The position numbers were made by a program, and so were the translations under genes. Shown here in pieces: positions 1 to 64,000 of a DNA stretch of 64,000 nucleotides. The number at the start of each line of letters is the position of its first letter. Positions within the stretch are counted from its first letter, which is position 1. Under the pieces are notes generated by a model. That model saw nothing but the letters and a program-made list of their open reading frames with translations, had not been told where the DNA came from and made no database searches. Origin of the DNA: an uncultured Gammaproteobacteria bacterium (GTDB lineage: Bacteria > Patescibacteriota > Patescibacteriia > Buchananbacterales > UBA6539); the NCBI GenBank assembly GCA_964540635.1, contig CAZINP010000004.1:55306-119305 (forward strand). The letters are read 5' to 3'.

Positions 1-1
1 T

Positions 2-664
2 GATTGCCGGCATTTAATGCGCACGGAAATCGGAGAAATCCAGGAGTCTTTCGGAGTGCACCAAGTCGGCTCATCAACTATGGCCCACAAGAGAAACCCG
101 ATCAACTTCGAGAATCTTGAAGGGATGTGGTTGAGAACAAAAAATGAGTTCGGAAAAGTTTTGGACACCTTGATTTCCGAACACCAACGCGATTTGGTTG
201 GCAGTAGCGTGGCGCGTGATTTTCCGATTATTCTGATCAACCTGGCTCAGCAGCTAGACACTTTGCGTCGCGGAAAAGCCGGCGAACGTTTTTTGGAGCG
301 CTTGACGGTAAACGCCGAAGCGCTGGAAAGAAATATCAAGCTTCAAGGCCATTTGATCATGGCCGAACCGCTTTACATTGCTTTGCAAATGGCGGGTTTT
401 GAAGGCGATGCCCATGAGTTGGTAAATCGCCAATTGGTGCCGGAGGCTCAAAAAACCGGCAAACCTTTAATGACGGTTTTGCTGGAGCGTCAGGATTCAA
501 GCGCTTTAGAAAAAGCGGTAGGAAGAATTCCTCGCGAGTTGGTTTTGACTATGATGCAACCAGAGACTTATACCGGATTGGCGCGAAAGAAAGCTTTGGA
601 GATTGCCAAGCTGGCCGAAGCTTTTATTGCTGACTATGAACATGACAGTAGAAGGGAGAGTTGA
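2..664 (+). CDS. purB: Adenylosuccinate lyase (PurB), C-terminal part; the 5' end lies upstream of the window
   Basis: The fumarate-lyase signature GSSTMAHKRNP is present. The frame is open back to the window edge. Confidence 0.8.
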   Translation, partial: DCRHLMRTEIGEIQESFGVHQVGSSTMAHKRNPINFENLEGMWLRTKNEFGKVLDTLISEHQRDLVGSSVARDFPIILINLAQQLDTLRRGKAGERFLERLTVNAEALERNIKLQGHLIMAEPLYIALQMAGFEGDAHELVNRQLVPEAQKTGKPLMTVLLERQDSSALEKAVGRIPRELVLTMMQPETYTGLARKKALEIAKLAEAFIADYEHDSRRES

Positions 665-677
665 TGGTTCATTGCAT

Positions 678-720
678 GCGGTCAAGCCCCCCCTGTGGGG
701 CTGGCCGCTTTTTATTTTTA
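678..720 (+). terminator. Intrinsic terminator after purB
   Basis: A GC-rich imperfect hairpin (gcggtcaagcccc...ggggctggccgc) is followed by a T-tract. Confidence 0.6.
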
Positions 721-722
721 AA

Positions 723-751
723 TTGACATTAGAATAAAATATTGGTAAAGT
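723..751 (+). promoter_or_regulatory. Sigma70-like promoter (TTGACA-17-TAAAGT) for the purC paralog
   Basis: A consensus -35 box is read directly, with a 17-nt spacer and an A/T-rich -10 box. Confidence 0.5.
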
Positions 752-819
752 TTCAAAACGATTTTTTGATTTTGAGCAATATTAAACCACCAAGGCACTC
801 TGCTGAGAGGAGAGAATAA

Positions 820-1722
820 ATGGAAGTAATCGGACGTGGCAATTCTAAGCAGGTTTTGCGTTGCGACGAACAAACTTTGGCGTTTCGTTTCACCGACGAA
901 TTTTCGGTTTTTGGCGCGCCGCCCTCAAAACAATTGATTCCAGGCAAGGGTCAAGCAATTTGTAAGGCGGCGGTTAAATCATTTGAGATTGCGCGCCGCC
1001 TGGAAATTGAAACGCATTTTATTGAGCAGCTGGATGAAAATACAATTCGTATCTGCGAAGTTATGGTGATACGAGATCGGCCTTTGAACCGATTCGAAAC
1101 CAACTGCTTGCTGCCGCTTGAATGGATTTGCCGGTATTATTTGGCTGGCAGCTTGCTTGATAAAATTAAAAACAGTTTGCTCAGCCCTTGGAAATTTGGC
1201 TGTTTTGGTAAAGATATTTATGAGGGCAAGCAATTGTATTGGCCGGTTTGTCATTTGACGACCAAGTTTGAAAAGGTTGATCGCGACCTTACTGAAAACG
1301 AGGCCATGGCTTTGGCCCAAATTTCTCCGGCTGAGATGAACCGAATTTGGCAAATTTGCCTTCGGCTTGACGGAGCAATTTCCTTGGCTTACCGCAAAGC
1401 GGGTTTTACCTACTTTGACGGCAAAAAGGAGATTTCTTTGGTCGGAGTAAATCGGCGCGTAGTAATGGCTGACACTTTTGGAACTCAAGATGAGGATCGG
1501 CCGGTTCTAACCTCAGACCTTTCGCGCAACAAGGTTAGCCATTATGGGCGCGAGTATATCCGTCAGTATTTTCGTGAAATTGGTTATGAGAAAAGACTTA
1601 ACCAAGCGCGTCAAGCCGGCCTGCCGGACCCGGAGTATCCGGAAATTCCGGAAAAAATTCTTGAAGAAATTGCTCTTCGTTATGCCGAGTTTGCCAAGCG
1701 CTATTCGGCCGTTGATCTTTAA
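820..1722 (+). CDS. purC: SAICAR synthetase paralog (PurC-like), stand-alone
   Basis: It aligns with E. coli PurC. KGQAICKAAVKSFEIARRLEIETHF matches [24 protein letters not shown], and YYLAGSL matches RNRAAGSL. The RBS GAGAGGAGA precedes the ATG. Confidence 0.65.
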   Translation: MEVIGRGNSKQVLRCDEQTLAFRFTDEFSVFGAPPSKQLIPGKGQAICKAAVKSFEIARRLEIETHFIEQLDENTIRICEVMVIRDRPLNRFETNCLLPLEWICRYYLAGSLLDKIKNSLLSPWKFGCFGKDIYEGKQLYWPVCHLTTKFEKVDRDLTENEAMALAQISPAEMNRIWQICLRLDGAISLAYRKAGFTYFDGKKEISLVGVNRRVVMADTFGTQDEDRPVLTSDLSRNKVSHYGREYIRQYFREIGYEKRLNQARQAGLPDPEYPEIPEKILEEIALRYAEFAKRYSAVDL

Positions 1723-1929
1723 TACGCAGTCATTTGCGCCTGACCGGTAAAGCAAAAAACTTAGCCGGTTTTTATTTTTTTATCCTTTGACAAAATAGGA
1801 ATATTTTGTTAAGGTTTTTTTGGATTTTTTGATCTTTAACTTTTGCTTTTCTTCCGGGGATTGTCCGGTTTTTTCTGTTTTTACTCAACGTCAAAGCCAA
1901 CGTGTCTTTGGCAACGAAAGGAACAAAAG

Positions 1930-3228
1930 ATGCCCGAAGATCGTGTGATTCTTGCCCAAGGCAAGACCAAAATCATTTACGCGGATCCGGAAAATCCGGA
2001 TTGCGTGATTGTGAAAAACAAGGCCGCGATTACGGCCCACGACGATCCGAGTTTGACTCGGCAGTTTGAAAAAAAGGCCGAGTACGCTACGGAAACAACT
2101 TGCCGGGTCTTTGAGCTGGCTCAGGCCTGCGGCGTTTCGGTTTCGTATCTGGGGCAGATTGATGCCACCAGTTTTCGGGCTCATCGCTCGGATATGGTAC
2201 CTCTGGAGATTATTCGGCGCCGTTTGGCGGTTGGCAGTTTTCTGATGCGCCATCCCGAACTTTATACGGATGACCCGAAAAAGCCGCATCGCTTTCACGC
2301 CTTGTGTCGCGAGTTGTTCTTGAAGACAACCGGCCGTAAATTCGGTGATTTGCTTACGGGATTGCCCTGCGATGATCCGTTTATTGCCGATCCCCAAGAG
2401 GATCCGTGGCGTTTGTTTGATCCCAAAACGCCGCTTTGGCAGTTTGAGGGCAAAAAGGTTGGCCCCGCTTCTTCAATCGGTCAGGTCCGTCAGATTGACG
2501 TTTTGCCGATGGATTTTGACCTTGAGTCGGTTGAAAAAAATATCGACTCACTTTTCTATGTTTTGGAAAAGGCTTGGGCCAATTTGGGCCTGACTCTGGT
2601 CGATTTCAAGGTTGAGGTTGACAGCTTCGGCGCAATCTCAGACGTGGTTGACAACGACAGCTGGCGCCTTTGGAAAAATGGCGAGGCCTTTGACAAACAG
2701 GTCTTTCGCGACGGAGGTGAGGCGGTTTTGGATGAAGTCGAGCGCAAGTACGGCTTTATTGCCGAAATGGCCAAGCGTTTGGCTTTGCCCAAGCAAGCTC
2801 TGGTTTGCTGGCGCGGTTCGTCAAGCGACCAAAGTTTTGACAACCCCCACGTCCCCGGCGTTGAATTTCTGGATGTGGTTTGCTCCGGCCACAAGCAAAC
2901 CAAGTTTTGCCTGGACAGGCTGGAAAACATCCAGGCTGAGTATCCGCAAGGTGGTGTGATTGTGGCCGCGGTTGGTCGTTCCAACGGCTTGGGACCGATT
3001 CTGGCCGCGCACAGCTCCTGGCCGGTGATTGCCGTGCCGCTTGACTATGCCGACCACCCGGAGGATGTCCATTCCTCCCTTTCCATGCCCAGCCAGGTGC
3101 CGCTCAGTACCGCCTGGCCGGCAAGCAACGCTTGCCTGGCGGCAATCAGGATTTTGGGTCAGACCAATCCGGCCGCCTATGCCCGTGAACGGGCCGTCAT
3201 CGAGAGTCAAGAGAGTTATCTCGTCTAA
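1930..3228 (+). CDS. purCE: Bifunctional SAICAR synthetase / AIR carboxylase (PurC-PurE fusion, PAICS-like)
   Basis: The N-terminal half matches PurC (GKTKIIYADPENPD...LVDFKVEVDSFG). The C-terminal half matches PurE (VVCSGHKQTK...VIVAAVGRSNGLGPILAAHSSWPVIAVPL...MPSQVPLSTA). The start is trimmed to the internal ATG at 1930; the upstream 29-codon extension is implausible. Confidence 0.8.
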   Translation: MPEDRVILAQGKTKIIYADPENPDCVIVKNKAAITAHDDPSLTRQFEKKAEYATETTCRVFELAQACGVSVSYLGQIDATSFRAHRSDMVPLEIIRRRLAVGSFLMRHPELYTDDPKKPHRFHALCRELFLKTTGRKFGDLLTGLPCDDPFIADPQEDPWRLFDPKTPLWQFEGKKVGPASSIGQVRQIDVLPMDFDLESVEKNIDSLFYVLEKAWANLGLTLVDFKVEVDSFGAISDVVDNDSWRLWKNGEAFDKQVFRDGGEAVLDEVERKYGFIAEMAKRLALPKQALVCWRGSSSDQSFDNPHVPGVEFLDVVCSGHKQTKFCLDRLENIQAEYPQGGVIVAAVGRSNGLGPILAAHSSWPVIAVPLDYADHPEDVHSSLSMPSQVPLSTAWPASNACLAAIRILGQTNPAAYARERAVIESQESYLV

Positions 3229-3253
3229 GTGCCAAGACGAGAGTCAAGTATTT

Positions 3254-3289
3254 CCCGGCGATCCCTTTGGGATTGCCGGTTTTTATTTT
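3254..3289 (+). terminator. Intrinsic terminator after the purC-purE fusion
   Basis: The hairpin CCGGCGATCCC/GGGATTGCCGG is followed by a T-run. Confidence 0.65.
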
Positions 3290-3314
3290 GTTACCAAAGT
3301 GTTAAAATTATAGT

Positions 3315-3791
3315 ATGAGCTTAAAGATATACAAATCAAAAAGAAAGTTCAACCAAACACCGGAACCGGCTGGAAAAAAATTGGTTAAAAATCAAAGCCG
3401 CTTTGTTGTCCAAAAACATCAAGCTTCTCACTTGCACTATGATTTTCGGCTGGAGTTGCCGGATAAAATTGAAAAAGGGGAGTTGGTTTTGAAATCTTGG
3501 GCCGTACCAAAAGGCGTGCCCGAAATCGCGGGTGTAAAGCATTTGGCCGTTGCCGTTGAAGATCACCCGGTTGATTATATTAATTTTAAAGGCATAATCC
3601 CTCAAGGCAATTACGGCGCCGGAGTGGTGGAAATTTTGGATAAGGGCAAGTTCAAGCTAATTGATTTTTCAAAAAATTCTTTAAAGGTTGAGTTGAAGGG
3701 AAAAAAATTAAAAGGCATTTACGTTTTAACTCGTTTTAGTGCGGGTAAGAAGAATTGGTTAATTTTTAAAATCAAAGGGAATAAGAAATAA
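3315..3791 (+). CDS. Stand-alone LigD-type 3'-phosphoesterase (PE) domain protein
   Basis: FVVQKHQASHLHYDFRLE, LKSWAVPKG, HPVDY and IPQGNYGAG match the LigD_N/PE domain signature. Confidence 0.7.
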   Translation: MSLKIYKSKRKFNQTPEPAGKKLVKNQSRFVVQKHQASHLHYDFRLELPDKIEKGELVLKSWAVPKGVPEIAGVKHLAVAVEDHPVDYINFKGIIPQGNYGAGVVEILDKGKFKLIDFSKNSLKVELKGKKLKGIYVLTRFSAGKKNWLIFKIKGNKK

Positions 3792-3811
3792 ATCGTTTGG
3801 TTTTTTGATTT

Positions 3812-4174
3812 ATGAATAAATTGATTATAAAATTTTTTGTCTTATTTTGTATTTTAATTTTTGCCTCCGGCTGCCAGCCGATCGATGATTTGCAGATTTT
3901 TATCTCAAACGAATCAAAGGTGGCTTCCGAAAAACAATCGGCAAAGATAAAATGCATGGAACTTTGCCAAGACGAAATTTCAAGCGAAAAAGATTTAAGT
4001 TCGGGCCCGTGCTTGAGTGAGGAAATTATCAAAGGTTGGGTTTGTGATATTGCTCACAATCCGAGACAAGAAGTTGATAATAAGTCGGATAATCAATGTC
4101 AAAATTTTATTTCTGGTAAGGCCAGTCATTTTGTTGAGCTTGATGGAAATTGTAATTTGATTAAAGCCCAATAG
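3812..4174 (+). CDS. Small Cys-rich lipoprotein, hypothetical
   Basis: A signal peptide with lipobox FASGC is present. The mature part has 8 Cys. Confidence 0.45.
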   Translation: MNKLIIKFFVLFCILIFASGCQPIDDLQIFISNESKVASEKQSAKIKCMELCQDEISSEKDLSSGPCLSEEIIKGWVCDIAHNPRQEVDNKSDNQCQNFISGKASHFVELDGNCNLIKAQ

Positions 4175-4183
4175 TTTTTCTAA

Positions 4184-4216
4184 ATAAAAAACCCCGATTG
4201 CCTCGGGATTTTTTAT
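4184..4216. terminator. Bidirectional intrinsic terminator between the lipoprotein gene and folD
   Basis: The hairpin CCCGAttgccTCGGG is flanked by an A-run and a T-run. Confidence 0.7.
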
Positions 4217-4222
4217 TTAGAT

Positions 4223-5065
4223 TTATTTTTTTGAAGATGCTTCGTAGACGTTTTTTAAAAGCATGGCTACGGTTAGCGGGCCAATGCCTCCAGGCACCGG
4301 GGTTATAAAGCCGGCTGTTTCCAGGGCTTCAACTTCTACGTCACCAACCCACAATTTATCTGCCACTAAATTTGTACCGACATCAATCACAATAGCACCA
4401 GGTTTAATCATTTCTTTTTTAATTAATCCGGCTTGTCCGACAATAACAACCAAAACATCAGCTTCTTTTATTTTCTCTTCCATGCCGTTTCCGGGTTTAA
4501 TGATTTCAGTTTTTAGCCCCAAATTTTCCAAGTCTTTTTTTCGAGTTAAAGAGTAGGCTTCATTATTAGAAATAATGATTGCTTTTTTGCCGTTCAAATT
4601 TTCTTGAGTTGATTTAATGGCCTCAGCAATAGCTTGCATTAAAGGAGAAACAATGCCAGGTTGATCTTTTAAAAATTTTTCTTTATTTATTTTGGTAAAA
4701 CCGTCAACGTCTTTTTTGGGATCAATTTGGTTTATAATTTTTTCCGTATCAAATTTTTTTGGCAGAGGAAGTTGGACGATAATGCCGTCAATATCTTTAT
4801 CTTTATTTAGATAATCAATCACTTCTAAAATTTGTTCCTCGCTTACATCCTTAAAGTAAGCGTCGCCGCAAAGATAATCATAAAAATTTATGCCGACTTT
4901 TAGGCAGGCGTTTTTTTTATTTCTCACATATAGTTTTGAGGCTTCATCGTTGCCAACTAAAACCACAGCCAGGCCCGGAGCGCGGTTTAACTCTGATATT
5001 TTTTTTCTCAAATCAATTAAGATATTTTCGGCAATTTCTTTGCCATTGATAATTTTGGCAGTCAT
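4223..5065 (-). CDS. folD: Methylenetetrahydrofolate dehydrogenase / methenyl-THF cyclohydrolase
   Basis: Full-length similarity to FolD. The NAD(P)-binding region GxxGxxG is present. Confidence 0.85.
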   Translation of the reverse strand: MTAKIINGKEIAENILIDLRKKISELNRAPGLAVVLVGNDEASKLYVRNKKNACLKVGINFYDYLCGDAYFKDVSEEQILEVIDYLNKDKDIDGIIVQLPLPKKFDTEKIINQIDPKKDVDGFTKINKEKFLKDQPGIVSPLMQAIAEAIKSTQENLNGKKAIIISNNEAYSLTRKKDLENLGLKTEIIKPGNGMEEKIKEADVLVVIVGQAGLIKKEMIKPGAIVIDVGTNLVADKLWVGDVEVEALETAGFITPVPGGIGPLTVAMLLKNVYEASSKK

Positions 5066-5082
5066 TGTGATCTGTTATTGCT

Positions 5083-6336
5083 TTAAATGCTCATTTCCGG
5101 ATAAATTGGAAATTCTTTGGTTAAATCTGAGACAACACCTTTTAGCTCATCAAGCACTTTATTATCATTTATATTTTTTAGAGTTTTGGCAATTATATTG
5201 CCAATAATTGTCATTTCCTTTTCTTTCATGCCTCGAGTTGTTAGGGCTGGCGTACCCAAACGAATGCCGGAAGGTTCAAAAGCCGAACCGGTATCATAGG
5301 GGACACTGTTTCTGTTGGCATAAATTCCGCCCTCGGCTAATTTTTCCGAGCCTTCTCTGCCGGTAATTCCCAAATCGCGACAATCAATTAATATTAAGTG
5401 ATTATCTGTGCCACCAGAAACTAATCTGATATTATTGTCCAAAAGTGCTTGTGCAAGAGCTTTGGCGTTTAAGGCAATTTGATGGCCGTATTCTTTGAAT
5501 TCCGGCTTGGTCGCTTCTTCAAAGCAAACCGCCTTGGCTGCAATTACATGTTCCATTGGCCCGCCTTGGGTGCCCGGAAAAACCGCTTTATCAATAGCTT
5601 TGGCAAATTTTTCTTTGCTTAAGATTATGGCACTTCGTGGACCGCGCAAGGTTTTGTGAGTGGTTGTCATCACAAAATCTGCATAGGGAAACGGCTGGGG
5701 ATGATCGCCAGAAAGGCAAAGGCCGACAAAATGTGAGATATCAGCCAAAAGCAGGGCGCCGACTTCATCGGCAATTTCTTTGAACGCCTTAAAATCAAAA
5801 ATTCTCGGGTAAGCGGTGGCACCGGTAACAATCATTTTTGGCTTTTCTTTTTTGGCCATTTCTCTGACTTCATCCAAATCAATCAATTCATTGTCTTTTC
5901 TGACGCCGTATTGCACAAAATTATAAAGTTGACCGGAGAGATTAACCGGATGGCCGTGAGTTAAGTGGCCGCCCTGATCTAATTTCATGCCCATAACTTT
6001 GTCGCCCGGTTTTAGGTTGGCTAAATAAATTGCCAAGTTGGCCGGACTGCCGGCATTGGGCTGAACATTGGCGTGCTCGGCGTTAAATAACTTTTTGGCC
6101 CGATCGATAGCCAGCTGTTCAATTTGATCAATAAATTGATTGCCGGTGTAATATCTTTTGCCCGGGTAGCCCTCGGCATATTTGTTGGACAAAACCGTGC
6201 CCATTGCTTCCAGAACCGGAACAGAGGCATGATTTTCAGACGGAATCATAACCAGGCCGTTTTGTTGTCGCTCAATTTCTTTTTGAATTAAGTTTGCGAT
6301 TATCGGGTCTTGTTGCCTGAGTTTGGTATATTGCAT
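5083..6336 (-). CDS. glyA: Serine hydroxymethyltransferase
   Basis: The PLP-lysine motif TTTHKTLRGPRS is present. Overall SHMT similarity is strong. Confidence 0.9.
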   Translation of the reverse strand: MQYTKLRQQDPIIANLIQKEIERQQNGLVMIPSENHASVPVLEAMGTVLSNKYAEGYPGKRYYTGNQFIDQIEQLAIDRAKKLFNAEHANVQPNAGSPANLAIYLANLKPGDKVMGMKLDQGGHLTHGHPVNLSGQLYNFVQYGVRKDNELIDLDEVREMAKKEKPKMIVTGATAYPRIFDFKAFKEIADEVGALLLADISHFVGLCLSGDHPQPFPYADFVMTTTHKTLRGPRSAIILSKEKFAKAIDKAVFPGTQGGPMEHVIAAKAVCFEEATKPEFKEYGHQIALNAKALAQALLDNNIRLVSGGTDNHLILIDCRDLGITGREGSEKLAEGGIYANRNSVPYDTGSAFEPSGIRLGTPALTTRGMKEKEMTIIGNIIAKTLKNINDNKVLDELKGVVSDLTKEFPIYPEMSI

Positions 6337-6340
6337 AAGG

Positions 6341-6748
6341 TTATTTATTTAATTTTTTATACTCTTCAATTACCGGTTTAATGTTTGGTGCTAAGTTGTC
6401 ATCTAAATTATCAATATCCATCCAAACATATTCTTTGGTTTCTTGGCTTGGTGTGAAATCTTCGTTTAATAATTCAGCCAAGTAATGAATTAATACCACC
6501 ACCTGATCATCCAGCCACAAAACCATCGGCTTGAGCGCTTGGCCGACTTTAATTTCTAAGCCCATTTCTTCTTTGGCTTTTTTGGCCGCCCAAAATTCCA
6601 AATCGCCAACCGGTTGAGTGATATCTCCCCCGGGAAACATCCAGGGTTTTTCAATTTCGCTTTTGCTAAGCAGAACCTTATTGTCTTGAATAATGACTGG
6701 TCCGGAAGCAATAATGACGTTATTAAAATGATGATTATTATCAGACAT
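6341..6748 (-). CDS. NUDIX hydrolase
   Basis: A Nudix-box-like stretch GGDITQPVGDLEFWAAKKAKEEMGLEI is present. Confidence 0.6.
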   Translation of the reverse strand: MSDNNHHFNNVIIASGPVIIQDNKVLLSKSEIEKPWMFPGGDITQPVGDLEFWAAKKAKEEMGLEIKVGQALKPMVLWLDDQVVVLIHYLAELLNEDFTPSQETKEYVWMDIDNLDDNLAPNIKPVIEEYKKLNK

Positions 6749-6783
6749 AAAATAACAAAAAATGAATAAAAGTTATTAGTTAA

Positions 6784-6811
6784 TTATACCAACAAATTTT
6801 TATATGAGCAA
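6784..6811 (-). promoter_or_regulatory. Candidate extended -10 promoter (TGgTATAAT) for the nudix-glyA-folD operon
   Basis: The minus strand reads TTGCTC...TGGTATAAT about 35 nt upstream of the NUDIX ATG. Confidence 0.4.
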
Positions 6812-6822
6812 AGTTTTTATAT

Positions 6823-6851
6823 TTGACAAAATTATATTAATTAGGTATAGT
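6823..6851 (+). promoter_or_regulatory. Sigma70-like promoter TTGACA-17-TATAGT
   Basis: Near-consensus boxes are read directly. They drive a roughly 440-nt plus-strand unit that ends at the 7261-7298 terminator. Confidence 0.55.
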
Positions 6852-6963
6852 TTTGTTTATCAAGTAATAAGGCCTTTATGCTGTCGGGTCTTTATAAAGG
6901 AGGTGAACCCAAAAAAAGTGACAGCAAAATCGAACAAAACCCAAACAGCGAAGGAGACATACT

Positions 6964-7215
6964 TTGTCCAAGAAGAAGGATTCTGCGTCCGAAACGCAGG
7001 CAGCCCCGGCCCCAGTGCCGGAAGAACCACGGGCAACTTGCTGCCCGGAATGTTATATTTCAATACCGGCGTTTTGCACCACGTGCATAACCGGTGATGA
7101 CGGTCAGCGCCGACATTCTGCTTGCCATCGCAAGTATGAAAAGAGGTTGGCAGCCTCAGCCACGAGTCCTGAGCCGACAGCTCTGGAGTTGGCTAGCGCT
7201 GAAACGCCGGCATAA
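6964..7215 (+). CDS. Small Cys-rich hypothetical protein (83 aa, TTG start); the unit could alternatively be an ncRNA
   Basis: AAGGAG lies 7 nt before the TTG start. Cys cluster CCPEC...C..C...C is present. The region is GC-rich and sits between a strong promoter and a terminator. Confidence 0.3.
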   Translation: MSKKKDSASETQAAPAPVPEEPRATCCPECYISIPAFCTTCITGDDGQRRHSACHRKYEKRLAASATSPEPTALELASAETPA

Positions 7216-7260
7216 GAAAATCCCTTGGGGAAGGGGACTTGATCATTTTTGAGGCAGAAA

Positions 7261-7298
7261 GGCCAGACCACCCGCAAGGGTGCCTGGCCGCTTTTTTT
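7261..7298. terminator. Intrinsic terminator shared by the plus-strand small unit and convergent elp3
   Basis: GGCCAGaccacccGCAAgggtgCCTGGCC is followed by T7. Confidence 0.7.
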
Positions 7299-8865
7299 AT
7301 AAATTTTTTAACATATAGGTGCCGTCTAATTTGTATCCAAGTTTGCGGTAATATTCTCTAACACCAATGCCTGAGATTACGGCAATTTTTTTGTATTTAT
7401 TTTCTTTGGCAATTTTTTCTGCTTGTGCTAAAAGTTTTTTGCCAAAACCAAAATGTTGAACCTTTCCGGCTTGGCCCAATGGGACTAATTCGCCGTAGGT
7501 GTGAAGCTCTCTGATTAAGGCTGCGCCGGAAATTTCTTGGATGAAATTATTTTTTTCTTTATTCAAGCGCAAACGCAAAAAAGCAAAAAGAATTTTTCTG
7601 TCGGGCGATTCAAAGCTGAGAAAATATTCTAAGCCGTTGCTTGCTTTATATTTTTGAATAAATAATTTTGTTTTTTGCTTTTTAGTCTTTAGCGTATCTT
7701 GATGACCGGCTTCGCGGCACCTGATACATTTGCAGTATATTTTTTTTGTTTTTAATTCTTGGTCAATAATTTGTCTAAGGTTTGTGATTTTATTTCCGGC
7801 AACAATGCTCTCGGACGGAATGTCGCGAATAAGGCGCGCCAATCTGACGTAATAAGGAATAAGCAGTTTTATTTTGATCAGCAAATTTTTTAATTCTTTG
7901 TCTGAATATGGTTTATATTTTCCTTTTTTATACCAATCGTAAAGCACCGAATTTTTTGTAACCACGCACGGATAAATTTTTAGCATATCCGGCTGAAATT
8001 TTTGATCGGTAAATATTTTTTTAAATATTTCCAAGTCTTTTTTGGGGTTTGATCCGGGCAAGCCGGGCATCAGGTGGTAGGTAATTTTTAGGCCAACTTG
8101 TTTGAGTAAACTGGTGGCCGCAATAGTTTGGTTGACAGTTTGGCCCCGCTGGTTTAGTTTTAAAATGGGGTCAAATACGGTTTGAACGCCGAGTTCAACT
8201 CGGGTACAGCCAAGTTCTCGCAGGTGTTTAACCTCATCCTCGTTAACATAATCGGGCCTGGTTTCCAGGGTTAGGCCGACACAGCGATGAGAGGCTTTTT
8301 CGTTCAGCTTTTGGGCGGCAGTTAAATCTTTTGTTGTTTTTTCGTTTAAGGCATCAAAGCATCTTTTTATAAACCACTCTTGATATTTTTTTGGATAACA
8401 AGACCAGGTTCCACCCAGAACGATAAGTTCAATTTTGTCGGTTTTGTGACCATTCATTTTTAGCGCTTCAAGCCTGACTTTAACTTGTTTGTGTGGGTCA
8501 AATTTGCTACCCTTGGCTCTAGCTGCCGCCGGTTCATTTGACAGATAACTTTTGGGCATACCTTTTTCGTTTGGACAGTAAACGCATTTGCCCGGGCAAG
8601 CATAGGCTTTGGTTAATACCGTGATTACGGCCACCCCGGACAGGGTTCTGATTTCTCTTTTGCGCAAAAGTTTTTCTAAATTTAAATCTTGTTTTATTTT
8701 CTTCTTTTTCAAAAGCTGATTGTAAATTTTTATCAAGTCTGAGTTTAGGGGAGAAGGTATAAACAAGCCGTTGGAAAGTTTTCTTTTGACGTTTATCAAT
8801 TCCGGTCTGGTTTTGATCTTTGCTTTTATCAGACCCTTAATAATTGTAGTTAATTTTTTTTCCAT
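7297..8865 (-). CDS. elp3: Elp3-like radical SAM / GNAT acetyltransferase (tRNA wobble-uridine modification enzyme homolog)
   Basis: The radical-SAM motif CPGKCVYC is present. The C-terminus QHFGFGKKLL...ISGIGVREYYRKLGY matches the Elp3 GNAT-domain signature. Confidence 0.8.
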   Translation of the reverse strand: MEKKLTTIIKGLIKAKIKTRPELINVKRKLSNGLFIPSPLNSDLIKIYNQLLKKKKIKQDLNLEKLLRKREIRTLSGVAVITVLTKAYACPGKCVYCPNEKGMPKSYLSNEPAAARAKGSKFDPHKQVKVRLEALKMNGHKTDKIELIVLGGTWSCYPKKYQEWFIKRCFDALNEKTTKDLTAAQKLNEKASHRCVGLTLETRPDYVNEDEVKHLRELGCTRVELGVQTVFDPILKLNQRGQTVNQTIAATSLLKQVGLKITYHLMPGLPGSNPKKDLEIFKKIFTDQKFQPDMLKIYPCVVTKNSVLYDWYKKGKYKPYSDKELKNLLIKIKLLIPYYVRLARLIRDIPSESIVAGNKITNLRQIIDQELKTKKIYCKCIRCREAGHQDTLKTKKQKTKLFIQKYKASNGLEYFLSFESPDRKILFAFLRLRLNKEKNNFIQEISGAALIRELHTYGELVPLGQAGKVQHFGFGKKLLAQAEKIAKENKYKKIAVISGIGVREYYRKLGYKLDGTYMLKNL

Positions 8866-8869
8866 ATTT

Positions 8870-9571
8870 ATGAAACAAGAAGTAGCTCAAAAGATTTTAG
8901 CTGAATCAAAAAATAATTATGATTTAATCGCCAAAGCTTGGGATCAGACCAGAAAAAACGTCTGGCCGGAGATGAATGATTTTAAATTTTTTTTAAAGCC
9001 GGGAGACGCAATTCTTGATGCCGGCTGCGGCAACGGACGATTAGTTCAAGCGCTGGAAGGCTTTGGTGTGAAGTATCTTGGAATAGATAATAGCTCAGAA
9101 TTAATCGCCTTGGCTAAAAGTAAATTTGGCAATTATGATTTTTTGGTCGGCGATTTTTTAAAAACCGATTTGGCCGACGCTTCTTTTGATGCGATTTTTT
9201 GTTTGGCCGCTTTTCACCATATTCCGTCAATAGAAAAGCGCAATCAAGCAATAAGTGAATTTAAGCGCCTTTTGAAGCCGGGCGGATACTTATTGATGTT
9301 AAATTGGCATTATTCAAGCCCCGGTTTTATTAAGCTTTTTCTTAAATATACTTTATCAAAGATTTTAGGAAAAAGCGAATTGGATTTTGGCGATATTTTT
9401 GTCTCCTGGAAAAAGAATGAAATTAGCAGATATGTTCATTTATTTACCAAGCGAAGTATTGAAAAAATTTTAAAAAATAATAATTTTAAAGTTGAAAAAA
9501 ATTTCATCTCAAACCCCAGTCCCAGGGGTTATAAAAATATTGTTACTGTTGCTAAAAAGGTCAATAGTTAG
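8870..9571 (+). CDS. Class I SAM-dependent methyltransferase
   Basis: SAM motif I ILDAGCGNGRL is present. The start is trimmed to the internal ATG at 8870, because the longer ORF overlaps the divergent elp3 start. Confidence 0.65.
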   Translation: MKQEVAQKILAESKNNYDLIAKAWDQTRKNVWPEMNDFKFFLKPGDAILDAGCGNGRLVQALEGFGVKYLGIDNSSELIALAKSKFGNYDFLVGDFLKTDLADASFDAIFCLAAFHHIPSIEKRNQAISEFKRLLKPGGYLLMLNWHYSSPGFIKLFLKYTLSKILGKSELDFGDIFVSWKKNEISRYVHLFTKRSIEKILKNNNFKVEKNFISNPSPRGYKNIVTVAKKVNS

Positions 9572-9631
9572 AGTTGCTTTTAGACTCTTTTTTTGTTATA
9601 ATTTTTAGGTAAATTAATAAGATATATTACT

Positions 9632-10789
9632 ATGAAAAGCTTAAAAAAGAAAGCCTTGATAATTTGTTTGGGGCTATTTTTATTTAGTTTGCCTTTGGCG
9701 CTTTTGGCTGCTGAAGACAATGTGGTGGTCAAACCCGAAGAAATTGTCGCCGGTAATTTTATTCGTTTTGGTGACGTGGTTGAAATTAAGGGGGCAATCA
9801 ATGGTGATGTGATAGTCGGCGGTAATACGATTTTAATTTCCGGACCAGTGGCCGGTGATGTTATTGCCATTGGCAGAACGGTAAAAATTTCCGGACCGGT
9901 TATGGGTAGCATCAGAGTTGCAGCCGGCTTGCTTGAAGTTTCCGGACCGGTTGATAGAAATGTTTGGACGGTGGCCAATGAATTTATTTTAACCAAAGAT
10001 GCCAAAGTAAATTGGGAGGTAAATGCCACCGCACCAAAAATTAAGATTGATTGCCCGGTTGATGGCAATGTTTGGCTGTCTTCTGCTCAAATAGATTTAT
10101 CCGGCAAGTTTTCAAAAAATGTTCAGGCCGCACTAGAGGATAACGGCAAAATCAATTTGCAAGAAGGATTGTCGGTATCTGGTAATTTTGTTTATTTTGC
10201 CGATAAAGACGATCAGCTTTGGCGCGCCGAAAAAACGGAAGTTTCGGGTGAATTGAAGCGTGAGAACAGATCATCTTCTTCGTCAAATAATATGGCTATG
10301 GTTTTTGGTCCGGTTTTTATGTTTATGCATTTGGTTTCTTTGTTTAGCCTATTGGTGGTTGGCTTGGTTTTGATTAGTCTGTTTCCTAAAATGGTTTTGC
10401 AAGTTGGCGACAAAATGTTGGCTGCGCCAAAAGAGTCTATTGGCTGGGGGATAATCTATTTTATTGTCGCCCCTGTTTTAATTTTGATTTTAATGATTAC
10501 GATAATCGGATTTCCCTTGGCTTTGATTTTAATCCCGCTTTATTTGATATTAATTTATATCAGTAAAATTATTGCCGGCTTTGTTGTTGGCCTTTATATT
10601 CTTGATTATTTTTCCAAAGAAAAAAAATTCAAAGGAAATTTAATTTGGCCAATGGCTCTTGGCTTGGGGGTGGTTGTCATTTTTACCTCACTGCCAATTT
10701 TGGGTTTTATCATTAAGCTTGGTTTGATTTGGTGGGCCCTTGGCGCCTTAATTAAATCGCAAAAAAATATTTTGTATGAATGGAAATAA
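9632..10789 (+). CDS. Membrane protein with an N-terminal signal peptide, a beta-helix-like repeat ectodomain (ISGPVxGDV repeats, bactofilin/DUF4097-like) and a C-terminal polytopic domain
   Basis: The ISGPVAGDVI / ISGPVMGSI / VSGPVDRNV motif repeats. Several hydrophobic helices lie in the last 160 aa. Confidence 0.4.
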   Translation: MKSLKKKALIICLGLFLFSLPLALLAAEDNVVVKPEEIVAGNFIRFGDVVEIKGAINGDVIVGGNTILISGPVAGDVIAIGRTVKISGPVMGSIRVAAGLLEVSGPVDRNVWTVANEFILTKDAKVNWEVNATAPKIKIDCPVDGNVWLSSAQIDLSGKFSKNVQAALEDNGKINLQEGLSVSGNFVYFADKDDQLWRAEKTEVSGELKRENRSSSSSNNMAMVFGPVFMFMHLVSLFSLLVVGLVLISLFPKMVLQVGDKMLAAPKESIGWGIIYFIVAPVLILILMITIIGFPLALILIPLYLILIYISKIIAGFVVGLYILDYFSKEKKFKGNLIWPMALGLGVVVIFTSLPILGFIIKLGLIWWALGALIKSQKNILYEWK

Positions 10790-12122
10790 TATGATCAACG
10801 AAAAAATATTCAAGTCTTATGATATCCGCGGGGTTTATCCTCAAGAACTAAACGAGCAGGCCGCTTACGCCATTGGTCGCGCCTTTGCCAGAAAAGCCCA
10901 GGCTAAAGCCATTGTTGTCGGCAGCGATATGCGTTTATCCGGCCCGCAGCTTAAAGCGGAATTAATCAAGGGAATTATTGATGAAGGCGTTGATGTGATT
11001 GATATCGGTTTGGTTACCATTGATGCCGTTTATTTTTGCGTCGGTATTTTAAAGCACGAAGCCGGCATTATGATTACGGCTTCGCACAACCCAAAAGAAT
11101 ATAACGGTTTTAAAATGGCGCTAAAAGACATGAAATGGGTTCGCGGCGAAGAATTAAAAGACGATGTTTTTTCTTTGCCCGAGGCTACGGCCGAAACTAA
11201 AGGAAAAGTAATTAAAAAAGATATTTTGCCGGATTATATCAAACATATTTTAAGTTTTTGTGATTTGAAAAAAATCAAGAATAAAAAAGTGGTGGTCGAT
11301 GCCGGTAACGGCATGGCGGGATTGATCACGCCGCTTTTGCAAAAACATTTGCCAATTGAAATTGTTCCACTTAATTTTGAGTTGGACGGCAATTTTCCGG
11401 CCCACCCTTCAAACCCTTTGATGCCCGAAAGTCAGGTTCAGGTTACCAGGGCAGTGGTTGAGAATCAAGCTGATTTTGGCGTGATTTTTGACGGCGATAC
11501 CGATCGTTTGTTTTTTGTTGATGAAAAAGGAAATTTTATCAGGGCTGATTATACTTTGTTGATTTTGGCTCGTGAATTTTTGAATCGCCAGCCGGGCGTG
11601 GGTATTGTTTATAATGCCATTTGTTCAAAAATCGTGCCGGAAAAAATCAAAGAATGGGGTGGAGTAGCCCATCGCTGTAAGGTTGGCTTTGTCAATGTCT
11701 CTGGCAAGGTTAGAGAAACAAATTCAGCCATGGGCGGTGAACTCTCGGCTCATTATTGTTTTAAAGATAATGCTTATTCTGACTCTGGCTTTATTGCTTT
11801 CGTTTTATTGCTTCAATTATTGTCTGAAATTGATAAACCGCTTTCAGCCGTTGTTTCTGATTTTCAAATTTACGCTAAATCAGATGAGATCAATATTGAG
11901 GTTTCTGATTGGCGCGCGGTGATTGAAGAGATTAAAGTAAAATATCAAGACGGCAAACAAGATGAGCTGGATGGTTTGACGGTGGAATATGAAGATTGGT
12001 GGTTTAATGTTCGGCCGTCAAATACCGAACCGTTACTTAGAATAACCATTGAAGCGAATACGGAACAATTGGCTAAGGATAATCTGAGGATTATTCTTGA
12101 TTTTATTAATAAAATAAAATAA
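10776..12122 (+). CDS. Phosphomannomutase / phosphoglucomutase
   Basis: The active-site serine motif TASHNPKEYNGFK is present. The start may be the ATG at 10791. Confidence 0.85.
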   Translation: MNGNNMINEKIFKSYDIRGVYPQELNEQAAYAIGRAFARKAQAKAIVVGSDMRLSGPQLKAELIKGIIDEGVDVIDIGLVTIDAVYFCVGILKHEAGIMITASHNPKEYNGFKMALKDMKWVRGEELKDDVFSLPEATAETKGKVIKKDILPDYIKHILSFCDLKKIKNKKVVVDAGNGMAGLITPLLQKHLPIEIVPLNFELDGNFPAHPSNPLMPESQVQVTRAVVENQADFGVIFDGDTDRLFFVDEKGNFIRADYTLLILAREFLNRQPGVGIVYNAICSKIVPEKIKEWGGVAHRCKVGFVNVSGKVRETNSAMGGELSAHYCFKDNAYSDSGFIAFVLLLQLLSEIDKPLSAVVSDFQIYAKSDEINIEVSDWRAVIEEIKVKYQDGKQDELDGLTVEYEDWWFNVRPSNTEPLLRITIEANTEQLAKDNLRIILDFINKIK

Positions 12123-12137
12123 ATATTTATTAAGGCT

Positions 12138-12407
12138 ATGGCAAATACTTTTGAAATTCAAGACGTTTTTCATATTTTTAGTATCGGATCAGTCATTTCC
12201 GGGATAGTGGTGGAGGGTGAGGTTAGGGTTGGTGCGACAGTCGCCATTGAGGATAAAAATTTTTCCGTCAATAAAATGGAAGTATTTCATAAACAAGTTG
12301 ATAGTGTGTCCGCACCAAATCCTGTAGCGATTTTTTTGGAAGGCGACAAGGTGGATAAAGATTTTTTTAAACGTCAAAAAGGACAGATTTTAACTTTTTC
12401 TGATTAG
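12138..12407 (+). CDS. Small hypothetical protein (89 aa), possibly an EF-Tu domain-2-like beta barrel
   Basis: Only the ORF and its compact context support this call. A G-rich beta-strand pattern VISGIVVEGEVRVGATV is seen. Confidence 0.3.
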   Translation: MANTFEIQDVFHIFSIGSVISGIVVEGEVRVGATVAIEDKNFSVNKMEVFHKQVDSVSAPNPVAIFLEGDKVDKDFFKRQKGQILTFSD

Positions 12408-12413
12408 CAAACT

Positions 12414-13217
12414 ATGATTGGCATTTTTGATTCCGGCTTGGGCGGTTTGACGGTTCTAAAAGAGGTATCGTTGCTGTTGCCTGAGTATGAAATAATTTAT
12501 TTGGGTGATACTGCCAAAACACCTTACGGTAATCGCTCGCAAGAGTTGATTTATAATTTTAGCCGTCAGGCCATTGAACATCTTTTCAAGCAAGGTTGTG
12601 AATTGGTAATTATTGCCTGCAATACCGCTTCGGCCGAAGCCCTGAAAAAAATTCAACAAGAATGGTTGCCAAAAAATTATTCAGACAAAAGAGTCCTTGG
12701 AATAATCAGGCCGGTAGCCGAAGAGGCGGTTAAGTTTTCAAAGAATAAAAGAATCGGTTTGGTTGGCACCAAAGCGACGGTTTTGTCCGGTGCTTTTGAA
12801 AGAGAGTTGAAGGCGCAAGATAGTGAGGTAAAAGTTTTTAGCGCTGCTTGCCCGCTTTTGGTGCCATTGATTGAAGAAGGAATGAATAAACGACCGGAGA
12901 CTGCCAAGATATTAAGGAATTATGTTCGCCCGCTCAAAGCTCAAAAAATAGACACTTTAATTCTTGGTTGCACTCATTATCCATTTTTGTTTAAAATATT
13001 TGTTTCGGCCGTTGGAAAAAATATTAAAGTTTTAGACTCGGGTAAAATTATTGCAAAGAAATTGCAAGAGTATTTAAACAACCACCCAGAAATTGAAAAG
13101 AAAATCAAGCAGGGTAAATCTATTCGTTTTTTGGTTACGGATTTAAATGAGAACTTTAAGAAGCAAGCGCAAAACTTTTTAGGCCACGAAATTGAGTTGG
13201 AAAAAATTGAATTATAA
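12414..13217 (+). CDS. murI: Glutamate racemase
   Basis: The motifs IFDSGLGGLTV and IIACNTAS match MurI. Confidence 0.85.
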   Translation: MIGIFDSGLGGLTVLKEVSLLLPEYEIIYLGDTAKTPYGNRSQELIYNFSRQAIEHLFKQGCELVIIACNTASAEALKKIQQEWLPKNYSDKRVLGIIRPVAEEAVKFSKNKRIGLVGTKATVLSGAFERELKAQDSEVKVFSAACPLLVPLIEEGMNKRPETAKILRNYVRPLKAQKIDTLILGCTHYPFLFKIFVSAVGKNIKVLDSGKIIAKKLQEYLNNHPEIEKKIKQGKSIRFLVTDLNENFKKQAQNFLGHEIELEKIEL

Positions 13218-13228
13218 ATTTTAAAAAA

Positions 13229-13807
13229 TTGAAAAGAATAAATAGAAAAATTATAATTTCAGGACGCGAAGTTGATTGTTTGATTAGGACCGGACGACAA
13301 TACAAAAATTTAAACCTTAGGGTGGATGTTGGCGGCAAGCTGAATATCAGCCGGCCGCGTTTTTTGTCGGATTTCTATTTAAACAAATATTTGCTTGAAA
13401 AGTCGGGCTGGATTTTTACTAAGATTGATTATTTTAAATCGTTGTCTTTGCCTAGTTTGGAAGAAAGAAAAAAAAATTATTTAAAATCAAAAGATTTGGC
13501 CGGCGTTTTTGTTTTAAGGAAGTTGGATTATTTTAACCAAATTTACGGTTTTAAGTACAACCAAGTGAGAATAAAGAATCAAAGAAATTGTTGGGGTAGC
13601 TGCTCGGGCAAAAAGAATTTGAATTTTAATTGGAAGGTGATAAATTTGCCTGAGCCTTTGGTTGATTTGATTGTTGTTCATGAGCTTTGCCATTTGGCGG
13701 AAATGAATCACTCAAATAATTTTTGGCGATTGGTTGAAAAGGCCATTCCTGACTATAAAAAAAGACGCCAAGAGTTAAAAAAGATAAATCATTTAACTTT
13801 AGGGTGA
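13229..13807 (+). CDS. YgjP/DUF45-family metal-dependent hydrolase
   Basis: The motif HELCHLAEMNHSNNFW (HExxH...NHS) matches this family. Confidence 0.7.
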   Translation: MKRINRKIIISGREVDCLIRTGRQYKNLNLRVDVGGKLNISRPRFLSDFYLNKYLLEKSGWIFTKIDYFKSLSLPSLEERKKNYLKSKDLAGVFVLRKLDYFNQIYGFKYNQVRIKNQRNCWGSCSGKKNLNFNWKVINLPEPLVDLIVVHELCHLAEMNHSNNFWRLVEKAIPDYKKRRQELKKINHLTLG

Positions 13808-13810
13808 AAT

Positions 13811-13832
13811 AAAAAAAGCCCGAATTCGGGCT
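13811..13832 (-). terminator. Terminator for the minus-strand small gene
   Basis: AGCCCGAATTCGGGCT is followed by T7 on the minus strand. Confidence 0.5.
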
Positions 13833-14034
13833 ATAGGCCGATGGCGTCTTTGAGCCAAATGGCACCCTGCCAGAGAATAGCTCCGGCAATGAGGATGGCC
13901 GCGCCAACAATGCAAAGAGCGCAAATGCCGGAGGTTTCTTTCAGTTTTTTGCAATCAAAACAAAGATCGCTTTCTTCTTTTTCTTGCGGCGTCAGTGGTT
14001 CGCCGCAATTTTCGCACCGGAATTCTTCTTGCAT
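13831..14034 (-). CDS. Small zinc-ribbon protein with a C-terminal TM helix (67 aa)
   Basis: Motifs CENCG...CFDCKK are present. The RBS GGAGGG lies 7 nt upstream. An upstream TTGACA promoter and a downstream terminator are also present. Confidence 0.5.
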   Translation of the reverse strand: MQEEFRCENCGEPLTPQEKEESDLCFDCKKLKETSGICALCIVGAAILIAGAILWQGAIWLKDAIGL

Positions 14035-14102
14035 ATCTTACCCTCCATGGTATGGTTGCAATTTCTAATATAAATCTAAAGGAAAGACTATCTTTTGTCA
14101 AA

Positions 14103-14137
14103 TAAAAAAGACCCGGTTTGATCCGGGTCTTTTTTTA
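14103..14137. terminator. Bidirectional intrinsic terminator after trpS
   Basis: The hairpin AGACCCGGtttgaTCCGGGTCT is flanked by A- and T-runs. Confidence 0.7.
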
Positions 14138-15103
14138 TATCAATCCAATTTTTTCTTTGACTTCTTTTAGGGTTTTATCGGCTGCTTTGGCTGCTTTTTT
14201 TGCGCCGTCTTCTAAAACTTTTTTCGCTTTGGCGTCAGTAATTTTTTTCTTTCTTTCTCGGAAGGCGGCAAAATAATCGGCGATATCTTGAGTAAGTTGA
14301 TTTTTTAACTCTGAATATTTTAGTTCGTGATTTTGTTGAGCGGTTAACATTTGATCGTAAATTGTTTTTTTGGAAAATATTTTTATCAGGTCTAAAAGAT
14401 TTTTTGCTCCTTGGGACTTGCCATCACCCGTGTCGGTTACGGCTTTGGCAAGTTTGGCTTTTATTGTTTCCGGCTCATCGTCAATATAGATGCAGTGGTT
14501 ATCGCCCAAAGATTTTGACATTTTCTTTTCCGGTAAAAGCAGGCTCATGACTTTTGGCGTTGGCGTGAAAAGCGGTTGTGGTTCCGGAAAGGTTTGGCCA
14601 AACTTGTTGTTAAAAAATCCGGCCGCATCGCGCGCCAATTCTACATGTTGGGTTTGGTCTTGGCCAACCGGAATTTTTGTTGATTTATACATCAAAATAT
14701 CAGCGGCCATTAAAATCGGATAGAACAGCAATCCGGCATTTACTTTGTCATTTTCCCTGTCGCTTGATTTATCTTTATACTGAGTCATTCTGAATAAATA
14801 AGAAGCGGGAATAACGTTTTGCAAAATAATGGCTAATTCCGAATGTTGAGGCATATGTGATTGAGCAAAGACGGTGCATTTTTTGGGATCAAGTCCGGCC
14901 GCCAAATAATCTTTGGTCAAATCAATAATTTGTTTTTGTTTTTCGGTTGGATCAAATTGTTCATTTAAAGAATGCAAATCGGCAATAAAAAAATAGCAAT
15001 CATAATTGTCTTGCAATTTTAAGAAATTGCTCAACGAGCCGAGGTAATTGCCGATATGGATTTTTCCGGTGGGGCGAATGCCCGATAAAATAATGTCTTT
15101 CAT
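14135..15103 (-). CDS. trpS: Tryptophanyl-tRNA synthetase
   Basis: The class I signature PTGKIHIGNY (HIGH) and KMSKS are present. It has a Lys-rich C-terminal tail. Confidence 0.9.
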   Translation of the reverse strand: MKDIILSGIRPTGKIHIGNYLGSLSNFLKLQDNYDCYFFIADLHSLNEQFDPTEKQKQIIDLTKDYLAAGLDPKKCTVFAQSHMPQHSELAIILQNVIPASYLFRMTQYKDKSSDRENDKVNAGLLFYPILMAADILMYKSTKIPVGQDQTQHVELARDAAGFFNNKFGQTFPEPQPLFTPTPKVMSLLLPEKKMSKSLGDNHCIYIDDEPETIKAKLAKAVTDTGDGKSQGAKNLLDLIKIFSKKTIYDQMLTAQQNHELKYSELKNQLTQDIADYFAAFRERKKKITDAKAKKVLEDGAKKAAKAADKTLKEVKEKIGLI

Positions 15104-15206
15104 ATTTTTAATTATATTATTTTATTGAATATCTGTCCATTTTTTATTAAAGAATTTGGAGGGGCTCAGGCCGTAGCCATTTTGCCCCTCCAAAGATTTT
15201 TTGCAA

Positions 15207-15404
15207 TCACTTTTTGCCGTAATTCAAGCAAGTTTGATTGCCGCAAACAAAGATCGTAATCGTTTTCATGCCTTGGCCAAAGCCGGCTGAAACCTGGATT
15301 TGTTTTTCGGTGCGCACACCCTGACAATGCAAGCAGCGCCCTGCCCTGATGACATGGATTGCCTGGCCCATGACGTCATTTTCTTTTTGGGTTTGTTCTG
15401 ACAT
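15207..15404 (-). CDS. Small four-Cys (CLHC...CGNQTC) zinc-ribbon-like protein, 65 aa, between the T-box leader and trpS
   Basis: AAGGAGA lies 7 nt before the ATG, immediately after the T-box terminator. The longer 93-aa ORF is rejected because its N-terminus overlaps the leader. Confidence 0.5.
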   Translation of the reverse strand: MSEQTQKENDVMGQAIHVIRAGRCLHCQGVRTEKQIQVSAGFGQGMKTITIFVCGNQTCLNYGKK

Positions 15405-15414
15405 TTCAAGTCTC

Positions 15415-15725
15415 CTTTGGCGGTTGATGTCACAAAAAAAGATCCCGTCCCCTAAACGCAAAAAATTGCGCTTAAAGGACGAGATCATTATCCCGCGGTA
15501 CCACCTTTATTGTCTTTTATTTTAGCTTAAGGCTAATAAAAAAAGACCGCTTTCAGGCGCTTTGAAACCAACACGCCTTATCCTTAGGTTACGGAGGAAG
15601 CCGGATTGACACTAACGCATCAATCATCATGTCCACTGAAGTCTTGACGTAGGTGGACGAAGCATACCCAACCCCCGAAATAATCGGGGATATGCTTCAA
15701 AGATTTTACAGTTTTTAAAGATAAA
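15415..15725 (-). promoter_or_regulatory. T-box riboswitch leader (tRNA-sensing antitermination), presumably Trp-specific
   Basis: The minus strand contains AAAGGUGGUACCGCGGGA, which matches the conserved T-box AGGGUGGNACCGCG. It is followed by the terminator hairpin GATCTCGTCC...GGACGGGATC plus U7 (15434-15486). Upstream stem-loops lie at 15600-15700. The downstream gene is an aaRS. Confidence 0.75.
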
Positions 15726-15728
15726 TAT

Positions 15729-15756
15729 ATTCTAGCAAAGTTGTAGAAAATGTCAA
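15729..15756 (-). promoter_or_regulatory. Sigma70-like promoter TTGACA-16-TAGAAT driving the T-box leader
   Basis: The minus strand reads TTGACAttttctacaactttgcTAGAAT. Confidence 0.6.
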
Positions 15757-15780
15757 ATAAAAAAAGGCAGGGAGGTTTGC

Positions 15781-17145
15781 TTAGGACAAATCTTTTACTG
15801 CCTCGTTAACCGCTTCCAGGTTTGCGGGAATGTTTTTGGGCTGATTGGAAAATTCATTGCCGGAGAGATGGTAGGCCACGCCCGGTTCAGTGAATTTCAA
15901 GTCGTTAGCCGTATTGATGGCCACAACGCAATCATCCTCTTTTATTATGCCTGCATTTCTGGCTTTCAGGGTGGCGGCTAAAATTACCCCGCCCTGGGTG
16001 CACAAGCCGGCACCGGCGCGATTAAACATGGCGCGGGTTTGGGCGATTTCGTCCTCTTCCACGTCAAAGCCGTAAATCTCAAACCCGTTGCGCAGGTAAT
16101 CAATGCGCGGTTTGGAAACCGGGTTTTGGATATTCATGGCCGAAGCCTGCGTCAAGCCGGGTTGGCCGGGTGAATAATCCGTAAAGCCCGAATTTATCCA
16201 GCGCACCACCGTGTTGGCGGTTTTGGTTTGCGCCAAAATCAGTTTGGGCAAACGATCAATTATGCCCAAATCTTTCAGCAACTTCCAGGCGCTCATTTGC
16301 GCCGCGACATTGCCGGCGTTGCCGACCGGGATGACCAGAAAGTCGGGAACCCCGTAAGCAAGGTTTTTGGCGATTTCCAGGCTGATTGTTTCCTGGCCAA
16401 CGATTCTCATGGCGTTTTTGGAATTAACCAGCACCATGTCATCGCGGCCTTGAGTGAACTGCTGGACGATTCTCATGCAGCCGTCAAAGCCGTCTTCGGC
16501 CTCAATGGCCAAAACCGTGGCGCCCGCATCCATGACTTGATACATTTGCGCCGGCGAGATTTTTTCGGCAGGAACCAGTACAATGCAAGACAGCCGATCG
16601 CGCACATAGGCGCAATAAAGCGCGGCTGAGGCCGAGGTGTCGCCGGTGGAGGCGCAAACCACATACTTGATGCCCAATTCCGGATTTTGCTTTTGCAAGC
16701 GCAAAGCATCGGCAATGGCAACAGGCATGCCTCGGTCCTTGAAACTGCCGGAAGGAGCGTAGCCCTCGTTTTTAATGAAAAGCCTATTTAGGCCGATTTT
16801 TTTGGCCAGCCATTCGGGAGTTACCCAAAGCGGTGTGTTGCCTTCGCCCAGGCTGACGCTTACTTGGTTATCAAGAAATCCGGGCAAGACCAAATCAGCC
16901 CAATTCCAAACGCCCGAATTTGTTTTTTTGGAATTAAAGGTGACAAAGAAGTTGTCTTTTAACCCAAGCTGACAACCAGCAATTTTTCGGGAAAAGTAGG
17001 ATCTCAAATAATCCAAATCCCTTTCCACCAAAAGCAGCTTGCCGCAATCCGGGCAAGTGTAATACGGCCGGTCTGGTGGCCAATTTTTGCCGCACCCAAT
17101 GCAGCGATAAAAAAAATGTAAAGAGCTCAAAATCTGACCCTCCAT
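15781..17145 (-). CDS. thrC: Threonine synthase (long form with N-terminal zinc ribbon)
   Basis: The PLP motif GSFKDRG is present. The N-terminus carries CxxC...CxxC. Confidence 0.8.
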   Translation of the reverse strand: MEGQILSSLHFFYRCIGCGKNWPPDRPYYTCPDCGKLLLVERDLDYLRSYFSRKIAGCQLGLKDNFFVTFNSKKTNSGVWNWADLVLPGFLDNQVSVSLGEGNTPLWVTPEWLAKKIGLNRLFIKNEGYAPSGSFKDRGMPVAIADALRLQKQNPELGIKYVVCASTGDTSASAALYCAYVRDRLSCIVLVPAEKISPAQMYQVMDAGATVLAIEAEDGFDGCMRIVQQFTQGRDDMVLVNSKNAMRIVGQETISLEIAKNLAYGVPDFLVIPVGNAGNVAAQMSAWKLLKDLGIIDRLPKLILAQTKTANTVVRWINSGFTDYSPGQPGLTQASAMNIQNPVSKPRIDYLRNGFEIYGFDVEEDEIAQTRAMFNRAGAGLCTQGGVILAATLKARNAGIIKEDDCVVAINTANDLKFTEPGVAYHLSGNEFSNQPKNIPANLEAVNEAVKDLS

Positions 17146-17211
17146 GGTTGTTGTTCAACCAGTTGATATTAAAATTTTTGCTTGGTTTTGTTAATTGTTT
17201 TAGTAATAAAA

Positions 17212-17245
17212 AAAACCGGAAGGAATCCGGTCAAGTTTTTTATCT
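17212..17245 (-). terminator. Intrinsic terminator after pdaD
   Basis: ACCGGAaggaaTCCGGT is followed by a U-run on the minus strand. Confidence 0.6.
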
Positions 17246-17253
17246 TGGTTTGC

Positions 17254-17814
17254 TTAGCGGTATTCGCAAAACACCGCGGCGGCAAAAACTGTTGTCCAAA
17301 GTCCGCGCTTGTTGCTTTCGGCGCTTTGGGTAATGTGTCTGGTCTGAACGATCAAGCCCGACTGCCGGTAAACATTTTCACGCTCTTTCCAGGCGGTATT
17401 GGCATCAAACTTGACACCAAGGGTTGTGGCCAACATCGTGGCGGCCAAGTCTTCGGCATGATCGCCGGCTTTCTTGTAAGTCTGGCCAAAGCTGTGGTGC
17501 TCGCTCAAATAGCCATACTGAATTTCGCGATCAGTCGGCACGGCCAAACCAATAGAAGCGGCGATGAGCCGATTGGGCTCATTGGTGGCTTGGCGCGCCA
17601 TAACGCAATGAACAATCTGGCCGGGCTCAAGCATTGCCGTGCCGGCTTTTTTGCCGATAATCTTGCATCGTGGCGCTAAGATGGAACTAACCATCACCAA
17701 ATTGCAGGCTTGGATGCCGCCCTTGCGAAGGGCCATCTCAAACGAGGCCAGTTCGTGCTCGTGGACGCCGACCCCTCTTACAAAACACATTTTGCAAGGA
17801 ACGAGTTTTGTCAT
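17254..17814 (-). CDS. pdaD: Pyruvoyl-dependent arginine decarboxylase
   Basis: SGVGVHEHEL, LVMVSSILAP (Ser-Ser self-cleavage site) and overall similarity support PdaD/AaxB. Confidence 0.7.
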   Translation of the reverse strand: MTKLVPCKMCFVRGVGVHEHELASFEMALRKGGIQACNLVMVSSILAPRCKIIGKKAGTAMLEPGQIVHCVMARQATNEPNRLIAASIGLAVPTDREIQYGYLSEHHSFGQTYKKAGDHAEDLAATMLATTLGVKFDANTAWKERENVYRQSGLIVQTRHITQSAESNKRGLWTTVFAAAVFCEYR

Positions 17815-17905
17815 TTCTTTCCCTTTCCGGGTTTTGGGTTGCGGTTACAGAAAAAATGAAAAAGCAAAATTTATTATTGAATAAATTTTAAAATCTGTCA
17901 ATATT

Positions 17906-17938
17906 AAAAACTCCCCCGACTTGGCGGGGGAGTTTTTG
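17906..17938. terminator. Bidirectional terminator after ppdK
   Basis: AACTCCCCCGacttgGCGGGGGAGTT has an A-run and a T-run. Confidence 0.7.
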
Positions 17939-17945
17939 AAGCTTT

Positions 17946-20585
17946 TTATTTATCCTGATGAACTTTTAGGGTTTCTTTAATTTTGGCTTGCGCCGCGGCC
18001 AGTCTGGCAATTGGTACTCTGAAAGGCGAGCAGGAAACATAGCTTAAGCCGATATTGTGGCAGAATTCAACCGAGGTCGGTTCACCGCCATGTTCGCCGC
18101 AAATGCCCAATTTGATGTCGGGTCTGATTGGCTTGGCTTTTTCAATGGAAATTTTCATTAATTGGCCAACGCCTTCTTGGTCAATGGCTTGGAACGGATC
18201 GCGTTTGTAGATTCCGGCATTGACGTAGTGTTCCAAAAATTTTCCGGCATCATCGCGCGAAAAGCCGCAAGTCATCTGGGTCAAGTCATTGGTGCCATAA
18301 GAGAAAAATTCAGCTTTGGCCGCAATTTGATCGGCGGTTAAAGCGGCGCGTGGCACTTCAATCATGGTGCCGACTGAATATTCAAAATCAACATTCTGTT
18401 CAGTCTTGACCAATTCAGCTACGGCATCAACAATTCCTTTTTGATCTTCAAATTCTTCCACCTTGCCGACCAGAGGAATCATGATTTCCGGCTTCACTTT
18501 TTTGCCGGCCTTAACCAATTCGGCCGCGGCTTCAAAAACGGCTCGTGATTGCATTTCCGAAATTTCCGGGAAAGTAATGCCCAAGCGGCAACCGCGATGG
18601 CCAAGCATCGGATTTAATTCATGTAATTCAACTACTTTATTTTTTAAGACTTCCTTGGTCACGCCCATGTCTTTGGCCAGCTCTTCAATTTCGGCTTCGC
18701 CTTGAGGCAAGAATTCGTGTAGTGGCGGGTCCAAATATCTGATGGTTACCGGTCTTTCGGCCATGGTTTCAAATAAAGCTTTGAAGTCGCCGCGTTGCAT
18801 CGGCAGGATTTTTTCCAAAGCCTTTTTGCGGCCCTCAACGGTTTCGGCTAAAATCATTTCGCGCACCGCCTTAATTCTTGATTCTTCAAAAAACATGTGT
18901 TCCGTGCGGCATAAACCAATACCTTCGGCGCCAAACTTAATTGCTTGTTCGGCATCGTGCGGTGTGTCAGCATTGGTTCTAACTTTCAGAGTTCTAATTG
19001 AATCAGCCCATTCCATAATCTTAGCAAAATTACCGGAGACTTCTGGTTCAATTAATTCAACTCCGCCCAAAAAGACTTCGCCGGTGCTGCCGTCTAAGGT
19101 GATAATATCTTCTTCGCGAATGGTTTGGCCTTTAACTTCAATTACTTTTTCTTTTTCAGAGATGGTTAATTCCGAGCAACCGACAACGCAGCATTTACCC
19201 ATGCCGCGACCAACTACGGCTGCATGAGAAGTCATACCGCCGCGCGCGGTTAAGATACCTTGAGAAGCGTGCATGCCCTCAATGTCTTCCGGGGAAGTTT
19301 CTAGGCGGCACAAAATCACTTTTTCACCGTCTTGGGCCATGGTTTTGGCTTTGTCGGCGGTAAAAACAACTTTACCAACGGCCGCGCCTGGTGAAGCGGG
19401 TAAGCCTTTGGTTAATAATTCTTTTTCTTTTTTTGATTTTGGATCAAGGCGTTTGTGCAAAAACTGATTTAAAGATTCGGGATCAACCTTAAGCAAAGCT
19501 TCTTCTTTGGAAATCATCCCTTCTTCAACCAATTCCACGGCCACTCTGACAGCGGCCATGGCAGTTCTTTTGCCGTTTCTGGTTTGGAGCATATAAAGTT
19601 TGCCCTTCTCAATCGTGAACTCCATATCTTGCATGTCTTTGTAGTGCTTTTCCAATTTACTTCTAATGTCTAAGAGTTGTTTGTAAATTTCTGGCATGGC
19701 TTCTTTCAGTTCATCCATATTGTTCGGTGTTCTGATGCCGGCGACCACATCTTCGCCTTGAGCGTTGATTAGGTATTCGCCATAAAAAGCATTTTCACCC
19801 GTGGAAGGATTTCTGGTAAAGCAAACACCGGTGGCTGAATCCAGTCCCATATTGCCAAAAACCATCGATTGGACATTAACGGCCGTGCCCAATAATCCGT
19901 GAATATTGTATAAGCGGCGATAAGCAACGGCGCGATTATTGTTCCAGGAACCAAAGACCGCATCAATAGCCATAAAGAGTTGTTCTTTGGTGTCGTTTGG
20001 GAAAAGTTTACCGGTTTCTTTTTTGATTAATTCTTTGTAGCCGGCAATTAATTCTTTCAAATCTTCAACTTGCAATTCCGTATCAAGCCTATAGCCTTTT
20101 TTCGTTTTTATCTCATGTAAAATTTCTTCAAAATGATGGTGTTCAACATTCATCACAACATTGCCAAACATTTGAATAAAGCGGCGATAAGAATCGTAAG
20201 CAAAGCGCGGGTTGTCGGTTTTTTCGGAGAGGCCTTCAACGGTTTCATCGTTTAAGCCTAAGTTTAAAATCGTATCCATCATGCCCGGCATGGAAAGGGC
20301 TGCGCCCGATCTGACCGAAACTAAAAGCGGGTCTTTTTTATCGCCTAATTTTTTACCCATTTTCTTCTCCAGCTCAACCAATTTTTCTTCAATTTGACTT
20401 ATAACTTCCGGAGAATTTTTTTTGCCTGTTTCATAATATTGAGCACAGGCCTCAGTTGAAATAATAAAACCAGGAGGCACCGGCAAGCCAAGAGTGGTCA
20501 TATCGGCCAAGTTAGCGCCCTTGCCGCCCAGAATTTCTTTCATGTCTTTGTTTCCTTCAGAAAAGGAGTAGACGAATTTTTTCAT
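17946..20585 (-). CDS. ppdK: Pyruvate, phosphate dikinase
   Basis: 879 aa. The phospho-His domain GGMTSHAAVVGRGMGKCCV and the PEP-utilizing C-terminal domain are present. Confidence 0.9.
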   Translation of the reverse strand: MKKFVYSFSEGNKDMKEILGGKGANLADMTTLGLPVPPGFIISTEACAQYYETGKKNSPEVISQIEEKLVELEKKMGKKLGDKKDPLLVSVRSGAALSMPGMMDTILNLGLNDETVEGLSEKTDNPRFAYDSYRRFIQMFGNVVMNVEHHHFEEILHEIKTKKGYRLDTELQVEDLKELIAGYKELIKKETGKLFPNDTKEQLFMAIDAVFGSWNNNRAVAYRRLYNIHGLLGTAVNVQSMVFGNMGLDSATGVCFTRNPSTGENAFYGEYLINAQGEDVVAGIRTPNNMDELKEAMPEIYKQLLDIRSKLEKHYKDMQDMEFTIEKGKLYMLQTRNGKRTAMAAVRVAVELVEEGMISKEEALLKVDPESLNQFLHKRLDPKSKKEKELLTKGLPASPGAAVGKVVFTADKAKTMAQDGEKVILCRLETSPEDIEGMHASQGILTARGGMTSHAAVVGRGMGKCCVVGCSELTISEKEKVIEVKGQTIREEDIITLDGSTGEVFLGGVELIEPEVSGNFAKIMEWADSIRTLKVRTNADTPHDAEQAIKFGAEGIGLCRTEHMFFEESRIKAVREMILAETVEGRKKALEKILPMQRGDFKALFETMAERPVTIRYLDPPLHEFLPQGEAEIEELAKDMGVTKEVLKNKVVELHELNPMLGHRGCRLGITFPEISEMQSRAVFEAAAELVKAGKKVKPEIMIPLVGKVEEFEDQKGIVDAVAELVKTEQNVDFEYSVGTMIEVPRAALTADQIAAKAEFFSYGTNDLTQMTCGFSRDDAGKFLEHYVNAGIYKRDPFQAIDQEGVGQLMKISIEKAKPIRPDIKLGICGEHGGEPTSVEFCHNIGLSYVSCSPFRVPIARLAAAQAKIKETLKVHQDK

Positions 20586-20713
20586 AATTTTTTAATTATC
20601 TATACTTATTTATTAGTATGCTTGGTAAAAATAAAAAAACCTTAAGGGTTATTTTTTTTCCACCTTTATTATAAATGAATAATTGATATAAAGCAAGGGT
20701 TTTTGGCTTATTT

Positions 20714-20742
20714 ATTGACATTTCAAAGAATTTTTGTTATGA
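20714..20742 (+). promoter_or_regulatory. Sigma70-like promoter TTGACA-17-TATGAT for typA
   Basis: Boxes are read directly. Confidence 0.5.
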
Positions 20743-20802
20743 TTGATAAATTATTAAAAGATTTTAATCTGCTACGAGCAGTTTTTTCATTTTTAGCCAA
20801 AT

Positions 20803-22593
20803 ATGGAAATAAGAAATATCGCCATTATTGCTCACGTTGACCACGGCAAGACCACCTTGACCGATGCTTTGATGTCTCAGACCGGAATGGTGGAAGCCGG
20901 CACAACCATGGACAGCAATGACTTGGAACTGGAGCGCGGCATTACAATATATTCAAAAAACACTTCAGTTTATTATCGAGATACCAAAATTAATATTGTG
21001 GACACGCCGGGTCATGCTGATTTCAGTTCGGAAGTTGAGCGAGTTTTGCGCTCAATTGATTCCGTGCTTTTGGTGGTTGATGCCCAAGAAGGTCCGATGC
21101 CTCAAACTAAATTTGTTTTGAAAAAATCTTTGCAATTGGGCTTGAAGCCGATCGTGGTGATAAATAAGATTGATAAACCGGCCGCTGATCCGGATTTGGT
21201 TCAAGAGCAAGTTTATGAATTATTTTTAGATTTGGGTGCCAGCGATGAGCAGCTGGATTTCACCACGGTTTATGCTATTGCCAGGCAGGGAATTGCCAAA
21301 ATGAATTTGGATGATAACAGCCAAGATCTAACGCCGCTGCTTGATGTGATTTTGGCTAAAGTGCCGATTGCTTCAGCGCCGGAAAAGAATGAATTGCCCG
21401 TTAGGTTTCAGCCGTTTAATTTGGCTTATGATAATTATCTTGGTCGTTTGGCTATCGGCAGAATTTATGAAGGCAAGCTTAAGTCCGGACCGGTTGTAGT
21501 TAAGAAGCCGGATAATTCTGTGCGCAACGGCACTATCACTAAGATTTTTTCTTTTCGTGGTTTAAAACGCGAAGAGGTTAAAGAGGCACTGGCCGGCGAT
21601 ATCGTTTTGATTGCCGGGTTGCCGGATATTTATATTGGCGAAACGGTTTGTGTGCAGCCTAATCAGGAGGCGTTGCCGGCAATTAACATTGACGAGCCAA
21701 CCATATCTTTAAGTTTTTTAGCCAACAATTCACCCTTTGCCGGTCGCGAAGGTAAGTTTGTTACCAGCCGTCAGATTAAAGAGCGTTTGGAAAGGGAATT
21801 GGAAGTCAATGTTGGTTTGAAAATTGATTTTTCGCCGGTTGATCACTATAAAGTTTTTGGTCGCGGTGAATTGCATATTGCCATTCTTTTAGAAAATATG
21901 CGCCGTGAAGGTTACGAGCTGCAAGTTTCACAGCCACAGGTAATTATTAAAGAAGAAAATGGTCAGAAGCTTGAGCCGTTTGAAGAAGTGACAATTGATA
22001 TTCCGGAAAATATGTCCGGCGTGGTAATGGAAAAAATGTCCAAACGCCGCGCGCAGGTTTTGGAAATGAAACCGGAGGCCGGACATTTGAGAATGATTTT
22101 TGAAGTTCCAACCAGAGGCATACTGGGTTATCGCAATGAGTTTATTATTGATACTCGCGGCGAGGGTGTGATGTATAGCCGGGTTGTCGGCTTTAAGCCG
22201 TATGCCGGCACAATAGAAAAAAATGAACTTGGCGCCATGGTCTCAGCTGCGACCGGCAAGGCTTTGGCATATTCTTTGGAAAACTTACAAGACAGGGGAG
22301 TTTTGTATATTGATGCCGGCGTGGAAGTTTACGAAGGCCAAGTTATCGGCAATGTGGCCAAGGGTAATGATTTGGACGTTAATCCAATTAAGGGCAAACA
22401 CCAGACCAATATGCGTTCGTCCGGCGCGGATGAAGCGATTAAATTAACTCCGCCTTTAAGAATTACCTTAGAGAGAGGTTTAGAAATAATGAATGATGAT
22501 GAATATCTGGAAATCACCCCGCAAAGTATCAGGTTAAGAAAGAAATTTTTATCTTCAATTGACAGAGTTAGGGAAAAAAGAAAAAACAGTTAA
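20803..22593 (+). CDS. typA: Translational GTPase TypA/BipA
   Basis: The G-domain AHVDHGKTTL and DTPGHADF are present, with full-length BipA architecture. Confidence 0.9.
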   Translation: MEIRNIAIIAHVDHGKTTLTDALMSQTGMVEAGTTMDSNDLELERGITIYSKNTSVYYRDTKINIVDTPGHADFSSEVERVLRSIDSVLLVVDAQEGPMPQTKFVLKKSLQLGLKPIVVINKIDKPAADPDLVQEQVYELFLDLGASDEQLDFTTVYAIARQGIAKMNLDDNSQDLTPLLDVILAKVPIASAPEKNELPVRFQPFNLAYDNYLGRLAIGRIYEGKLKSGPVVVKKPDNSVRNGTITKIFSFRGLKREEVKEALAGDIVLIAGLPDIYIGETVCVQPNQEALPAINIDEPTISLSFLANNSPFAGREGKFVTSRQIKERLERELEVNVGLKIDFSPVDHYKVFGRGELHIAILLENMRREGYELQVSQPQVIIKEENGQKLEPFEEVTIDIPENMSGVVMEKMSKRRAQVLEMKPEAGHLRMIFEVPTRGILGYRNEFIIDTRGEGVMYSRVVGFKPYAGTIEKNELGAMVSAATGKALAYSLENLQDRGVLYIDAGVEVYEGQVIGNVAKGNDLDVNPIKGKHQTNMRSSGADEAIKLTPPLRITLERGLEIMNDDEYLEITPQSIRLRKKFLSSIDRVREKRKNS

Positions 22594-22598
22594 GATAC

Positions 22599-22640
22599 AA
22601 AAAAACAACCTTGATTATTTCAAGGTTGTTTTTTATTTTT
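22599..22640. terminator. Bidirectional terminator
   Basis: AACAACCTTGattatttCAAGGTTGTT is flanked by A- and T-runs. Confidence 0.7.
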
Positions 22641-22642
22641 TA

Positions 22643-23377
22643 TTATATTTTGCCCAAGAGATTTTTGGTTTTTTGGGCCTGAGCGATGGTTTTAGTCTCG
22701 ATGATTAAAAGAAGCTTGTTGTTGTTGATTTTATTGATAATCTTTTCAAGCAAAGGCAAATCTTGTTTTTTTAGGGCAAGATGAAAATCCTTTTTGCCGT
22801 CATTTGAATGGATGTGCATTTGGATGATTTTATTTTTTGTTTGCGCCAAAAATCCGTCTAAATCAAAAATTTCTTTTCTTAATAAAGCCAATTTAAGATG
22901 GCCAAAATCAAGGCAAAGGTAAAGTCCGGGCATTTTTTTTAGCAATACAGTTAAGTAGTTGCCGCTGAAAGCGTTAGAAGAATTATTGTTCTCCAGGCAT
23001 AAATTCAAATTATATTTTTTTGCGGTTTTTAGCATTGATCTTATAGTTTTTATTTCAAAATTATCAAGCGGCGTTTTTTTATTGATGTGAAAAATAAAGT
23101 TTTTGCAGCTAAGCAAATATGCCAAGCGCAATTCTCCCTTCAATCTTTCAATTTCTGATTTGGCAATTAGCTTGTCCGGACAGAATAAATCTTGGCAGGC
23201 GGAGTGAAATGAGAATTTGACATCGGAAATTTTTTTCAAGGCCTTAATGTCTTTGTACCTGACGCAAGTCGTTTTATTGTATAGTTCTATATATTTATAA
23301 TCAAGACTAATAAAAGATTGGATCTTCTCCCAATATTCATTTTTTGTTTTTACAACAGTACTAATGCCAATTTTCAT
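22643..23377 (-). CDS. Xylose-isomerase-like TIM-barrel protein (sugar phosphate isomerase/epimerase family), AT-rich
   Basis: Motifs LCLEN, DFGH and MHIHSNDG are typical of the family. Composition is markedly more AT/Lys/Asn-rich than the neighbours. Confidence 0.45.
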   Translation of the reverse strand: MKIGISTVVKTKNEYWEKIQSFISLDYKYIELYNKTTCVRYKDIKALKKISDVKFSFHSACQDLFCPDKLIAKSEIERLKGELRLAYLLSCKNFIFHINKKTPLDNFEIKTIRSMLKTAKKYNLNLCLENNNSSNAFSGNYLTVLLKKMPGLYLCLDFGHLKLALLRKEIFDLDGFLAQTKNKIIQMHIHSNDGKKDFHLALKKQDLPLLEKIINKINNNKLLLIIETKTIAQAQKTKNLLGKI

Positions 23378-23467
23378 AATATTTTTTGATCGGTTGATAA
23401 ATCAAGTCTTTTAGTTTTTTATCATAATTAATTTACATAAGGGACGATTTAAAATCGTCCCTTAAAA

Positions 23468-25255
23468 CTATACTTGAATAATGACTGGTAAAACCATCGG
23501 TCGACGCTGAGTTTTTTGGTAGAGAAATTGGCCAATTTCATTTCTAATTCTGTCTTTAAAGTAATCTTCGTCAATGCCGCCCTTCAATTCGCCTTTAAAA
23601 ATTTTTCTGGTTTTTTGTCTGGTTTCTTCAATTAATTTTTTGCTTTCTTTCATGTGAACAAAACCGCGGGAAATCAAGTCGGGATTCTGGACCAATTTAC
23701 CCTCTTCTTTGTCCACGGTTACAATTACCACAATCATACCGTCAGCAGCCATCAGCTGTCTGTCTCTCAAAACAACATGAGAAACATCGCCCACGCCCAA
23801 GCCGTCAACAAAAACATAGCTGGTATTAACTTTTTGGTTGGTCACTCTGGCGCCCTGAGAATCAAATTCAATGATTTGGCCGTTGTCGGCAATCAAAATT
23901 TTGTCTTCTTTAAAGCCGACTGATTTGGCGACCTTTCCCGCTTCGCGCAAAAGATAGTGATTGGCATAGACCGGCATCAAATACGTAGGATTAACTTGCT
24001 TTAAGAGCAGTTTAATATCTTCAATTTTGCCGTGGCCGCCGGCGTGCACGTCCATAATTTCTTGATGAATTACGTCCGCCCCTTGACGATAGAGACTGTC
24101 TTTAAGGTTTTGAATGGTTCTTTCGTTTCCGGGAATAACCGAGGAGGAAAAAACGACCGTGTCGTTTTTTTCAATGCGAATAAAACGATGTTCGCCTGTA
24201 GCAATGCGATTTAGAACCGCTCGGCCTTCTCCTTGGGAGCCGGTACAAATAATCACGACTTTGTTTTTTGGTAAACTGTTGACTTTGTTAATATCAACAA
24301 TCGTATTTTTTTTAGCTTTTATGAATCCGAATTGGCGACCAATTTCAACGTTGGTTTTCATGGAAAAACCGTCAATGGCAATTTTTTTTCCTTGCTTTTC
24401 GGCGATCTGGATAACTTGTCCGACCCTTTCAACCATGGAGGCAAAGGTGCCAAAAATAACCCGGCCCGGGGCGTTATTGATGATGTTTTCCATATTCTTG
24501 TAAACTTCTTTTTCTGAACTTTGAAATCCCTCTTTGGTTGACCCTAAGCTTTCCATCATCAGAAGGGTTGGTTTTTTAAATTTGTTCCAGCGATTCAAAA
24601 AAGTAAAATCGGTCGGCTTGCCTTCAACCGGGTCCAAATCGTATCGCCAATCGCCCGGATGGATGATAATGCCGGTTGGTGTTTCAAGAACGATGCCGAT
24701 TGCGTCTTTGATGCTGTGGGAAACGGCAAAAAAATTGACTTTGAATTTACCCAAAAACATCGGATGGTTTAAATTCTTTACCTCCGAAATTTTTGGTGTA
24801 AACTTTTCGTGATAATTTTCAATTTGCCTTTTTACCAAAGCCACTGTCATCGGAGCGGCAACAACCAGGGGATTGCCAAGCTTTGGCAACAAATGAACGG
24901 CTGCGCCAATATGATCAAGATGGCCGTGGGTTAAAATTACAGCACGAATGTTTTTTTCTTTGCCCTTCAGGGATTGGATATTGGGAATAATATAGTCAAT
25001 TCCGTGCATGTCTTCTTCCGGAAATTGTGAGCCCATATCAATAATGACAATATCATTGCCATATTCAAAAACCGTCATGTTTCGGCCGACCTCTTCCAAG
25101 CCGCCGAGAGCATAGATTTTTAATTTTTCTTCTTTTTTTACTTTTACCAGCTTTTCTTTCTGGTTTTTTTGAGTGATTGGTTTTGGGGCTGGATCTTTTT
25201 TTGTCTTCAGCTTTAACCATTTCCGGTTTTGGCCGGATTTCTTTTGTTCAAACAT
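23468..25255 (-). CDS. rnj: Ribonuclease J
   Basis: The metallo-beta-lactamase motif LTHGHLDHIGA and the beta-CASP architecture are present. It has a Lys-rich N-terminal extension. Confidence 0.85.
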   Translation of the reverse strand: MFEQKKSGQNRKWLKLKTKKDPAPKPITQKNQKEKLVKVKKEEKLKIYALGGLEEVGRNMTVFEYGNDIVIIDMGSQFPEEDMHGIDYIIPNIQSLKGKEKNIRAVILTHGHLDHIGAAVHLLPKLGNPLVVAAPMTVALVKRQIENYHEKFTPKISEVKNLNHPMFLGKFKVNFFAVSHSIKDAIGIVLETPTGIIIHPGDWRYDLDPVEGKPTDFTFLNRWNKFKKPTLLMMESLGSTKEGFQSSEKEVYKNMENIINNAPGRVIFGTFASMVERVGQVIQIAEKQGKKIAIDGFSMKTNVEIGRQFGFIKAKKNTIVDINKVNSLPKNKVVIICTGSQGEGRAVLNRIATGEHRFIRIEKNDTVVFSSSVIPGNERTIQNLKDSLYRQGADVIHQEIMDVHAGGHGKIEDIKLLLKQVNPTYLMPVYANHYLLREAGKVAKSVGFKEDKILIADNGQIIEFDSQGARVTNQKVNTSYVFVDGLGVGDVSHVVLRDRQLMAADGMIVVIVTVDKEEGKLVQNPDLISRGFVHMKESKKLIEETRQKTRKIFKGELKGGIDEDYFKDRIRNEIGQFLYQKTQRRPMVLPVIIQV

Positions 25256-25395
25256 ATTTTTCGCAGGTTTTCCCTGCCATTCAAACGCGACTTGGTCGCG
25301 TTGAGAATTTAATTTTATTACTTAGAGAGAAAGTAGATTGTAGCTGCCAGAATGTACTTTTGGCATCTTCAGCCTATTTCCTCTTTTAGATATTT

Positions 25396-25482
25396 TGGTG
25401 CCGCGGGAGGGACTCGAACCCTCACTCCCTTGCGAGAACTAGCACCTGAAGCTAGCGTGTATGCCAATTTCACCACCGCGGC
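25396..25482 (-). tRNA. tRNA-Leu (anticodon CAG), with encoded CCA
   Basis: The cloverleaf was folded by hand. Acceptor is GCCGCGG/CCGCGGC, anticodon loop TTCAGGT, with a long variable arm, T-arm GAGGGTTCGAGTCCCTC, discriminator A and CCA. Confidence 0.85.
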
Positions 25483-25494
25483 TTGAAAAAGCCA

Positions 25495-27483
25495 TTACTT
25501 TATACTGCCTTGCCAGATTCTTTTTGTTTTTGTGTACCATTCAGAAAGATTGTTAAATCGATCGGCAGGCACGATAACCCTTTGAGTGTCAACGCCTTTT
25601 ATGTTTTTATTGATGACGTAAGTGTAAGTTGGATTATAAAGAAAGATGGCCGGCAGTTCGGTTGCCAGTAATTCCTGGAATTTGGTGTAGTATTCTTTTT
25701 GTTTTTCTGCATCATCGGTTTTTTTTGCATCTTCCAATAATTTATCCGCTTCGCGATTAGAAAGCATGGCCAGATTTAACCCCGGATCCTGAACCTGAGA
25801 CGAATGCCAAAATGGGCTTGGGTCGGGATCAGCCCCGACAATAATGCCGAAAAGCAAAACTTGATAATTTCTCGGTTTGATTATATCCCTGACAATTTTA
25901 CTGCTGTCAACAATTTCCAGTTCAACTTTAACACCGATTTCTCGCCATGACTTTTGAATAAGTTCGGCGGCCTTAACGTTTTCGGCCTGGTCAACGGTGA
26001 CCAAATTTATTTCCAATATCTGATCCTTTTTCTTTCTAAATATTTCTTGGGTGTTTTCTGCTTGACCCTCATCAATTAATTCTTCTTGGTTTTCGGAAAC
26101 AGCGGCTTCGGTGGTGGTGGCCGTTGAGGTAGCTTGATTTTCTGTTTCATTGGCCTTTTTGAATTCCAAATATTCTTCCCTGGTTATTTTTTTCCAGCCG
26201 CTTTCTTCAAGCAACTCGTTTGCTTCTTCCAAATTATAATTGATTTTTTTGTCTTCGGCTAAATCTATACCAATGGGTAAAATTGGCCCGTCAATTATTT
26301 TGCCCTCCAAATGAAGCGCTTCACTTAAGATATTTTGTTTGTCACTTGCCAAAGCCAAAGCCTTGCGAACATTTTTATCTTTAAGATCGGCGTTTTGTTT
26401 TTGATTAAAAAAGATGGCAGTGTATTGAGGCAAGTCAAACGAATAAAGTTTTAAGCTGCGATTGCCAAGCAAATCGGCTTTGTTTTTTTTGGGTAAAAAA
26501 CTAATACCTTCAACAGCGTGACTCTTAACTGCTTCAATGGCGGATTCAAAATCAGGGTAGAATTTAAAAGTTAATTTTTGCAAATAAGGCTTTTTGCCGT
26601 TATATTCGGGGTTTGGTACCAGTACATATGATTTAATATTGCCGAGCCTGTCTTTGCTTAAAGATTTAAATTTCCAGGGGCCGCTGCCGATTGGTTTTAA
26701 ATTGTATTCGGTTAAGTTGGCATTAACGGCCGGGATTTCCGCCCAAATGTGTTCGGGTAAAATGCCGGTCGTCATTAAGTCCAAAAAGCTGGGATAAACA
26801 TCGGGCAAGGTGAATTTAATTGTTTTATCGTCAACTTTTTGCACTTGAATTCCGCGCCAACTAACAAGCAGCGGGCTTTTAAAATCTTTATCCTGAACGC
26901 TTTGAAAGGTAAAAACCACGTCATCGGCCGTAAGCGGCTGACCGTCATGCCATTTTAAACCATCCTTTAAAGTAAAGGTGTAGATTTTTTTATCTTCACT
27001 CGCCTCCCAGCTGTCAGCCAAATCAGGCGTGAGCTGGAGGTCTTTATCATATTTAAGTAAACCGGAAAATACCAATCTGGAAATATCGGAATCAACATCG
27101 TTGGTTTGGGCTAAGAGGGGGTTTATATATTGCGGTGCGCCGACTAAGCCCTCAGTATATTCGCCGCCAACAACCGGAATGGGCAAAAAATTTCTGAAAT
27201 AGAAATTAATGATGATTACCAATAGAGAAATAAAAATTAAACCAATGGCCACCCTAAACTGCTTAAGCTGTTTGGCGTCTAAAACGCGTGGCAGGTATTT
27301 TAACTGTTTTGGGGTTGGGACTTTTTTTGAGTTTAGAGAGTAGACCAATTTTTTATCAAGGTCTTTTTGCATGAAAAAATCCGTGGTTTGGTTTGTTGCC
27401 AAGTCACTTTTGTGGTCAGTTTTTTTGATTTGATGTCGATTTTTGAGCTGACCCAATTTTAAGAAAAGGTTTGGTTTTGCCAC
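25495..27483 (-). CDS. ABC transporter substrate-binding protein, family 5 (oligopeptide OppA-like), membrane-anchored
   Basis: An N-terminal TM helix is present. SBP_bac_5-type motifs YTFTLKDGLKWHDGQPLTADDVVFTF are seen. Confidence 0.7.
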   Translation of the reverse strand: MAKPNLFLKLGQLKNRHQIKKTDHKSDLATNQTTDFFMQKDLDKKLVYSLNSKKVPTPKQLKYLPRVLDAKQLKQFRVAIGLIFISLLVIIINFYFRNFLPIPVVGGEYTEGLVGAPQYINPLLAQTNDVDSDISRLVFSGLLKYDKDLQLTPDLADSWEASEDKKIYTFTLKDGLKWHDGQPLTADDVVFTFQSVQDKDFKSPLLVSWRGIQVQKVDDKTIKFTLPDVYPSFLDLMTTGILPEHIWAEIPAVNANLTEYNLKPIGSGPWKFKSLSKDRLGNIKSYVLVPNPEYNGKKPYLQKLTFKFYPDFESAIEAVKSHAVEGISFLPKKNKADLLGNRSLKLYSFDLPQYTAIFFNQKQNADLKDKNVRKALALASDKQNILSEALHLEGKIIDGPILPIGIDLAEDKKINYNLEEANELLEESGWKKITREEYLEFKKANETENQATSTATTTEAAVSENQEELIDEGQAENTQEIFRKKKDQILEINLVTVDQAENVKAAELIQKSWREIGVKVELEIVDSSKIVRDIIKPRNYQVLLFGIIVGADPDPSPFWHSSQVQDPGLNLAMLSNREADKLLEDAKKTDDAEKQKEYYTKFQELLATELPAIFLYNPTYTYVINKNIKGVDTQRVIVPADRFNNLSEWYTKTKRIWQGSIK

Positions 27484-27508
27484 AACTATTTTTGTTTTAG
27501 TTTTTAGC

Positions 27509-27721
27509 CTAGAATACTACAACGGCAAGAGAGCTGGCTAAAAATATAACAGAGAAAATAATGGTTGCGATGAAAATGTTTTTTTCCAGTCCGCGCTTGG
27601 TTCTGTAAACATTGCCTTCTCCGCCAAAAGCTGAGCCAAGGCCAACACCACGGCTTTGGAGTAAAACCAAGACGATAAGAATAACAGCAGAAACGATTTG
27701 GATGATATTGTATATTTTCAT
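27509..27721 (-). CDS. secG: Preprotein translocase subunit SecG
   Basis: 70 aa with two TM helices and the motif LLQSRGVGLGSAFGG. Confidence 0.75.
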   Translation of the reverse strand: MKIYNIIQIVSAVILIVLVLLQSRGVGLGSAFGGEGNVYRTKRGLEKNIFIATIIFSVIFLASSLAVVVF

Positions 27722-27973
27722 AATGAGTATAGTTTATCAGAAAGTTGTAATATTGTCAACCCTAAGAAAAGATGGTTAGTCTCGCTTTTTGCCTTTTTGG
27801 TTAATCAATTTTTTGAGATTAAAGACGCCGCGACCGCTGACTTTCATTTTTTTCTTTTTCTTTTTATCTCTTTTTTGATATTTTTTTTCCAATTCATCGC
27901 CCAAGTGGTTTAGATTTGACATATTGGCCACTTTTTATTGTTCTTAATTTTATGATATAATATATATGTAATT

Positions 27974-28723
27974 ATGTATAGTGAGAATGAAAATTTTCAA
28001 CTGCCCCGGCTGCCCCGCCAAAAACTTGGTAATCAGCCGGCTTGGTATCGCCGCTGGTGGGGCATAATGATTGTGATTTTTCTTACATTGGTTTTAATTT
28101 TTTGTATTGCTTTTGCAATCTATATCGGCCAATTGGTTTACTTGGTTAAGACCGGACGTTTAGCGCCGGAACAGATTTTAGGCGATCAATCCAAAGAATC
28201 AAACAATATCAGCTTGGTTTTATCTGAAAGTTTTACTTACGGCCCAAAAGACGCCAAAGTAACAATTGTTGAATTTGGCGATTACACCTGCTCGGCTTGT
28301 AAGCAGGAATATCCGGTCGTAAAACAGCTTCTTAAAGATTACGGCGATAAGGTTTTGTTTGTTTACCGTGATTTTCCGGCCTTGCAAGACAATTCTTTGT
28401 CGGTGGTTTTAGCAGTAGCCGCCAACTGTGCCGGGCAACAAGGTAAATTTTGGGAAATGCACGACAGAATATTTCTTTATAGCGGTGATTTAACCGAAGA
28501 GGCTTTAAAAACTATTGCGATTCAAATTGGGCTGGACAGTTTGGAGTTCGGCAGCTGTTTGGCTGATCAAGAAAATCTTAAGAGAATTGAGCTTGACCTG
28601 CAGCAAGGATATAATTTAGGGGTTAGGGGAACGCCAACCTTTTTTGTAAACGGGAAAATGGTGGCCGGCGCTTTGCCTTTTAGTCTTTTTGAGACCGCCA
28701 TTACCGCGGCTCTAAGTCAATAA
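27974..28723 (+). CDS. DsbA-family thiol:disulfide oxidoreductase, membrane-anchored
   Basis: An N-terminal TM helix is present. The thioredoxin-fold active site is DYTCSACKQ (CxxC). Confidence 0.7.
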   Translation: MYSENENFQLPRLPRQKLGNQPAWYRRWWGIMIVIFLTLVLIFCIAFAIYIGQLVYLVKTGRLAPEQILGDQSKESNNISLVLSESFTYGPKDAKVTIVEFGDYTCSACKQEYPVVKQLLKDYGDKVLFVYRDFPALQDNSLSVVLAVAANCAGQQGKFWEMHDRIFLYSGDLTEEALKTIAIQIGLDSLEFGSCLADQENLKRIELDLQQGYNLGVRGTPTFFVNGKMVAGALPFSLFETAITAALSQ

Positions 28724-28726
28724 AAT

Positions 28727-29701
28727 ATGAAAAAAAATATTTTTAATTTTTTTCGGATTTTCTTAATTACCATCTTTTTTCTAACTGCTTTTGCCGGGCC
28801 GGTTTTGGCTGACTCTACCATTGATGTAACTAAGGTTGATTATCGTCCGGAAATAACAGTTGACATTGGCGGATTTGGCGGCAGTAATGATTTTGCCATG
28901 CCATCGCACACAAGTTGTGCTAATGGGGATGAGAATTGCGTAAGTATTAATTGGCTGGCAAATTACATTGCTGTAATTTATCAATACGGAATTGGTTTAG
29001 CCGCAATTTTGGCCGCAGTCATGATTTTGGTTGGCGGTTTTATTTGGCTCACCTCATTTGGTAGTCCTGACAAAATAAGTAAGGCAAAAGAATTTATTGT
29101 TGGTGCCCTAACCGGTTTGGTTTTGGCGCTTTTTTCGTATTTAATACTTTATACTCTAAACCCCAATTTAGTAAAAAATGAAGCGCTGGTTGTTTCGGGG
29201 GTGGAGACAGCAAATATGAGTTGCTGCAAACAGTCAGATGGTACCTATGCAAAAGAATCGGTTGCGGCCGGACAAAGTTGTGCTTCGGGTGAGCCGGCCG
29301 TGTCAGACGATCTTTGTCGGAGTAAGAAAGAAATTTGCGAAGAAGACAGAAAGGGTATTTATATTGCCGCAACCACCGTTTTGACTACAGATTTAAATGA
29401 GTTTTGTGAGCAGGCTTGCGAAAATGTTGATTCAACAATTGAATTGGTGGAAGAGTATAGTCGTAGCGAAGGGGGAAATAGCGCCACCGGTTGTTGTGTT
29501 TGTAAGGCCAAGAACGATATCGGCTGTTGCCATGGGGAGGCGGCCCCGATAAATTGGGTAACAGGCGGCCGCGTTGGTGTAGCCGAAGAGTGGGCTTGTA
29601 CAACCAGGTCCTATTGTCTCAACTTACCAAGAGCAAATATGAGCTTTAAGGAAATTGATGTTGAGTGTAGCGTAGAGTACTGCAAAACATTAAGCTATTA
29701 A
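28727..29701 (+). CDS. Paralog A of a signal-peptide / Cys-rich ectodomain / two-helix hairpin membrane protein family (VirB2/TrbC-pilin-like topology), with a Cys-rich C-terminal domain
   Basis: The conserved core INWLANYIAVIYQYGIGLAAILAAVMILVGGFIWLTSFGSPDKISKAKEFIVGALTGLVLALFSYLILYTLNPNLV is shared with the next two genes. The C-terminal domain has about 20 Cys. Confidence 0.5.
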   Translation: MKKNIFNFFRIFLITIFFLTAFAGPVLADSTIDVTKVDYRPEITVDIGGFGGSNDFAMPSHTSCANGDENCVSINWLANYIAVIYQYGIGLAAILAAVMILVGGFIWLTSFGSPDKISKAKEFIVGALTGLVLALFSYLILYTLNPNLVKNEALVVSGVETANMSCCKQSDGTYAKESVAAGQSCASGEPAVSDDLCRSKKEICEEDRKGIYIAATTVLTTDLNEFCEQACENVDSTIELVEEYSRSEGGNSATGCCVCKAKNDIGCCHGEAAPINWVTGGRVGVAEEWACTTRSYCLNLPRANMSFKEIDVECSVEYCKTLSY

Positions 29702-29708
29702 TTATTTT

Positions 29709-30824
29709 ATGAATAAAAAATTAAAATCAATTTTTTCATTTTTAATTATATTTTTATTTTATTTTTTCTTACTCGGCTTTTTATTTTTTCCTTCACCGAT
29801 TTTTGCTATTTGCTGTAAATGTGAAAGTACGGCTGTGACCGGCGGTCAAGAGCAAAGCGGCACTAATTGTGAGAATGTTAATATTGATAAATGTTCAGAT
29901 TTAGATCAATCTGCAAGCGCGCCTGGCGTATATACTTCAAAAAAATGCACATTAATTGATTGCTCTGATCCACTTTGTCCGGCGGCGGAAGTTGAACCAA
30001 CGGCTATCAGGCAAGAAATAAAAGAATCCGTCCCAATTTTAAATATCAAGATTGGAGGCACCCTTATCCAGTTTGATCCGGTCAAATGCGGGCCGGGCGA
30101 AGTCTGCCCGATTTCTTGGTTGGCGCAGTATATCAATGTTTTGTTTAAGTATTTAATTGGTATTGCCGCTATTTTATCAGCCGTAGTGATTTTATTTGGC
30201 GGCTTTGTTTGGCTAACTTCATTCGGCAGTCCGGAAAAGGTTAAACAAGCCAAGGATTATATTATCGGTGCGATGACCGGTTTGTTTTTGGCTTTATTTT
30301 CTTATTTGATTTTATTTACGATAAATCCAAATTTGGTAAATTTTAATCCGATTAATTTAAAGGTGGTTAAGCCATTGGTTGCTGAAGGCTTTGGTGTTGG
30401 TGCCTCAGGTGAAGGTTCCGGTGGTACCGGAGGCCAAAGTATTGGTCCAGGCGGTGGCGATGGCAGCGGTACGGTCAGTAATACCGGACTGACTGATTAT
30501 ACGGTTCAAAAGATTTCAGAGTACGAAGCGCATGGTTGTGAGGTTACCGGCAGGTGGAGACCGGACGGCGCTGGTAGTCGTCATCAGTCTGGTTATGCAG
30601 TCGATTTTGCTTATACTGTGGGAGATTCTTGTTATAATTATATTACTCAAAATGCCCAAACGACCGTTGATGAGGCACGGAGTTGGTGGCACGAATATTA
30701 TATTATGCCCGACGGTTCAGTTTGGGTTCACGAAAATAATGCAGTTACTGGTGGTTCCGGACCCCACTGGCATGTGGAATTTCCAGATCCCAATGGTAAT
30801 TGGGAGTGGCGTGAAGCCAGGTAA
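29709..30824 (+). CDS. Paralog B with the same hairpin core, plus a Gly-rich linker and a C-terminal LAS/M15-like zinc peptidase (peptidoglycan hydrolase-like) domain
   Basis: The core ISWLAQYINVLFKYLIGIAAILSAVVILFGGFVWLTSFGSPEKVKQAKDYIIGA... is present. The C-terminus carries SRHQSGYAVDF and HWHVEF, matching the LAS family H-x(3-6)-D and H-x-H motifs. Confidence 0.55.
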   Translation: MNKKLKSIFSFLIIFLFYFFLLGFLFFPSPIFAICCKCESTAVTGGQEQSGTNCENVNIDKCSDLDQSASAPGVYTSKKCTLIDCSDPLCPAAEVEPTAIRQEIKESVPILNIKIGGTLIQFDPVKCGPGEVCPISWLAQYINVLFKYLIGIAAILSAVVILFGGFVWLTSFGSPEKVKQAKDYIIGAMTGLFLALFSYLILFTINPNLVNFNPINLKVVKPLVAEGFGVGASGEGSGGTGGQSIGPGGGDGSGTVSNTGLTDYTVQKISEYEAHGCEVTGRWRPDGAGSRHQSGYAVDFAYTVGDSCYNYITQNAQTTVDEARSWWHEYYIMPDGSVWVHENNAVTGGSGPHWHVEFPDPNGNWEWREAR

Positions 30825-30855
30825 CGCGATAATTTTATAATTACGATTTTATAAA

Positions 30856-32013
30856 TTGATGTTTATGTGTTCTGGAAATAATAAAAATAGATACTTATTT
30901 TTTTTGTTATTATTTTTCATTTTTGCTCCGATTTTTTGTTTGGCAGAAACCAGATGTTATTGCTATGAATCTTCAAGCGATCCCGATGGTGGCGCCGGTC
31001 GATATTTTTCAATAAATTGTCCGGATGAAAATTGTGACGAGGGCGACTGTCGATATTATCAATGTGCGCCGGACACCGTCCCAATAACTGAGATAAGGGA
31101 TTATCAAGCGCAAACCCAATCCGATAAGCTAAAAAAGCAGATTGAAATAACCACCCCTGTTTTGCAGGTTGATATCGGCGACACCTCAATCCAATTTGAT
31201 CCGGTTAAGTGTAGTGCCGGAACTGATTGTGAAATTCCTTGGTTGGCCCAATATATTAAAGTAATTTTTCAGTACTTGGTTGGTTTGGCTGCTATTGCTT
31301 CGGCCGCAGTGATTTTATTTGGCGGGTTTGTTTGGCTAACTTCATTTGGCAGTCCGGAAAAAGTCAAACAAGCCAAGGATTATATTGTTGGGGCTTTTGT
31401 TGGGTTGTTTTTAGCTTTATTTTCTTATTTAATTTTGTTTATCGTTAATCCAAATTTAGTAAATTTTAAACCATTTAGCATATTAAGCGTTAGTCCTTTA
31501 TCAGCGCCCGCTTGGACTTTTTCCGGTTCAACTGGCGGCTCTTCCTCGGTCGGTTCCGGAGGAGTTGGATCGGGGAACGGCATTGTCGGTGATTATGATT
31601 TTTCTAGATATGCAACCAGTGGTACGCACGCTCAAAGGTTGAGAGATTTGGTAGCAGGAATGGGACCGATTACAAACGCGCAACAGGCTCAAGTTTTTAT
31701 TGATCGTTATCCCGGCTCACCAATAACCGGAGAGATGATTATGAGTACGGCTGAAAGATACAATATTGATCCGGCTGTACTTCTGGCTGAGTTGGCTCAG
31801 GATAGCAGCATGGGAACTGCGGGTCGGGGGGCGGATAGTAATAATCCTGGAAATTATGCCAATGCTGACAATGAAGCGGACACAAGATCTGGGTGTAGAT
31901 CGCCCGGTTATATTTGTACCTCAGAAAATGGTACTGTAAATTGTTGTTTTTCTACTTGGCAAGAAGGGGTAGATGCAGTGGGTGGTTGGCTTGACAGACA
32001 CAGAACAAATTAA
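30856..32013 (+). CDS. Paralog C with the same hairpin core, plus a C-terminal glucosaminidase/lysozyme-like candidate domain
   Basis: The core is about 90% identical to paralog B at the nucleotide level (31180-31480 vs 30060-30360). The C-terminus ERYNIDPAVLLAELAQDSSMGTAG...NNPGNY resembles muramidase/glucosaminidase motifs, but this is weak. Confidence 0.45.
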   Translation: MMFMCSGNNKNRYLFFLLLFFIFAPIFCLAETRCYCYESSSDPDGGAGRYFSINCPDENCDEGDCRYYQCAPDTVPITEIRDYQAQTQSDKLKKQIEITTPVLQVDIGDTSIQFDPVKCSAGTDCEIPWLAQYIKVIFQYLVGLAAIASAAVILFGGFVWLTSFGSPEKVKQAKDYIVGAFVGLFLALFSYLILFIVNPNLVNFKPFSILSVSPLSAPAWTFSGSTGGSSSVGSGGVGSGNGIVGDYDFSRYATSGTHAQRLRDLVAGMGPITNAQQAQVFIDRYPGSPITGEMIMSTAERYNIDPAVLLAELAQDSSMGTAGRGADSNNPGNYANADNEADTRSGCRSPGYICTSENGTVNCCFSTWQEGVDAVGGWLDRHRTN

Positions 32014-32018
32014 ATACC

Positions 32019-32047
32019 CACCATTAAATTGACATATAACAATTCTT
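32019..32047 (+). promoter_or_regulatory. Consensus sigma70 promoter TTGACA-17-TATAAT for uvrA
   Basis: Perfect -35 and -10 hexamers are read directly. Confidence 0.65.
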
Positions 32048-32108
32048 CGCGTATAATGGGTATTTAGTTAGTTGACTAGATACCTTTTATTTTTTATTTT
32101 TTCTCTTT

Positions 32109-34943
32109 ATGCCCAAGACAATCAAAATCCGCGGCGCCAGAGTTCATAATTTAAAAAACGTTGACGTTGATATTCCGCGAGATAAACTCGTTGTGCTAAC
32201 GGGAATTTCCGGTTCGGGAAAATCGTCTTTGGCTTTTGATACGATTTATGCTGAAGGGCAGAGGCGTTATGTGGAATCACTTTCCACTTACGCCAGACAA
32301 TTTCTAGGTTTAATGGATAAACCGGATGTTGATGCGATCGAAGGTTTGTCGCCGGCAATCTCTATTGACCAGAGAACAACTATGACCAACCCGCGTTCAA
32401 CTGTTGGTACGATTACGGAAATCTATGATTATCTTCGTTTGCTTTTTTCGCGCATCGGTCATGTCCACTGCCCCAAATGCGGCCAAGAATTAACCGAGCA
32501 ATCCGCCGGTCAAATTATCACTCAAGTTTTATCATTGATTAAAAGTAAGCCTCCCAAAGAGGTTTTAATTTTGGCTCCAACGCCGTTTAATCAAAAAGAC
32601 GGACAGCAAAAAACCATTGCTGAAATAAAAAGTTCCGGCTTTAAAAAGATTCGTTTGGACGGGGTAATTTATGAATTAGATAAACCGAATTTGCCCGCGC
32701 CGACCGAAAAAAGCCGGATGGAAATCGTGGTCTCTCAAATAAAATATAATTCCAAGCAGGCCGAAATTTTTAAAGAAGAATTTAACCGGTCTGTTGATTT
32801 GGCTTTAGACTTAGGTGATGGTCAGATTATTATTGCCCTGGATGATAATGAGCACTTTTTTTCCCAGCATTATTTTTGCCGAAGTTGTAATTTAACCCTG
32901 CCTCACTTGGAGCCGAGAAATTTTTCTTTTAATTCTCCGGCCGGCGCTTGTCCAAAATGCTTGGGTTTAGGCACTCGCCTGGAAGTTGATCCGGAGTTGG
33001 TTATTCCCAACGAGCGTTTGACTTTGGCGCAAGGGGCGATAAAACCCTGGGCTAGAAATTTTGCCAACCAAAATATTTACCTCCAGCTTTTGAAGGCCGT
33101 AGCCAGAGATAATAATTTTTCTTTGGATGTGCCGGTGCAAGATTTAGCGCCTAAAATTAAAGATTTAATTTTAAATGGCAGCAAAGAAAAAGAATACTTG
33201 GTTGGTGAAGAAAAAATGCCATTCAAAGGTGTCCTCACGATTTTGGAAGAAAAGCATGCTCAAACCACTTCGGATTATTTGCGCTCGGAAATTGAACAGT
33301 ATATGCGCGTTTTTACTTGTCCGACCTGTCAGGGTAAACGTTTGAAAGAAATTTCTTTAGCCGTAACCGTTGGTGGTCTAAATATTTCTGAAATTACCAA
33401 CCAAACCATTGAAAGCGCCATTGAATATTTTCAAAAGATTTCCAAAGAAAGCAAGGGCAAGGAAGCTTTAAGTTCGCGCGAGCAAAAAATTGCCACCCAG
33501 ATTAATAAAGAGATAATTTCGCGTTTGAATTATTTAAACAGCGTCGGTTTGGGTTACTTGACTTTAGACAGACCGGCAGCCACTTTGGCCGGCGGTGAAG
33601 CACAAAGAATCAGGCTAGCAACCCAATTGGGTTTATCTTTGACCGGAATTGTTTATATTTTGGACGAACCTTCCATTGGTTTGCATCAGCGCGACAATCA
33701 AAAGCTGATTGACACGCTAAAATATTTACGCGACTTGGGCAATACCGTTATTGTTGTTGAACACGATAATATGACCATGGAAGCGGCCGACTTAATTATT
33801 GATGTTGGCCCGGGAGCGGGTGAAGCGGGTGGTAAAATTGTGGCCATGGGCAGTCCGAGTGAAATTAAAAAGAATAAAAATTCTCTAACCGGCAAATATC
33901 TTTCCGGAGAATTAAAAATCAAGCCGCCAAAAACTTATCGCAAGGGAAGTGGTAAGTATATTGAAATTATTGGCGCGCAAGAATTCAATTTAAAAAATGT
34001 CAATGCTAAAATTCCTCTGGGTAAATTTGTTTGCTTAACCGGTGTTTCCGGTTCGGGCAAGAGCACCTTAATGCTTGAAATTTTGGTTAAAGCTTTGGCT
34101 AAGAAATTTTACCGCGCCAAGGACACTCCGGGTAAGCACAAAGAAATTAAAGGCATTGAAAATATTGATAAAGTTATTGCCATTGATCAATCTTCAATTG
34201 GCCGAACACCGAGATCAAACCCCGCCACTTATACCGGTGTTTTTACTTATATTCGCGATTTATTCACTGAAATTCAAGAGTCAAAAGTTCGCGGTTATCG
34301 CGCCGGTAAATTCAGTTTTAATTCTCAAGCCGGTCGATGTGATTATTGTGGCGGCGAGGGGATGGTAAAAATTGAAATGCAGTTTTTGCCTGACGTTTAT
34401 ATTCAATGTGAAGAATGCCACGGCAAGCGCTATAAGCAAGAAGTGCTTGAGGTGCATTATCAGGGCAAAAATATTGCAGATATTTTGGATATGTCTGTGG
34501 AAGAAGCAATGAAGTTTTTTAAGAATCATCAGATAATTTATACAAAATTAAAAACATTGTATGAAGTGGGGTTGGGTTATGTGAAGTTAGGCCAGCCGGC
34601 AACAACCTTGTCCGGTGGTGAAGCGCAAAGGGTTAAACTTTCAACCGAACTTTCGCGCCGTTCCAGCGGTAAGACCCTCTACATTTTGGATGAACCGACA
34701 ACCGGCTTGCACTACGAAGATATTAAGCAGTTGTTGCTGGTTTTAAATAAACTGGTTGATAAAGGTAATACAGTTTTGATAATTGAGCATAATTTGGATG
34801 TGATTAAATGTGCCGACTGGATAATTGATATGGGCCCGGAAGGCGGCAGTGGCGGCGGTAAAATTGTGGCCGAAGGCACGCCGGGAGAAATTGTTAAGGC
34901 AAAAGGATCTTTAACCGGGAAATATTTAAAAGAAGTAATGTAA
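32109..34943 (+). CDS. uvrA: Excinuclease ABC subunit A
   Basis: 944 aa with duplicated ABC ATPase modules ([18 protein letters not shown]) and zinc-finger Cys pairs. Confidence 0.95.
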
Positions 34944-34954
34944 TAAAGATAAGA

Positions 34955-34982
34955 AAGACGGCCCGCATGGGCCGTCTTTTTG
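34955..34982 (+). terminator. Intrinsic terminator after uvrA
   Basis: AAGACGGCCCgcatGGGCCGTCTT is followed by T5. Confidence 0.75.
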
Positions 34983-35094
34983 TTGTGCCGTCACAAAACA
35001 AGGACAAGTAATTTTGGATGGTCATTATAACTTGAAAAAACCTTGATTTTATGTTAATCTATTATTGTTTTTAAAGATTATATTTTGATTTTTT

Positions 35095-37536
35095 GTGTCT
35101 ACTAATAATTACGACCCAAAGACAATTGAATCCAAGTGGCAGCAATATTGGGAAGAAAAAAAGGTGTTTGCCGCTCAGGACAATTCTCCAAAGCCTAAAT
35201 TTTATTGTTTAATTGAGTTTCCTTATCCCTCCGGCGAAGGTTTGCACGTCGGCCATCCCAGGAGTTATACGGCTATGGATATTTTGGCGCGCAAACGCCG
35301 CATGCAAGGCTTTAATGTTTTATATCCCATTGGTTTTGATGCTTTTGGTTTGCCCTCAGAAAATTATGCAATCAAAACCGGCATTCATCCGGCAATTACC
35401 ACGGAAAAAAATATTGAGAACTTTACCCGACAACTCAAGTCAATCGGTTTTTCTTTTGATTGGGACAGGCAAGTGGTTACTACCGATCCGAACTATTACA
35501 AATGGACACAATGGATATTTTTAAAAATGTATGAGAATAATTTGGCGTATAAAGCCAAAATTCCAATTAATTGGTGTCCGTCATGCAAAATTGGCTTAGC
35601 CAACGAAGAGGTGGTAAACGGCGCTTGCGAACGTTGCGGCACGGAAGTGGAAAAACGCGAAAAAGAACAATGGATGTTTAAAATTACCGATTATGCTGAT
35701 CGTTTAATTGAAGATTTGGAAAATGTTGACTATTTGGATAGGATAAAAGCCCAGCAGATAAATTGGATTGGCCGCAGTCAAGGCGCCCAAGTTGATTTTG
35801 AAGTAAAAGCTAAAGATAAAAAAGAAATCTCCAATAAGTTAACCGTTTTTACCACTCGGCCGGATACGCTTTTTGGTGTTACCTTTATGGTAATCTCTCC
35901 CGAGCACGAGATTGTTGAGACTTTAAAATCAGAAATCAAGAATTTAAAAGAAGTTAAAGCTTATCAAGATTCAGCCAGAAAGAAGTCTGATTTGGAAAGA
36001 ACGGAATTGAATAAAGAAAAAACCGGTGTTTTGCTGGACGGCATTGTTGCTCTTAATCCGGTTAACGGAAAATCCATTCCAATTTTTATTGCCGATTACG
36101 TTTTATCAACTTACGGTACCGGCGCGATTATGGCTGTACCGGGTCATGATCAACGAGATTGGGATTTTGCTAAAAAATATAAACTGCCAATCATTGAAGT
36201 AATATCGGGCGGGGATGTTTCAAAACAGGCTTATGTGGACACGGAGAAAGGGATGTTGGTTAATTCCGGAAATTTTTCGGGCATGACAGTCGAAAAAGCG
36301 ATAAGTGAAATTATTGATTGGTTGGAAGTAAGAAATATCGGCCAGAAAAAGATCAATTATAAATTGCGAGACTGGGTTTTTTCACGTCAGCGATATTGGG
36401 GTGAACCGATCCCAATGGTTAAATGTGAAAAATGCGGTTGGGTGCCGTTGCCGGAAAAGGATCTGCCTTTGCTTTTGCCGGATGTAAAAAAATACGAACC
36501 AACCGATGATGGCCAATCGCCTTTGGCAAATATTAGCGAGTGGGTTAAAACCAAATGTCCAAAGTGTGATGGCCCGGCTTTGCGCGAAACTGACACAATG
36601 CCAAATTGGGCCGGGTCTAATTGGTATTTTTTGCGCTACATCGACCCAAAGAACAACAAGGCTTTTGCCAGTAAGGAAAAGTTGGAATATTGGGCGCCGA
36701 TTGATTGGTATAACGGCGGCATGGAACACACAACTTTGCATTTGCTTTATTCCCGATTTATTTATAAATTTTTGTATGACATCAAAGCGGTTCCGGAATC
36801 TTGTGGTTCCGAGCCGTACAAAAAGAGAACATCTCATGGCATGATATTGGGCGAAGGCGGAGAGAAGATGTCAAAGTCGCGCGGTAATGTGGTCAATCCC
36901 GATCAGGTTATTGATGAATATGGCGCTGACACTTTAAGGGTTTACGAAATGTTTATGGGACCGTTTGATCAGGCAATTCCTTGGGATACCAAGGGTGTGA
37001 TTGGCGTAAGGAGATTTTTAGAAAGGGTTTGGCAAGTTTTTGACGGCAGCATTAAAATTTCAAAAGAAATTCCCGAAGAGCTGGCGGTTTTATTAAACAA
37101 AACCGTTAAAAAAGTTGGCGATGATATTGAGAGCCAGGCTTATAATACCGCAATTTCGGCCATTATGATCTTGGTTAATAAAATTTTGGAGGTTGGAGTT
37201 ATGGATGAAAATACCGCCAAGTCTTTATTGCTAATACTCAGTCCATTTGCTCCGCACTTGGCAGAAGAATTATGGCTTAAGTCAAAATATAAAGGTTTGG
37301 CTTGCCAGCAGCTTTGGCCCAAGTATGATTCAGGTTTGCTTGTCGGTCAAGAATATTTATTGGTTGTTCAGGTTAATGGTAAGGTGAAAGATAAAATTTC
37401 TGTTTTGTCTTCCGTCGATGAACAACAGGCGGAAAATTTAGCCAAACAAAGCCCAAAGATTGCACCTTTGTTGGCTGGCAAGACTGTAAGGAACGTGATT
37501 TTTGTTCCGGGTAGGCTGATAAATTTTGTCATCTAA
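35095..37536 (+). CDS. leuS: Leucyl-tRNA synthetase (GTG start)
   Basis: HVGH (LHVGHPRSY), KMSKS (EKMSKSRGN), and the editing and zinc-finger insertion architecture are present. Confidence 0.9.
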   Translation: MSTNNYDPKTIESKWQQYWEEKKVFAAQDNSPKPKFYCLIEFPYPSGEGLHVGHPRSYTAMDILARKRRMQGFNVLYPIGFDAFGLPSENYAIKTGIHPAITTEKNIENFTRQLKSIGFSFDWDRQVVTTDPNYYKWTQWIFLKMYENNLAYKAKIPINWCPSCKIGLANEEVVNGACERCGTEVEKREKEQWMFKITDYADRLIEDLENVDYLDRIKAQQINWIGRSQGAQVDFEVKAKDKKEISNKLTVFTTRPDTLFGVTFMVISPEHEIVETLKSEIKNLKEVKAYQDSARKKSDLERTELNKEKTGVLLDGIVALNPVNGKSIPIFIADYVLSTYGTGAIMAVPGHDQRDWDFAKKYKLPIIEVISGGDVSKQAYVDTEKGMLVNSGNFSGMTVEKAISEIIDWLEVRNIGQKKINYKLRDWVFSRQRYWGEPIPMVKCEKCGWVPLPEKDLPLLLPDVKKYEPTDDGQSPLANISEWVKTKCPKCDGPALRETDTMPNWAGSNWYFLRYIDPKNNKAFASKEKLEYWAPIDWYNGGMEHTTLHLLYSRFIYKFLYDIKAVPESCGSEPYKKRTSHGMILGEGGEKMSKSRGNVVNPDQVIDEYGADTLRVYEMFMGPFDQAIPWDTKGVIGVRRFLERVWQVFDGSIKISKEIPEELAVLLNKTVKKVGDDIESQAYNTAISAIMILVNKILEVGVMDENTAKSLLLILSPFAPHLAEELWLKSKYKGLACQQLWPKYDSGLLVGQEYLLVVQVNGKVKDKISVLSSVDEQQAENLAKQSPKIAPLLAGKTVRNVIFVPGRLINFVI

Positions 37537-37542
37537 TATTTT

Positions 37543-38559
37543 ATGCATTTTATCCAAGTCAACGAAGATTATAAGCAGATGTGGGATACTTTTATTTCTC
37601 ACTACGCAAAAGATGGCGGCCTTTTACAGTCTTGGGCTTGGGGTGATTTTCAGAAAACCCTTGATAATAAAATTTTTCGTTTAGTCGGTATTGATGAAAA
37701 CGGTGCCATTCAAGCGGCAGCATCAGTTATAAAATTGGAAATGCATTTTGAGTATAATTATTTGTATTGCCCACGTGGACCGGTTTTTGGCGAACTCAAC
37801 GACCAGGAGCAAATTGATTTTTTTTCAGAAATTAAAAAATTGGCTTTGGCGGAAAAAAGTTTTATGGTAAAAATTGATCCGGCCTGGCCGCTTGAATCAG
37901 AGAATAGATTATCAACTTTCGGTTATCGAAAAAGCGAAAAAGAAATTCAGCCAAAATGTCGCTTTGTGATTGACCTAGAAAAAAGCGAAGAAGAACTTTT
38001 GGCCGGCATGAAACAAAAAACAAGATATAATATAAATCTAGCCAAAAAACACGGCGTTAATGTGCGCATCAGTTGTGAGTTGGCCGACATTGAACCGTTC
38101 TGGCAATTAACCAAACAAACCGCCGGCCGTGATGGGTTTAAACCTCACCCGAAAGAGCATTATAAGAAAATGTTTGATGTTTTATGTGCTTCCGGCTTGA
38201 TGAGTGCTTTTTCGGCTGAGTTCGGTGGGCACGTTATTGGCAGTAATCTTATGGCTTTTTATGGCAATACGGCAGTTTATTTGCACGGGGCATCATCAGA
38301 TATGCATCGCGAAGTGATGGCACCATATTTGCTTCAATGGGAAGGAATTTTGGCGGCCAAGAGATTGGGTTTGAAATATTATGATTTTGGCGGCGTTAAC
38401 GGTAAAACTTTTTTTAACGAAAAATGGGAAGGTATCAGCCGTTTTAAATCAGGATTTTCTCAAGACGCCCAACCGCAGGAATTTATTGGTTGTTACGAAA
38501 AAATTATTAACCCCGTTATTTATTCGGTTTATAAGTTTGTTAAACAGATTAGAGGATAA
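37543..38559 (+). CDS. FemAB-family peptidoglycan bridge aminoacyl-tRNA transferase
   Basis: About 340 aa with FemABX-like motifs (WAWGDF, YLYCPRGPV, KFKSGF), immediately downstream of leuS. Confidence 0.6.
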   Translation: MHFIQVNEDYKQMWDTFISHYAKDGGLLQSWAWGDFQKTLDNKIFRLVGIDENGAIQAAASVIKLEMHFEYNYLYCPRGPVFGELNDQEQIDFFSEIKKLALAEKSFMVKIDPAWPLESENRLSTFGYRKSEKEIQPKCRFVIDLEKSEEELLAGMKQKTRYNINLAKKHGVNVRISCELADIEPFWQLTKQTAGRDGFKPHPKEHYKKMFDVLCASGLMSAFSAEFGGHVIGSNLMAFYGNTAVYLHGASSDMHREVMAPYLLQWEGILAAKRLGLKYYDFGGVNGKTFFNEKWEGISRFKSGFSQDAQPQEFIGCYEKIINPVIYSVYKFVKQIRG

Positions 38560-38662
38560 GGGGCAAAATCCCAAATCCCAAACCTCAAACAAATCTCAAA
38601 TTTAAAACTTCAAATTCCAAACCACCGTCTACTAACGTTTAGGATTTGGTGCTTTAATTATT

Positions 38663-39214
38663 ATGCTGATTCTTGGCAAAAATGACATCAAAAAAGCTGC
38701 AGCGATTATTCGTTGCAAGGGTGTGATTGTTTATCCAACTGATACCGCCTATGCTTTGGGCGGGTTTTTTGATTCTCCGGCAGTAATTAAAAAGATTATG
38801 AAAATTAAAGGGCGCAAAGACAATAAATTTACCTTGGTCGCCTCAAGTTTGAATCAAGTCCAAAAATATTTTAGACTAAACGCCATGGAAAAAAGGTTGG
38901 CAAAAAAATATTGGCCGGGGCCTTTGTCTTTGGCGATTAACGCAAAATTTGCCGTTAGAGTGCCAAACAATAAATTAGCTTTAGATTTAGCTAAAAAAGC
39001 TGGTCGGCCATTGATTGCTACATCAGCCAATTTAACCGGCAATAAGACAATTTATTCTTCTGGTGAAGTAATTAAAGAATTTAAAAATAAAAAATACCAG
39101 CCGGATTTAATTATTGATGTTGGCAGATTAAAAAAAATAAAAACCTCAACTATTGTTAAGGCAAAAAATGGAAAGATGGATTTAGTTAGGGCTGGCGCAA
39201 TCAAGGTAGGCTAA
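38663..39214 (+). CDS. tsaC: L-threonylcarbamoyladenylate synthase (TsaC/YrdC)
   Basis: Motifs YPTDTAYALG and ATSANLTG are present. Confidence 0.8.
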   Translation: MLILGKNDIKKAAAIIRCKGVIVYPTDTAYALGGFFDSPAVIKKIMKIKGRKDNKFTLVASSLNQVQKYFRLNAMEKRLAKKYWPGPLSLAINAKFAVRVPNNKLALDLAKKAGRPLIATSANLTGNKTIYSSGEVIKEFKNKKYQPDLIIDVGRLKKIKTSTIVKAKNGKMDLVRAGAIKVG

Positions 39215-39639
39215 CGATTGCAGCCGAAGTTTAATAGAATGTGTGGTCCAAAGCCGATAATTTTTCCCAGACAAAAGTTGCCGGCCTTGAATATCCCGTT
39301 TTTTGGTGGTTTGGGATTGTATAGACACAAAGCCGCCCCCTGATAAAGTGGATTAACGCTCCCACCTTTAATTTTTACGGCTCGAACTTCGTAAAGGCTG
39401 GCACATGTGCCATTAAGCGAACCGCAAACCGGACAAGTGCTTAGGCAGGTTCCCGGCGGCGGGTCTCCCGGATCAAGAGTGCATTTAATCGGCATGCTCA
39501 TAATTCTTAACCCCGTATCGGTGCCGGAAACAGCCTTGGCCGATATTGCCCAGGCTGCTAATAAAGCTACGACAAAAAGCGCTAAAATCGCAATAACGAT
39601 ATTAACTTTCTTTTTTAAAATTAAATCGGGAAAAATCAT
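39211..39639 (-). CDS. Membrane-anchored Cys-rich secreted hypothetical protein
   Basis: An N-terminal TM/signal anchor is followed by 12 Cys in 100 aa. Confidence 0.4.
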   Translation of the reverse strand: MIFPDLILKKKVNIVIAILALFVVALLAAWAISAKAVSGTDTGLRIMSMPIKCTLDPGDPPPGTCLSTCPVCGSLNGTCASLYEVRAVKIKGGSVNPLYQGAALCLYNPKPPKNGIFKAGNFCLGKIIGFGPHILLNFGCNR

Positions 39640-39659
39640 AAACTTATTATATCATATTT

Positions 39660-40508
39660 ATGAATATTATAGAACAAATTAAAAAAATATCTCAGACCTA
39701 CGATATAAAACCCTCAAGATCAAAGGGTCAAAATTTTTTAGTTAATTCCGAGATTATTGATACCATTGTTTCGGCTGCGGGGATTGAAAATGACGATACA
39801 ATTTTAGAGGTTGGTCCGGGACTTGGAATTTTAACAGAAGGTTTGATAAAAAAAGCCAAACGAATTGTCGCTGTTGAGTTGGACGAAAAAATATTTGATT
39901 TTTTGAAAGCTAAATTTGCCGGAGAAAAAAAATTAGAGTTGGCAAGGGGAGACATTCTTAAATCTTTTGCCGGCGATCTAGTTTCAGGGCCGTACAAGGT
40001 GGTGGCCAACATTCCTTATAACATTACTTCCATTCTGATAAAAAAGTTTTTAACTGAAAAAGATAAGCCATCGTCAATGGTCTTATTGGTTCAAAAGGAG
40101 GTTGCCCAAAGAATTTGCGCCCAACCGGGTCAGATGAGCCTTTTGGCAATTTCAGTAAAATTGTATGGACAGCCAAAAATTATAGATTATGTCAGCAAAG
40201 ATAATTTTTGGCCAAAACCCGAGGTGGATTCGGCAATTATAAAAATTGAAGCAATCAAAACAAATAAGAAAATTATTGATTTTTTAGCTGAGATAAGCGA
40301 AAATAATTATTGGCGGTTGGTTAAAGTTGGTTTTTCTTCAAAAAGAAAGCAATTGCAGCACAATTTATCTGCCGGCTTTAAGATAACCCAAGATGAGGCT
40401 AAGAATTGGCTTTCCGGCGCCGGTTTTGACCCAAAAATTAGAGCGCAAAACTTGTCGGTTGATGATTGGTTGGTTCTTGCTAAAAACGGAAAAAAATATT
40501 TTAAATAA
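39660..40508 (+). CDS. rsmA: 16S rRNA (adenine1518/1519-N6)-dimethyltransferase
   Basis: Motifs KGQNFLVN and LEVGPGLGILT are present. Confidence 0.85.
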   Translation: MNIIEQIKKISQTYDIKPSRSKGQNFLVNSEIIDTIVSAAGIENDDTILEVGPGLGILTEGLIKKAKRIVAVELDEKIFDFLKAKFAGEKKLELARGDILKSFAGDLVSGPYKVVANIPYNITSILIKKFLTEKDKPSSMVLLVQKEVAQRICAQPGQMSLLAISVKLYGQPKIIDYVSKDNFWPKPEVDSAIIKIEAIKTNKKIIDFLAEISENNYWRLVKVGFSSKRKQLQHNLSAGFKITQDEAKNWLSGAGFDPKIRAQNLSVDDWLVLAKNGKKYFK

Positions 40509-40523
40509 AATTATCAAAAGCCC

Positions 40524-40553
40524 TTGTCAAGATATAAGCATTTCTGATATAAT
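40524..40553 (+). promoter_or_regulatory. Sigma70-like promoter TTGTCA-18-TATAAT ahead of the giant-protein operon
   Basis: Boxes are read directly. Confidence 0.5.
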
Positions 40554-40625
40554 ATACCTAAGTTGATAATTAGCATTTTTAGGAAATAAAAAGGAGAAAT
40601 TTCCATACTATTATTTTTTAATAAA

Positions 40626-41459
40626 ATGGCTTTTGAAGGAAGAAAAAAAGATAATCGCACCATTTTAGAGGATATATATCATGAGGATATATCTGCCAAA
40701 TCGGCAAAAATCCAAATTAAGGAATATTTCAGTGATCCAAATAGAATTGAAAAATTGCTTTCGGCAAGTATTTTGTTTGTCGGCCTAGTTGCGTTGCTTC
40801 TAGGTCTTTTTCAGATAAAAAATAACATTTCGCCGGTAAAAAGGATTGCTCAAAAAACCAATGTCAATCAGGTTGATAACGAAGACTTGCTCGGTCTGAA
40901 GCAAAAAGATACGGATCAAGACGGGTTATCCGATTATGATGAGCTTAAAGTTTATAAAACCAGCCCCTATATTGCCGATACTGACTCCGATGGTTTTGAC
41001 GATAAAATTGAAATCGTTCAGGGGACTGATCCGGTTTGTCCGGAGGGTCAAAATTGTTTTGCCAACTGGACGGAAAATCCGCTAACCAACCCCAATGATC
41101 AGTCAAGTCAGGATCAGGCGCAAAATTTATCAGCGGATCAATTACGAGAAATGTTAATTCAGGCCGGCATGAGCGAGGAACAGTTGAGTCTTTTAAGTGA
41201 TGAAGAAATAGTGAATGCGTACCAACAAATTGCCGGCCAGCAAAGCACGCAAACAATTTCTGGTTCAAACGATTCTGGTCAATCAGCTTCGCTGACCCTG
41301 CCTTTACAGGAATTAAAAAATTTAACTCCAAATGAAATTAGGGAATTATTGGCCGAGAATACCGATATTACCGCCGAAACCCTTGCCAGTATTTCTGATG
41401 AAGAATTAATGAATTTAGTTAATGAAACCTTAGCTAACTATAAAGTCAATGGAAACTGA
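40626..41459 (+). CDS. Membrane-anchored protein with thrombospondin type-3-like calcium-binding repeats
   Basis: One TM helix is present. DTDQDGLSDYDE and DTDSDGFDD are DxDxDGxxDxxD repeats. It overlaps the start of the giant gene by 11 nt. Confidence 0.5.
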   Translation: MAFEGRKKDNRTILEDIYHEDISAKSAKIQIKEYFSDPNRIEKLLSASILFVGLVALLLGLFQIKNNISPVKRIAQKTNVNQVDNEDLLGLKQKDTDQDGLSDYDELKVYKTSPYIADTDSDGFDDKIEIVQGTDPVCPEGQNCFANWTENPLTNPNDQSSQDQAQNLSADQLREMLIQAGMSEEQLSLLSDEEIVNAYQQIAGQQSTQTISGSNDSGQSASLTLPLQELKNLTPNEIRELLAENTDITAETLASISDEELMNLVNETLANYKVNGN

Positions 41460-44400
41460 AAATAAAAATCAAATTGATAAAATGGAATTTGGATTTTATA
41501 AAAAATCAATTACTACCACTGTTTTAATCAGCATGGTTTTTTCGGTTGTTATGCCGGCCCTGCTTTTCCCGCTTGATCCGGTTTTGGCTGACAATAAGAT
41601 GAGTCCTTTGCCCGCAACTCAGCCCGGTTCGGCAGCTGCCGGGGCGGTACCTCAGCCAAAATTGAACAGCGAGACCATCAACGAGGCAAATAGGGCTGAA
41701 TCGGTAAAGGTTTATGACTCCAGCCTAATCAGCAAGGTTCGCGAAACAAATACAATTACTTCTTCATTTAAAAAGGGCGTTGAAGTAATTGCCGATACTT
41801 TTAATACCAGAGATTGGAGTTGGGAGAGCTTGAAGGATGCAGTTTATGTGGCCTCCAAGGAAGCTTTAAATTATTTATTGAATACTTTTGCTTACGATGT
41901 AGCCACCTGGTTGGCGTCTGGCGACAAGGGTCAGCAGCCGATGTTTTTTACTGACGGCTGGGGTCCATATTTGACCAATGTTTTAGATGAAGCCGGCGGT
42001 GTCTTTTTGGAGTCATTGGGTCAAGATTGGGGCAATTTCAATTTATGTAATCCGACTGTTTTTAATTTGAAAGTCAGCATCGGTTTGGGTATTGCTGAAA
42101 TGGACAAACCAAAGAAGCCATCATGCACTATTACGCAAATGGTAAACAATTGGGATAAGATGATCAGTGATGGCAGGATTTTAGACAATATTGATTTGAT
42201 GTTTGATTCCAAGAATAATGATTTTGGCATTACCCTGGATATTTTAGGTCGTCACGCGGAGTACAAAACGCAAGCGGCTTTGAATGCAACCAAAGATAGA
42301 GAAGAGGGTCAAGGTGCCAAGAGTGTGAGCGGAAAAATAGCTGATAAAATATTTACTCCCGCCTTTTTGGTCAGGGATGAGGCTCAATTAATGTTGGCCA
42401 AGGGTACAGTGGCAGACGAACAGGTCAATTACGGTGATATTTTCATGAATGCGGTTAGTAATTTTATTAATACTTTAGCCGGTAAGCTTTTAGATAGAAT
42501 ATTTAAAGAAGGTTTGGCGGCTTTGAGCGGCAGTAATAGTAGTAATAAAGATAGTGATAACAGCGATTTATTTGACGCCCTAAGGACAGGTGAAGAAATC
42601 GGCCGTAATCTTTATAATTTGTTAACAAATCAAGACGATGAGCTCTACACCGGCCAAACAGGCACAACCTTGTTTGCCGGCAAGCAAGCTTCTCAGGAAA
42701 GATATAGCGGTCTTCTACGTGCGGGTGTTAAAGAAACCGGACCATATGATGTCCTGACGAAATTTGTGGTCTGCCAGGATCCAAAGAACCCGGGCGTTGA
42801 TGAGTGTGTGATTGATCAAAAATTCCGATCGGCAATCTCTAAAAAAATTACTTTGCGTCAAGCCATCTCCGAAGGCCTGATTAATGGCGATGCCCCGTTT
42901 GGTTATAAAGCGGCAACCATTAAAGAGGGCATACCGTACAGAACCATCGTTATTTTACGCGCGCATCGTATTGTTCCAATCGGTTGGGAGTTGGCCGCCA
43001 GAGTGGCCAACGAGTTTGTGCCCCAAGAAACCTGGACTCTAAATAAGTTAATTGAAAATTATAATGTTTTAGGTAGTCCGTTTAAGGGTTTGGTTGATCC
43101 GAACTGGGTTTTGGAAGTGCCTTTGCATTATTGTAAGGCTCAGGGTTATGGCGCCAAGATTCTGTCTGACAAAATTGTGGCCGGAACTGATGCCAATAAT
43201 GACGGCGATTATGATGACGCGAGTGATTTGGCGCCGGGTCGAACCGTTTCCAGAGAACAGTATTGTGCTGACTTCCAGACCTGCATTCAGAAGAGTAGCG
43301 ATGGCGGCTGTTTATATTACGGCTATTGTACTGAAGAAAAACCGATTTGGGATTTGGATGGCAAAGAATGTAAATCACAATTTAACACTTGTTTAACCTT
43401 TCAAAAGGCCGGCGATAAAGTTGTCAGCTATTTGGAAAACACTTTGAATTATAATAATTGTAGTAAAGAAAACGCCGGATGTCAGTGGTATTGCAATGAA
43501 TTTAATACAATAAATAACATTTGGTCTTGTACGGCAGAAAGTGAAAAGGTGTTAAAGACTTGCAGTCAGACTAGTCGCGACGGCCAGGGTGTTGTCGGCT
43601 GCATTACAAATGCCAGCTGTGAAATGAATACCGGCGATACGGTTTGTAATGATTTGGTCAGCGGTATTAAGATGGTAATTTCTCAGCCTTGCAGCAATAC
43701 GACTAAGTGGTGGAATGCCGCCACTAATAAATGTACGGTTTCAGCTTCTTGTACAATTCCAAAAGGTGGCGTTTATTGCCAGGTTGGCGGTTGCGAAAAT
43801 CTGGAAAATTTATTGCCCAACCCGAGCTTTGAAACAGCTTCAACCACTTATGACGTGCCTTCGCCGGCTCTTGGCTGGTATGCCGATACGAATTACTTCA
43901 AGAAGGTTGGCAGCGCTCTGGATTATATTTATCGCGGCAAATCAAGTTTAAGATTTTATAATGCCGGCACCCTTGTCAGTGAGAATGCAATTTCCGGCAA
44001 CGTTTTACTCAAGACGGGAAGCTACACTTTATCCGGTTATATATTTAATAATTTGAATGTTGGTGAGATAAAGATTGCCGCTATTAATGCGGCCGGCAGC
44101 GAGATTAAATCCATTGCCTTGTCTACTGAGGGAAAACAGACTTGGTATCAGGCCAGTTTTGATTTTAGCGTTACGGCCGATACCCAGGTCAGAGTTAAAA
44201 TAAATGTTACCGATCCAAATGGCAACCAAGTGAGCGGTTCGGCCTGGTTTGATAATTTTAGAATTTCCCAAAGCTGTATTACCAACCCAATTACTTTAAC
44301 CATGGTTGGCGATGTTGAAAAGTCAGAAAGTAAGATTAATTTTGATCGCGATGTTAAAACTTGCCCTTCGGATGCGGCCGGTTGTACGGAATTTATTAGC

Positions 44401-47400
44401 CTTCAGCCAAATGGCAGCGTGAATTTGGTGCGAAACGCCAGTTTTGAGGACTGGTTAGATGGTACGCCTTTACCAAAGGGCTGGCGTTACGGTGAGCATT
44501 GGTCTGATAGCAATAATGAGATTTCAAGGTACACGCCCGGTGTTTTGGGTAGCAATGCTTTATTGATAAAGAATGGTTCAGATAATCATTATCGTGATTT
44601 CTCGACCGATCCGATTGTGGGCATGAAACCGAATACTTCTTATCGCGTTTCTTTCTATGTTAAAACCGATGATTCAGTGCCGGGTCAGAATTGGTATGCC
44701 GAAATTATTTCAGATAATAACCCCGATTATTATTGCGCTCAAAAGACAAGTCAAAATTGCGCCTCTGTTGCTTGTGATGCCGGCGACACTTGCATAAGCG
44801 ATTGGACGCCAATAGATGTGGGGGGCAGGCAAAAGTTTACTTTGACCAATAATTGGCGCCGAATCGTTTTTGATGTAATAACGACCAGATCGCTTGGTTA
44901 TGATTTCAAATTAAGTTTTGATAATGCGTTAGATGAAAATTCAACCATAATTATTGATGGTGTTCAAATTGAAGAGGTTGACACCAGAAACCCGATTGCT
45001 TCCGAATTTAGAAATTACGGCACTTCCAATTTATTTAATATTAAAAAAGCGCCGGATAATTTATCTTGTCGCGGTTACACCAAAACCAGACCAAGCCCAT
45101 ATGTTCTGCCGGGTGTTGGTTACGAACAGTGTGTGGGCGATACTTTGGTTTGGCGCAAATTCTGCGATGGCGGTGAAAATGCCGGCCAGCCTTGCGGCGG
45201 CACGGCTGATTGTCCCGGTGCCGAATGCCGGCCGGACAGCTGCAGTTCTGTTAATCCAAATGAATGTTGCCATGAAATTGACGCGCCAATTTGCTCTAAT
45301 TATTCAATGCTTTGCCAAGAAGACGAAGTCGGTTGTCAGTTATTTACGCCGGTTGGCCAAAGCGGTGCCGGCACCAAACTCTCGGCAGTTGCCCAGTTGA
45401 CTGATTATTGTCCGGCCGAATGTGTTGGCTATGAAGCCTTTTATCAGTCCGCTACGTTTTTGGAAAGACAACAAACTTTGGAATATTTTATTCCTAAAAC
45501 CGCCAAATCTTGTCCGGCCTCAGCCGTTGGTTGTGATGAATTTACCAATCTGGACGAAGTGGCCAAGGGCGGTGAGGGCAAAGAGTATTATCAGTATTTG
45601 CGTTTATGCCAAAAACCAACCGAACCGGCGGCTAATTGCACCTCGTTCTATGCTTGGCAGGGGAGCGATGAGGCTGGTTATCAATTAAAATCTTATTTGC
45701 TTAAAGCTGACACTAATAATACACCGGCTCGAGCAATTACCGATTTATCATTATTGCCTGATGCGTGGTGTTCTGACAAAACCCTTGATGCCACCGGCTT
45801 GCCCGAGTGTTGCAATGGTCCGGAAGATATAATTACCAATCCTTTCTGTAAAGAATTGATTGGTGCTGACAGTCAAATTAGTTATAGAATTTATTTGAAT
45901 ACTATCAGCTGTTCAAACGATTGCCATCCCTATCGCAAAACAGTTTACGGTGGCAGCACGGCTGACAATCAAACAAATTGCACCCAGACTAGCGGCAATT
46001 GGGATAGTAACTTAAATGCTTGTATTTACCAGGCTATTCCGAACGAAGGCTTAAAGTGCTCGTCGGCCAATGCCGGTTGCCGTGAATACCGTGGCAATAC
46101 CGCCGGCAATGTTTATATTGCTTTGAGCGATACCTTTGAAACCGGCACAACTGTTAATTGGTCTAATGGTGTTATATCCAGCGAAGCCCTTTCGGTTGGT
46201 GGTCACTCAATTAGATCTTATAGCAATAATTTGGAAACGATTATTAATGACCTAGGTTCTGTTTGCAACAAGGACAGCGCCACCTATGATTCGCAGTCAA
46301 ACCGCTGCACGACAACAACGGGTGATTGCAGCGTAGCAATTGGCCAGCGATATTGTGGCGTTATTGGCTCAAGTTTAACAGCCGGTAAGATGTATATTAT
46401 TGGTTTCTGGGCCAAAACTTCCAGCGATATTAGAAATTTGGATCTTAAGCTTAAGACCGCCGGCATAAGCGACAATACTCTTGGCAGTGTTTCTATCAAT
46501 AACGATTGGGCTTATTACTTGATTGGCCCGGTAACATATGACCAAACCAAAGACATTAACCTTTCGTCTAGATTAAATTTCTCTTCCGATGGTGATTTCT
46601 ATCTTGATAATTTAATCGTTAAAGAAGTTAATAATTTTGTTTACGCGATTAAGGGCTCCTGGAATACGCCGGCTTCTTGTGATACCAATCCGTTTTTGGC
46701 CGAACCGATTTTTGCGCCTCAATTTATGCTTGGCTGCAAACAGTATTTGGATTCGGATAATTTATACCATAATCTTAAATCGTTCTCCAATCTCTGCCGA
46801 GAAGAAGCCGTTGGTTGCCAGGCAATGATTGATACTTATAATTCAACATCACCTTTTGAGGTGAAAGCGCCGTTTGAAGATAAGCTTTCAACCGTTACCG
46901 TGCCGGAAGACAAACTGACCTATATTGTTAATAGAGCTGATGTCAGATGCAACGCTCAATATCAGGGCTGTCAGGCTTTTGGCGTGCCGACGATTTCATA
47001 TGATAGCTTGAGTAAGCCCGTTGTTACCGGCTACTCTCAGGCCTATTTAATTAACGATCCGGACGCTTACAACTCAATACTTTGTGCTCGAGGTGAAAAC
47101 GGTTGTGATGAGTATCAATCAGCCAACGGTTATTCATACTTTAAGGACCCGGGTACCCAGACTTGTGAGTGGAAATTGATCCCGAATAAAAATAAATACG
47201 GCTGGTTCAGAACCGATATGTCAAGTGATACGCCGAATTGTCCAATGGTAAATCCGCCGGTCGGGCAAGCGCATCCGGACGGCAGCAAGGGTTTTGTCGG
47301 TTTGTGTCCGGCCGATCAAAACACCTGCACGCTATTTATTGATCCGATTAGCGATATCAGTAAAAATCAAATTTTTAATTCTGATTTTTATGCCGACGTT

Positions 47401-50400
47401 GACAATGACAAAACACCCGATGGTTGGATAAAATCCGGCAGCACGGTTTACCAGAAAGTATCATTGTCTCATGACACCTTATATACTTTTTCGGTAGAGG
47501 TTGCTGACAAGACAAGCGTTGGCGGTTTGAGTGTAGTATTAACCAACTGTCTCGGTTTGAGATCGTTTGATAATTCAATGGTAATTTCCGGTTCAACCGC
47601 TCAAATCCCAATGGATTATATAGTTGGTGATACAAGAGAAATCAATAATTTAAATAATAACCGTGCTTATTCAGCCAGAATTTACTCGCCTGCTGATATG
47701 ACTTGTCGGCTGGAAATCAGTGGCTTAGACGGAACTAATCCAAAGTCAGATCTAAACAGTAAATTAAGCAAGGTTGCTTTTAGAGAAACCGGTCAGTATT
47801 ACACCCTGGCCAATACGGTTGATACTCTTACTTGCAACGGCGTGGTCAATCCCAATAACGGCTGTGTTTTGTTTAACGACAGAAGTTATGTTAATTATCA
47901 TCTGGGTGAAAATGATATTAGTTATTTGTCTTTCGATGCGGATGCTTCCGGTGTTGATGATAGGGGGCAGCCAATTAATAATGGCTTAGCTGTTAGTAAT
48001 CTTGGCCGAATGCCTGGTGATTCTAATTCGGTTCTAAAGGTTATACCCGATAGAACTTGTGCCACCTGGTTGGCTTGTACCGGTTCGGTTTCGGAAACTG
48101 ACGAAAAAAATGCTGACAAGAAATATTGTACTGATTTGGGTTTATGCGATCAGGCTGATGAAAACGGCAATTGCACAAATTTTGTTGTCACCAAAGAGGG
48201 CAACGATCGTCAAACTTATTTTGATCGCGAGTTAATAAAGAATTATAGCGGTTTTGCGCAGTCCGGTTTGGCTTTTGAAAGCGTGGCCGCTTCCTTGCCG
48301 GGTAATTTCTTGCCGGCTGAAATGCAGCAAGTTGGTGGAATCGCTTTCTCGCCCAGTACCAATTTTGAAACAATTACGGCCGGCGATTTTAGGCCTTATG
48401 GTTGGAATTTGGATTGTCCGCAAACAACAAATCCTCCGGTTAAAAATTTCTTAAAAACGGAATGGAAGCGCGAATATGCTCAAGTAATTACCAATCCGGT
48501 TTCAGCTCAACAAGAGGGACTTTCTTCGGCTGCTCCCGAAGGTACGGCATTTGTTAAACTGACCGGCCCATATGTTATTAGTTCAGAAAAAATTGATGTT
48601 AACGGCAATACCAAATATACAGTTTCTGCTTATATCAATACAGAAAAATTGATAACCGGGCAGGCTAGAATTGTAATTGAAGAATATGATCTATCAAGCT
48701 CAGTGCCAATTAAAACAATTGGACTTTCTGGTCCTCAACTGGAACAGTTAAGGCTTGACTCTTCGCAGAAGTGGACCTTTAAAATTGCCGAATTTATAAC
48801 AGAAACAGGAGCTTCAAGCATTAAGATTAAGTTGATGAATTTTAATGAGAAAAGCGATCGATTTAGAAACCCTTGTACCAACACTGAAGGTCGTATTCAT
48901 GAAATTTTAGGCAGTTCTTATTTTGATGATATTAAGGTTAAACCAAGTTTGGAAGTTTCAAGAGATTCAAATGGCAGTATTTTTGTGCCGCCGACTTGCC
49001 GCGTGTATCCGGAAAGCGACTCATTGTCTTGTGATTATTACAGTGATAAGGGTTATCATTTCCGCGGTTGGCTTGGATATTGCCTTGAGCCCGATCCGGC
49101 CAATTCAGCTCAATGTTTGATGTGGTGGCCGGTTGAGTTGATTCAGGGCGGATTTATCAGCGAAGAACCGTCAGTGGCTCAGCGCCCATTGTATTATTGC
49201 TTGGGTGCCAAGGAAAGCCATTATCGCTATCGCCAATGCGTTTTTGAAGACGGTGAAATGTGCGCCTCGCTCAAGCGACCGTCTTCAGACAAATCGGCCA
49301 GAACCAGAAATATTGAGTGGACCGTACCCGGTTCTTGGCGGGTTCAAAGTTGGCAGGTTGAGGGTTTGAGTGTAGCCTCATCAATCAGTGATTGTGGCGC
49401 CTCTGATCAATGTGGTATAAATTTTGGATTATTTAAACTGATTAAAAATCCAACCATTCCTAATAGTTATTTCGGTTCAGGCATTAGTGCTGATTTGGTT
49501 TATGATAGCGATGGACTGTTGGAAAAAATTAAATTTGAAATAGTCGGCCCGAATTGTTTGTGTGCGGATATGGATGTGGTTTTACAAGTTGTCAGTTCGT
49601 GGTGCCAATATGTGGCTCAGACCATTACCCCTTATGGACAAAACAAGGCTTGGTGGGAAAGAGTATCTAATAACTCCGGTCAGCTTTTTGCCGTGCCCGG
49701 CGTTGGTTATACCAATCTATTTGATTATCCGCCATTTGGTGCTTTGGTGCCGCCTTATCCGGTTGATAATCCGGCTGTTTGGGATTTGAGATCGTCTGGG
49801 GACACTTATTTTGCTCCTCTTAGGGTTGAAGAACCGCAAACCGGAAATTTTGCCGATCCGTACCAGGCTAGAGCCGGCTTACCTTATGCTTGTTCACAGC
49901 TTTCAGCCGCATTTGGCGATACTAGTTGTACCTTGCCGACGCTTAATCGTGCGACCAGCAGTTCAATTGTTTATAATAAAGATGTTGCTCAGGCTCAAGA
50001 TTCTTTGAAACGTATTTTTGCCAAGAGCTACGAAACTTATCAGTTTCAGGGTGACGGTGTTTGCAAGACCAGTTCCGATCAAGTGGGCGGCAAAGAGTGT
50101 GCTTGTCCGGAAAGCACTTGTGGTTTGGAAGCCAATGTAACCTTTAATACTTGTAAGAATACCGGCGCGGTTTGTGAGGTTGGACAATTTGCCTGTATGG
50201 ATATTTCCGATATCGGTCAAACATTAATTATGTTTATTGTTGAAAGCGGATATACAAGTGGACCCAATATTGTTGCCATGATTGTTGGCGCGGTGGTTCA
50301 GGTGGTATTGGAATTTTTAACCGCTTGCTCACCAAAACCTTGCGACTCAACTTGTGATGCCGGGGAAGGTCAGTGTATTCCGTTGCCGCAATATTTAACT

Positions 50401-51729
50401 AATTTTTACGGCTTAAGCAGTGATGATCCGGGCGCATTTTCGATTGTTTGGAATTTAATTTTTGGTAATCTTTTTAGTTCAATATTTGCCTTAGGCGAAG
50501 ATCCATCTTCTGATAGTATTGCTGATATAATTCAAGATGCAGTTGATTCTGGGGGATCAAATGAGTATTTATTAGAGGGACAGGGCGCTCTTGGGTCACT
50601 TGGTGCTGTTGGTTTAGTTTTAGGTAATCAGCTGGAAGCTTTTACTGGGAATTATTGTTCCCTGACGGATTTCCGTTGTCAGTCAGGAACAAATGATGGG
50701 TCGCGCTGTTGTTTCTTCTCTTCTTGTCAGGCAAAACAAAATGTCACTTATCGCTGCTTAGCCGGCCCGAATAAGGGCATGATCTGCGATCCGGATGAGG
50801 ATAACTGTGGTACTAGCGCCGACTGCAAAATTAGAACTGCAAACGAATCATATTTGCCAATTAACGATAATCAGCCCGGTGTTTTGCAGGCGGCTTTGCC
50901 ATGGAATCCACCAACAGGACTATGTACCAATAACAGCAGGCCGGAATTTGTTTGCAAATCAGGGCTTAATCGTAATAATTCATGCTTGTCCAACAATGAT
51001 TGTCCGAGCTTTGTTGGTGTTTGCATTAAGAATGCCCAAAAGGTTATGGTTTGCCGCGATAAGAATGGCGATGAAAGACCTTCAAGCGACTGTAATACTG
51101 AAGATGACAAAAATAAAGAATGCAGAACTGACGACGCGTCTTGTGTTCTTAAATCAGACATGACTACATTGGCGTCTTCGTTGTCGGGAATGGATTATTG
51201 CGCGGTAGCCCCGGCCGTTACATCCGTTAAGGTTAATAATGCCGCTAATGCCGAATTATCTTTGTATGGTGGTGACACGGCATCTCTTACCTTTACGGTT
51301 AAGATTAATCCTCAGCAGTTGCCTTTGACCAGCTATACCATTGACTGGGGTGATGCCAAGAAGACTTCACTTTCCGGTCAGTCTCTTTTAAGCCGTGAAA
51401 ATTCCACAAAACCGTTTTCAGCCAGCCATACCTATTCTTACTGGGAATTAAGGGCACTTGACTCAAAGAGCAGCGACGGAACTAATAGCGATGTGAAATG
51501 TCGCACCCGAGACGCTCAAGGCAAATGCTGCCACGCAAACGAAGATTTCTGCCGTGTTTTGCCCAGGGTTCAAATAATTGATAATTGGAACTGGTGCAAC
51601 AACGGTAACGGCCAAAGCGGTTATTATGGTTCAGACTGTGCGGCTGAAGCCCAAGATAACAAAACCAATCCGGCCGCGGCCGCTAATGCTTGGATGCCTT
51701 ACGCCAAGGAACTGCGCATATATCCTTAA
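41449..51729 (+). CDS. Giant (3426 aa) Cys-rich secreted/surface protein with repeated CBM4/9-like jelly-roll modules and a C-terminal membrane anchor
   Basis: A single uninterrupted ORF with an N-terminal signal/TM. Five modules begin with N(P/A)SFE...GW (aa ~790, ~990, ~1560, ~1975, ~2300). There are >150 Cys. A hydrophobic segment lies at aa ~2920-2960. A PKD-like YTIDWGD motif sits near the C-terminus. Confidence 0.75.
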   Translation: METENKNQIDKMEFGFYKKSITTTVLISMVFSVVMPALLFPLDPVLADNKMSPLPATQPGSAAAGAVPQPKLNSETINEANRAESVKVYDSSLISKVRETNTITSSFKKGVEVIADTFNTRDWSWESLKDAVYVASKEALNYLLNTFAYDVATWLASGDKGQQPMFFTDGWGPYLTNVLDEAGGVFLESLGQDWGNFNLCNPTVFNLKVSIGLGIAEMDKPKKPSCTITQMVNNWDKMISDGRILDNIDLMFDSKNNDFGITLDILGRHAEYKTQAALNATKDREEGQGAKSVSGKIADKIFTPAFLVRDEAQLMLAKGTVADEQVNYGDIFMNAVSNFINTLAGKLLDRIFKEGLAALSGSNSSNKDSDNSDLFDALRTGEEIGRNLYNLLTNQDDELYTGQTGTTLFAGKQASQERYSGLLRAGVKETGPYDVLTKFVVCQDPKNPGVDECVIDQKFRSAISKKITLRQAISEGLINGDAPFGYKAATIKEGIPYRTIVILRAHRIVPIGWELAARVANEFVPQETWTLNKLIENYNVLGSPFKGLVDPNWVLEVPLHYCKAQGYGAKILSDKIVAGTDANNDGDYDDASDLAPGRTVSREQYCADFQTCIQKSSDGGCLYYGYCTEEKPIWDLDGKECKSQFNTCLTFQKAGDKVVSYLENTLNYNNCSKENAGCQWYCNEFNTINNIWSCTAESEKVLKTCSQTSRDGQGVVGCITNASCEMNTGDTVCNDLVSGIKMVISQPCSNTTKWWNAATNKCTVSASCTIPKGGVYCQVGGCENLENLLPNPSFETASTTYDVPSPALGWYADTNYFKKVGSALDYIYRGKSSLRFYNAGTLVSENAISGNVLLKTGSYTLSGYIFNNLNVGEIKIAAINAAGSEIKSIALSTEGKQTWYQASFDFSVTADTQVRVKINVTDPNGNQVSGSAWFDNFRISQSCITNPITLTMVGDVEKSESKINFDRDVKTCPSDAAGCTEFISLQPNGSVNLVRNASFEDWLDGTPLPKGWRYGEHWSDSNNEISRYTPGVLGSNALLIKNGSDNHYRDFSTDPIVGMKPNTSYRVSFYVKTDDSVPGQNWYAEIISDNNPDYYCAQKTSQNCASVACDAGDTCISDWTPIDVGGRQKFTLTNNWRRIVFDVITTRSLGYDFKLSFDNALDENSTIIIDGVQIEEVDTRNPIASEFRNYGTSNLFNIKKAPDNLSCRGYTKTRPSPYVLPGVGYEQCVGDTLVWRKFCDGGENAGQPCGGTADCPGAECRPDSCSSVNPNECCHEIDAPICSNYSMLCQEDEVGCQLFTPVGQSGAGTKLSAVAQLTDYCPAECVGYEAFYQSATFLERQQTLEYFIPKTAKSCPASAVGCDEFTNLDEVAKGGEGKEYYQYLRLCQKPTEPAANCTSFYAWQGSDEAGYQLKSYLLKADTNNTPARAITDLSLLPDAWCSDKTLDATGLPECCNGPEDIITNPFCKELIGADSQISYRIYLNTISCSNDCHPYRKTVYGGSTADNQTNCTQTSGNWDSNLNACIYQAIPNEGLKCSSANAGCREYRGNTAGNVYIALSDTFETGTTVNWSNGVISSEALSVGGHSIRSYSNNLETIINDLGSVCNKDSATYDSQSNRCTTTTGDCSVAIGQRYCGVIGSSLTAGKMYIIGFWAKTSSDIRNLDLKLKTAGISDNTLGSVSINNDWAYYLIGPVTYDQTKDINLSSRLNFSSDGDFYLDNLIVKEVNNFVYAIKGSWNTPASCDTNPFLAEPIFAPQFMLGCKQYLDSDNLYHNLKSFSNLCREEAVGCQAMIDTYNSTSPFEVKAPFEDKLSTVTVPEDKLTYIVNRADVRCNAQYQGCQAFGVPTISYDSLSKPVVTGYSQAYLINDPDAYNSILCARGENGCDEYQSANGYSYFKDPGTQTCEWKLIPNKNKYGWFRTDMSSDTPNCPMVNPPVGQAHPDGSKGFVGLCPADQNTCTLFIDPISDISKNQIFNSDFYADVDNDKTPDGWIKSGSTVYQKVSLSHDTLYTFSVEVADKTSVGGLSVVLTNCLGLRSFDNSMVISGSTAQIPMDYIVGDTREINNLNNNRAYSARIYSPADMTCRLEISGLDGTNPKSDLNSKLSKVAFRETGQYYTLANTVDTLTCNGVVNPNNGCVLFNDRSYVNYHLGENDISYLSFDADASGVDDRGQPINNGLAVSNLGRMPGDSNSVLKVIPDRTCATWLACTGSVSETDEKNADKKYCTDLGLCDQADENGNCTNFVVTKEGNDRQTYFDRELIKNYSGFAQSGLAFESVAASLPGNFLPAEMQQVGGIAFSPSTNFETITAGDFRPYGWNLDCPQTTNPPVKNFLKTEWKREYAQVITNPVSAQQEGLSSAAPEGTAFVKLTGPYVISSEKIDVNGNTKYTVSAYINTEKLITGQARIVIEEYDLSSSVPIKTIGLSGPQLEQLRLDSSQKWTFKIAEFITETGASSIKIKLMNFNEKSDRFRNPCTNTEGRIHEILGSSYFDDIKVKPSLEVSRDSNGSIFVPPTCRVYPESDSLSCDYYSDKGYHFRGWLGYCLEPDPANSAQCLMWWPVELIQGGFISEEPSVAQRPLYYCLGAKESHYRYRQCVFEDGEMCASLKRPSSDKSARTRNIEWTVPGSWRVQSWQVEGLSVASSISDCGASDQCGINFGLFKLIKNPTIPNSYFGSGISADLVYDSDGLLEKIKFEIVGPNCLCADMDVVLQVVSSWCQYVAQTITPYGQNKAWWERVSNNSGQLFAVPGVGYTNLFDYPPFGALVPPYPVDNPAVWDLRSSGDTYFAPLRVEEPQTGNFADPYQARAGLPYACSQLSAAFGDTSCTLPTLNRATSSSIVYNKDVAQAQDSLKRIFAKSYETYQFQGDGVCKTSSDQVGGKECACPESTCGLEANVTFNTCKNTGAVCEVGQFACMDISDIGQTLIMFIVESGYTSGPNIVAMIVGAVVQVVLEFLTACSPKPCDSTCDAGEGQCIPLPQYLTNFYGLSSDDPGAFSIVWNLIFGNLFSSIFALGEDPSSDSIADIIQDAVDSGGSNEYLLEGQGALGSLGAVGLVLGNQLEAFTGNYCSLTDFRCQSGTNDGSRCCFFSSCQAKQNVTYRCLAGPNKGMICDPDEDNCGTSADCKIRTANESYLPINDNQPGVLQAALPWNPPTGLCTNNSRPEFVCKSGLNRNNSCLSNNDCPSFVGVCIKNAQKVMVCRDKNGDERPSSDCNTEDDKNKECRTDDASCVLKSDMTTLASSLSGMDYCAVAPAVTSVKVNNAANAELSLYGGDTASLTFTVKINPQQLPLTSYTIDWGDAKKTSLSGQSLLSRENSTKPFSASHTYSYWELRALDSKSSDGTNSDVKCRTRDAQGKCCHANEDFCRVLPRVQIIDNWNWCNNGNGQSGYYGSDCAAEAQDNKTNPAAAANAWMPYAKELRIYP

Positions 51730-51735
51730 TAAAAT

Positions 51736-54700
51736 ATGAAAAATATTTTAAGAAAAATCAAAAGAAATAATTGGCACAAAAAGTTTTTCATTTTTTGCTT
51801 GCTTTTAGGTATTAGTTTGATTTTTGTTAATTCTGCTTTTGCCCAAGCCGGAGCAGCAGCCGGAGCCGCAGCAGCGGCTGTTAATACCCCGGAAGACACG
51901 GAGCCGGGCGTAATTGCCAATTTTGTTTATCAATTTTTTGTCGGAGTTTTTGCCGGGATAATCCGTTTTGAGGGCTGGATTCTGGTGATTTTAACCAGAA
52001 TTTTTATTGGAATTGCAAAATATAACGGCTTTGTCAATTCACCGGCCGTGGTTACTGGCTGGACTCTGGTCAGAGATGTGGCCAACATGTTTTTTATATT
52101 GGTAATGTTGGCTATTGCCTTAGGTACGATTTTGCATATTGAATCTTACAACTTCAAACGGCTTTTACCTAAAGTTTTGATCATGGCTGTTTTAGTTAAT
52201 TTTAGCCGTACAATTTGTGGTCTAGCCATTGATTTTGCCCAGGTGATAATGATGACTTTTGCTGTTGGTTTTGCCAGTATCGTCGGGGCGGGTGATTTAA
52301 TGGCGACCTTACACATTACTGAAATGCTTAATGCTTCAGCTCATCTTGATAAAGATTATAGCATTGACTGGAGTGGTGCTTTTGTTACCGGTTTATTGGC
52401 AGTTATTCTTTTATTGGTGGCGGTGATTACAGTTTTGGTTATGGTAGTTGTGATCACTATGCGTATGATAATGCTTTGGTTGTTGGTAGTACTATCACCT
52501 CTACCATTTGTTTTAACCGCTTTTCCGGCCGGTCAAAAATATGCTCAGCAATGGACGCAAGAGTTTTTTAAATATGTCATTGTCGGTCCGGTTTTGGCTT
52601 TCTTTTTATGGCTTTCCCTGGCGGTTTCTTCTACCGGTAAATTGGATGGTATGATTAATGACAATACCGTGACATCGGAATTGAGCAATGAAAATCTTCA
52701 GAGAGGTGAAAATTTTACTGAATACACTAGTCAACAAAGGAATACGGCGGTTTTTACCGCCATTGGTAATCCTGATAATTTTTTGGCTTTTTTGATAGGT
52801 ATTGGTATGCTGCTTGGCGGTTTGATGATTACCCAGCAGCTGGGTGTGGCCGGCGGGGCGTTTGCCGGACAGATGTCTAATGCTATCAGGCAAAAAGGTT
52901 TATCTGCAATTTTAGCGCCGGCTAAATTGGGCAAATGGGGAGCGGGTCAGGCTTGGGCCGGAACCAAGATTGCCGCCAAATCTCCTTTTCAATATATTGG
53001 CCGTAGGGTTAATGAAGGAATCTCTGAAGGCAGGATTAGCGCTCTTTGGAATCCGGCGGCAATGGTTAGGGGTTGGCAAGCCAGAAGAAAAGAATTATAT
53101 GAGGGTTCAGAACAAGCAGCAACGGCCGGTGCCCAAGAATGGATTGAAAAGAAATTTACCGGAACCTCAATGCCAAGAAGATCAATGTTGGCTCACTCGG
53201 AAGAGTCTAAGTTTGCCAAGGAATTTAGCTTTATGAATAAGAATGAAATGGCTAAAACGGCAATTGATTTACTGGAAGCGCCTGATACGGCTGAAGTCAG
53301 ATCAAAACGTCGCGCTTTAATTCGGGCGGCCGGGGAGCAGGGTTATATTGATGATATTATGGGTACTAAAGAAATGATTGATCATGTTAAGAAATCTTTT
53401 AATGATGCTTATAATGGCACTGGTCAATTTGCAGGCGATAGCGACGAGGTCAAAGAGGCCCGCAGAAAATATTTTGATGAATCTGATATTAAGAATAGAG
53501 TGGATAATGGCGAATGGCACGGTTTTGATCAGGTTCATATGTTTTTGGAGAGTTTTGTTGGACGTGATCGTAATGGAAAATCAAATGAGGATGGGCTAAA
53601 CACGATTGATTCTCTGGAAGAAATCGGTATGCGTATTGGTCACGCCGAATACGCCGGCCATGCCAGTTACGATGCTAAAAAGGGTACAATGGTTATGACG
53701 ACTCTGCAAAAAGGCGACTTTAATGCCCATCAAAAAGCCGAAACTGAGTTTAACAAATTAAAAGGCCGCAATCGTATTCCAACTGCGCCCCATGCTTTGT
53801 TTAATTTTAACAGCGACAAAAAAGGCAATTTTTTTGCTTCGCTTGATCGATATTCTCTATCGAATATGATCATGGCTTTTAAGGGTCAGGGTAAGAATAT
53901 TGCCGAACACGGCCAAAACCGCAACTTGAACGTCTTATTTGGCGGTGAAATGTCCGGCATGATATGGTCAAAAGATAAAAGTGGCAAGGTTGAAACTCGT
54001 GAAGTTAAAGATGCCAACGGTAAAAAAGTCGGTGAAACAAAAGTTGTCGATCTGACCAGATTAAGCGGCGAGGCTTTAAAAAAACAATTGGAAACCATGG
54101 CCGCCTTTATGTCAATTGCCGATAAAGACGGCGTTTCGGCTGCTTGGAAAAAAGTGGGTGGTGACGGAGAAACCGCTCATTTTAAGATTAAAGGGGAAAA
54201 TGGCGAGGATGAATATATTGATCACAAGACTTTAATGGACAGGTATCCGATTAATGAGACGCTGAGTCAACTCGGTAGTACTGAAGAAGAGGTGGCTCAA
54301 TCAGTTGATCAATCAGCTGGCGCCGGTTCAAATGTTCCAAACGAAGATGAAGACGAAGTTTGGGATAATTTACCAGATGAAGAAAAGAACAGTAGATTTG
54401 TAAATGCTATGCAAGAAATGAATGATGAGAGAAGGGCTCAAGGTGCAGCGCCGGTTGCTGATCGAGATGAAGTGATAAAATATGCTAAAGAAAAAGCCTA
54501 TAAAGAAACTATTTTGAGAGAAACGGCTGATAGCGCCCAGAATCCAGAAGATTTTGCGAATTTGGGCAATTCAATATCTCAAGCCCTAAGAGACGGCTTG
54601 GACTCTCAAGGTATTATTAATGCTGTCAACGGCTTGGAGCGTATTTTAAACAACCTTAATTCTCAAATCAACGGCCTTTCCGAGGGCAGGACCAAAAATT

Positions 54701-54891
54701 CGGCTGAAAGTGATTTTGATAAACTTTCTAGGTCTTTTGGAAATTTCCGTTCAGCGGCTGAAGTTGGCAATCAGAATCAGGTTGATACACTGCTTAGAGC
54801 CATAAATAAATCGGTTAAAGACTTGGCCTTCAAAGTAAAACAAGAAGAGGGTGGCAATCAAGCTCAAGATAATAGGCCGGATAATACCTAA
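51736..54891 (+). CDS. VirB6/TrbL-like polytopic membrane protein with a ~700-aa hydrophilic C-terminal extension
   Basis: A signal peptide is followed by 6-8 TM helices in the first ~300 aa and then a long charged tail. It is coupled 7 nt after the giant gene. The VirB6 assignment rests on topology and context. Confidence 0.5.
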   Translation: MKNILRKIKRNNWHKKFFIFCLLLGISLIFVNSAFAQAGAAAGAAAAAVNTPEDTEPGVIANFVYQFFVGVFAGIIRFEGWILVILTRIFIGIAKYNGFVNSPAVVTGWTLVRDVANMFFILVMLAIALGTILHIESYNFKRLLPKVLIMAVLVNFSRTICGLAIDFAQVIMMTFAVGFASIVGAGDLMATLHITEMLNASAHLDKDYSIDWSGAFVTGLLAVILLLVAVITVLVMVVVITMRMIMLWLLVVLSPLPFVLTAFPAGQKYAQQWTQEFFKYVIVGPVLAFFLWLSLAVSSTGKLDGMINDNTVTSELSNENLQRGENFTEYTSQQRNTAVFTAIGNPDNFLAFLIGIGMLLGGLMITQQLGVAGGAFAGQMSNAIRQKGLSAILAPAKLGKWGAGQAWAGTKIAAKSPFQYIGRRVNEGISEGRISALWNPAAMVRGWQARRKELYEGSEQAATAGAQEWIEKKFTGTSMPRRSMLAHSEESKFAKEFSFMNKNEMAKTAIDLLEAPDTAEVRSKRRALIRAAGEQGYIDDIMGTKEMIDHVKKSFNDAYNGTGQFAGDSDEVKEARRKYFDESDIKNRVDNGEWHGFDQVHMFLESFVGRDRNGKSNEDGLNTIDSLEEIGMRIGHAEYAGHASYDAKKGTMVMTTLQKGDFNAHQKAETEFNKLKGRNRIPTAPHALFNFNSDKKGNFFASLDRYSLSNMIMAFKGQGKNIAEHGQNRNLNVLFGGEMSGMIWSKDKSGKVETREVKDANGKKVGETKVVDLTRLSGEALKKQLETMAAFMSIADKDGVSAAWKKVGGDGETAHFKIKGENGEDEYIDHKTLMDRYPINETLSQLGSTEEEVAQSVDQSAGAGSNVPNEDEDEVWDNLPDEEKNSRFVNAMQEMNDERRAQGAAPVADRDEVIKYAKEKAYKETILRETADSAQNPEDFANLGNSISQALRDGLDSQGIINAVNGLERILNNLNSQINGLSEGRTKNSAESDFDKLSRSFGNFRSAAEVGNQNQVDTLLRAINKSVKDLAFKVKQEEGGNQAQDNRPDNT

Positions 54892-54902
54892 AAAAATATA
54901 AA

Positions 54903-56144
54903 ATGATTGATCAGCGTTTAGAAAAAATAAAAACATATTCAGCCGAAGCCCTCTTTGATGAAACAGTATATGAAATGGTTAGCGGTTTTGTCGATGATTT
55001 GATTTCTAATATGCAAATTGGGGAGGCAAAAGAGCTATTTTTCTTTTTGACTAATCTTTTGGCTAAGGTTCCAATATCGTTGGAAACCGCCAATTGGCGT
55101 AAAAAGTATGAATCAGTTATTTCAAAAATAAGATGGATTGCTTTTCCGTTTATATCAGATCAGGATGTTGAAAAGCTTTTTAGTAACCAATTAATTGAAG
55201 CGATTAAGAATGAGTACGATATTCAAAATAAGATCTATGGATATTTTAGAATCAGTCTTGGTGATGAAGTTGCGATCTCGTCCAAAAGAAGACTGATCTT
55301 GAGTTCCTTAAAGAATAATAATGAAGATATCGGTAAAAAAGAGATAGTTATACCCGGGATTGATGCTAAATTTCCGTCTCAAATTAAAAACTGGATAAGG
55401 GATTTTGAGCAGTCAAGCTCAAGGGAAAAAAGGATAAAGAGAATTGCAATTTTGGAATATTTGAATTTGAGCAATAATTTAAAAGGACTATCGGTTTCGG
55501 ATAGAGATATATTGCGTCAAATTTTGGAAATATATGAAGATTTAAGATTTGTTTTTATCGATCGTGAAAACGTTGAGGCCGTACATATCTTACCCGAATT
55601 TTTACGCGATACTAACGGCGATATCCGAAATAATAATAAAGAAGAAATTGAATTGAATCAAAATATTATTCTTGCCGCCTATCAGGGAGATATGAAACAA
55701 CAAAAAGCGATTGAGGCTCAGCAACAAAAGTTGAAAAGTTCGGTTGGAACAGACCCGAGTCGTTTACAAGCTGAATTTTATAAATCGGTCCAAAATCAAG
55801 ATTTAAATGGAACGGTCGCGGCCATAAAACTACTCGCCCTCAATAATCAACTTTTGGATTTTATAAAAAATGATCAAAAATTAAATAAATTTTTAACCGC
55901 CACTTGGCTTAAGCTTTACGGTCAGGCTGTGGCCGATGAATTTGCCAAAAATCCAATCCAGCCCAAGTTTGTCAGATTGTTTTTGAAGTATGTGCTATTT
56001 GAACGTTTGAAAATGAGCGAATCAGATGCGGGTCGAATCGCTTTGCAAATCGGCAATATTTTGGTTTCACAGGGTAAATTAGAGTATAATCGAATGGCAT
56101 ATTTTGATGTAGCTGGCAGGCAATTCAAGTGGTTTGAAGATTAG
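54903..56144 (+). CDS. Hypothetical cytoplasmic protein (413 aa), last gene of the operon
   Basis: Only the ORF and its tight coupling support it. No recognisable motifs. Confidence 0.4.
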   Translation: MIDQRLEKIKTYSAEALFDETVYEMVSGFVDDLISNMQIGEAKELFFFLTNLLAKVPISLETANWRKKYESVISKIRWIAFPFISDQDVEKLFSNQLIEAIKNEYDIQNKIYGYFRISLGDEVAISSKRRLILSSLKNNNEDIGKKEIVIPGIDAKFPSQIKNWIRDFEQSSSREKRIKRIAILEYLNLSNNLKGLSVSDRDILRQILEIYEDLRFVFIDRENVEAVHILPEFLRDTNGDIRNNNKEEIELNQNIILAAYQGDMKQQKAIEAQQQKLKSSVGTDPSRLQAEFYKSVQNQDLNGTVAAIKLLALNNQLLDFIKNDQKLNKFLTATWLKLYGQAVADEFAKNPIQPKFVRLFLKYVLFERLKMSESDAGRIALQIGNILVSQGKLEYNRMAYFDVAGRQFKWFED

Positions 56145-56213
56145 GGGATATTTCAAAATATGGTAGTTTGATGTATTCAACATAGCGCGAATAATTATTT
56201 AATAATTTCGCAT

Positions 56214-56642
56214 ATGTTGAAAGCGCCAAATCTCAAATTACAAGTTACAAACAAATTAAAAATACCAAGCACCGTAAATGATAATTCAAAATATTATGAT
56301 TTGGAGTTAAGAACCTTGGAATTTGGAAAGAGAATTATTAGAATGAGCCGGGCATTATCTGTCAATCCTGTTAATCGAGTATTGATAAATCAAATTGTTC
56401 GTTCCGGGACTTCTATCGGCGCAAATTATCGTGAGGCAAACGAGACTGAAACCAAAAAAGATTTTCTATTCAGGTTGAGAATAGCAAGGAAAGAAGCGAA
56501 AGAAACAATTTATTGGTTGAATTTGATTATTGAGGCAAATGTTGGCTTGGAGTTAAGAATCAAGCCATTGGTTGTTGAAGGTCAAGAGTTATTAAGAATA
56601 TTGGCTGCAATTATTGAAAAGTCAAAGCATAAAAAAGTTTGA
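56214..56642 (+). CDS. Four-helix-bundle protein (23S rRNA intervening-sequence protein family)
   Basis: SGTSIGANYREANE...FLFRLRIARKEAKETIYWLNL matches the family signature. The gene is flanked by inverted AAATCTCAAAT repeats. Confidence 0.6.
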   Translation: MLKAPNLKLQVTNKLKIPSTVNDNSKYYDLELRTLEFGKRIIRMSRALSVNPVNRVLINQIVRSGTSIGANYREANETETKKDFLFRLRIARKEAKETIYWLNLIIEANVGLELRIKPLVVEGQELLRILAAIIEKSKHKKV

Positions 56643-56807
56643 GTTTGGAATTTTTAGCTTGTTGCTTGTTTGGAAATTGAGATTTGAGATTTAAAATTTT
56701 GTATAAAAATCTATTAATTATTAATAATAAAGATTATTTACCTGCTTTATTTGGGGAAACAGGCTAAGCGCCGCTATTGGGGAAGACGGCTAAGAAAGGA
56801 TAAAAAC

Positions 56808-57983
56808 ATGATTGGTAAAAAACAAAAAACTTACATTTTTACTTCGGAATCTGTTACCGAAGGTCATCCGGATAAGATCTGTGATCAAATTTCGGACGGA
56901 ATCTTAGATGCGGCTTTGGCCGACGATCCAAATTCCAGAGTCGCCATTGAAACATTGGTTACGACCGGTTTGGTCGTCGTGGCCGGTGAAATGACAACCT
57001 CAACCTATATTGACGTGCCAAAAGTTGTCAGGGGAATTATTAAAGATATCGGTTATACCGACCCAAGCATTGGTTTTGATTGGGAGAATTGTGCCGTTGT
57101 TACCTCAATTGATGCGCAAAGTCAAGATATTTCTCAGGGTGTTAGCGAAGGAGAAGGAATGTTTAAGGAACAAGGCGCGGGAGATCAGGGGATGATGTTT
57201 GGGTATGCCACCAAAGAAACGCCGGAATTTATGCCCTTGCCGATTGTTTTGGCCCATAAGCTAACTCAAAAATTAGCAGAAGTCAGAAAATCCGGACAAC
57301 TTTTGTGGTTGCGCCCGGACGGTAAAGCTCAGGTGAGCATTGAATACCAAGACGGTAAACCTAAGCGAATAGATTCGGTTGTTCTTTCCACTCAGCATAC
57401 TGAAGATGTTGAGCACGATACGATTGAAAAAGAAATTAAAGAGAAGGTGATTAATCCGGTTTGTGCCGAATGGCTTGATGAAAAAACCAAATATTACATT
57501 AATCCAACCGGAAGATTTGTTATTGGTGGGCCTCATGGCGACACCGGTGTTACCGGTCGTAAAATTATTGTTGACACCTATGGCGGACACGGTTCGCATG
57601 GCGGCGGCGCTTTCTCGGGCAAAGATCCGTCAAAAGTTGATCGTTCTGCCGCTTATATGGCAAGATACATCGCTAAAAATATTGTAGCCGCGGGTTTGGC
57701 CGATTCTTGTGAAGTTCAAATTGCCTATGCGATTGGCGTAGCTGAACCGATTTCACTTTTAGTTAATACGGACAATACAGCAGCAGTTTCTGAGGAGAAA
57801 ATCGCCGAAGCGGTAAGAAAAGTTTTTCCTCTGAAACCGGCTGAATTAATTGAGCATTTAAAATTACGCCGACCGATATTCAGAAAAACAACTTGCTATG
57901 GTCATTTTGGCCGAACCGACCAAGATTTCACTTGGGAAATGGTTGATAAGGTTGAGGCCTTAAAAAAAGAGCTCGGAGTTTAG
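56808..57983 (+). CDS. metK: S-adenosylmethionine synthetase
   Basis: Motifs [20 protein letters not shown] and GGGAFSGKD are present. The start is trimmed to the ATG at 56808, which has an AAGGA RBS. Confidence 0.9.
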
Positions 57984-58013
57984 TCAAAGTTTAATGGCTT
58001 TGGGAGGAAAAAT

Positions 58014-59327
58014 ATGGTAAATAATTCTCAACCCAGCGACGATTTTTTTAGTTTGCTGGAAAAAGAACAAAAGGAGAATAACCCGACCAGTCTTGATGAA
58101 ATTATATTTAGAGATCAAGCGGGGAAAATGAAGGTCTTAAAGGACGGTCAGGTTTTTGATTATGTTCAAAAAGAACTTCCTAAACCATTAACCGAGAAAA
58201 AAGTTAAGGATATTGTCGAGCCACCGGCAAGCAAGCCATTGGAAATTATTGAAAATGATCAGGAGTATAAGAAAAAAATTTTTTCTGAAATCAAGCCAAA
58301 GTCTTTGCCGGAAATAAAATTGTCAGAGAATAAAAAGGCAGAAGAAAAGATAAGCCGTGCGCCGCTTGAGGTTAATCGGTTAATTAAACCAAGTCTGCCG
58401 CAGATGCCGCCTAGACCCAAAAGACAGATAATTTTAAGTCCGGCTCATTCCGTGGCTGATTTTACCGAAGCCGCCCAAGAAATTATCAAGAAGGTAAATT
58501 TGTCGCTTTCTGACACCGATTTAAACAAGCGATTGCTTAATGTTATTATTTCCAATCTAAAGAACATACGTGATCGAATAGAAACAAAAGAAATGCTATT
58601 GTCTTCACCGCTTGAAGGAGGGGTTGGCTTGACTCAGGATGTTGTTGATAAAATTATTGATTTGAGCGAAGAAAAAAGAGCTTCATTTTCACAAATTAAG
58701 CCCAGGGGATCTGACGTTCCCGTTTCTCTGCAGGCGGAGGTGGAAATGATGCTTGAAAAACCAACGGAAACAAAACAAGTACCGGAGAAAAAAGTTTTAA
58801 GTTTGCCGCAAGAAAAACCAAAACCGCCAGAGCCGAAATTGGCAATGCCCGCCATTGTTTCTGTTTTGCCAAAAAACGATGAGAAAAAACCGACCATCAA
58901 GGAAAAAATTGTTTTGCCCGTTATAGAAAAAAAACAGGCGATTACTCCGGTTGTTTCCGAAAAGCAGGCCGTAAAGACTGAACCGATTAAATTTAAGCCA
59001 AAGCTTTTAGATCCGGTGGAAGAAATAAGGACAATGACCATTAAGGATTTTAGGCTTTTAGACCCCGATCCGGTCAAGGCGGCTGATAAAATTATGAAAA
59101 AGATTGAATTGCTCGAGGAAGAATCAATTGTTCAGAAAGTAAATGGCATTAAGGCTTGGAAGGAAAGTGAGCCATATAAATTATATTTAAAAATTGGTTT
59201 GCAGGCCATGGAAGAAAAATGTTTGATGTCTGAAATTATAGCCAAGTATCAAGCTGCTAATCAAGAGACTTTAAGCGAAGCTGAACTTGAGGCGATTATG
59301 GAGTTAAGTCAAAAAATTAGATATTAG
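58014..59327 (+). CDS. Hypothetical Lys/Pro/Glu-rich protein (437 aa)
   Basis: ORF only, with low-complexity composition. Confidence 0.35.
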   Translation: MVNNSQPSDDFFSLLEKEQKENNPTSLDEIIFRDQAGKMKVLKDGQVFDYVQKELPKPLTEKKVKDIVEPPASKPLEIIENDQEYKKKIFSEIKPKSLPEIKLSENKKAEEKISRAPLEVNRLIKPSLPQMPPRPKRQIILSPAHSVADFTEAAQEIIKKVNLSLSDTDLNKRLLNVIISNLKNIRDRIETKEMLLSSPLEGGVGLTQDVVDKIIDLSEEKRASFSQIKPRGSDVPVSLQAEVEMMLEKPTETKQVPEKKVLSLPQEKPKPPEPKLAMPAIVSVLPKNDEKKPTIKEKIVLPVIEKKQAITPVVSEKQAVKTEPIKFKPKLLDPVEEIRTMTIKDFRLLDPDPVKAADKIMKKIELLEEESIVQKVNGIKAWKESEPYKLYLKIGLQAMEEKCLMSEIIAKYQAANQETLSEAELEAIMELSQKIRY

Positions 59328-59361
59328 TAAAAATAACCTTTTTGTGTTATAATTATTTAAG

Positions 59362-59820
59362 ATGCAGCAATTTGTCGTGCCACAATTTATCGACGTTGAG
59401 GATAAGGTTTTAGGTCCGATTACCGTGCGTCAATTTATCATTATTTTGGTTGGCGGCGGTCTTATTTTTGTCGCCTATAAGTTAGCAGATCTTACTTTAT
59501 TCATTTTGGAAGCGGTGATTATTGCTTTTGCAACATTTATTATCGCCTTTGTTAAGATAAACGGCCGGCCAATTCATTATTTTTTCCTAAATGTCTTGCA
59601 GACTTTAATGAGAGACCGGCTCCGCGTTTGGCTTAAAGTTTATTCTCGTCAAGAAATAAAAGAAGCGGAAAATGCACCGGCACCAAAATTACCAATGGAA
59701 ATACTGACCAGAAATAAAGTTCGCGCCTCGCGTTTGGCGGAAATGGCTTTAATTGTTGATACGGGTGGAATTTATGAGGGCGAGAAAGAACCGCCGGAAA
59801 GTAAAAACGAATTAGTATGA
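59362..59820 (+). CDS. VirB3-like small two-TM protein
   Basis: 152 aa with two adjacent hydrophobic helices. It sits immediately upstream of, and overlaps, the VirB4 N-terminal ORF. Confidence 0.45.
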   Translation: MQQFVVPQFIDVEDKVLGPITVRQFIIILVGGGLIFVAYKLADLTLFILEAVIIAFATFIIAFVKINGRPIHYFFLNVLQTLMRDRLRVWLKVYSRQEIKEAENAPAPKLPMEILTRNKVRASRLAEMALIVDTGGIYEGEKEPPESKNELV

Positions 59821-60497
59821 GATCAAAAAAATTAGCAACCGGAAAAATTAACACCTCAACCCAAAAGTATCTGGATATTGCCGAAATCAGAGATGATGTG
59901 GTGATTATGAAAGACGGAACAATGCGTGCCGTGATTTTGGTTTCCAGTATAAATTTTTCTTTAAAATCAGAAGATGAACAGAACGCGATAATCTCGGCTT
60001 ATGTCAGTTTTTTAAATTTTTTGGAATTTCCTCTGCAAATTGTCATCCAGTCAAGACGGCTTGATATTGACAGCTACATTGATCGTTTAAAAAAAATTGA
60101 AAAAGAGCAAACAAATGAATTATTGCGTTTACAGATAGTTGAATATACCAATTACATTAAAGAGCTGGTTGAGATTGGAGATATTATGACTAAAAGATTT
60201 TACGTCGTTGTGCCTTATAACCCCTTATCAGACAAGCAGAAATCTTGGAATCAAAGATTTTTGGGCTTATTCACCGCGGCGGCTGAAGTTAAATTAAGCC
60301 AAGAAAATTTCATTAAAAGGCGACACTCTCTTTTTCAGAGGGTTGAGCACACCCTATCAAGTTTAGCCAGCATGGGGGTTAAATGCGCAGTTTTGGATAC
60401 GCCAAGCTTAATTGAATTGTATTATAATACTTATAACTTGGATGTTTATAGTAAGCAGAAGATTACGGATTTAAATAAGATTCGCGTTGATCAATAA
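59817..60497 (+). CDS. virB4: VirB4-family conjugative ATPase, N-terminal domain (separate ORF)
   Basis: YLDIAEIRDDVVIMKDGTMRAVILVSSINFSLKSEDEQ matches the VirB4/TraC N-terminal region. It ends with a TAA that overlaps the next ORF. Confidence 0.6.
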   Translation: MRSKKLATGKINTSTQKYLDIAEIRDDVVIMKDGTMRAVILVSSINFSLKSEDEQNAIISAYVSFLNFLEFPLQIVIQSRRLDIDSYIDRLKKIEKEQTNELLRLQIVEYTNYIKELVEIGDIMTKRFYVVVPYNPLSDKQKSWNQRFLGLFTAAAEVKLSQENFIKRRHSLFQRVEHTLSSLASMGVKCAVLDTPSLIELYYNTYNLDVYSKQKITDLNKIRVDQ

Positions 60498-62391
60498 TTA
60501 TATGGCGATAAAACCAATTGAAATATTAAGAGAGGAAGAAGCCGAAAAGATTGGTCCGAAAGTGACTTTAACGCCCGAGCAAAAAAGGGCGGCTGATTTA
60601 GCCGAGGTTCAGGCGCAAAAAGAAGTAATTGAAAAGTATAACGATTATTTGCAGGGCGTAATCTCCATAAAAGATTTAGTCGCGCCGGCGGCTATGGAGG
60701 TAACGCCAACTTTCATAAAATTAGGCGATAAATTTGTCAGAACAATTTTTGTTATTACCTATCCTCGTTATATTGCAGTTGGTTGGTTTTCGCCAATCAT
60801 TAATTTGTCGGCCACAATTGATATTGCCATGTTTTTTTATCCGGTTAAATCAGATATTATTTTGAAACAATTGCGCAATAAAGTCGGCGCCCTGGAAGCT
60901 CAAATAATTTCTGACAGAGAAAAGGGCGCACCGCGCGACCCGATTCGTGAAACCGCTTTGCGTGATATTGAAAAATTGCGCGATGATTTAACTCAGGGGA
61001 TTGAACATTTTTTCCAATTTGGTTTATATGTGACTTTTTATGCCGACAGCAAAGAACAGCTTGAGAACATGACCAATGATATTGAATCGCTTTTTGGTTC
61101 TCGTTTGGTTTTTACAAAGAAAGTTTTATACCAAGCCGAACAAGGGTTCAATTCAACTTTGCCAATCGGAAACGACGAATTGATGGTTGGGTTTAATATG
61201 AATTCTTCGCCGATTGCTTCATCATTTCCTTTTATGTCTTCTGAATTGACTTCCGATGAAGGGATTTTGTATGGTATAAATCGTCACAATAACAGTTTAA
61301 TTTTATTTGATCGCTTTTCTTTGCAGAATGCCAATACGGTGGTTTTTGCCACATCCGGGGCGGGTAAGAGCTATACCATAAAGCTGGAAGTTTTGCGCAC
61401 AATGATGTTTGGGACCGATGTTATTGTCATTGATCCGGAAAGGGAATACAAGCATTTATGCGATGCGGTCGGCGGAACATATATTAATATTTCTTTAAGT
61501 TCTGATGCCAAGATTAACCCGTTTGATTTGCCGCGCGCGGTTGGTGATCAGAGGCCGGATGATATTATCCGCGGTGCTGTTATTACTCTAAAAGGTTTAG
61601 TCAGATTAATGCTTGGGCAATTAACTCACCAGGAAGATTCAATTGTTGACAGGGCGTTATTGGAAACTTATGCCAAGAAGGATATTACCGCTGATGCTGA
61701 TTTATCAAAAATTGAACCGCCTATAATGCAAGATTTTCAAGATATTCTTGAAGGCATGGAAGGAGCTTCAGATTTAGCCTTGCGTTTAAGAAAGTTTACT
61801 CAAGGTACGTTTGCCGGGTTATTTAATAATCCGACCAATGTGGATATGAAAAATCAGCTCGTTGTTTTTTCGGTCAGAGATTTGGAAGACGAATTGAGAC
61901 CAATGGCAATTTATACTATTGTCAATTATATTTGGAATGTTGTCAGATCAGAACTTAAAAAACGTATTTTGATTATTGATGAAGCTTGGTGGTTAATGCA
62001 AAATGAAGATTCGGCGAAGTTCATATATGCTTTGGTCAAGCGTTGTCGCAAATATTATTTGGGTGTGACCAATATTACTCAAGATGTAAACGATTTTTTA
62101 CTTTCGCCTTATGGCCAAGCAATTGTAAACAATTCGGCTCTTCAACTTTTAATGCGCCAGTCTCCGGCTTCAGTGGAAAATATTCAGCGAACTTTTATGC
62201 TAACAGAAGGGGAGAAGTATTTGCTCTTGGAATGCGGCGTTGGTGAAGGCATATTTTTTGCCGGCGACAAACATGCGGCCATTAAGGTTGTTGCTTCGTA
62301 TGCTGAAGATCAATTGATTACATCTGATCCCAGGCAATTGTTAGAAATTGAAGAAGCAAAAAAGGAATTTGCCAAAAGTCAGAAGCAATAA
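60487..62391 (+). CDS. virB4: VirB4-family conjugative ATPase, ATPase domain (TTG start, or ATG at 60502)
   Basis: Walker A FATSGAGKSYT, DPEREY and Walker B LIIDEAWW are present. It lies in the +1 frame relative to the upstream ORF. Confidence 0.8.
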   Translation: MINNYMAIKPIEILREEEAEKIGPKVTLTPEQKRAADLAEVQAQKEVIEKYNDYLQGVISIKDLVAPAAMEVTPTFIKLGDKFVRTIFVITYPRYIAVGWFSPIINLSATIDIAMFFYPVKSDIILKQLRNKVGALEAQIISDREKGAPRDPIRETALRDIEKLRDDLTQGIEHFFQFGLYVTFYADSKEQLENMTNDIESLFGSRLVFTKKVLYQAEQGFNSTLPIGNDELMVGFNMNSSPIASSFPFMSSELTSDEGILYGINRHNNSLILFDRFSLQNANTVVFATSGAGKSYTIKLEVLRTMMFGTDVIVIDPEREYKHLCDAVGGTYINISLSSDAKINPFDLPRAVGDQRPDDIIRGAVITLKGLVRLMLGQLTHQEDSIVDRALLETYAKKDITADADLSKIEPPIMQDFQDILEGMEGASDLALRLRKFTQGTFAGLFNNPTNVDMKNQLVVFSVRDLEDELRPMAIYTIVNYIWNVVRSELKKRILIIDEAWWLMQNEDSAKFIYALVKRCRKYYLGVTNITQDVNDFLLSPYGQAIVNNSALQLLMRQSPASVENIQRTFMLTEGEKYLLLECGVGEGIFFAGDKHAAIKVVASYAEDQLITSDPRQLLEIEEAKKEFAKSQKQ

Positions 62392-62400
62392 AATTATAAT

Positions 62401-63006
62401 TTGAATAAGTTTATGACTATGACTAAGAGAAAAAAAATTATTATAATTTCCGGATTAGTTGTTTTAGTGTTAATTCTTTTAATTGTTCTGATTTGGTTCT
62501 GGCTTAATCCCAAGGCCATTACCTCTGTTTTTGAACCAAAGCAAGAAACCGGATTGCAAATTCCGGCTAATTTACCAAGTGCTTCATCTGCCTTGCCCGA
62601 TGCGTCAACCAATCCGATAAAAGAACCAAAGACTGAGGCGAGTATCAAGGCGATCGCGGTTACTTTTACCGAGAGATTTGGAAGTTTTTCCAGCCAATCA
62701 AATTATGCCAATTTGGATTCACTCAAAGCCATTTCAAGTAGAAAAATGATTAATTATTTAGAAAGCCTTAAGGTTGCCTCCGGTAACGAAGATTATACCG
62801 GTATCACCACGCAAGCATTGATTACCGAAGTTTTGTCTTTCAGCGATACTACTGGCCGTGCGGAAATAAAGGTTACAACCAAGCGTCAAGAAAGTTCAGG
62901 TTCAACAATTAATCCTCAAGAATATTATCAAGATTTGAATCTCAAGCTTGTTAAAGAAGATGGAAGCTGGAAAGTTGATCAGGCTGATTGGGGCTCAAAG
63001 AAATAA
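62401..63006 (+). CDS. Bitopic membrane protein, VirB8-like candidate
   Basis: An N-terminal TM helix is followed by a ~170-aa extracytoplasmic domain. Position downstream of virB4 supports the call; no sequence motif does. Confidence 0.3.
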   Translation: MNKFMTMTKRKKIIIISGLVVLVLILLIVLIWFWLNPKAITSVFEPKQETGLQIPANLPSASSALPDASTNPIKEPKTEASIKAIAVTFTERFGSFSSQSNYANLDSLKAISSRKMINYLESLKVASGNEDYTGITTQALITEVLSFSDTTGRAEIKVTTKRQESSGSTINPQEYYQDLNLKLVKEDGSWKVDQADWGSKK

Positions 63007-63038
63007 AATAAATATTAAAATCAACATAGCCAAAAGCT

Positions 63039-63689
63039 ATGTTTGATTTAAAAAAATATTTTCTTGATTTCTTATTTCCGATAGAATGCCTTGGTTGCTC
63101 TCAAGCAAATACTTGGCTTTGTCCCTCGTGCATTAAGAATTTGCTGTCTAATAAATTTTCATCTTTTAATATTTTAGTGAAGGGAGTTGATGTTGAGGTC
63201 GCTTATTTGGCAGATTATCAGGATTTATGGGAAAAAATAATTGTTAATTTTAAATATAATTTCATCTCGGAATTGATTGATATAATTGATAGGGCAGTAA
63301 CAGAAATTATCAGGGAAGATGATTTGCATAAATTTTTTCCAAAGGGCTGGGTTTTAGTCCCGGTGCCATTGTCCAAAAAGCGCCAAGCTTGGCGCGGCTT
63401 TAATCAGGCAGAAATTATTGCAAAATTAGTTGCCAAAAGAACCGGCCTGACCGTTGAAAATGATTTGATTTTTAGGCAAAGAAATACCCGCCCTCAAGTG
63501 GGCTTAAGTCGAAAGCAAAGAAGGAAAAATTTAAATGATGCTTTCAGGGTTAAACCAAGGTCTGATATTAAGGGCGTAATTTTAGTTGATGACGTCGTAA
63601 CAACGGGCTCAACTTTACTTGAATGCAGCCAAGCCTTGCAAATTTCCGGGGTAAAAATGGTTAAAGCATTTGTTTTAGCTCGCGGCTGA
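63039..63689 (+). CDS. comFC: ComF-family protein (ComFC, zinc ribbon + phosphoribosyltransferase domain)
   Basis: N-terminal CxxC...CxxC is present. The PRTase motif VILVDDVVTTGSTL is present. Confidence 0.8.
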   Translation: MFDLKKYFLDFLFPIECLGCSQANTWLCPSCIKNLLSNKFSSFNILVKGVDVEVAYLADYQDLWEKIIVNFKYNFISELIDIIDRAVTEIIREDDLHKFFPKGWVLVPVPLSKKRQAWRGFNQAEIIAKLVAKRTGLTVENDLIFRQRNTRPQVGLSRKQRRKNLNDAFRVKPRSDIKGVILVDDVVTTGSTLLECSQALQISGVKMVKAFVLARG

Positions 63690-63744
63690 TATCTTTACAA
63701 AAATAACTCATTATGATATATTATTAAAGCAAAATAAAGCTTTT

Positions 63745-63831
63745 GGAGAGGTGCCGGAGTGGTCGAACGGGACTCACTGCTAACGAGTTATCCCCTAAAA
63801 AGGATCGAGGGTTCGAATCCCTCCCTCTCCG
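63745..63831 (+). tRNA. tRNA-Ser (anticodon GCU)
   Basis: Hand-folded. Acceptor is GGAGAGG/CCTCTCC, anticodon loop CTGCTAA, with a long variable arm, T-arm GAGGGTTCGAATCCCTC and discriminator G. No CCA is encoded. Confidence 0.8.
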
Positions 63832-63845
63832 TATGGAGAAATTTA

Positions 63846-64000
63846 TGGAGGAAAAAAACACAAATCAGCCGGATTACGGCCAAGTCCATTTTTCTTGGAA
63901 GTTTATTGAATTCCCGAATTACGAAAGAACTAGAAGATGGTATACAATTTGGGTAGCAGTAATTGCCTTGATTTTACTTTTTTCTTTGCTGACTGCCAAT
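63846..64000 (+). CDS. Hypothetical membrane protein; the 3' end lies beyond the window
   Basis: RBS GGAGA lies 6 nt before the ATG. A hydrophobic helix begins at the window edge. Confidence 0.35.

Follow-up and report, generated by a model that had tools for sequence, protein, structure and literature searches.

On the minus strand of a 64,000-nt stretch of patescibacterial DNA, referred to here as the window, a near-consensus T-box sequence lies upstream of a very small open reading frame, which in turn precedes trpS. This arrangement raises the question of whether the leader is a genuine T-box riboswitch and, if so, which tRNA it senses and which of the two genes it controls. The T-box on the minus strand is genuine. 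We estimate a probability of roughly 70% that the locus is best explained by a tRNA-Trp-sensing T-box that operates by transcription antitermination through a short-Stem-I decoding module, with a zinc-ribbon ORF under its gate and trpS separately promoted. This reading draws on sequence and structural elements, on their conservation and covariation, on the content of the Trp regulon, and, for the small ORF, on its coding status and its linkage to other genes. About 90 related leaders with the same layout, nearly all on metagenome or CPR (Patescibacteria) contigs, were available for comparison; individual leaders are denoted by L numbers. The features of the locus are as follows.

15729-15756, minus strand: promoter driving the T-box unit, TTGACA-16-TAGAAT plus a TG extension; equivalent hexamers in L003, L004 and L006
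15659-15698, minus strand: truncated Stem I, from folds and covariation; basal helix GAAGCAUAU/GUAUGCUUC, upper helix CCCCGA/UCGGGG with a UUAUU cap, 3' side bulge GUUGG
15668-15670, minus strand: specifier codon UGG (Trp) at the canonical specifier position; the next nucleotide, G15667, pairs with U15690
15631-15658, minus strand: hairpin 2 (GUCCAC...GUGGAC), an optional insert that makes a three-way junction together with AUC 15704-15702 / GAU 15628-15626; absent from L003 and L005
15604-15625, minus strand: Stem II, GAUUGA-UGCGUUAGUG-UCAAUC, with a UGC...AGUG motif (S-turn candidate); falls on Stem II of the RF00230 model in the alignment
15581-15603, minus strand: Stem IIA/B pseudoknot and F-box-like CCGUAA, from the RF00230 alignment; IIA CGG-CUUCCU-CCG, IIB UCCU 15598-15595 / AGGA 15584-15581
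15555-15578, minus strand: extra linker hairpin GGCGUG...GCGCC, from folding; identical in L003, near-identical in L004 and L006
15510-15552, minus strand: Stem III (15547-15512); purines AAGCG ... AA on its flanks
15474-15508, minus strand: T-box sequence and antiterminator; A1 AAAGG/CCUUU, 7-nt bulge UGGUACC, A2 opening with a G.U pair
15434-15486, minus strand: intrinsic terminator, a 20-bp stem (15486-15441) plus U7; -33.9 kcal/mol, z = -10.1
15207-15418, minus strand: SD AAAGGAGA (15418-15411) and 65-aa ORF (15404-15207), CxxC-x13-GFG-x10-CxNxxC
15155-15194, minus strand: GC-rich hairpin 3' of the small ORF, with a weak U-tract AAAUUCUUUAAU; -28 kcal/mol, z = -4.6 to -4.9
15111-15139, minus strand: promoter-like TGGACA-17-TATAAT, 11/12 matches; the -10 ends 7 nt before the trpS ATG
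14135-15103, minus strand: trpS, tryptophan--tRNA ligase, 322 aa; Pfam tRNA-synt_1b, NCBIfam TIGR00233 at 308 bits against a cutoff of 177

A T-box leader below the Rfam threshold

The original prediction placed a near-consensus T-box just 5' of a terminator and U7 run, and this is what we find: the T-box sequence AAAGGUGGUACCGCGGG occupies 15508-15492 and the terminator stem 15486-15441. The antiterminator, 15508-15474, has a folding energy of -10.6 kcal/mol, and A1, the 7-nt bulge and A2 all reappear when 28 distinct leaders are folded to a consensus, in which 4 of 10 pairs show compensatory changes; the terminator likewise carries compensatory changes relative to L003. Nucleotides 15486-15474 are shared by the 3' half of the antiterminator and the 5' arm of the terminator, so that the two folds are mutually exclusive. 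Thus the pairing between the T-box and the 5' half of the terminator, whose absence had been named as grounds for abandoning the prediction, is present, and with the T-box sequence, 7-nt bulge, antiterminator and terminator all found, the identification as a T-box stands. The promoter that had been proposed upstream, TTGACA (15756-15751) and TAGAAT (15734-15729) separated by 16 nt, matches the consensus at 11 of 12 positions and has a TG extension. The full leader folds far better than shuffled versions of itself (z = -7.5).

At its gathering threshold, a search with the Rfam T-box model RF00230 returned no match to the leader. Below threshold the model aligns to 15645-15472 with 49 bits, where the gathering score is 93, and with an E-value of 1.3e-9 locally and 1e-7 over the whole window, and 89 Stem I positions of the model are deleted in this alignment. 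A sub-threshold score had been put forward in advance as evidence against a T-box, and the score does fall on that side, yet the T-box is there; the low score is due to a Stem I that is naturally truncated and not to absence of the riboswitch. The gathering threshold is consequently misleading as a yes/no test, since deletion of Stem I lowers the score. No further T-boxes or other Trp genes were found within the 64-kb window.

A short Stem I carrying a tryptophan specifier

Stem I of the window consists of a 9-bp basal helix and a 6-bp upper helix, between which the GUUGG bulge lies in the side position by which Class IV T-boxes are described. Above the specifier there are only the 6 bp and a 5-nt loop; the AG bulge and distal loop that make up the elbow-docking platform are absent from the window's Stem I. 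Relatives differ in the upper element, which some lack altogether and which reaches 66 nt in others. Across 79 distinct related leaders, basal positions 2-6 each display 3-6 pair types, and the helices on either side of the bulge covary strongly. The base of the stem forms a canonical K-turn in L003 and L005, and tandem A.G/G.A pairs are found at basal positions 8 and 9 in 36 of the 79 leaders; the window has Watson-Crick pairs at these two positions and, with the inserted hairpin 2, a three-way junction where its relatives have the K-turn.

A T-box specifier occupies the 3' end of its bulge, is followed by a purine and encodes an amino acid that fits the regulated pathway; UGG with the following G (15670-15667) is so placed, and the regulated genes are Trp genes. 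In 79 distinct leaders the bulge occurs as GUUGG, AUUGG, GCUGG, GUGG or UGG, and UGG is the sole triplet common to these variants; the count is circular in that the parse searched for UGGG. By eye, the four forms with an apical-loop specifier likewise finish with UGG and a following G, and in L081 and L175 the specifier region reads GAA-UGG-A. A sequence-free parse of Stem I, which we use as a caution only, agreed on the site in no more than about two thirds of leaders. Most of these came out two positions out of register, since the CC at the start of the upper helix is able to pair with the GG of UGG; in the remaining third or so, the parse picked unrelated hairpins. A metagenome scan with the IIA/B pseudoknot pattern yielded no non-Trp T-box of this class, all recovered leaders having UGG and lying near Trp genes. 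As no member with another codon was found, assignment of the specifier rests on position, invariance and regulon content, and not on codon-to-gene covariation. The Trp specificity proposed originally is therefore retained and its location revised: the candidate within the loop at 15611-15640, UGG 15635-15633, is part of hairpin 2 (15658-15631), on its 3' arm; neither the close relative L003 nor L005 has this hairpin, and the canonical UGG is at 15670-15668. Where a CPR contig contains both elements, the discriminator of tRNA-Trp is G73 and the T-box sequence is UGGU or UGGC, a combination that is compatible with Trp sensing and not discriminating.

Downstream of Stem I, both Stem II and the IIA/B pseudoknot that belong to the Class IV description are present in the RF00230 alignment, and Stem II carries a candidate S-turn. 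The UGC-N-AGUG loop of Stem II is kept in all relatives, with a helix inserted inside the loop in L006. Helix IIB covaries, being UCCU/AGGA in the window, L004 and L043, GCCU/AGGC in L006 and UUAGUCA/UGACUAA in L005. Stem III, with the purines on either side of it, fits the RRRxG-Stem III-AA motif as defined previously (PMC7583486); the stem itself is variable among relatives, and L003 has an insert of ~80 nt.

From these elements we infer tRNA binding and antitermination and, from the downstream features considered below, use of a trpS promoter and a role for the small protein. Transcription would start at ~15722 from the TTGACA-16-TAGAAT promoter, and the nascent leader would fold into the short Stem I with UGG (15670-15668) in its side bulge, the base junction, the S-turn-like Stem II and the IIA/B pseudoknot. 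Stem I and Stem II would then clamp the CCA anticodon of tRNA-Trp, with no distal platform for the tRNA elbow, while Stem III and the UGGU of the T-box bulge would probe the tRNA 3' end. An uncharged GCCA-3' end could pair with UGGU, with a G.U pair at the discriminator, and stabilise the antiterminator (15508-15474); with charged tRNA, the 20-bp terminator (15486-15441 plus U7) would form and transcription would halt.

Two other readings of the leader are highly improbable. That it is a decayed or non-functional remnant would fit the score of 49 bits against 93 and the missing elbow-binding platform, but no module is lost from some 90 related leaders, which show compensatory changes and have the same architecture before Trp genes throughout, and T-boxes with a truncated Stem I are functional in Actinobacteria (PMC7583486, PMC10482949). 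Equally hard to sustain is translational control through a sequestrator helix, even though the short-Stem-I T-boxes described in PMC7583486 and PMC11297988 are all translational: the alternative helix here is a 20-bp hairpin followed directly by U7, a hairpin-plus-U-run combination also seen in relatives, and the SD (15418-15411) is located 15 nt past the U-tract, outside both helices.

The zinc-ribbon gene and its probable separation from trpS

The first ORF past the terminator is indeed, as originally noted, not trpS but a 65-aa CxxC...CxxxxC protein preceded by a ribosome binding site (ORF 15404-15207, SD AAAGGAGA). On comparative grounds this ORF is a real gene, because its differences are mostly in third positions (8/7/24 over the three codon positions), ~15 relatives exist and adjacency to trpS recurs. 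The family comprises 16 proteins in 1.84 billion representatives, in which the Cys residues (C24/C27 and C54/C59) and the G-x-G segment are invariant, G-[F/W/L]-G being kept across members as low as ~25% identical. In the recovered contexts the ORF is always behind a T-box and directly precedes trpS in all but two, namely L004, where a TrpB-like gene lies between the ORF and trpS, and L192, where the contig ends after the ORF. An AlphaFold2 model (pLDDT 73 overall, 81-87 in the core, strands at 30-39 and 46-54) predicts a zinc-ribbon fold in which two Cys knuckles bracket a beta-hairpin. Beyond its own family, neither a homologue nor a fold match was detected for the protein. Stop-codon read-through or frameshifting across the conserved 3' motif CUUUGGAGGCCGCU was considered and rejected, as the reading frame is not kept between loci. 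The zinc-ribbon protein is most likely a factor that is induced by Trp starvation and would act on TrpRS or on trpS expression.

The spacer between the small ORF and trpS contains the strong hairpin (15194-15155) that had been noted ahead of trpS (15103-14135). In relatives this hairpin is terminator-like; of the 8 spacers folded, 7 have a U5-U8 run 1-6 nt from the stem. The -35 and -10 hexamers before trpS are kept in L003, L071, L004, L005, L006 and L007 while the spacers diverge, and the -10 ends 6-8 nt before the ATG; the layout of hairpin and promoter before trpS is found in L126 and L099 as well. By these comparisons trpS appears to have its own promoter, and the T-box has at most a partial hold on trpS, since trpS lies behind a conserved hairpin and a conserved promoter that abuts its ATG. 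Of the co-cistron proposed originally, the predicted gating of the small ORF by the T-box survives, whereas joining it to trpS is doubtful in view of the hairpin and promoter-like site between them. The missing SD before trpS was discarded as a sign of leaderless mRNA: SD sequences are rare in this genome, where 3 of 39 large ORFs have one.

The original model is that of a single bicistronic operon under the T-box, in which the hairpin at 15194-15155 would only stabilise the RNA or mark where it is processed, and the promoter-like site would see little or no use. This remains a minority possibility, which we judge to be clearly less probable than separate promotion of trpS. The window hairpin has no proper U-tract, so that read-through into trpS is possibly substantial; a genome that rarely uses SD sequences could translate trpS from such a transcript; and elsewhere among CPR bacteria, as at L145, a Trp T-box stands directly upstream of trpS, so that control of trpS would be the expected ancestral logic. 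Against a single operon stand the trpS hexamers preserved amid divergent spacers in six relatives, the U runs close to the hairpin in most spacers, and L099, which repeats the layout with an unrelated small ORF. The small ORF might instead be a regulatory leader ORF whose translation, and not its product, modulates the hairpin and read-through into trpS. We regard this as unlikely, although the gap between stop codon and hairpin is 12-14 nt in the window, L003 and L071 and 4 nt in L099, the strong SD of the ORF is found in a genome where these are rare, and several unrelated small ORFs behind CPR Trp T-boxes have a Trp codon near the C-terminus. There is also a precedent in rtpLP, the leader peptide of the Bacillus at operon. 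The window's protein, however, has no Trp codon, its sequence is conserved (the invariant Cys residues, G-[F/W/L]-G and the third-position differences), and the stop-to-hairpin distance varies from 4 to 25 nt among relatives, which gives translational coupling no consistent support.

In the preferred reading, the read-through transcript would be translated from the SD to yield the 65-aa zinc-ribbon protein, and trpS would have at least a basal expression from its own promoter that is independent of the T-box, with T-box input only through read-through of the hairpin.

Tryptophan T-boxes of CPR bacteria and known systems

The genes behind the related leaders encode TrpB-like (PRK12391, 733 bits), TrpE (Chorismate_bind and Anth_synt_I_N), TrpG-like, TrpD-like (Glycos_transf_3) and TrpS proteins, and a probable trpA follows one leader, the TrpA candidate of L072 being called from its sequence only. 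Of 93 related leaders, 44 have a small ORF (100 aa or less) as the first one with an SD past the terminator, and 19 to about 27 of these 44 encode Cys-knuckle proteins. The arrangement that had been called unusual is thus unusual by comparison with textbook T-boxes, yet recurrent in CPR bacteria.

The predicted decoding module matches the description of a Class IV T-box, in this case Trp-specific and coupled to a terminator. Class III and IV T-boxes are those of actinobacterial ileS genes (Actinomyces odontolyticus, Nocardia farcinica and Mycobacterium tuberculosis; classes according to PMC10482949). Shared with them are a Stem I of short or intermediate length that lacks the interdigitated T-loop motif for elbow binding, a Stem II domain with the IIA/B pseudoknot, and the same discriminator of Stem III and T-box bulge; the side bulge of the window, with its specifier between two Stem I helices, corresponds to Class IV, and the apical-loop specifiers of the CPR relatives L085, L129, L142 and L149 to Class III. 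The differences are that the window's specifier is Trp (UGG) and theirs Ile, that its closest relatives are Ca. Buchananbacteria and other Patescibacteria rather than Actinobacteria, that it has an intrinsic terminator as its platform and an SD lying outside the switch, where their platform is an SD sequestrator, and that a three-way junction with an extra hairpin replaces the K-turn and additional linker hairpins are present. With Class I (the Bacillus subtilis tyrS type, RF00230) the leader has in common the T-box sequence, 7-nt bulge, antiterminator/terminator competition, Stem II, pseudoknot, Stem III, the purine after the specifier, and regulation of an aminoacyl-tRNA synthetase locus; it differs from Class I in the lack of a long Stem I, AG bulge and distal loop, in its score under the Rfam gathering threshold, and in having a gene for a tiny zinc-ribbon protein as the first regulated gene.

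The closest functional analogue is the at operon of Bacillus subtilis, where a tRNA-Trp T-box controls rtpA, which encodes the small zinc-binding protein anti-TRAP (PMC10327191). In both cases, by prediction for the window, a Trp T-box induces a zinc-binding protein of ~50-65 residues in response to uncharged tRNA-Trp, and the window's protein is a candidate relay of tRNA charging status to a protein target. Neither sequence nor fold similarity was detected between the 65-aa protein and anti-TRAP (RtpA), and the window's protein has a different Cys spacing and a GFG hairpin tip. Anti-TRAP has DnaJ-like CxxCxGxG repeats, which the window's protein does not show, and rtpA is linked to ycbK, whereas the window gene is linked to trpS.

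A broader proposal, which we offer tentatively and consider improbable in its entirety, is that the CPR Trp T-boxes form a lineage that combines an elbow-less Class III/IV-type module with termination, and whose usual first product is a tiny zinc-ribbon protein from one of several unrelated families, the GFG family of the window being one. The protein would then be an independently arisen analogue of anti-TRAP that relays tRNA-Trp charging, for instance by binding TrpRS or by using the aromatic residue exposed at its hairpin tip to control the neighbouring trpS, which has a promoter of its own in this proposal.

Long Stem I has been associated with transcriptional and short Stem I with translational T-boxes, the usual rationale being that a switch acting during transcription has to capture tRNA quickly, by means of the elbow contact (PMC7583486, PMC7778990, PMC11297988). 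The ~90 CPR-type leaders, with a short Stem I and an intrinsic terminator, therefore offer a natural test of the part played by elbow contact in kinetic control. Standard Rfam thresholds miss this entire T-box lineage, and the literature searched, whose coverage leaves out most subscription journals, contained no mention of T-boxes together with CPR or Patescibacteria. The leaders also delineate a Trp regulon in organisms thought to be minimal in biosynthesis, and the small zinc-ribbon proteins, as putative Trp-starvation-induced genes, are a tractable lead for small-protein biology. Trp-related T-boxes have been described upstream of trpE and a trpB-like gene in Dehalococcoides (Chloroflexi) (PMC2494555), and the CPR set resembles these in placing Trp-specific T-boxes on trpE and trpB-like genes outside the Firmicutes.

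Architecture of the leader and its match to the T-box family

The element at 15756-15434 on the minus strand is a genuine tryptophan T-box, and the original prediction stood in its main observation: the T-box sequence, antiterminator, U7 terminator and promoter lie where it had put them, and the first gene past the terminator is a tiny zinc-ribbon ORF (15404-15207) followed by trpS. The locus is laid out as follows.

17145-15781: thrC-type threonine synthase, the upstream gene
15756-15729, minus: promoter TTGACA-16-TAGAAT with a TG extension
~15725-15425, minus: T-box leader (-111 kcal/mol, z = -7.5 versus shuffles)
15508-15492, minus: T-box sequence AAAGGUGGUACCGCGGG
15508-15474, minus: antiterminator, with helix A1 (AAAGG/CCUUU), a 7-nt bulge (UGGUACC) and helix A2 opened by a G.U pair
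15486-15434, minus: terminator, 20-bp stem plus U7 (-33.9 kcal/mol, z = -10.1)
15418-15207, minus: Shine-Dalgarno (SD) sequence AAAGGAGA and 65-aa ORF
15194-15155, minus: hairpin 3' of the small ORF
15103-14135, minus: trpS (TIGR00233, 308 bits versus a cutoff of 177)

The 3' half of the antiterminator is also the 5' arm of the terminator, the mutually exclusive pairing on which the T-box assignment had been made to depend, and the SD sequence of the small ORF lies 15 nt past the terminator U-tract. Consensus folding of 28 distinct leaders recovered A1, the 7-nt bulge and A2, with compensatory changes in 4 of 10 pairs. Stem II (15625-15604, minus) carries a conserved UGC...AGUG motif, and the loop of the pseudoknot element that follows it (IIA/B) pairs with a downstream segment in a covarying manner (UCCU/AGGA, GCCU/AGGC, UUAGUCA/UGACUAA). 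The flanks of Stem III, AAGCG ... AA, fit the RRRxG-Stem III-AA motif of PMC7583486. In contig L003, a close relative, the Stem III region (~805-915) has an insert of ~80 nt in which the direct repeat UAUCCGAAUAGCGCUACAAAUUCGCACAUCCGAA is present twice.

A search of the whole window with the Rfam T-box model, RF00230, returned nothing at the gathering score. Under permissive filters a sole T-box match was obtained at 15645-15472, scoring 49 bits where the gathering score is 93 (E-value 1.3e-9 in a local search and 1e-7 over the whole window). A score below threshold had been named in advance as evidence against a T-box, and formally this result falls on that side. The alignment, however, deletes 89 model positions comprising essentially the entire Stem I, yet is good across Stem II, the IIA/B element, Stem III and the antiterminator; the low score thus reflects an atypical Stem I in a T-box that is still present.

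Stem I and the tryptophan specifier

The first hairpin of the leader (15698-15659, minus) reads GAAGCAUAU-CCCCGA-UUAUU-UCGGGG-GUUGG-GUAUGCUUC, where GUUGG is a 3' side bulge. Its final triplet, UGG at 15670-15668, is assigned as the specifier, and is followed by G15667, paired with U15690. Among 79 distinct related leaders the bulge is GUUGG in 39, AUUGG in 15, GUGG in 12, GCUGG in 9, UGG in 2 and a one-off longer form in 2, so that UGG is the only triplet common to all, although these leaders were parsed through a search for UGGG, which is circular as to UGG. A sequence-free parse of Stem I arrived at the same site in about two-thirds of leaders, mostly with the register shifted by two, and otherwise at unrelated hairpins; in every leader read by eye, UGG plus a purine lies directly 5' of the 3' strand of the basal helix. 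The original prediction had placed a candidate specifier in a loop at 15611-15640. The UGG concerned (15635-15633) sits in the 3' arm of a second hairpin (15658-15631) that is wholly missing from the related leaders L003 and L005, and this candidate was rejected.

The basal helix covaries strongly, with three to six types of Watson-Crick or wobble pair at each of positions 2-6 (at position 4, AU 35, GC 35, GU 5, UA 2, CG 1 and UG 1); since a run of five or more basal pairs was a condition of the parse, the variety of pair types is informative and the fraction paired is not. The element above the bulge varies from 14 to 66 nt across parsed leaders. It is missing from L085, L129, L142 and L149, where the apical loop ends in UGG, and L081 and L175 have the canonical GAA-UGG-A form. 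Where Stem I begins, L003 and L005 possess a textbook K-turn, 5'-AUC UUU GA AGC / GCU GA GAU-3', whose C-stem covaries (AUC/GAU versus ACC/GGU), and 36 of the 79 leaders have tandem A.G/G.A pairs at basal positions 8 and 9. These positions are Watson-Crick pairs in the window, L004, L006 and L043, and the second hairpin is inserted in the non-bulged strand, which suggests that a three-way junction replaces the K-turn in these four leaders. The GG of the specifier (15668-15669) can instead pair with the CC (15688-15689) at the start of the upper Stem I helix, as it can in relatives; such a register-shifted fold could occlude the specifier in free RNA.

A scan of TrpS across genome representatives placed the window among Candidatus Buchananbacteria and other Patescibacteria (CPR), with TrpS identities of 80% (L004), 72% (L005 and L006) and 66% (L007). 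Sub-threshold RF00230 matches (33-50 bits) lie upstream of trpS in L004, L005, L006 and L008 and adjoin it in L043. Scanning metagenomes with the IIA/B pseudoknot segment CCTCCGTAAYCATRGGAT recovered at least 120 stretches, and most of 80 loci among the matches listed, all on metagenome contigs, have the same leader architecture. Downstream of related leaders are genes for TrpB-like enzymes (PRK12391, 733 bits for L004), TrpE (Chorismate_bind plus Anth_synt_I_N), TrpG-like, TrpD-like (Glycos_transf_3) and TrpS proteins, for aminotransferases and ELFV dehydrogenases and, judging by its sequence, a probable TrpA in L072. In CPR contigs holding both the tRNA and a T-box, tRNA-Trp(CCA) has G73 and the T-box bulge is UGGU in three and UGGC in two; as both can pair with G73, the discriminator is compatible with tryptophan specificity and does not discriminate. 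No leader with a codon other than UGG was found among the related leaders recovered, so the assignment of the specifier rests on its position, its invariance and the content of the regulon. A TyrRS-type gene occurs downstream in the units of L080, L092, L147 and L089; that of L080 (tRNA-synt_1b plus the SYY C-terminal domain) comes after a TrpB-like gene. In L043 (3937-4683), L075, L083, L124, L141 and L143 all CPR contigs, the first large gene behind the tryptophan T-box encodes a member of a ~254-aa family with no Pfam match, and an AstE/AspA-like gene often comes after it.

Both Class III T-boxes, which have a short Stem I with the specifier in the apical loop, and Class IV T-boxes, which have an intermediate Stem I without the elbow-binding motif and a specifier in a side bulge between two Stem I helices, need Stem II, and are exemplified by actinobacterial ileS leaders (PMC10482949). 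The decoding module of the window fits the description of Class IV, and some of its relatives fit Class III. A short Stem I is associated with translational control and a long one with transcriptional control (PMC7583486, PMC7778990, PMC11297988). In contrast to both classes as so far described, the window leader has an intrinsic terminator, an SD sequence beyond the U-tract, a tryptophan codon and a CPR host. Here, then, a Class IV-like decoding module is joined to a transcription terminator, in a CPR host, with a tiny zinc-ribbon gene regulated first. Our search for papers on T-boxes in the Candidate Phyla Radiation or Patescibacteria found none, which is weak evidence of novelty, most subscription journals being outside its coverage.

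The small zinc-ribbon protein

The 65-aa protein is almost without relatives. The nearest of its diverged copies (P0002, 73% identity) is on L003 in the same gene order, and differences at the three codon positions number 8/7/24 against L003 and 11/9/23 against L071, mostly third positions. An exhaustive profile search among 1.84 billion representatives yielded 16 proteins at E up to 0.001, one of them (P0015, 430 aa) probably spurious. C24, C27, G43, C54 and C59 are invariant in the family and G41 nearly so; the central segment is G-F-G in most members, G-L-G in P0007 and S-W-G in P0019. An AlphaFold2 model built from 10 sequences (pLDDT 73 overall, 81-87 in the core) predicts a helix at the N-terminus and a long beta-hairpin (strands 30-39 and 46-54) that carries GFG at the tip and would be closed by the two Cys knuckles. 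The gene lies 3' of a tryptophan T-box in the contexts recovered, and directly before trpS in the window, L003, L071, L006, L126, L193/194 and L195/196; in L004 a TrpB-like gene intervenes, and the L192 contig ends after the small ORF. In L005 (~1627-2283) a TrpG-like gene behind the T-box starts MGFGTTGNSYHQNP..., resembling the GFG segment of the small protein, and could be a remnant or a fusion.

Small ORFs recur behind these leaders. The first SD-preceded ORF past the terminator is small (100 aa or less) in 44 of 93 distinct leaders and large in 23; it runs off the contig in 11 and was not found in 15. Cys knuckles are present in 19 of the 44 small ORFs by a strict criterion and in ~27 with looser cases, representing at least three unrelated families (GFG, 'HNFCP' and 'CRCGR...W-rich') and singletons with a C-terminal G-W-G. 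ORFs unrelated to that of the window lie directly behind CPR tryptophan T-boxes in L072, L080, L086, L115, L128 and L168; in L082, L112, L123, L174 and L085; and in L099, L154 and L096. The fuller pattern of the 'CRCGR...W-rich' family is 'CRCGR...W-rich...CxFC', and many of these unrelated Cys-knuckle ORFs have Trp near the C-terminus. In function, the nearest precedent comes from Bacillus subtilis, where a tRNA-Trp T-box induces anti-TRAP, a small zinc protein (PMC10327191) to which the small protein of the window has no detectable homology.

Expression of trpS

The original prediction had treated the small ORF and trpS as simply co-cistronic, which, with the placement of the specifier, is the part that lacked support. 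A GC-rich hairpin (-15 to -36 kcal/mol) is always present in the spacer between them, followed within 1-6 nt by a U5-U8 run in seven of eight spacers folded, and in the window a promoter-like TGGACA-17-TATAAT ends 7 nt before the trpS ATG. The hexamers are as in the window in L003, L071 and L004, the last with a diverged spacer; they read TTTACA-17-TAAAAT in L005 and L006 and TTTACA...TATAAC in L007. The layout is repeated in L126 and in L099, whose small zinc-ribbon ORF is unrelated, and is less clear in L193 and L195, where the best -10 candidate ends 12-14 nt before the ATG. On sequence grounds this arrangement argues for a separate trpS promoter that would produce a leaderless or very short-leader mRNA. 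The case is weakened by the spacer hairpin of the window, which is followed only by AAAUUCUUUAAU and is the weakest terminator of the set, and by the rarity of SD use: SD-like motifs precede only 3 of 39 large ORFs in the window, whereas the T-box-controlled small ORFs of the window and its relatives all have strong ones. In several other genes the ATG is preceded, at 6-9 nt, by a -10-like hexamer (for example at 59362 and 3315), suggesting that this genome may often use leaderless or short-leader mRNAs; the missing SD of trpS thus carries no information, and translation of trpS from read-through transcripts is still feasible. Our conclusion is that the small ORF is under direct control of the T-box, whose contribution to trpS expression is confined to read-through.

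A conserved (C)UUUGGAGGCCGCU segment with an SD-like core lies 2-20 nt past the small-ORF stop in L126, L192, L193/194 and L195/196, loci whose proteins are strongly diverged and among which its reading frame varies; a search for a complementary partner found none. In the window (15185-15197, minus) it reads CUUUGGAGGGGCA and forms the 5' arm of the hairpin. Directly after trpS (13831-14034, minus) is a second tiny CxxC...CxxC ORF, of 67 aa with a C-terminal hydrophobic helix and no Pfam or NCBIfam family match, which has its own promoter-like TTGACA-17-TAGATT (14073-14101) and its own terminator (13817-13832). Elsewhere in the window, at 41449-51729 on the plus strand, a single 3426-aa ORF is followed by one of 1051 aa.

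Follow-up and report, generated by a model that had tools for sequence, protein, structure and literature searches.

The stretch of DNA analysed here (the window, 64,000 nucleotides), from a chromosome of the ultra-small Patescibacteria (CPR), carries three tandem, co-oriented genes, A, B and C, which share one design, a two-helix hairpin of the VirB2-like pilin type joined to differing outer modules, two of which resemble enzymes that cut cell walls. The locus order secG-dsbA-(one to three extended pilins)-uvrA is kept across related Patescibacteria while the C-terminal modules differ, and this combination of conserved locus and differing modules is new. The pilin-type hairpins with swapped outer modules suggest a toolkit for cutting cell walls, undescribed in the papers searched. 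With moderate confidence we read A, B and C as extended VirB2-like pilins, the exported wall-cutting modules of which would be placed at, or handed to, T4SS/pilus machinery. The array and its features are as follows.

27974 to 28723, + strand: membrane-anchored DsbA/thioredoxin-like oxidoreductase (Pfam Thioredoxin_4, 1.9e-25; DSBA, 4.5e-20)
28727 to 29701, + strand: gene A, 324 aa, intact open reading frame (ORF)
29709 to 30824, + strand: gene B, 371 aa, intact ORF
about 30483 to 30821, + strand: LAS/M15-like C-terminal module of gene B, aa ~259–371, from its sequence signature
30582 to 30773, + strand: candidate zinc/catalytic residues of gene B, from conservation in the family: H292 (30582–30584), D299 (30603–30605), E342 (30732–30734), H353 (30765–30767) and H355 (30771–30773)
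30856 to 32013, + strand: gene C, intact ORF, 385 aa from TTG at 30856 or 382 aa from ATG at 30865, the latter probably the NCBI start
31476 to 32042, + strand: replaceable C-terminal cassette of gene C, without homology to sister contig L001

As had been predicted from the letters of the DNA, the three genes are tandem paralogs and each protein opens with a signal-peptide-like segment. Gene A starts 3 nt after the dsbA gene ends, and gaps of 7, 31 and 95 nt follow A, B and C, after which comes uvrA. Domain order is common to all three (signal peptide, outer N-terminal domain, two-helix hairpin, linker, divergent C-terminal module), with ~50–105 extra residues before the hairpin and ~170 after it. 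Cysteines are even in number in every outer domain (N-/C-terminal: A 2/16, B 10/2, C 8/4); the Cys-rich N-terminal domain originally ascribed to all three proteins is therefore found in B and C but not in A, where the Cys-rich domain is C-terminal.

The conserved core and divergent C-termini were also correctly foreseen, the core being a gap-free block of 74 aa (W..NPNLV), with protein identities of 69–70% between A and B/C and 84% between B and C, outside of which the flanks are unalignable. Against PF18895 (T4SS_pilin, VirB2-like; curated gathering threshold 26.6 bits), B and C score above threshold at 31.6 and 29.5 bits and A just below at 24.2 bits; the A core matches our local core HMM at 6e-40, and matches to this HMM reach E ~1e-40. 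The mycoplasma-ICE pilin-like family NF045849 (NCBIfam) matches all three cores weakly (E 4e-5 to 0.013). PF04956 (TrbC/VirB2) matches none of A, B and C at E ≤ 0.1, and gives sub-threshold hits in relatives (P0020, 0.0023; gene 1 of L015, 0.002; 7 of 76 members of the gene B-type module family). Furthermore, stand-alone short pilins (104–150 aa) share up to 47% identity with most of the core, and those read stop 8–33 residues past the NP-x-L motif. AlphaFold (AF2) places two long helices at residues 136–170 and 175–205 of gene B (pLDDT 81–87), and the hairpin helices of gene C at 125–159 and 164–194. The predicted helical hairpin is thus borne out by the models, and the family matches support its assignment as a VirB2/TrbC-type pilin module. 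The hairpin loop (TSFGSPEKVKQAKDY) is short and basic, with three K and two D/E; the loop motif as first written fits only gene A, which reads TSFGSPDKISKAKE, and not B and C, which read TSFGSPEKVKQAKD. Alignment of 26 proteins keeps the core gap-free over 86 aa, with mean column identity of 56% in a 16-sequence alignment, and by this measure the core, putative cytoplasmic loop included, appears far more conserved than plain anchoring requires. At their full lengths A, B and C are not small pilins, which have precursors of ~100–150 aa and consist essentially of the hairpin.

In gene A, a signal peptide (aa 1–28) and a short N-terminal outer domain precede the hairpin (W76–V149, nt 28952–29173), and the C-terminal domain (aa ~157–324) has no Pfam, NCBIfam or PHROG match. 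This architecture recurs in P0010, P0011 and P0013, and the domain is probably non-catalytic, with a binding or structural role.

Gene B comprises a signal peptide (aa 1–33), the N-terminal outer domain, the hairpin (W137–V210, nt 30117–30338), a Gly/Ser-rich linker (aa ~215–258) and the C-terminal module. The segments SRHQSGYAVDF (H292, D299) and HWHVEF (H353, H355), on which an LAS/M15 peptidase had been proposed, are present exactly as claimed, and give the signature H-x6-D...E...H-W-[H/D]. Among 35 members of the gene B-module family, G295, D299 and H353 never vary, and conservation is 90% or higher at H292, E342 and W354. The H-x6-D segment, within S-x-H-x-x-G-x-A-V-D, aligns with the zinc motif of LAS zinc peptidases (MEROPS M15, including VanY/LdcB and M15_4, and the Sonic hedgehog N-domain), an upstream Arg/Trp segment resembles TEGWDEDG..H..GRAVD of Sonic hedgehog, and the C-terminal E...H-x-H is also shared. 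However, the spacing from E to H-x-H is longer than in LAS peptidases, and most gene B-type family members read TGGTE.GH...H..GYK.D...HWD. Profile searches stayed below threshold: no M15 family model gave a significant sequence-profile match, the best Pfam match was VanY (E 0.11), and VanY, matched by 4 of the 35 relatives with E values of 0.001 at best (cut-off 10), was the only Pfam family matched by more than one member. Against PDB, one profile of the module (A3) found nothing significant (best E 0.28–0.4, Hedgehog among them) and a second (A8) had no match at all. With hhalign, LAS/M15-type profiles aligned at probabilities of 4–44%, with P values of 2e-4 to 6e-3 versus 0.06–0.6 for reversed controls. 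The conserved residues hint at an LAS/M15-type zinc peptidase, which would target peptide stems. The analysis defines a large family for this module, with 349 cluster representatives at 50% identity and no Pfam model, which is probably an unnamed metallopeptidase domain family; PF18895 is present in 51 of 76 scanned members.

Gene C has the same layout, with a signal peptide, the N-terminal outer domain, the hairpin (W129–V202, nt 31240–31461), a Gly/Ser linker and a C-terminal module at aa ~250–385, for which a resemblance to glucosaminidases had been noted and is confirmed. The modelled structure (pLDDT >90) has a lysozyme-like GH73 fold. The score against Pfam Glucosaminidase (PF01832) is 18.4 bits (E 0.0036), under the gathering threshold of 30.2, and the homologues P0024 and P0027 have precomputed PF01832 matches. 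Identity to GH73 N-acetylglucosaminidases (Clostridium difficile Ecd09610, Staphylococcus aureus Atl, Streptococcus pneumoniae LytB, Listeria Auto) is 12–17%. Unlike those enzymes, the gene C module possesses four Cys, a pilin-type anchor and an Asp (D316, in AQDSS) where the A-L-E-S helix of GH73 has the catalytic general-acid Glu; this Asp is invariant in gene C and P0024–P0029, hence an acid is kept, but not Glu. The module may be a GH73-type hydrolase of glycan strands.

Independent NCBI and Logan assemblies contain all three ORFs, either exact or 99% identical, and the architecture and synteny recur in at least 12 independent metagenome-assembled genomes (MAGs). SBP, secG, dsbA and uvrA surround the array in at least 10 related genomes, with virB4 not adjacent, and dsbA lies directly upstream of the first extended pilin at nine loci (the window, L001, L002, L006, L007, L008, L010, L012 and L014). 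At related loci the C-terminal modules include LAS, GH73, 3D, GH24, M15_4 and a VldE-like module, which matches an endolysin PHROG; in relatives the same core is fused, above Pfam thresholds, to 3D, Phage_lysozyme, NlpC/P60, VanY/M15, SLT and M15_4. Non-enzymatic modules occur in gene A and several genes at the first array position. Replacement is visible between the window and its sister contig L001 (blastn), which align over 20820–31475 with zero mismatches up to 28723, so that 7.9 kb upstream is identical, and with divergence rising from gene A on (3–11% inside the array genes, 0% in the upstream flank). Positions 31476–32042 are unaligned, with a boundary at 31475/31476 and the match resuming at 32043, and at this place L001 has a 3D module (PF06725, 5.4e-08) instead of the GH73 module of gene C. 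Likewise, P0005 and P0006 are 95% identical in the conserved N-terminal part and 23% in the C-terminal module, with corresponding values of 69–91% and 20–22% for P0015, P0016 and P0017. The recombination visible here is replacement of C-terminal modules between strains, and this conserved hot spot of the chromosome, at which near-identical strains exchange enzyme modules, is a candidate host-range marker.

The T4SS-like genes by which the array was originally linked to secretion are present in the window, but lie 20–28 kb downstream of the array end (32013), and its constant neighbour is dsbA.

51736 to 54891, + strand: TrbL/VirB6-like extended membrane protein, 1051 aa, the nearest at 20 kb (Pfam TrbL 25.7 bits, threshold 25.9)
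59362 to 59820, + strand: PrgI/VirB3-like (Pfam PrgI, 6.8e-09)
within 59362 to 62391, + strand: 226-aa ORF between the PrgI/VirB3-like and VirB4 genes
60487 to 62391, + strand: VirB4-type ATPase (Pfam P-loop_TraG, 3.5e-30; AAA_10, 2.3e-10)

The housekeeping genes uvrA, leuS, femAB, sua5 and ksgA lie in between. Counter to an extended-pilin view, this clade keeps the array between secG-dsbA and uvrA, outside the T4SS cluster; the Asp of gene C in the place of a catalytic Glu, its sub-threshold PF01832 score and the lack of an immunity-type gene also count against that view. The VirB1/VirB2-like functional pair originally proposed is a plausible conjecture. In this genome the array does not adjoin the T4SS genes.

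Arrays of VirB2-like pilins are widespread among Patescibacteria, and VirB1 is missing from most such genomes (PMC12102498). Epibiotic growth of S. epibionticum requires a pilin array and T4SS (PMC10633639), the role of which in epibiotic life is unexplained in this, the one genetically tractable Patescibacterium (PMC10633639, PMC11665869). The described arrays (Quinonero-Coronel et al. 2025, PMC12102498; Wang et al. 2023, PMC10633639) come from the same phylum, have the same PF18895 hairpin, and are likewise tandem, with 2–11 divergent paralogs bearing signal peptides. They differ in size and setting: the pilins described so far count as small proteins, and the short relatives in this analysis have 104–150 aa and often adjoin virB4, whereas A, B and C have 324–385 aa, are dsbA-linked, lie 20–28 kb from virB4, and add an N-terminal outer domain (Cys-rich in B and C) and a large C-terminal module. 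Neither hydrolase fusions nor module swapping is mentioned in the literature found, including these two papers. VirB1-type hydrolases (Agrobacterium VirB1; TraG of pIP501 and PrgK of pCF10 in monoderms) are also wall-cutting enzymes dedicated to a T4SS, and TraG and PrgK are anchored in the membrane, each with more than one lytic domain. VirB1, TraG and PrgK are stand-alone proteins that carry SLT and/or CHAP domains and one N-terminal anchor. Here, by contrast, the hairpin itself bears the lytic module, and the enzymes belong to other classes that are interchangeable (LAS, GH73, 3D, GH24, NlpC/P60, SLT).

On the extended-pilin reading, A, B and C would be exported by Sec, with the signal peptide probably cut, and the hairpin would seat each protein in the membrane with its basic loop (TSFGSP-E/D-K..AK) on the cytoplasmic side and both the N-terminal domain and C-terminal module outward. 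The DsbA encoded directly upstream would oxidise the even-numbered Cys of the outer domains, and a flexible Gly/Ser linker of ~40 residues would tether the C-terminal module. The enzymes would be put at, or passed to, T4SS/pilus machinery because the hairpin is the whole of the family's short stand-alone pilins. Peptidoglycan could then be cut at the T4SS, in the bacterium's own wall (the task of VirB1, which most Patescibacteria appear to be without) and/or in the wall of the epibiont's host, while the conserved core and uvrA could serve as homology arms for exchange of the C-terminal module between lineages. Changing wall hydrolases on pilin-type hairpins would offer a concrete, testable link between T4SS machinery and breaching of the own or host wall.

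A less likely alternative is that the array encodes ordinary membrane-tethered autolysins, with the PF18895 hairpin serving only as a two-pass anchor for exported enzymes and surface proteins, and the enzymes remodelling the producer's own wall as it grows and divides, with no T4SS or pilus link. Its setting among envelope and housekeeping genes would suit this, but in two more distant relatives (L013 and L015) extended pilins, one with M15_4, lie ~8 kb from virB4, and PF18895/VirB2-like genes are mostly near virB4 (1135 of 1948 assemblies; PMC12102498). The core also heads a 2368-aa protein (L016) and carries non-enzymatic Cys-rich modules, as in gene A, fitting a general anchor, although its conservation, loop included, goes well beyond anchoring needs. 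Furthermore, housekeeping autolysins would not be expected to differ in bond specificity (GH73 in one strain, 3D in another) where the flanks are identical.

It is unlikely that the proteins are effectors resembling polymorphic toxins, in which the signal peptide, N-terminal domain and hairpin would serve trafficking and the lytic module would be released, for example through a cut in the Gly/Ser linker, or passed on through the T4SS, so as to lyse cells of hosts or competitors. Polymorphic toxin systems (Rhs, CDI, LXG/T7SS effectors) do resemble the array: behind a conserved N-terminal part for delivery they carry unrelated C-terminal modules that are swapped through recombination, and their diversity is focused on the locus. 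In addition, all identified modules here are peptidoglycan-lytic, and the conserved part joins unrelated modules in two independent sets (P0005/P0006 and P0015/16/17). However, no immunity-type gene follows any module of A, B or C, the next gene being uvrA, no known toxin-trafficking domain was detected, and the linker cleavage site is putative. A pilin-type hairpin makes up the conserved part here, and what it carries are wall hydrolases or Cys-rich, non-enzymatic domains, not nucleases or deaminases.

An artefact (chance ORFs, pseudogenes or an assembly chimera, with similarity from hydrophobic low-complexity sequence) is very improbable, for although the window and L001 are both metagenome assemblies and strains mixed in the course of assembly could account for the abrupt step in divergence from 0% to several percent, the ORFs are intact and independently recovered, the locus recurs across MAGs, and the core HMM and GH73 model scores are high.

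Within the extended-pilin reading, a more speculative version, which we think improbable, makes A, B and C major or minor subunits of a T4SS-built filament displaying interchangeable hydrolases on flexible tethers. Bulky domains at both ends may misfit a VirB2-type filament, and to our knowledge pilus formation has been demonstrated experimentally for no PF18895 protein; both points also count against the extended-pilin reading as a whole. If true, it would describe an enzymatically armed pilus, with hydrolases at its surface or tip, boring through the wall of a host bacterium; lineages could adapt it to hosts with a new wall chemistry by exchanging C-terminal modules, and the missing VirB1 in most Patescibacteria with VirB2-like pilins would be explained.

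The cores of B and C had been put at about 90% DNA identity and attributed to recent duplication or ongoing gene conversion. Across 222 nt their identity is 81.5%, and across the stretch for which the higher figure was proposed it is 82%. Synonymous sites are far from identical, with differences at 28 of the 74 third codon positions, and sister-strain variants mostly fail to match the paralogs. Neither process is supported; only a patch of ~75 nt (30189–30263) reaches 93–95%.

Genes A, B and C are extended pilins, in which a pilin-type hairpin core carries an N-terminal outer domain and a C-terminal module, and the C-terminal module is replaced between relatives at a conserved locus. The three ORFs are co-oriented, with gaps of 7 nt (A–B) and 31 nt (B–C). 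The window is a chromosomal segment of a Patescibacteria (CPR) genome in which housekeeping genes are abundant (typA, RNase J, secG, uvrA, leuS, femAB, ksgA and metK), and the nearest related loci belong to Candidatus Buchananbacteria and to Patescibacteria MAGs. The original prediction placed T4SS genes beside the array; these genes are real, but lie 20–28 kb downstream of A–C. No short pilin gene was found anywhere in the 64-kb window, and a relaxed HMM search gave no further pilin-like ORF.

Genes of the array and T4SS-like genes in the window
27974–28723: membrane-anchored DsbA/thioredoxin gene, 249 aa, stop 3 nt upstream of A
28727–29701, + strand: gene A, 324 aa ORF
29709–30824, + strand: gene B, 371 aa ORF
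30856–32013, + strand: gene C, 385 aa ORF (start in the public record, ATG at 30865)
51736–54891: TrbL/VirB6-like ORF, 1051 aa (25.7 bits, threshold 25.9)
59362–59820: PrgI/VirB3
60487–62391: VirB4

A signal-peptide-like segment lies at the N-terminus of A, B and C, and the three share a gap-free core of 74 residues (W..NPNLV), outside which they cannot be aligned. Amino acid identity of the core is 84% between B and C, and 69–70% between A and either of them. In AlphaFold models the core forms two long helices (residues 136–170 and 175–205 in B, pLDDT 81–87; 125–159 and 164–194 in C) with an intervening loop, TSFGSP(E/D)K..AK. The loop motif as first written fits A and not B or C. The core belongs to Pfam family PF18895 (T4SS_pilin), with 31.6 bits for B and 29.5 for C, above the threshold of 26.6, and 24.2 bits for A, under it. 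An NCBIfam model for pilin-like conjugal transfer proteins from mycoplasma ICEs gives weak matches to all three as well (E 4e-5 to 0.013); a PDB search with the core profile gave no match. A protein search with the same profile, which covers short forms and is no census of fused ones since all returned matches were ≤151 aa, recovered proteins mostly of 104–150 aa and up to 47% identical to the core, many with PF18895 and some also with PF04956 (TrbC/VirB2). The six short relatives inspected are scarcely more than a signal peptide and hairpin, and five end 8–33 residues past an NP-x-L motif which the most distant (P0241) lacks. The window proteins thus have the standard make-up of the family, to which two parts are added: the N-terminal outer domain, and a linker with C-terminal module. 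A 2368-aa protein from another Patescibacteria MAG (contig L016, 3306–10412) begins with a pilin-type core (E 1e-12), hence the hairpin also heads giant proteins.

Related proteins and contigs join the core to further peptidoglycan-lytic domains, with Pfam scores over thresholds. Furthermore, the window and 14 related contigs share the same array site, (RNase J)–SBP–secG–dsbA followed by one to three extended pilin genes and then uvrA–leuS.

Domains joined to the core in related proteins (P) and contigs (L)
3D domain: P0006, P0009
Phage_lysozyme/GH24: P0014, L005
NlpC/P60: P0015
VanY/M15: P0016, P0020
SLT: P0017
M15_4: P0018, L015
VldE-like module: P0008 (matches an endolysin PHROG)

Modules at the shared array site, in gene order (LAS, a zinc-peptidase class, is a probable assignment)
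Window: Cys-rich / LAS / GH73
L001: Cys-rich / LAS / 3D
L002: Cys-rich / VldE-like / 3D
L003, L009: LAS in last gene
L004, L011: VldE-like / GH73
L005: GH24
L008: no assigned type / GH73
L006, L010, L012, L014: no assigned type

Replacement is clearest between the window and its sister contig, L001. There are no mismatches across 7.9 kb (20820–28723), after which divergence is 0.8% in A, 3.0% in B, 4.3% in the early part of C and 11.4% in the C core. The boundary falls immediately after the core end, NPNLVNF, and homology is zero across 31476–32042, where the window encodes the GH73 module and L001 a 3D module. Past 32042 the sequences are 10% divergent for 158 nt, then 1.4% across the remainder of uvrA. 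Gene conversion within the array was rejected as the main source of the core differences, since the majority of L001 variants have no counterpart in a paralog, and exchange between lineages is therefore taken as their source. Over the whole comparison (20820–34176) the first mismatch is at 29020, inside gene A, and the jump in divergence marks either a recombination boundary within this gene or strain mixing in assembly. A second, independent set (P0015, P0016 and P0017) is 69–91% identical in the N-terminal part and core, whereas the modules (NlpC/P60, VanY and SLT, respectively) are only 20–22% identical.

The core contains no Cys, and counts in the N- and C-terminal outer segments are all even: 2 and 16 in A, 10 and 2 in B, 8 and 4 in C. 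A Cys-rich N-terminal domain, originally ascribed to all three proteins, thus holds for B and C and not for A. The C-terminal domain of A had no match to any family, and its architecture recurs in three relatives (P0010, P0011 and P0013).

Both motifs reported for gene B, SRHQSGYAVDF and HWHVEF, are present. No Pfam, NCBIfam or PHROG model recognised its module, and searching 1.84 billion proteins with a profile of the module gave 349 cluster representatives at E ≤ 0.001. PF18895 occurs in 51 of the 76 representatives scanned (TrbC in seven), hence the domain mainly partners pilin cores. D299 and H353 occur in all 35 family members compared, with H292, E342 and W354 at least 90% conserved; the resulting signature, H-x6-D ... 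E ... H-W-[H/D], is the LAS zinc-site pattern. Pfam VanY was the sole family matched by more than one of the 35 (4/35, best E 0.001), and its match to B itself (E 0.11) spans both motifs. With hhalign, P was 0.0017 to the VanY alignment (86 columns), 0.0016–0.004 to a hedgehog fragment and 2e-4 to M15_4, against 0.06–0.6 for reversed controls. A six-sequence profile of the close subfamily retrieved the Sonic and Indian hedgehog N-domains from the PDB over TEGWDEDG..H..GRAVD, sub-threshold (all E ~0.3–0.9) and beside unrelated proteins; PDB searches with the C-terminal domain of B alone and with the 35-sequence profile gave no match. The structural model has low confidence across the module, and full-length fold searches gave no informative match. 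The gene B module is probably of LAS type, a class including M15, VanY and the Hedgehog N-domain, with homology support that is consistent but weak.

In its AlphaFold model (pLDDT 78–97), the C-terminal module of gene C has the fold of GH73, a glucosaminidase family. The match of C to Pfam Glucosaminidase is weak (E 0.0036), and two homologues (P0024 and P0027) have precomputed matches. In a sequence alignment to Listeria Auto, where the A-L-E-S helix supplies the catalytic Glu, C has an Asp at that position (D316, AQDSS), and all seven family members seen share this Asp. A PHROG search gave no match for the C-terminal module of A, B or C, hence there is no direct sign of phage origin in the window modules. 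Three proteins from outside the window (P0027–P0029, 434–654 aa) carry the GH73-like ‘QDSS...NNPGN’ module of gene C but lack a pilin core. One of them has Ig-like Big_2 repeats matching phage tail and structural PHROGs, and these matches point tentatively to exchange with phage lysins.

We propose that A–C would be exported by Sec and inserted so that the basic loop of the hairpin is cytoplasmic and the two outer segments face outward. VirB2/TrbC pilins have this topology. The adjacent DsbA would form the disulfides of the outer segments, and, on tethers of ~40 residues, B would cleave peptidoglycan at peptide stems and C at glycan strands. The loop is strongly conserved, the hairpin is the entirety of short pilins, and more distant extended pilins in two contigs (L013 and L015) lie ~8 kb from virB4; together these points argue for a specific interaction rather than simple anchoring, and therefore for a link to the T4SS. 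The favoured reading is that A–C serve the T4SS as a built-in VirB1 substitute or a wall-breaching tool against a host. This fits reports that pilin arrays are common in Patescibacteria, with VirB1 missing from most such genomes (PMC12102498), and that S. epibionticum cannot grow epibiotically without the T4SS and its pilins (PMC10633639).

Plain membrane-tethered autolysins are the main alternative, and a rather doubtful one: the housekeeping neighbourhood speaks for them, but bond specificity that differs between strains with identical flanks is hard to reconcile with such a role. A polymorphic-toxin-like function agrees with module swapping, but immunity genes are absent and we consider it improbable. 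We give similarly little credence to a pilus displaying exchangeable hydrolases and drilling into host walls. Independent assemblies, together with synteny across many MAGs, make an artefactual array very unlikely.

Patescibacteria are already known to have VirB2-like pilin arrays, and extended-pilin architectures are implicit in domain databases. The literature searched, an incomplete set (PMC12102498, PMC10633639, a 2025 T4SS review, a 2024 perspective and other full-text matches for PF18895 or T4SS_pilin), yielded no mention of hydrolase-fused extended pilins, the dsbA-linked locus or module replacement.

DNA identity between the B and C cores, previously put at ~90%, was 81.5–82% when recomputed, with the third position differing in 28 of 74 codons. 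Only a patch of ~75 nt (30189–30263 against 31312–31386) reaches 93–95%, and it has far fewer synonymous differences than the equally conserved upstream part. Synonymous divergence is uneven, same-residue codons differing at ~15–20% in aa 156–185 versus 50–70% in aa 101–150, which could reflect an old, short conversion tract or constraint at the codon or nucleotide level.

Several other features of the window were observed. The ORF at 62401–63006, directly 3′ of virB4, gave a marginal match in the pilin HMM search and was rejected as a pilin; it encodes a single-pass membrane protein with an Rv0361-like domain (one N-terminal membrane helix; weak NCBIfam Rv0361_Cterm match, E 2.7e-5), and both its place after virB4 and its domain layout point to a VirB8-like component. 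Such components are reported to be difficult to find in Patescibacteria. Within 41449–54891, an ORF of 3426 aa that contains a CBM_4_9 carbohydrate-binding domain lies directly upstream of, and co-oriented with, the TrbL/VirB6-like ORF; its product may be a giant T4SS-coupled surface protein. Between the gene C stop and uvrA (32029–32085) there is a perfect sigma-70 consensus (TTGACA-17 nt-TATAAT), immediately followed by a 12-bp hairpin and T-run, in a stretch 10% divergent from L001. A 385-aa ORF at 9632–10789 with a weak bactofilin match (28.7 bits, threshold 27.9) adjoins phosphoglucosamine-mutase-like and Glu-racemase genes, the three forming a group of cell-wall and cytoskeleton genes.

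Follow-up and report, generated by a model that had tools for sequence, protein, structure and literature searches.

A giant CBM4/9-like surface protein and an exchangeable VirB6 tail cassette at a Patescibacteria-type T4SS locus

Gene content of the locus

The window, a stretch of 64,000 nt of contig CAZINP010000004.1, has four closely spaced genes at positions 40626 to 56144 (Table 1). A first-pass annotation had recognized the same four genes, and all are confirmed as open reading frames on one strand. Genes 1 and 2 overlap by 11 nt, and gaps of 6 and 11 nt separate genes 2 and 3, and 3 and 4, respectively. Both of the 11-nt values given previously stand, while the middle one had been put at 7. 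The gene 3 ATG that sets the 6-nt gap is kept in two close strains. The top-scoring promoter-like site of the region lies ahead of gene 1. The tight spacing and this single strong site fit a single operon, in which the four genes would be cotranscribed. The translational coupling proposed earlier was drawn from spacing only.

Because gene 3 matches TrbL and the R388 TrwI/VirB6 fold, and PrgI, TrsD-like, VirB4 and pilin genes are present in the window, the four genes fall within a described T4SS, namely the Patescibacteria type (Wang et al., 2023, PMC10633639; Quinonero-Coronel et al., 2025, PMC12102498), and not, as had been stated, outside any described system. The likeness extends to the monoderm-type VirB4, TrsD-like protein, PrgI/VirB3, VirB6 and tandem divergent VirB2-like pilins, to the chromosomal location, and to the proximity of KsgA and ComF, as reported for class ABY1. 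It extends also to what is missing, no relaxase being found in the window and no coupling-protein gene among its scanned ORFs. In many genomes the order KsgA, gene 1, giant gene, VirB6, gene 4, (MetK), h437, PrgI, TrsD-like gene, VirB4, h201 and ComF recurs. The organism is supported as a Patescibacterium of episymbiont type, in line with the lifestyle suggested previously, and its closest homologues carry the name Ca. Buchananbacteria. The first-pass annotation had left VirB6 unconnected to the pilins, PrgI/VirB3, TrsD-like gene and VirB4 of the same window.

Table 1. Features of the locus and its neighbourhood in window coordinates
Feature	Position	Strand	Basis or remark
DsbA-like thiol-disulfide oxidoreductase (context)	27974..28723	+	Directly 5' of pilin array
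Three tandem VirB2-like T4SS pilins, Cys-rich C-terminal extensions (context)	28727..29701, 29709..30824, 30856..32013	+
Sigma-70-like promoter site, TTGTCA-18-TATAAT + extended TG	40524..40553	+	5' of gene 1; 11/12 matches; consensus match only
Gene 1, 277-aa single-pass membrane protein, bacterial TSP3-type calcium-binding repeats	40626..41459	+	Pfam
Gene 2, 3426-aa giant Cys-rich surface protein	41449..51729	+	ORF, orthologues
N-terminal hydrophobic signal or anchor segment (aa 20-48)	41506..41592	+	Hydrophobicity
Conserved N-terminal region, mostly helical (aa ~100-700)	41746..43548	+	Low-confidence model
CBM4/9-like module 1 (aa 787-921)	43807..44211	+	Pfam match ~790-930; iterated profile
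CBM4/9-like module 2 (aa 988-1136), Pfam-significant	44410..44856	+	Pfam + iterated profile
CBM4/9-like module 3 (aa 1605-1714)	46261..46590	+	Iterated profile; Pfam E 0.26
CBM4/9-like module 4, N-terminal part detected (aa 1970-2039)	47356..47565	+	Iterated profile
CBM4/9-like module 5 (aa 2305-2464)	48361..48840	+	Iterated profile; Pfam CBM_4_9_1 E 0.009
Two hydrophobic segments (aa 2936-3015)	50254..50493	+	Partly conserved among orthologues
Conserved C-terminal domain, D-W-G-D...H-x-Y motif (aa ~3240-3426)	51166..51726	+	Orthologue conservation
Gene 3, 1051 aa	51736..54891	+	ORF
N-terminal domain, signal-like segment + seven predicted helices, VirB6/TrbL fold (aa 1-404)	51736..52947	+	Pfam, model, Foldseek
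Tail, folded Cys-free hydrophilic domain, start of strain-variable cassette (aa ~405-1051)	52948..54891	+	Model, strain comparison
Gene 4, 413 aa	54903..56144	+	ORF
N-terminal half, variable, co-varies with VirB6 tail (aa 1-257)	54903..55673	+	Strain comparison, covariation
C-terminal part, conserved, tracks VirB6 membrane domain (aa 258-413)	55674..56144	+	Strain comparison, covariation
Conserved 437-aa Lys/Glu/Pro-rich hypothetical gene (h437)	58014..59327	+	Precedes PrgI in nearly all related loci
PrgI/VirB3-like membrane protein	59362..59820	+	36.6 bits vs cut-off 27
TrsD-like protein, resembles VirB4 N-terminal domain	59817..60497	+	NF041427 E 8e-8, below curated cut-off; PF26593 in orthologues
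VirB4 ATPase, monoderm CD1110 type	60487..62391	+	365.5 bits vs cut-off 325
Conserved 201-aa single-pass membrane protein (h201), possible VirB8 analogue	62401..63006	+	3' of VirB4

The giant protein and its companion

Gene 1 matches TSP3_bac at 25.6 bits (cut-off 25), with the repeats at aa ~92-139 and one transmembrane segment at aa 40-68; the first-pass annotation had likewise named a TSP3-repeat membrane protein. Its homologues directly precede the giant gene in many loci.

The giant protein is supported as disulfide-rich, anchored in the membrane and bearing CBM4/9-like modules. The N-terminal signal or membrane segment noticed earlier is found also in 18 of its 21 relatives (2527-3808 aa). 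Cysteines number 136 (4.0%), reaching 9-12 per 100 aa at aa 601-800 and 1201-1300, in line with the Cys-rich stretches described before. Pfam CBM_4_9 matches at aa 992-1097 (E 6e-8, 33.5 bits vs cut-off 25.9) and again around aa 790-930, with weak signals near aa 1612 and 2380. Pfam thus gives two modules, and the count of five comes from a profile iterated over giant orthologues to convergence, which finds five also in 16 of the 21 relatives. At least five modules beginning with N(P/A)SFE had been claimed; the number holds with the iterated profile, but the motif starts only two modules (aa 791 and 996), a third having NSDFY. Hydrophobic segments are indeed present near the anchor previously placed at aa 2920-2960 (aa 2936-2962 and 2997-3015), but since only about half of the relatives have a comparable segment an anchor role is unproven. 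The proposed PKD-like motif corresponds to the conserved D-W-G-D...H-x-Y pattern, yet Pfam PKD has no match in 17 orthologues and a profile search gave no PDB match, leaving the assignment unsupported. The N-terminal region gave no VirB5 match with its low-confidence model.

Giant surface proteins have been described in CPR bacteria, for example in Vampirococcus lugosii, where they reach several thousand residues, are membrane-associated, have interaction domains and are proposed to act in host recognition (PMC8080830). They resemble the protein described here in size and membrane association but have no T4SS link. Their domains (WD40, PKD, integrin, fibronectin) also differ from those of the window's protein, which is of a CBM4/9 family that is rich in Cys and keeps its synteny.

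The VirB6 tail and gene 4

Gene 3 is supported as a true homologue of VirB6/TrbL that carries a long tail. Pfam TrbL scores 25.7 bits with the full protein and 27.3 bits with the N-terminal domain alone (cut-off 25.9), and 11 of the 36 members of the gene 3 family match it. In Foldseek searches of the PDB the top six matches are all R388 TrwI/VirB6, with probability 0.92-1.00 and a target-normalised TM-score of 0.37-0.46. The TrbL/VirB6-like domain proposed from the sequence was thus recovered also by structure prediction. R388 TrwI/VirB6 is part of a stalk complex with TrwJ/VirB5 (PDB 7o3v, 8rt9); its identity to gene 3 is 12-17% and, unlike in R388, no VirB5 homologue was detected here.

The long charged tail, also noticed earlier, has 90 K+R, 105 D+E and no Cys in 651 residues (aa 401-1051). 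With pLDDT mostly at 75-97 for aa 440-860, it is a folded domain in the predicted structure, and the model shows helical bundles. A cytoplasmic tail is suggested by the seven helices predicted to follow an N-out signal segment, topology being judged here from helix count and charge bias and not from a dedicated predictor. Basic residues prevail immediately behind the last helix (9 K+R vs 2 D+E), and the exported proteins of the locus have 12-136 Cys each against none in the tail; the loop at aa 133-146, however, contradicts the positive-inside rule.

In one strain the flanking DNA is 97-99.5% identical on both sides, while no DNA similarity is seen across 52948-55673. VirB6 aa 47-396 are almost identical in that strain (348/350) but the tails only ~20%, and gene 4 is ~22% identical over aa 1-230 and ~80% in its C-terminal part. 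The window's tail type recurs in proteins with just 44-50% identity in the membrane domain and is absent from closer relatives; such decoupling of tail and membrane domain is seen again across the VirB6 family. Among 69 loci (2346 pairs), similarity of the tail goes with that of the gene 4 N-terminal half (Spearman 0.58; partial 0.57 given the membrane domain), and similarity of the VirB6 membrane domain with that of the C-terminal half of the downstream gene (0.73), the pairs being non-independent, so that these are effect sizes and p-values have no meaning. The probability that the gene 4 N-terminal half is similar is 0.98 when the tail is similar and 0.20 otherwise. The strain comparison shows that the VirB6 tail and the gene 4 N-terminal half form a strain-variable cassette, swapped together. 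The cassette, absent from the first-pass annotation too, appears to be new.

F TraG and the Rickettsiales VirB6 paralogues likewise join a polytopic VirB6 domain to a C-terminal domain that is large and hydrophilic. We know of no description there of an extended tail covarying with a soluble downstream partner. The gene 3 tail differs further in that it resembles no solved protein in sequence or fold. What the large C-terminal domains of extended VirB6 proteins contribute is stated to be unknown (PMC12857230, PMC7648143).

A proposed arrangement and its alternatives

Published work on Patescibacteria T4SS (PMC12102498, PMC10633639) reports no detection of adhesins such as PrgB and mentions neither giant proteins nor a partner gene downstream of VirB6 nor variability of the VirB6 tail. 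The window's locus differs in its recurrent giant CBM protein with a TSP3 companion and in its exchangeable cassette, and a conserved, presumably sugar-binding giant surface protein, with homologues upstream of VirB6 in 38 of 51 related genomes, appears to be new.

We consider it fairly probable that the four genes make up the upstream block of a chromosomal Patescibacteria-type T4SS locus in a Buchananbacteria-like organism, with a cytoplasmic docking cassette and a giant host-binding protein. Systems of this type derive from the conjugation machinery of single-membrane bacteria. Gene 1 encodes a short membrane protein that has TSP3 repeats of the calcium-binding type and is the conserved companion of gene 2. 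The giant protein would be anchored N-terminally and project a disulfide-bonded chain of ~3400 aa with five CBM4/9-like beta-sandwich modules, most likely binding glycans of the host envelope and so holding the secretion apparatus and pilus against the host. Gene 3 is the VirB6 channel subunit, whose signal-like segment and seven predicted membrane helices are followed by a 650-aa folded tail, most likely cytoplasmic. Gene 4 would be a cytoplasmic protein that binds this tail through its N-terminal half and has a conserved function in its C-terminal half, tail and partner half being inherited and exchanged as one unit. The pair probably acts in docking or specificity where the channel opens into the cytoplasm, although docking is only a guess because no match to a known family or fold was found for the tail or for gene 4.

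The giant protein and its TSP3 companion may instead form a structure of general use in the envelope or in glycan capture, such as a surface layer, an adhesin for hosts or particles, or a binder of polysaccharides. It would work independently of the T4SS and lie close to VirB6 only because gene order is frozen in small genomes that seldom rearrange; we think this possible but unlikely. The co-occurrence check raised by the first-pass annotation bears on it. Among 51 related loci with at least 8 kb of sequence upstream of VirB6, a giant homologue lies 5' of VirB6 on the same strand in 38 and none is detectable upstream in 13. The two genes directly adjoin (<250 nt) in only 6 of the 38, most related loci having 0.5-7 kb of other genes in between, and one distant relative has KsgA, the TSP3 gene and the giant without VirB6 alongside. 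Since the unrelated housekeeping genes MetK, KsgA and LeuRS are kept in the same block, synteny alone is weak evidence of shared function here. In Southlakia, moreover, essential polysaccharide-binding adhesins are described among envelope proteins that exist besides the T4SS cluster (PMC10633639). Frozen order fits less well with a same-strand linkage in 75% of loci, across lineages that share no more than 36-60% identity with the window in the VirB6 membrane domain, with the 6-nt gap conserved in close strains, or with gene 1, the giant gene and VirB6 lying behind one strong promoter-like site.

The docking function assigned to the cassette in the preferred arrangement has two competitors. 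It is quite improbable that the tail is an effector or toxin, cleaved and delivered through the channel to hosts or competitors, with gene 4 as immunity protein or chaperone. Effector delivery has been proposed for Patescibacteria T4SS (PMC11665869), and the layout is that of polymorphic toxin-immunity loci (CDI, Rhs): the N-terminal trafficking or membrane domain is conserved, the C-terminal part is replaceable, the gene directly downstream covaries, and types are shared across lineages. Here, however, the carrier is a channel subunit and the tail is large and made of helical bundles, with no cleavage site evident. Neither the tail itself nor 36 full-length family members nor the precomputed Pfam domains of 120 homologues revealed a toxin or enzyme family, and PADLOC and NCBIfam gave no hits. 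The conserved C-terminal half of gene 4, which follows the membrane domain, would be unusual for an immunity protein. A self/non-self or exclusion determinant, blocking attack or docking between siblings, is less probable still. In F TraG a VirB6-like membrane domain carries a large C-terminal domain with plasmid-specific TraS recognition, and the discrete tail types common to several lineages resemble allelic specificity classes; but the TraG domain is periplasmic and TraS is in the inner membrane (PMC7555446), whereas here the tail is probably on the cytoplasmic side and gene 4 lacks any hydrophobic segment.

That the giant reading frame or the junctions are assembly artefacts, from collapsed repeats or a chimeric join as the first-pass annotation had allowed, is a negligible prospect, nothing being found in its favour: no direct or tandem DNA repeats were found within the giant gene, GC content is level across the region, and a second sample has a copy of equal length that is 99% identical. 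The giant gene is genuine and, from 237 synonymous against 48 non-synonymous codon differences with a near-identical strain, under purifying selection. About 20 full-length orthologues are known from independent assemblies, with the same module order on contigs of up to 601 kb.

The secretion locus and its four-gene block

The four genes lie in a Patescibacteria-type T4SS locus with an extended VirB6, which is a known kind (Wang et al., 2023, PMC10633639; Quinonero-Coronel et al., 2025, PMC12102498). KsgA and comF neighbors have been reported for this type in the class ABY1, and the window has the same neighbors. The rest of the T4SS is also in the window (see table), and since it matches the published type down to KsgA and comF, the first-pass annotation was mistaken in calling the secretion machine itself undescribed. 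The locus overall is not categorically new. Two of its features are new as far as our searches reach: a giant gene within a T4SS locus, and an exchangeable cassette consisting of the VirB6 tail (aa ~405-1051 of gene 3) and the N-terminal half of gene 4. Neither a giant protein tied to a T4SS in CPR bacteria nor variability of VirB6 tails was found in the literature searched, which was mostly outside subscription journals. A 2025 survey of thousands of genomes detected no adhesins such as PrgB and never mentions giant proteins (PMC12102498).

Features of the secretion locus, in window coordinates
Feature	Position	Strand	Product or profile evidence
DsbA-like gene and three tandem VirB2-like pilins	27974-32013		DsbA-like gene directly upstream of the pilins
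Gene 1, TSP3-repeat membrane protein	40626-41459	same as genes 2-4	277 aa
Gene 2, giant CBM surface protein	41449-51729	same as genes 1, 3, 4	3426 aa
Gene 3, VirB6 with tail	51736-54891	same as genes 1, 2, 4	1051 aa
Gene 4, downstream hypothetical	54903-56144	same as genes 1-3	413 aa
h437	58014-59327		Lys/Glu/Pro-rich, without membrane segments or family match
PrgI/VirB3	59362		36.6 bits (cut-off 27)
TrsD-like	59817		NF041427 at E 8e-8, under the curated cut-off; orthologues carry PF26593
VirB4, CD1110-type	60487		NF045971, 365.5 bits (cut-off 325)
h201, small membrane protein	62401-63006		201 aa; one N-terminal membrane segment; weak Rv0361-C-terminal-like match, 24 bits
ComF	63039		downstream of h201

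The window is chromosomal and housekeeping in character, and no relaxase or coupling protein was found among its larger ORFs. An Rfam scan returned two tRNAs and nothing else. The VirB4 is related to the monoderm (MPF-FATA) class by its score against the NF045971 profile. The small membrane protein behind it, h201, comes after VirB4 in nearly all related loci, and from sequence could be a VirB8-type component, which surveys report as rarely detected in Patescibacteria. The 437-residue protein h437 precedes PrgI in almost every related locus, at lengths of ~365 to 700 aa. The three pilin genes score 24.2, 31.6 and 29.5 bits against T4SS_pilin (cut-off 26.6) and share a core that is 68-82% identical in DNA. 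Their products are unusually long (324-385 aa), with a C-terminal extension past the core and 12-18 cysteines each. Far from these genes, at 820-3228, there are two adjacent matches to SAICAR synthetase, the second fused to an AIR carboxylase domain; to our knowledge, purine-synthesis genes are unusual in Patescibacteria.

What the first-pass annotation had observed of the four-gene block is confirmed with small corrections, while its interpretation is supported in part. Genes 1 and 2 overlap by 11 nt, and gaps of 6 and 11 nt follow at the next two junctions; the first and third values had been given correctly, the second as 7 nt. The site most like a promoter in the region (40524-40553, 11/12 matches, extended TG) is just 5' of gene 1 and no convincing terminator was found between the genes, so that co-transcription of all four is plausible, although we infer it from these signals. 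The TSP3 repeats proposed for gene 1 are borne out by a marginal pass of PF18884 (25.6 bits, cut-off 25), and the protein has two Asp-rich D-x-D-x-D-G motifs at aa ~95-125. The ATG of gene 3, 6 nt past the stop of the giant gene, is kept in the window, in L005 (a near-identical strain from another sample) and in L087, a further close strain. In two public assemblies VirB6 is called instead from an internal TTG (L005 14975-15140; L087 1585-1750; the matching stretch of the window is 51736-51900), a start that cuts off the basic N-terminus together with most of the signal-like segment. The Ala/Gly-rich linker behind that segment shows an indel polymorphism.

A giant, modular surface protein

That the giant ORF or its junctions are an assembly artefact, a possibility raised in the first-pass annotation, is excluded: no direct or tandem DNA repeats were found in the gene, which rules out collapsed repeats, its GC content is even, and a 99% identical copy of the same length is present on a contig of another sample. 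The two copies differ at 237 codons synonymously and at 48 non-synonymously, which points to purifying selection on the gene. Database searching gave 21 related proteins, 2527-3808 aa long, all of them from Ca. Buchananbacteria or Patescibacteria where named. Between the window and L005, SNP density over 36742-52947 ranges unevenly between 0 and 98 per 500 nt, a mosaic that suggests frequent recombination in the population; non-synonymous changes cluster in giant aa 276-340.

Most of the features first read from the sequence hold. A hydrophobic segment at aa 20-48 agrees with the proposed N-terminal signal or membrane segment, and the linkers are indeed rich in cysteine, the protein's 136 cysteines being concentrated between modules. 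CBM_4_9 (PF02018) matches aa 992-1097 above its gathering score (33.5 bits, cut-off 25.9), and a scan in pieces gave a second matching stretch near aa 790-930. A profile seeded on the Pfam-significant module and iterated over orthologues delineates five modules (787-921, 988-1136, 1605-1714, 1970-2039 and 2305-2464), the last three of which are reached by this in-family profile only; it finds five likewise in 16 of the 21 relatives. The claim of at least five CBM modules thus stands as to number, but the N(P/A)SFE motif said to start them opens only two. The motif C-x6-G-C-x2-[FYM], without a known family, occurs 12 times in aa 620-2140 as against 2.0 +/- 1.5 in shuffled sequence, often just before or after CBM-like modules.

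Conservation in the family is concentrated in aa ~100-700, aa ~1300-2600 and the C-terminal domain. A homology search with the N-terminal region gave only 3 matches, and the AlphaFold model of aa 95-790 (mean pLDDT 53) is confident only at aa ~434-564 and ~704-784 and had no Foldseek match in the PDB below E 3.7. About half of the related proteins have a hydrophobic stretch comparable to that at aa 2936-3015. In the C-terminal domain a D-W-G-D...H-x-Y motif is conserved; its resemblance to PKD, noted earlier, is short and goes no further: 17 orthologous C-termini gave no PKD match in Pfam at E up to 0.1, and a profile search of PDB sequences returned nothing.

The place of the giant gene was followed in the best 80 of 557 loci encoding VirB6-domain relatives, taking one genome per species. 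The genes recur in the order KsgA, gene 1, giant, VirB6, gene 4, (MetK), h437, PrgI, TrsD-like, VirB4, h201, ComF. Upstream sequence of 8 kb or more was available for 51 of these loci, and 38 of them have a same-strand giant homologue there, directly adjacent to VirB6 in six and 0.5-7 kb away in the others. In one distant relative the run of KsgA, TSP3 gene and giant gene persists without VirB6, and housekeeping genes belong to the same frozen block; because of both, the link between giant and VirB6, as gene order indicates it, is real but loose. In a rival explanation, the giant protein would be a surface structure of general use, sharing no more than synteny with the secretion genes.

The VirB6 tail and its downstream partner

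Gene 3 is VirB6/TrbL by sequence, fold and genomic association, as had been proposed. TrbL (PF04610, cut-off 25.9) matches the N-terminal 420 aa at 27.3 bits and the full protein at 25.7, just under the cut-off; 11 of 36 family members match. The AlphaFold model (41 sequences, mean pLDDT 76) has as its six best PDB matches in Foldseek TrwI/VirB6 of the R388 T4SS. The gene is kept together with VirB3 (PrgI) and VirB4 in an order conserved in dozens of loci. Extended VirB6 proteins are defined by five or more hydrophobic helices and a large hydrophilic C-terminal domain (PMC12857230), and gene 3, with seven predicted helices and a tail of ~650 aa, is one of them, in keeping with the polytopic domain and long tail of the first description. 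Family members have a median length of ~900 aa. The tail is modeled mostly at pLDDT 75-97 over aa 440-860, as helical bundles and small hairpins with long helices behind them; no specific solved fold resembling it was found, and the tail and gene 4 sequences gave nothing meaningful against the PDB. The tail is probably cytoplasmic, since the seven predicted helices come after an N-out signal segment, the stretch past the last helix is basic (9 K+R vs 2 D+E), and the tail has 0 Cys in 651 aa, as against 12-136 in exported proteins of the locus. Because the loop at aa 133-146 contradicts the charge rule, this topology is of moderate strength.

Comparison with L005 delimits the cassette. The DNA of the two strains is 97-99.5% identical up to 52947 and again from 56699; in between it cannot be aligned, save for 75% identity over 55674-56150. 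Correspondingly, VirB6 aa 47-396 are identical at 348 of 350 positions and the tails are about 20% identical, while gene 4 is about 22% identical over aa 1-230 and about 80% in its C-terminal part. The window's tail type is found in proteins with membrane domains only 44-50% identical, and is missing from closer relatives whose membrane domains are 59-97% identical. In some pairs the membrane domains are 90-97% identical but the tails show no detectable similarity, and at 70-80% membrane-domain identity 54% of pairs are little or not at all alike in the tail. Decoupling of membrane domain and tail is general. In 69 loci (2346 pairs, which are not independent, so that only effect sizes can be read), similarity between tails goes with similarity between the N-terminal halves of the downstream genes (Spearman 0.58, or 0.57 with the membrane-domain effect removed) and similarity between membrane domains with that between the C-terminal halves (0.73), whereas membrane domain and tail hardly track each other (0.11). 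Of the pairs with similar tails, 98% are also similar in the downstream N-terminal half, vs 20% of the others.

Gene 4 belongs to a large orphan family (783 cluster representatives) and has no hydrophobic segment. Searches of Pfam, NCBIfam, PADLOC and PDB found no relatives, and a profile of 41 members gave nothing meaningful when run against PDB and Pfam.

Possible roles of the cassette and the giant protein

We infer that the tail and gene 4 bind each other, that the pair has a docking role, and that the giant protein binds host glycans. In the cytoplasm the tail would pair with gene 4 through the latter's N-terminal half, and the two would serve for docking or specificity at the entrance to the channel; the conserved C-terminal half of gene 4 would touch a component of the machine that does not vary. 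With its N-terminus as the anchor and disulfides for stability (a DsbA-like gene lies at the head of the pilin array), the giant protein would bind glycans of the host envelope and keep the apparatus on the host. A bolder proposal, which we make tentatively and consider rather doubtful, is that the pair is a swappable specificity module choosing substrates or partner cells, in place of the coupling protein not found nearby, and that the giant CBM protein is the adhesin of the same machine, in the role of VirB5 or PrgB. If so, host range and strain identity of an episymbiont would be tied to one locus.

Alternatively, the cassette might encode an effector or toxin together with an immunity protein or chaperone. 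Such a reading suits the architecture, as polymorphic toxin-immunity systems also have a variable C-terminal domain and a co-varying downstream gene. However, a recognizable toxin domain, such as those systems carry there, was found neither in the window protein nor in 36 scanned members, nor among the precomputed Pfam domains of 120 homologues; genes 1, 3 and 4 and their neighbors matched no defense or toxin families in PADLOC and NCBIfam. An exclusion determinant of the TraG/TraS kind does not fit: in F-type systems a periplasmic C-terminal domain recognizes an inner-membrane partner, whereas here the tail is probably cytoplasmic and gene 4 soluble.

For the one genetically tractable Patescibacterium, the T4SS is essential, and nothing at all is stated to be known of its role (PMC11665869). 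The locus offers two handles: a conserved giant surface protein, a putative glycan binder, encoded with a channel subunit, and a tail-partner pair, probably cytoplasmic, that is swapped between strains as a unit. Exchange of that pair points to a part of the machine carrying specificity, a testable entry point to an essential secretion system, and the cassette bears on the general question of how large hydrophilic domains function in extended VirB6 proteins.

The variable region is adjoined by a four-helix-bundle gene of the 23S-rRNA-intervening-sequence type (56214-56642), which we take to be Avd-like. A diversity-generating retroelement was considered for this reason and rejected, as neither a template/variable repeat pair nor a reverse transcriptase was found. 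The gene is within an indel of ~540 nt (56151-56698) relative to L005, and homologues are present elsewhere in the same locus of L011 and L061, two of the related loci compared, which suggests that it is a small mobile or frequently lost gene.
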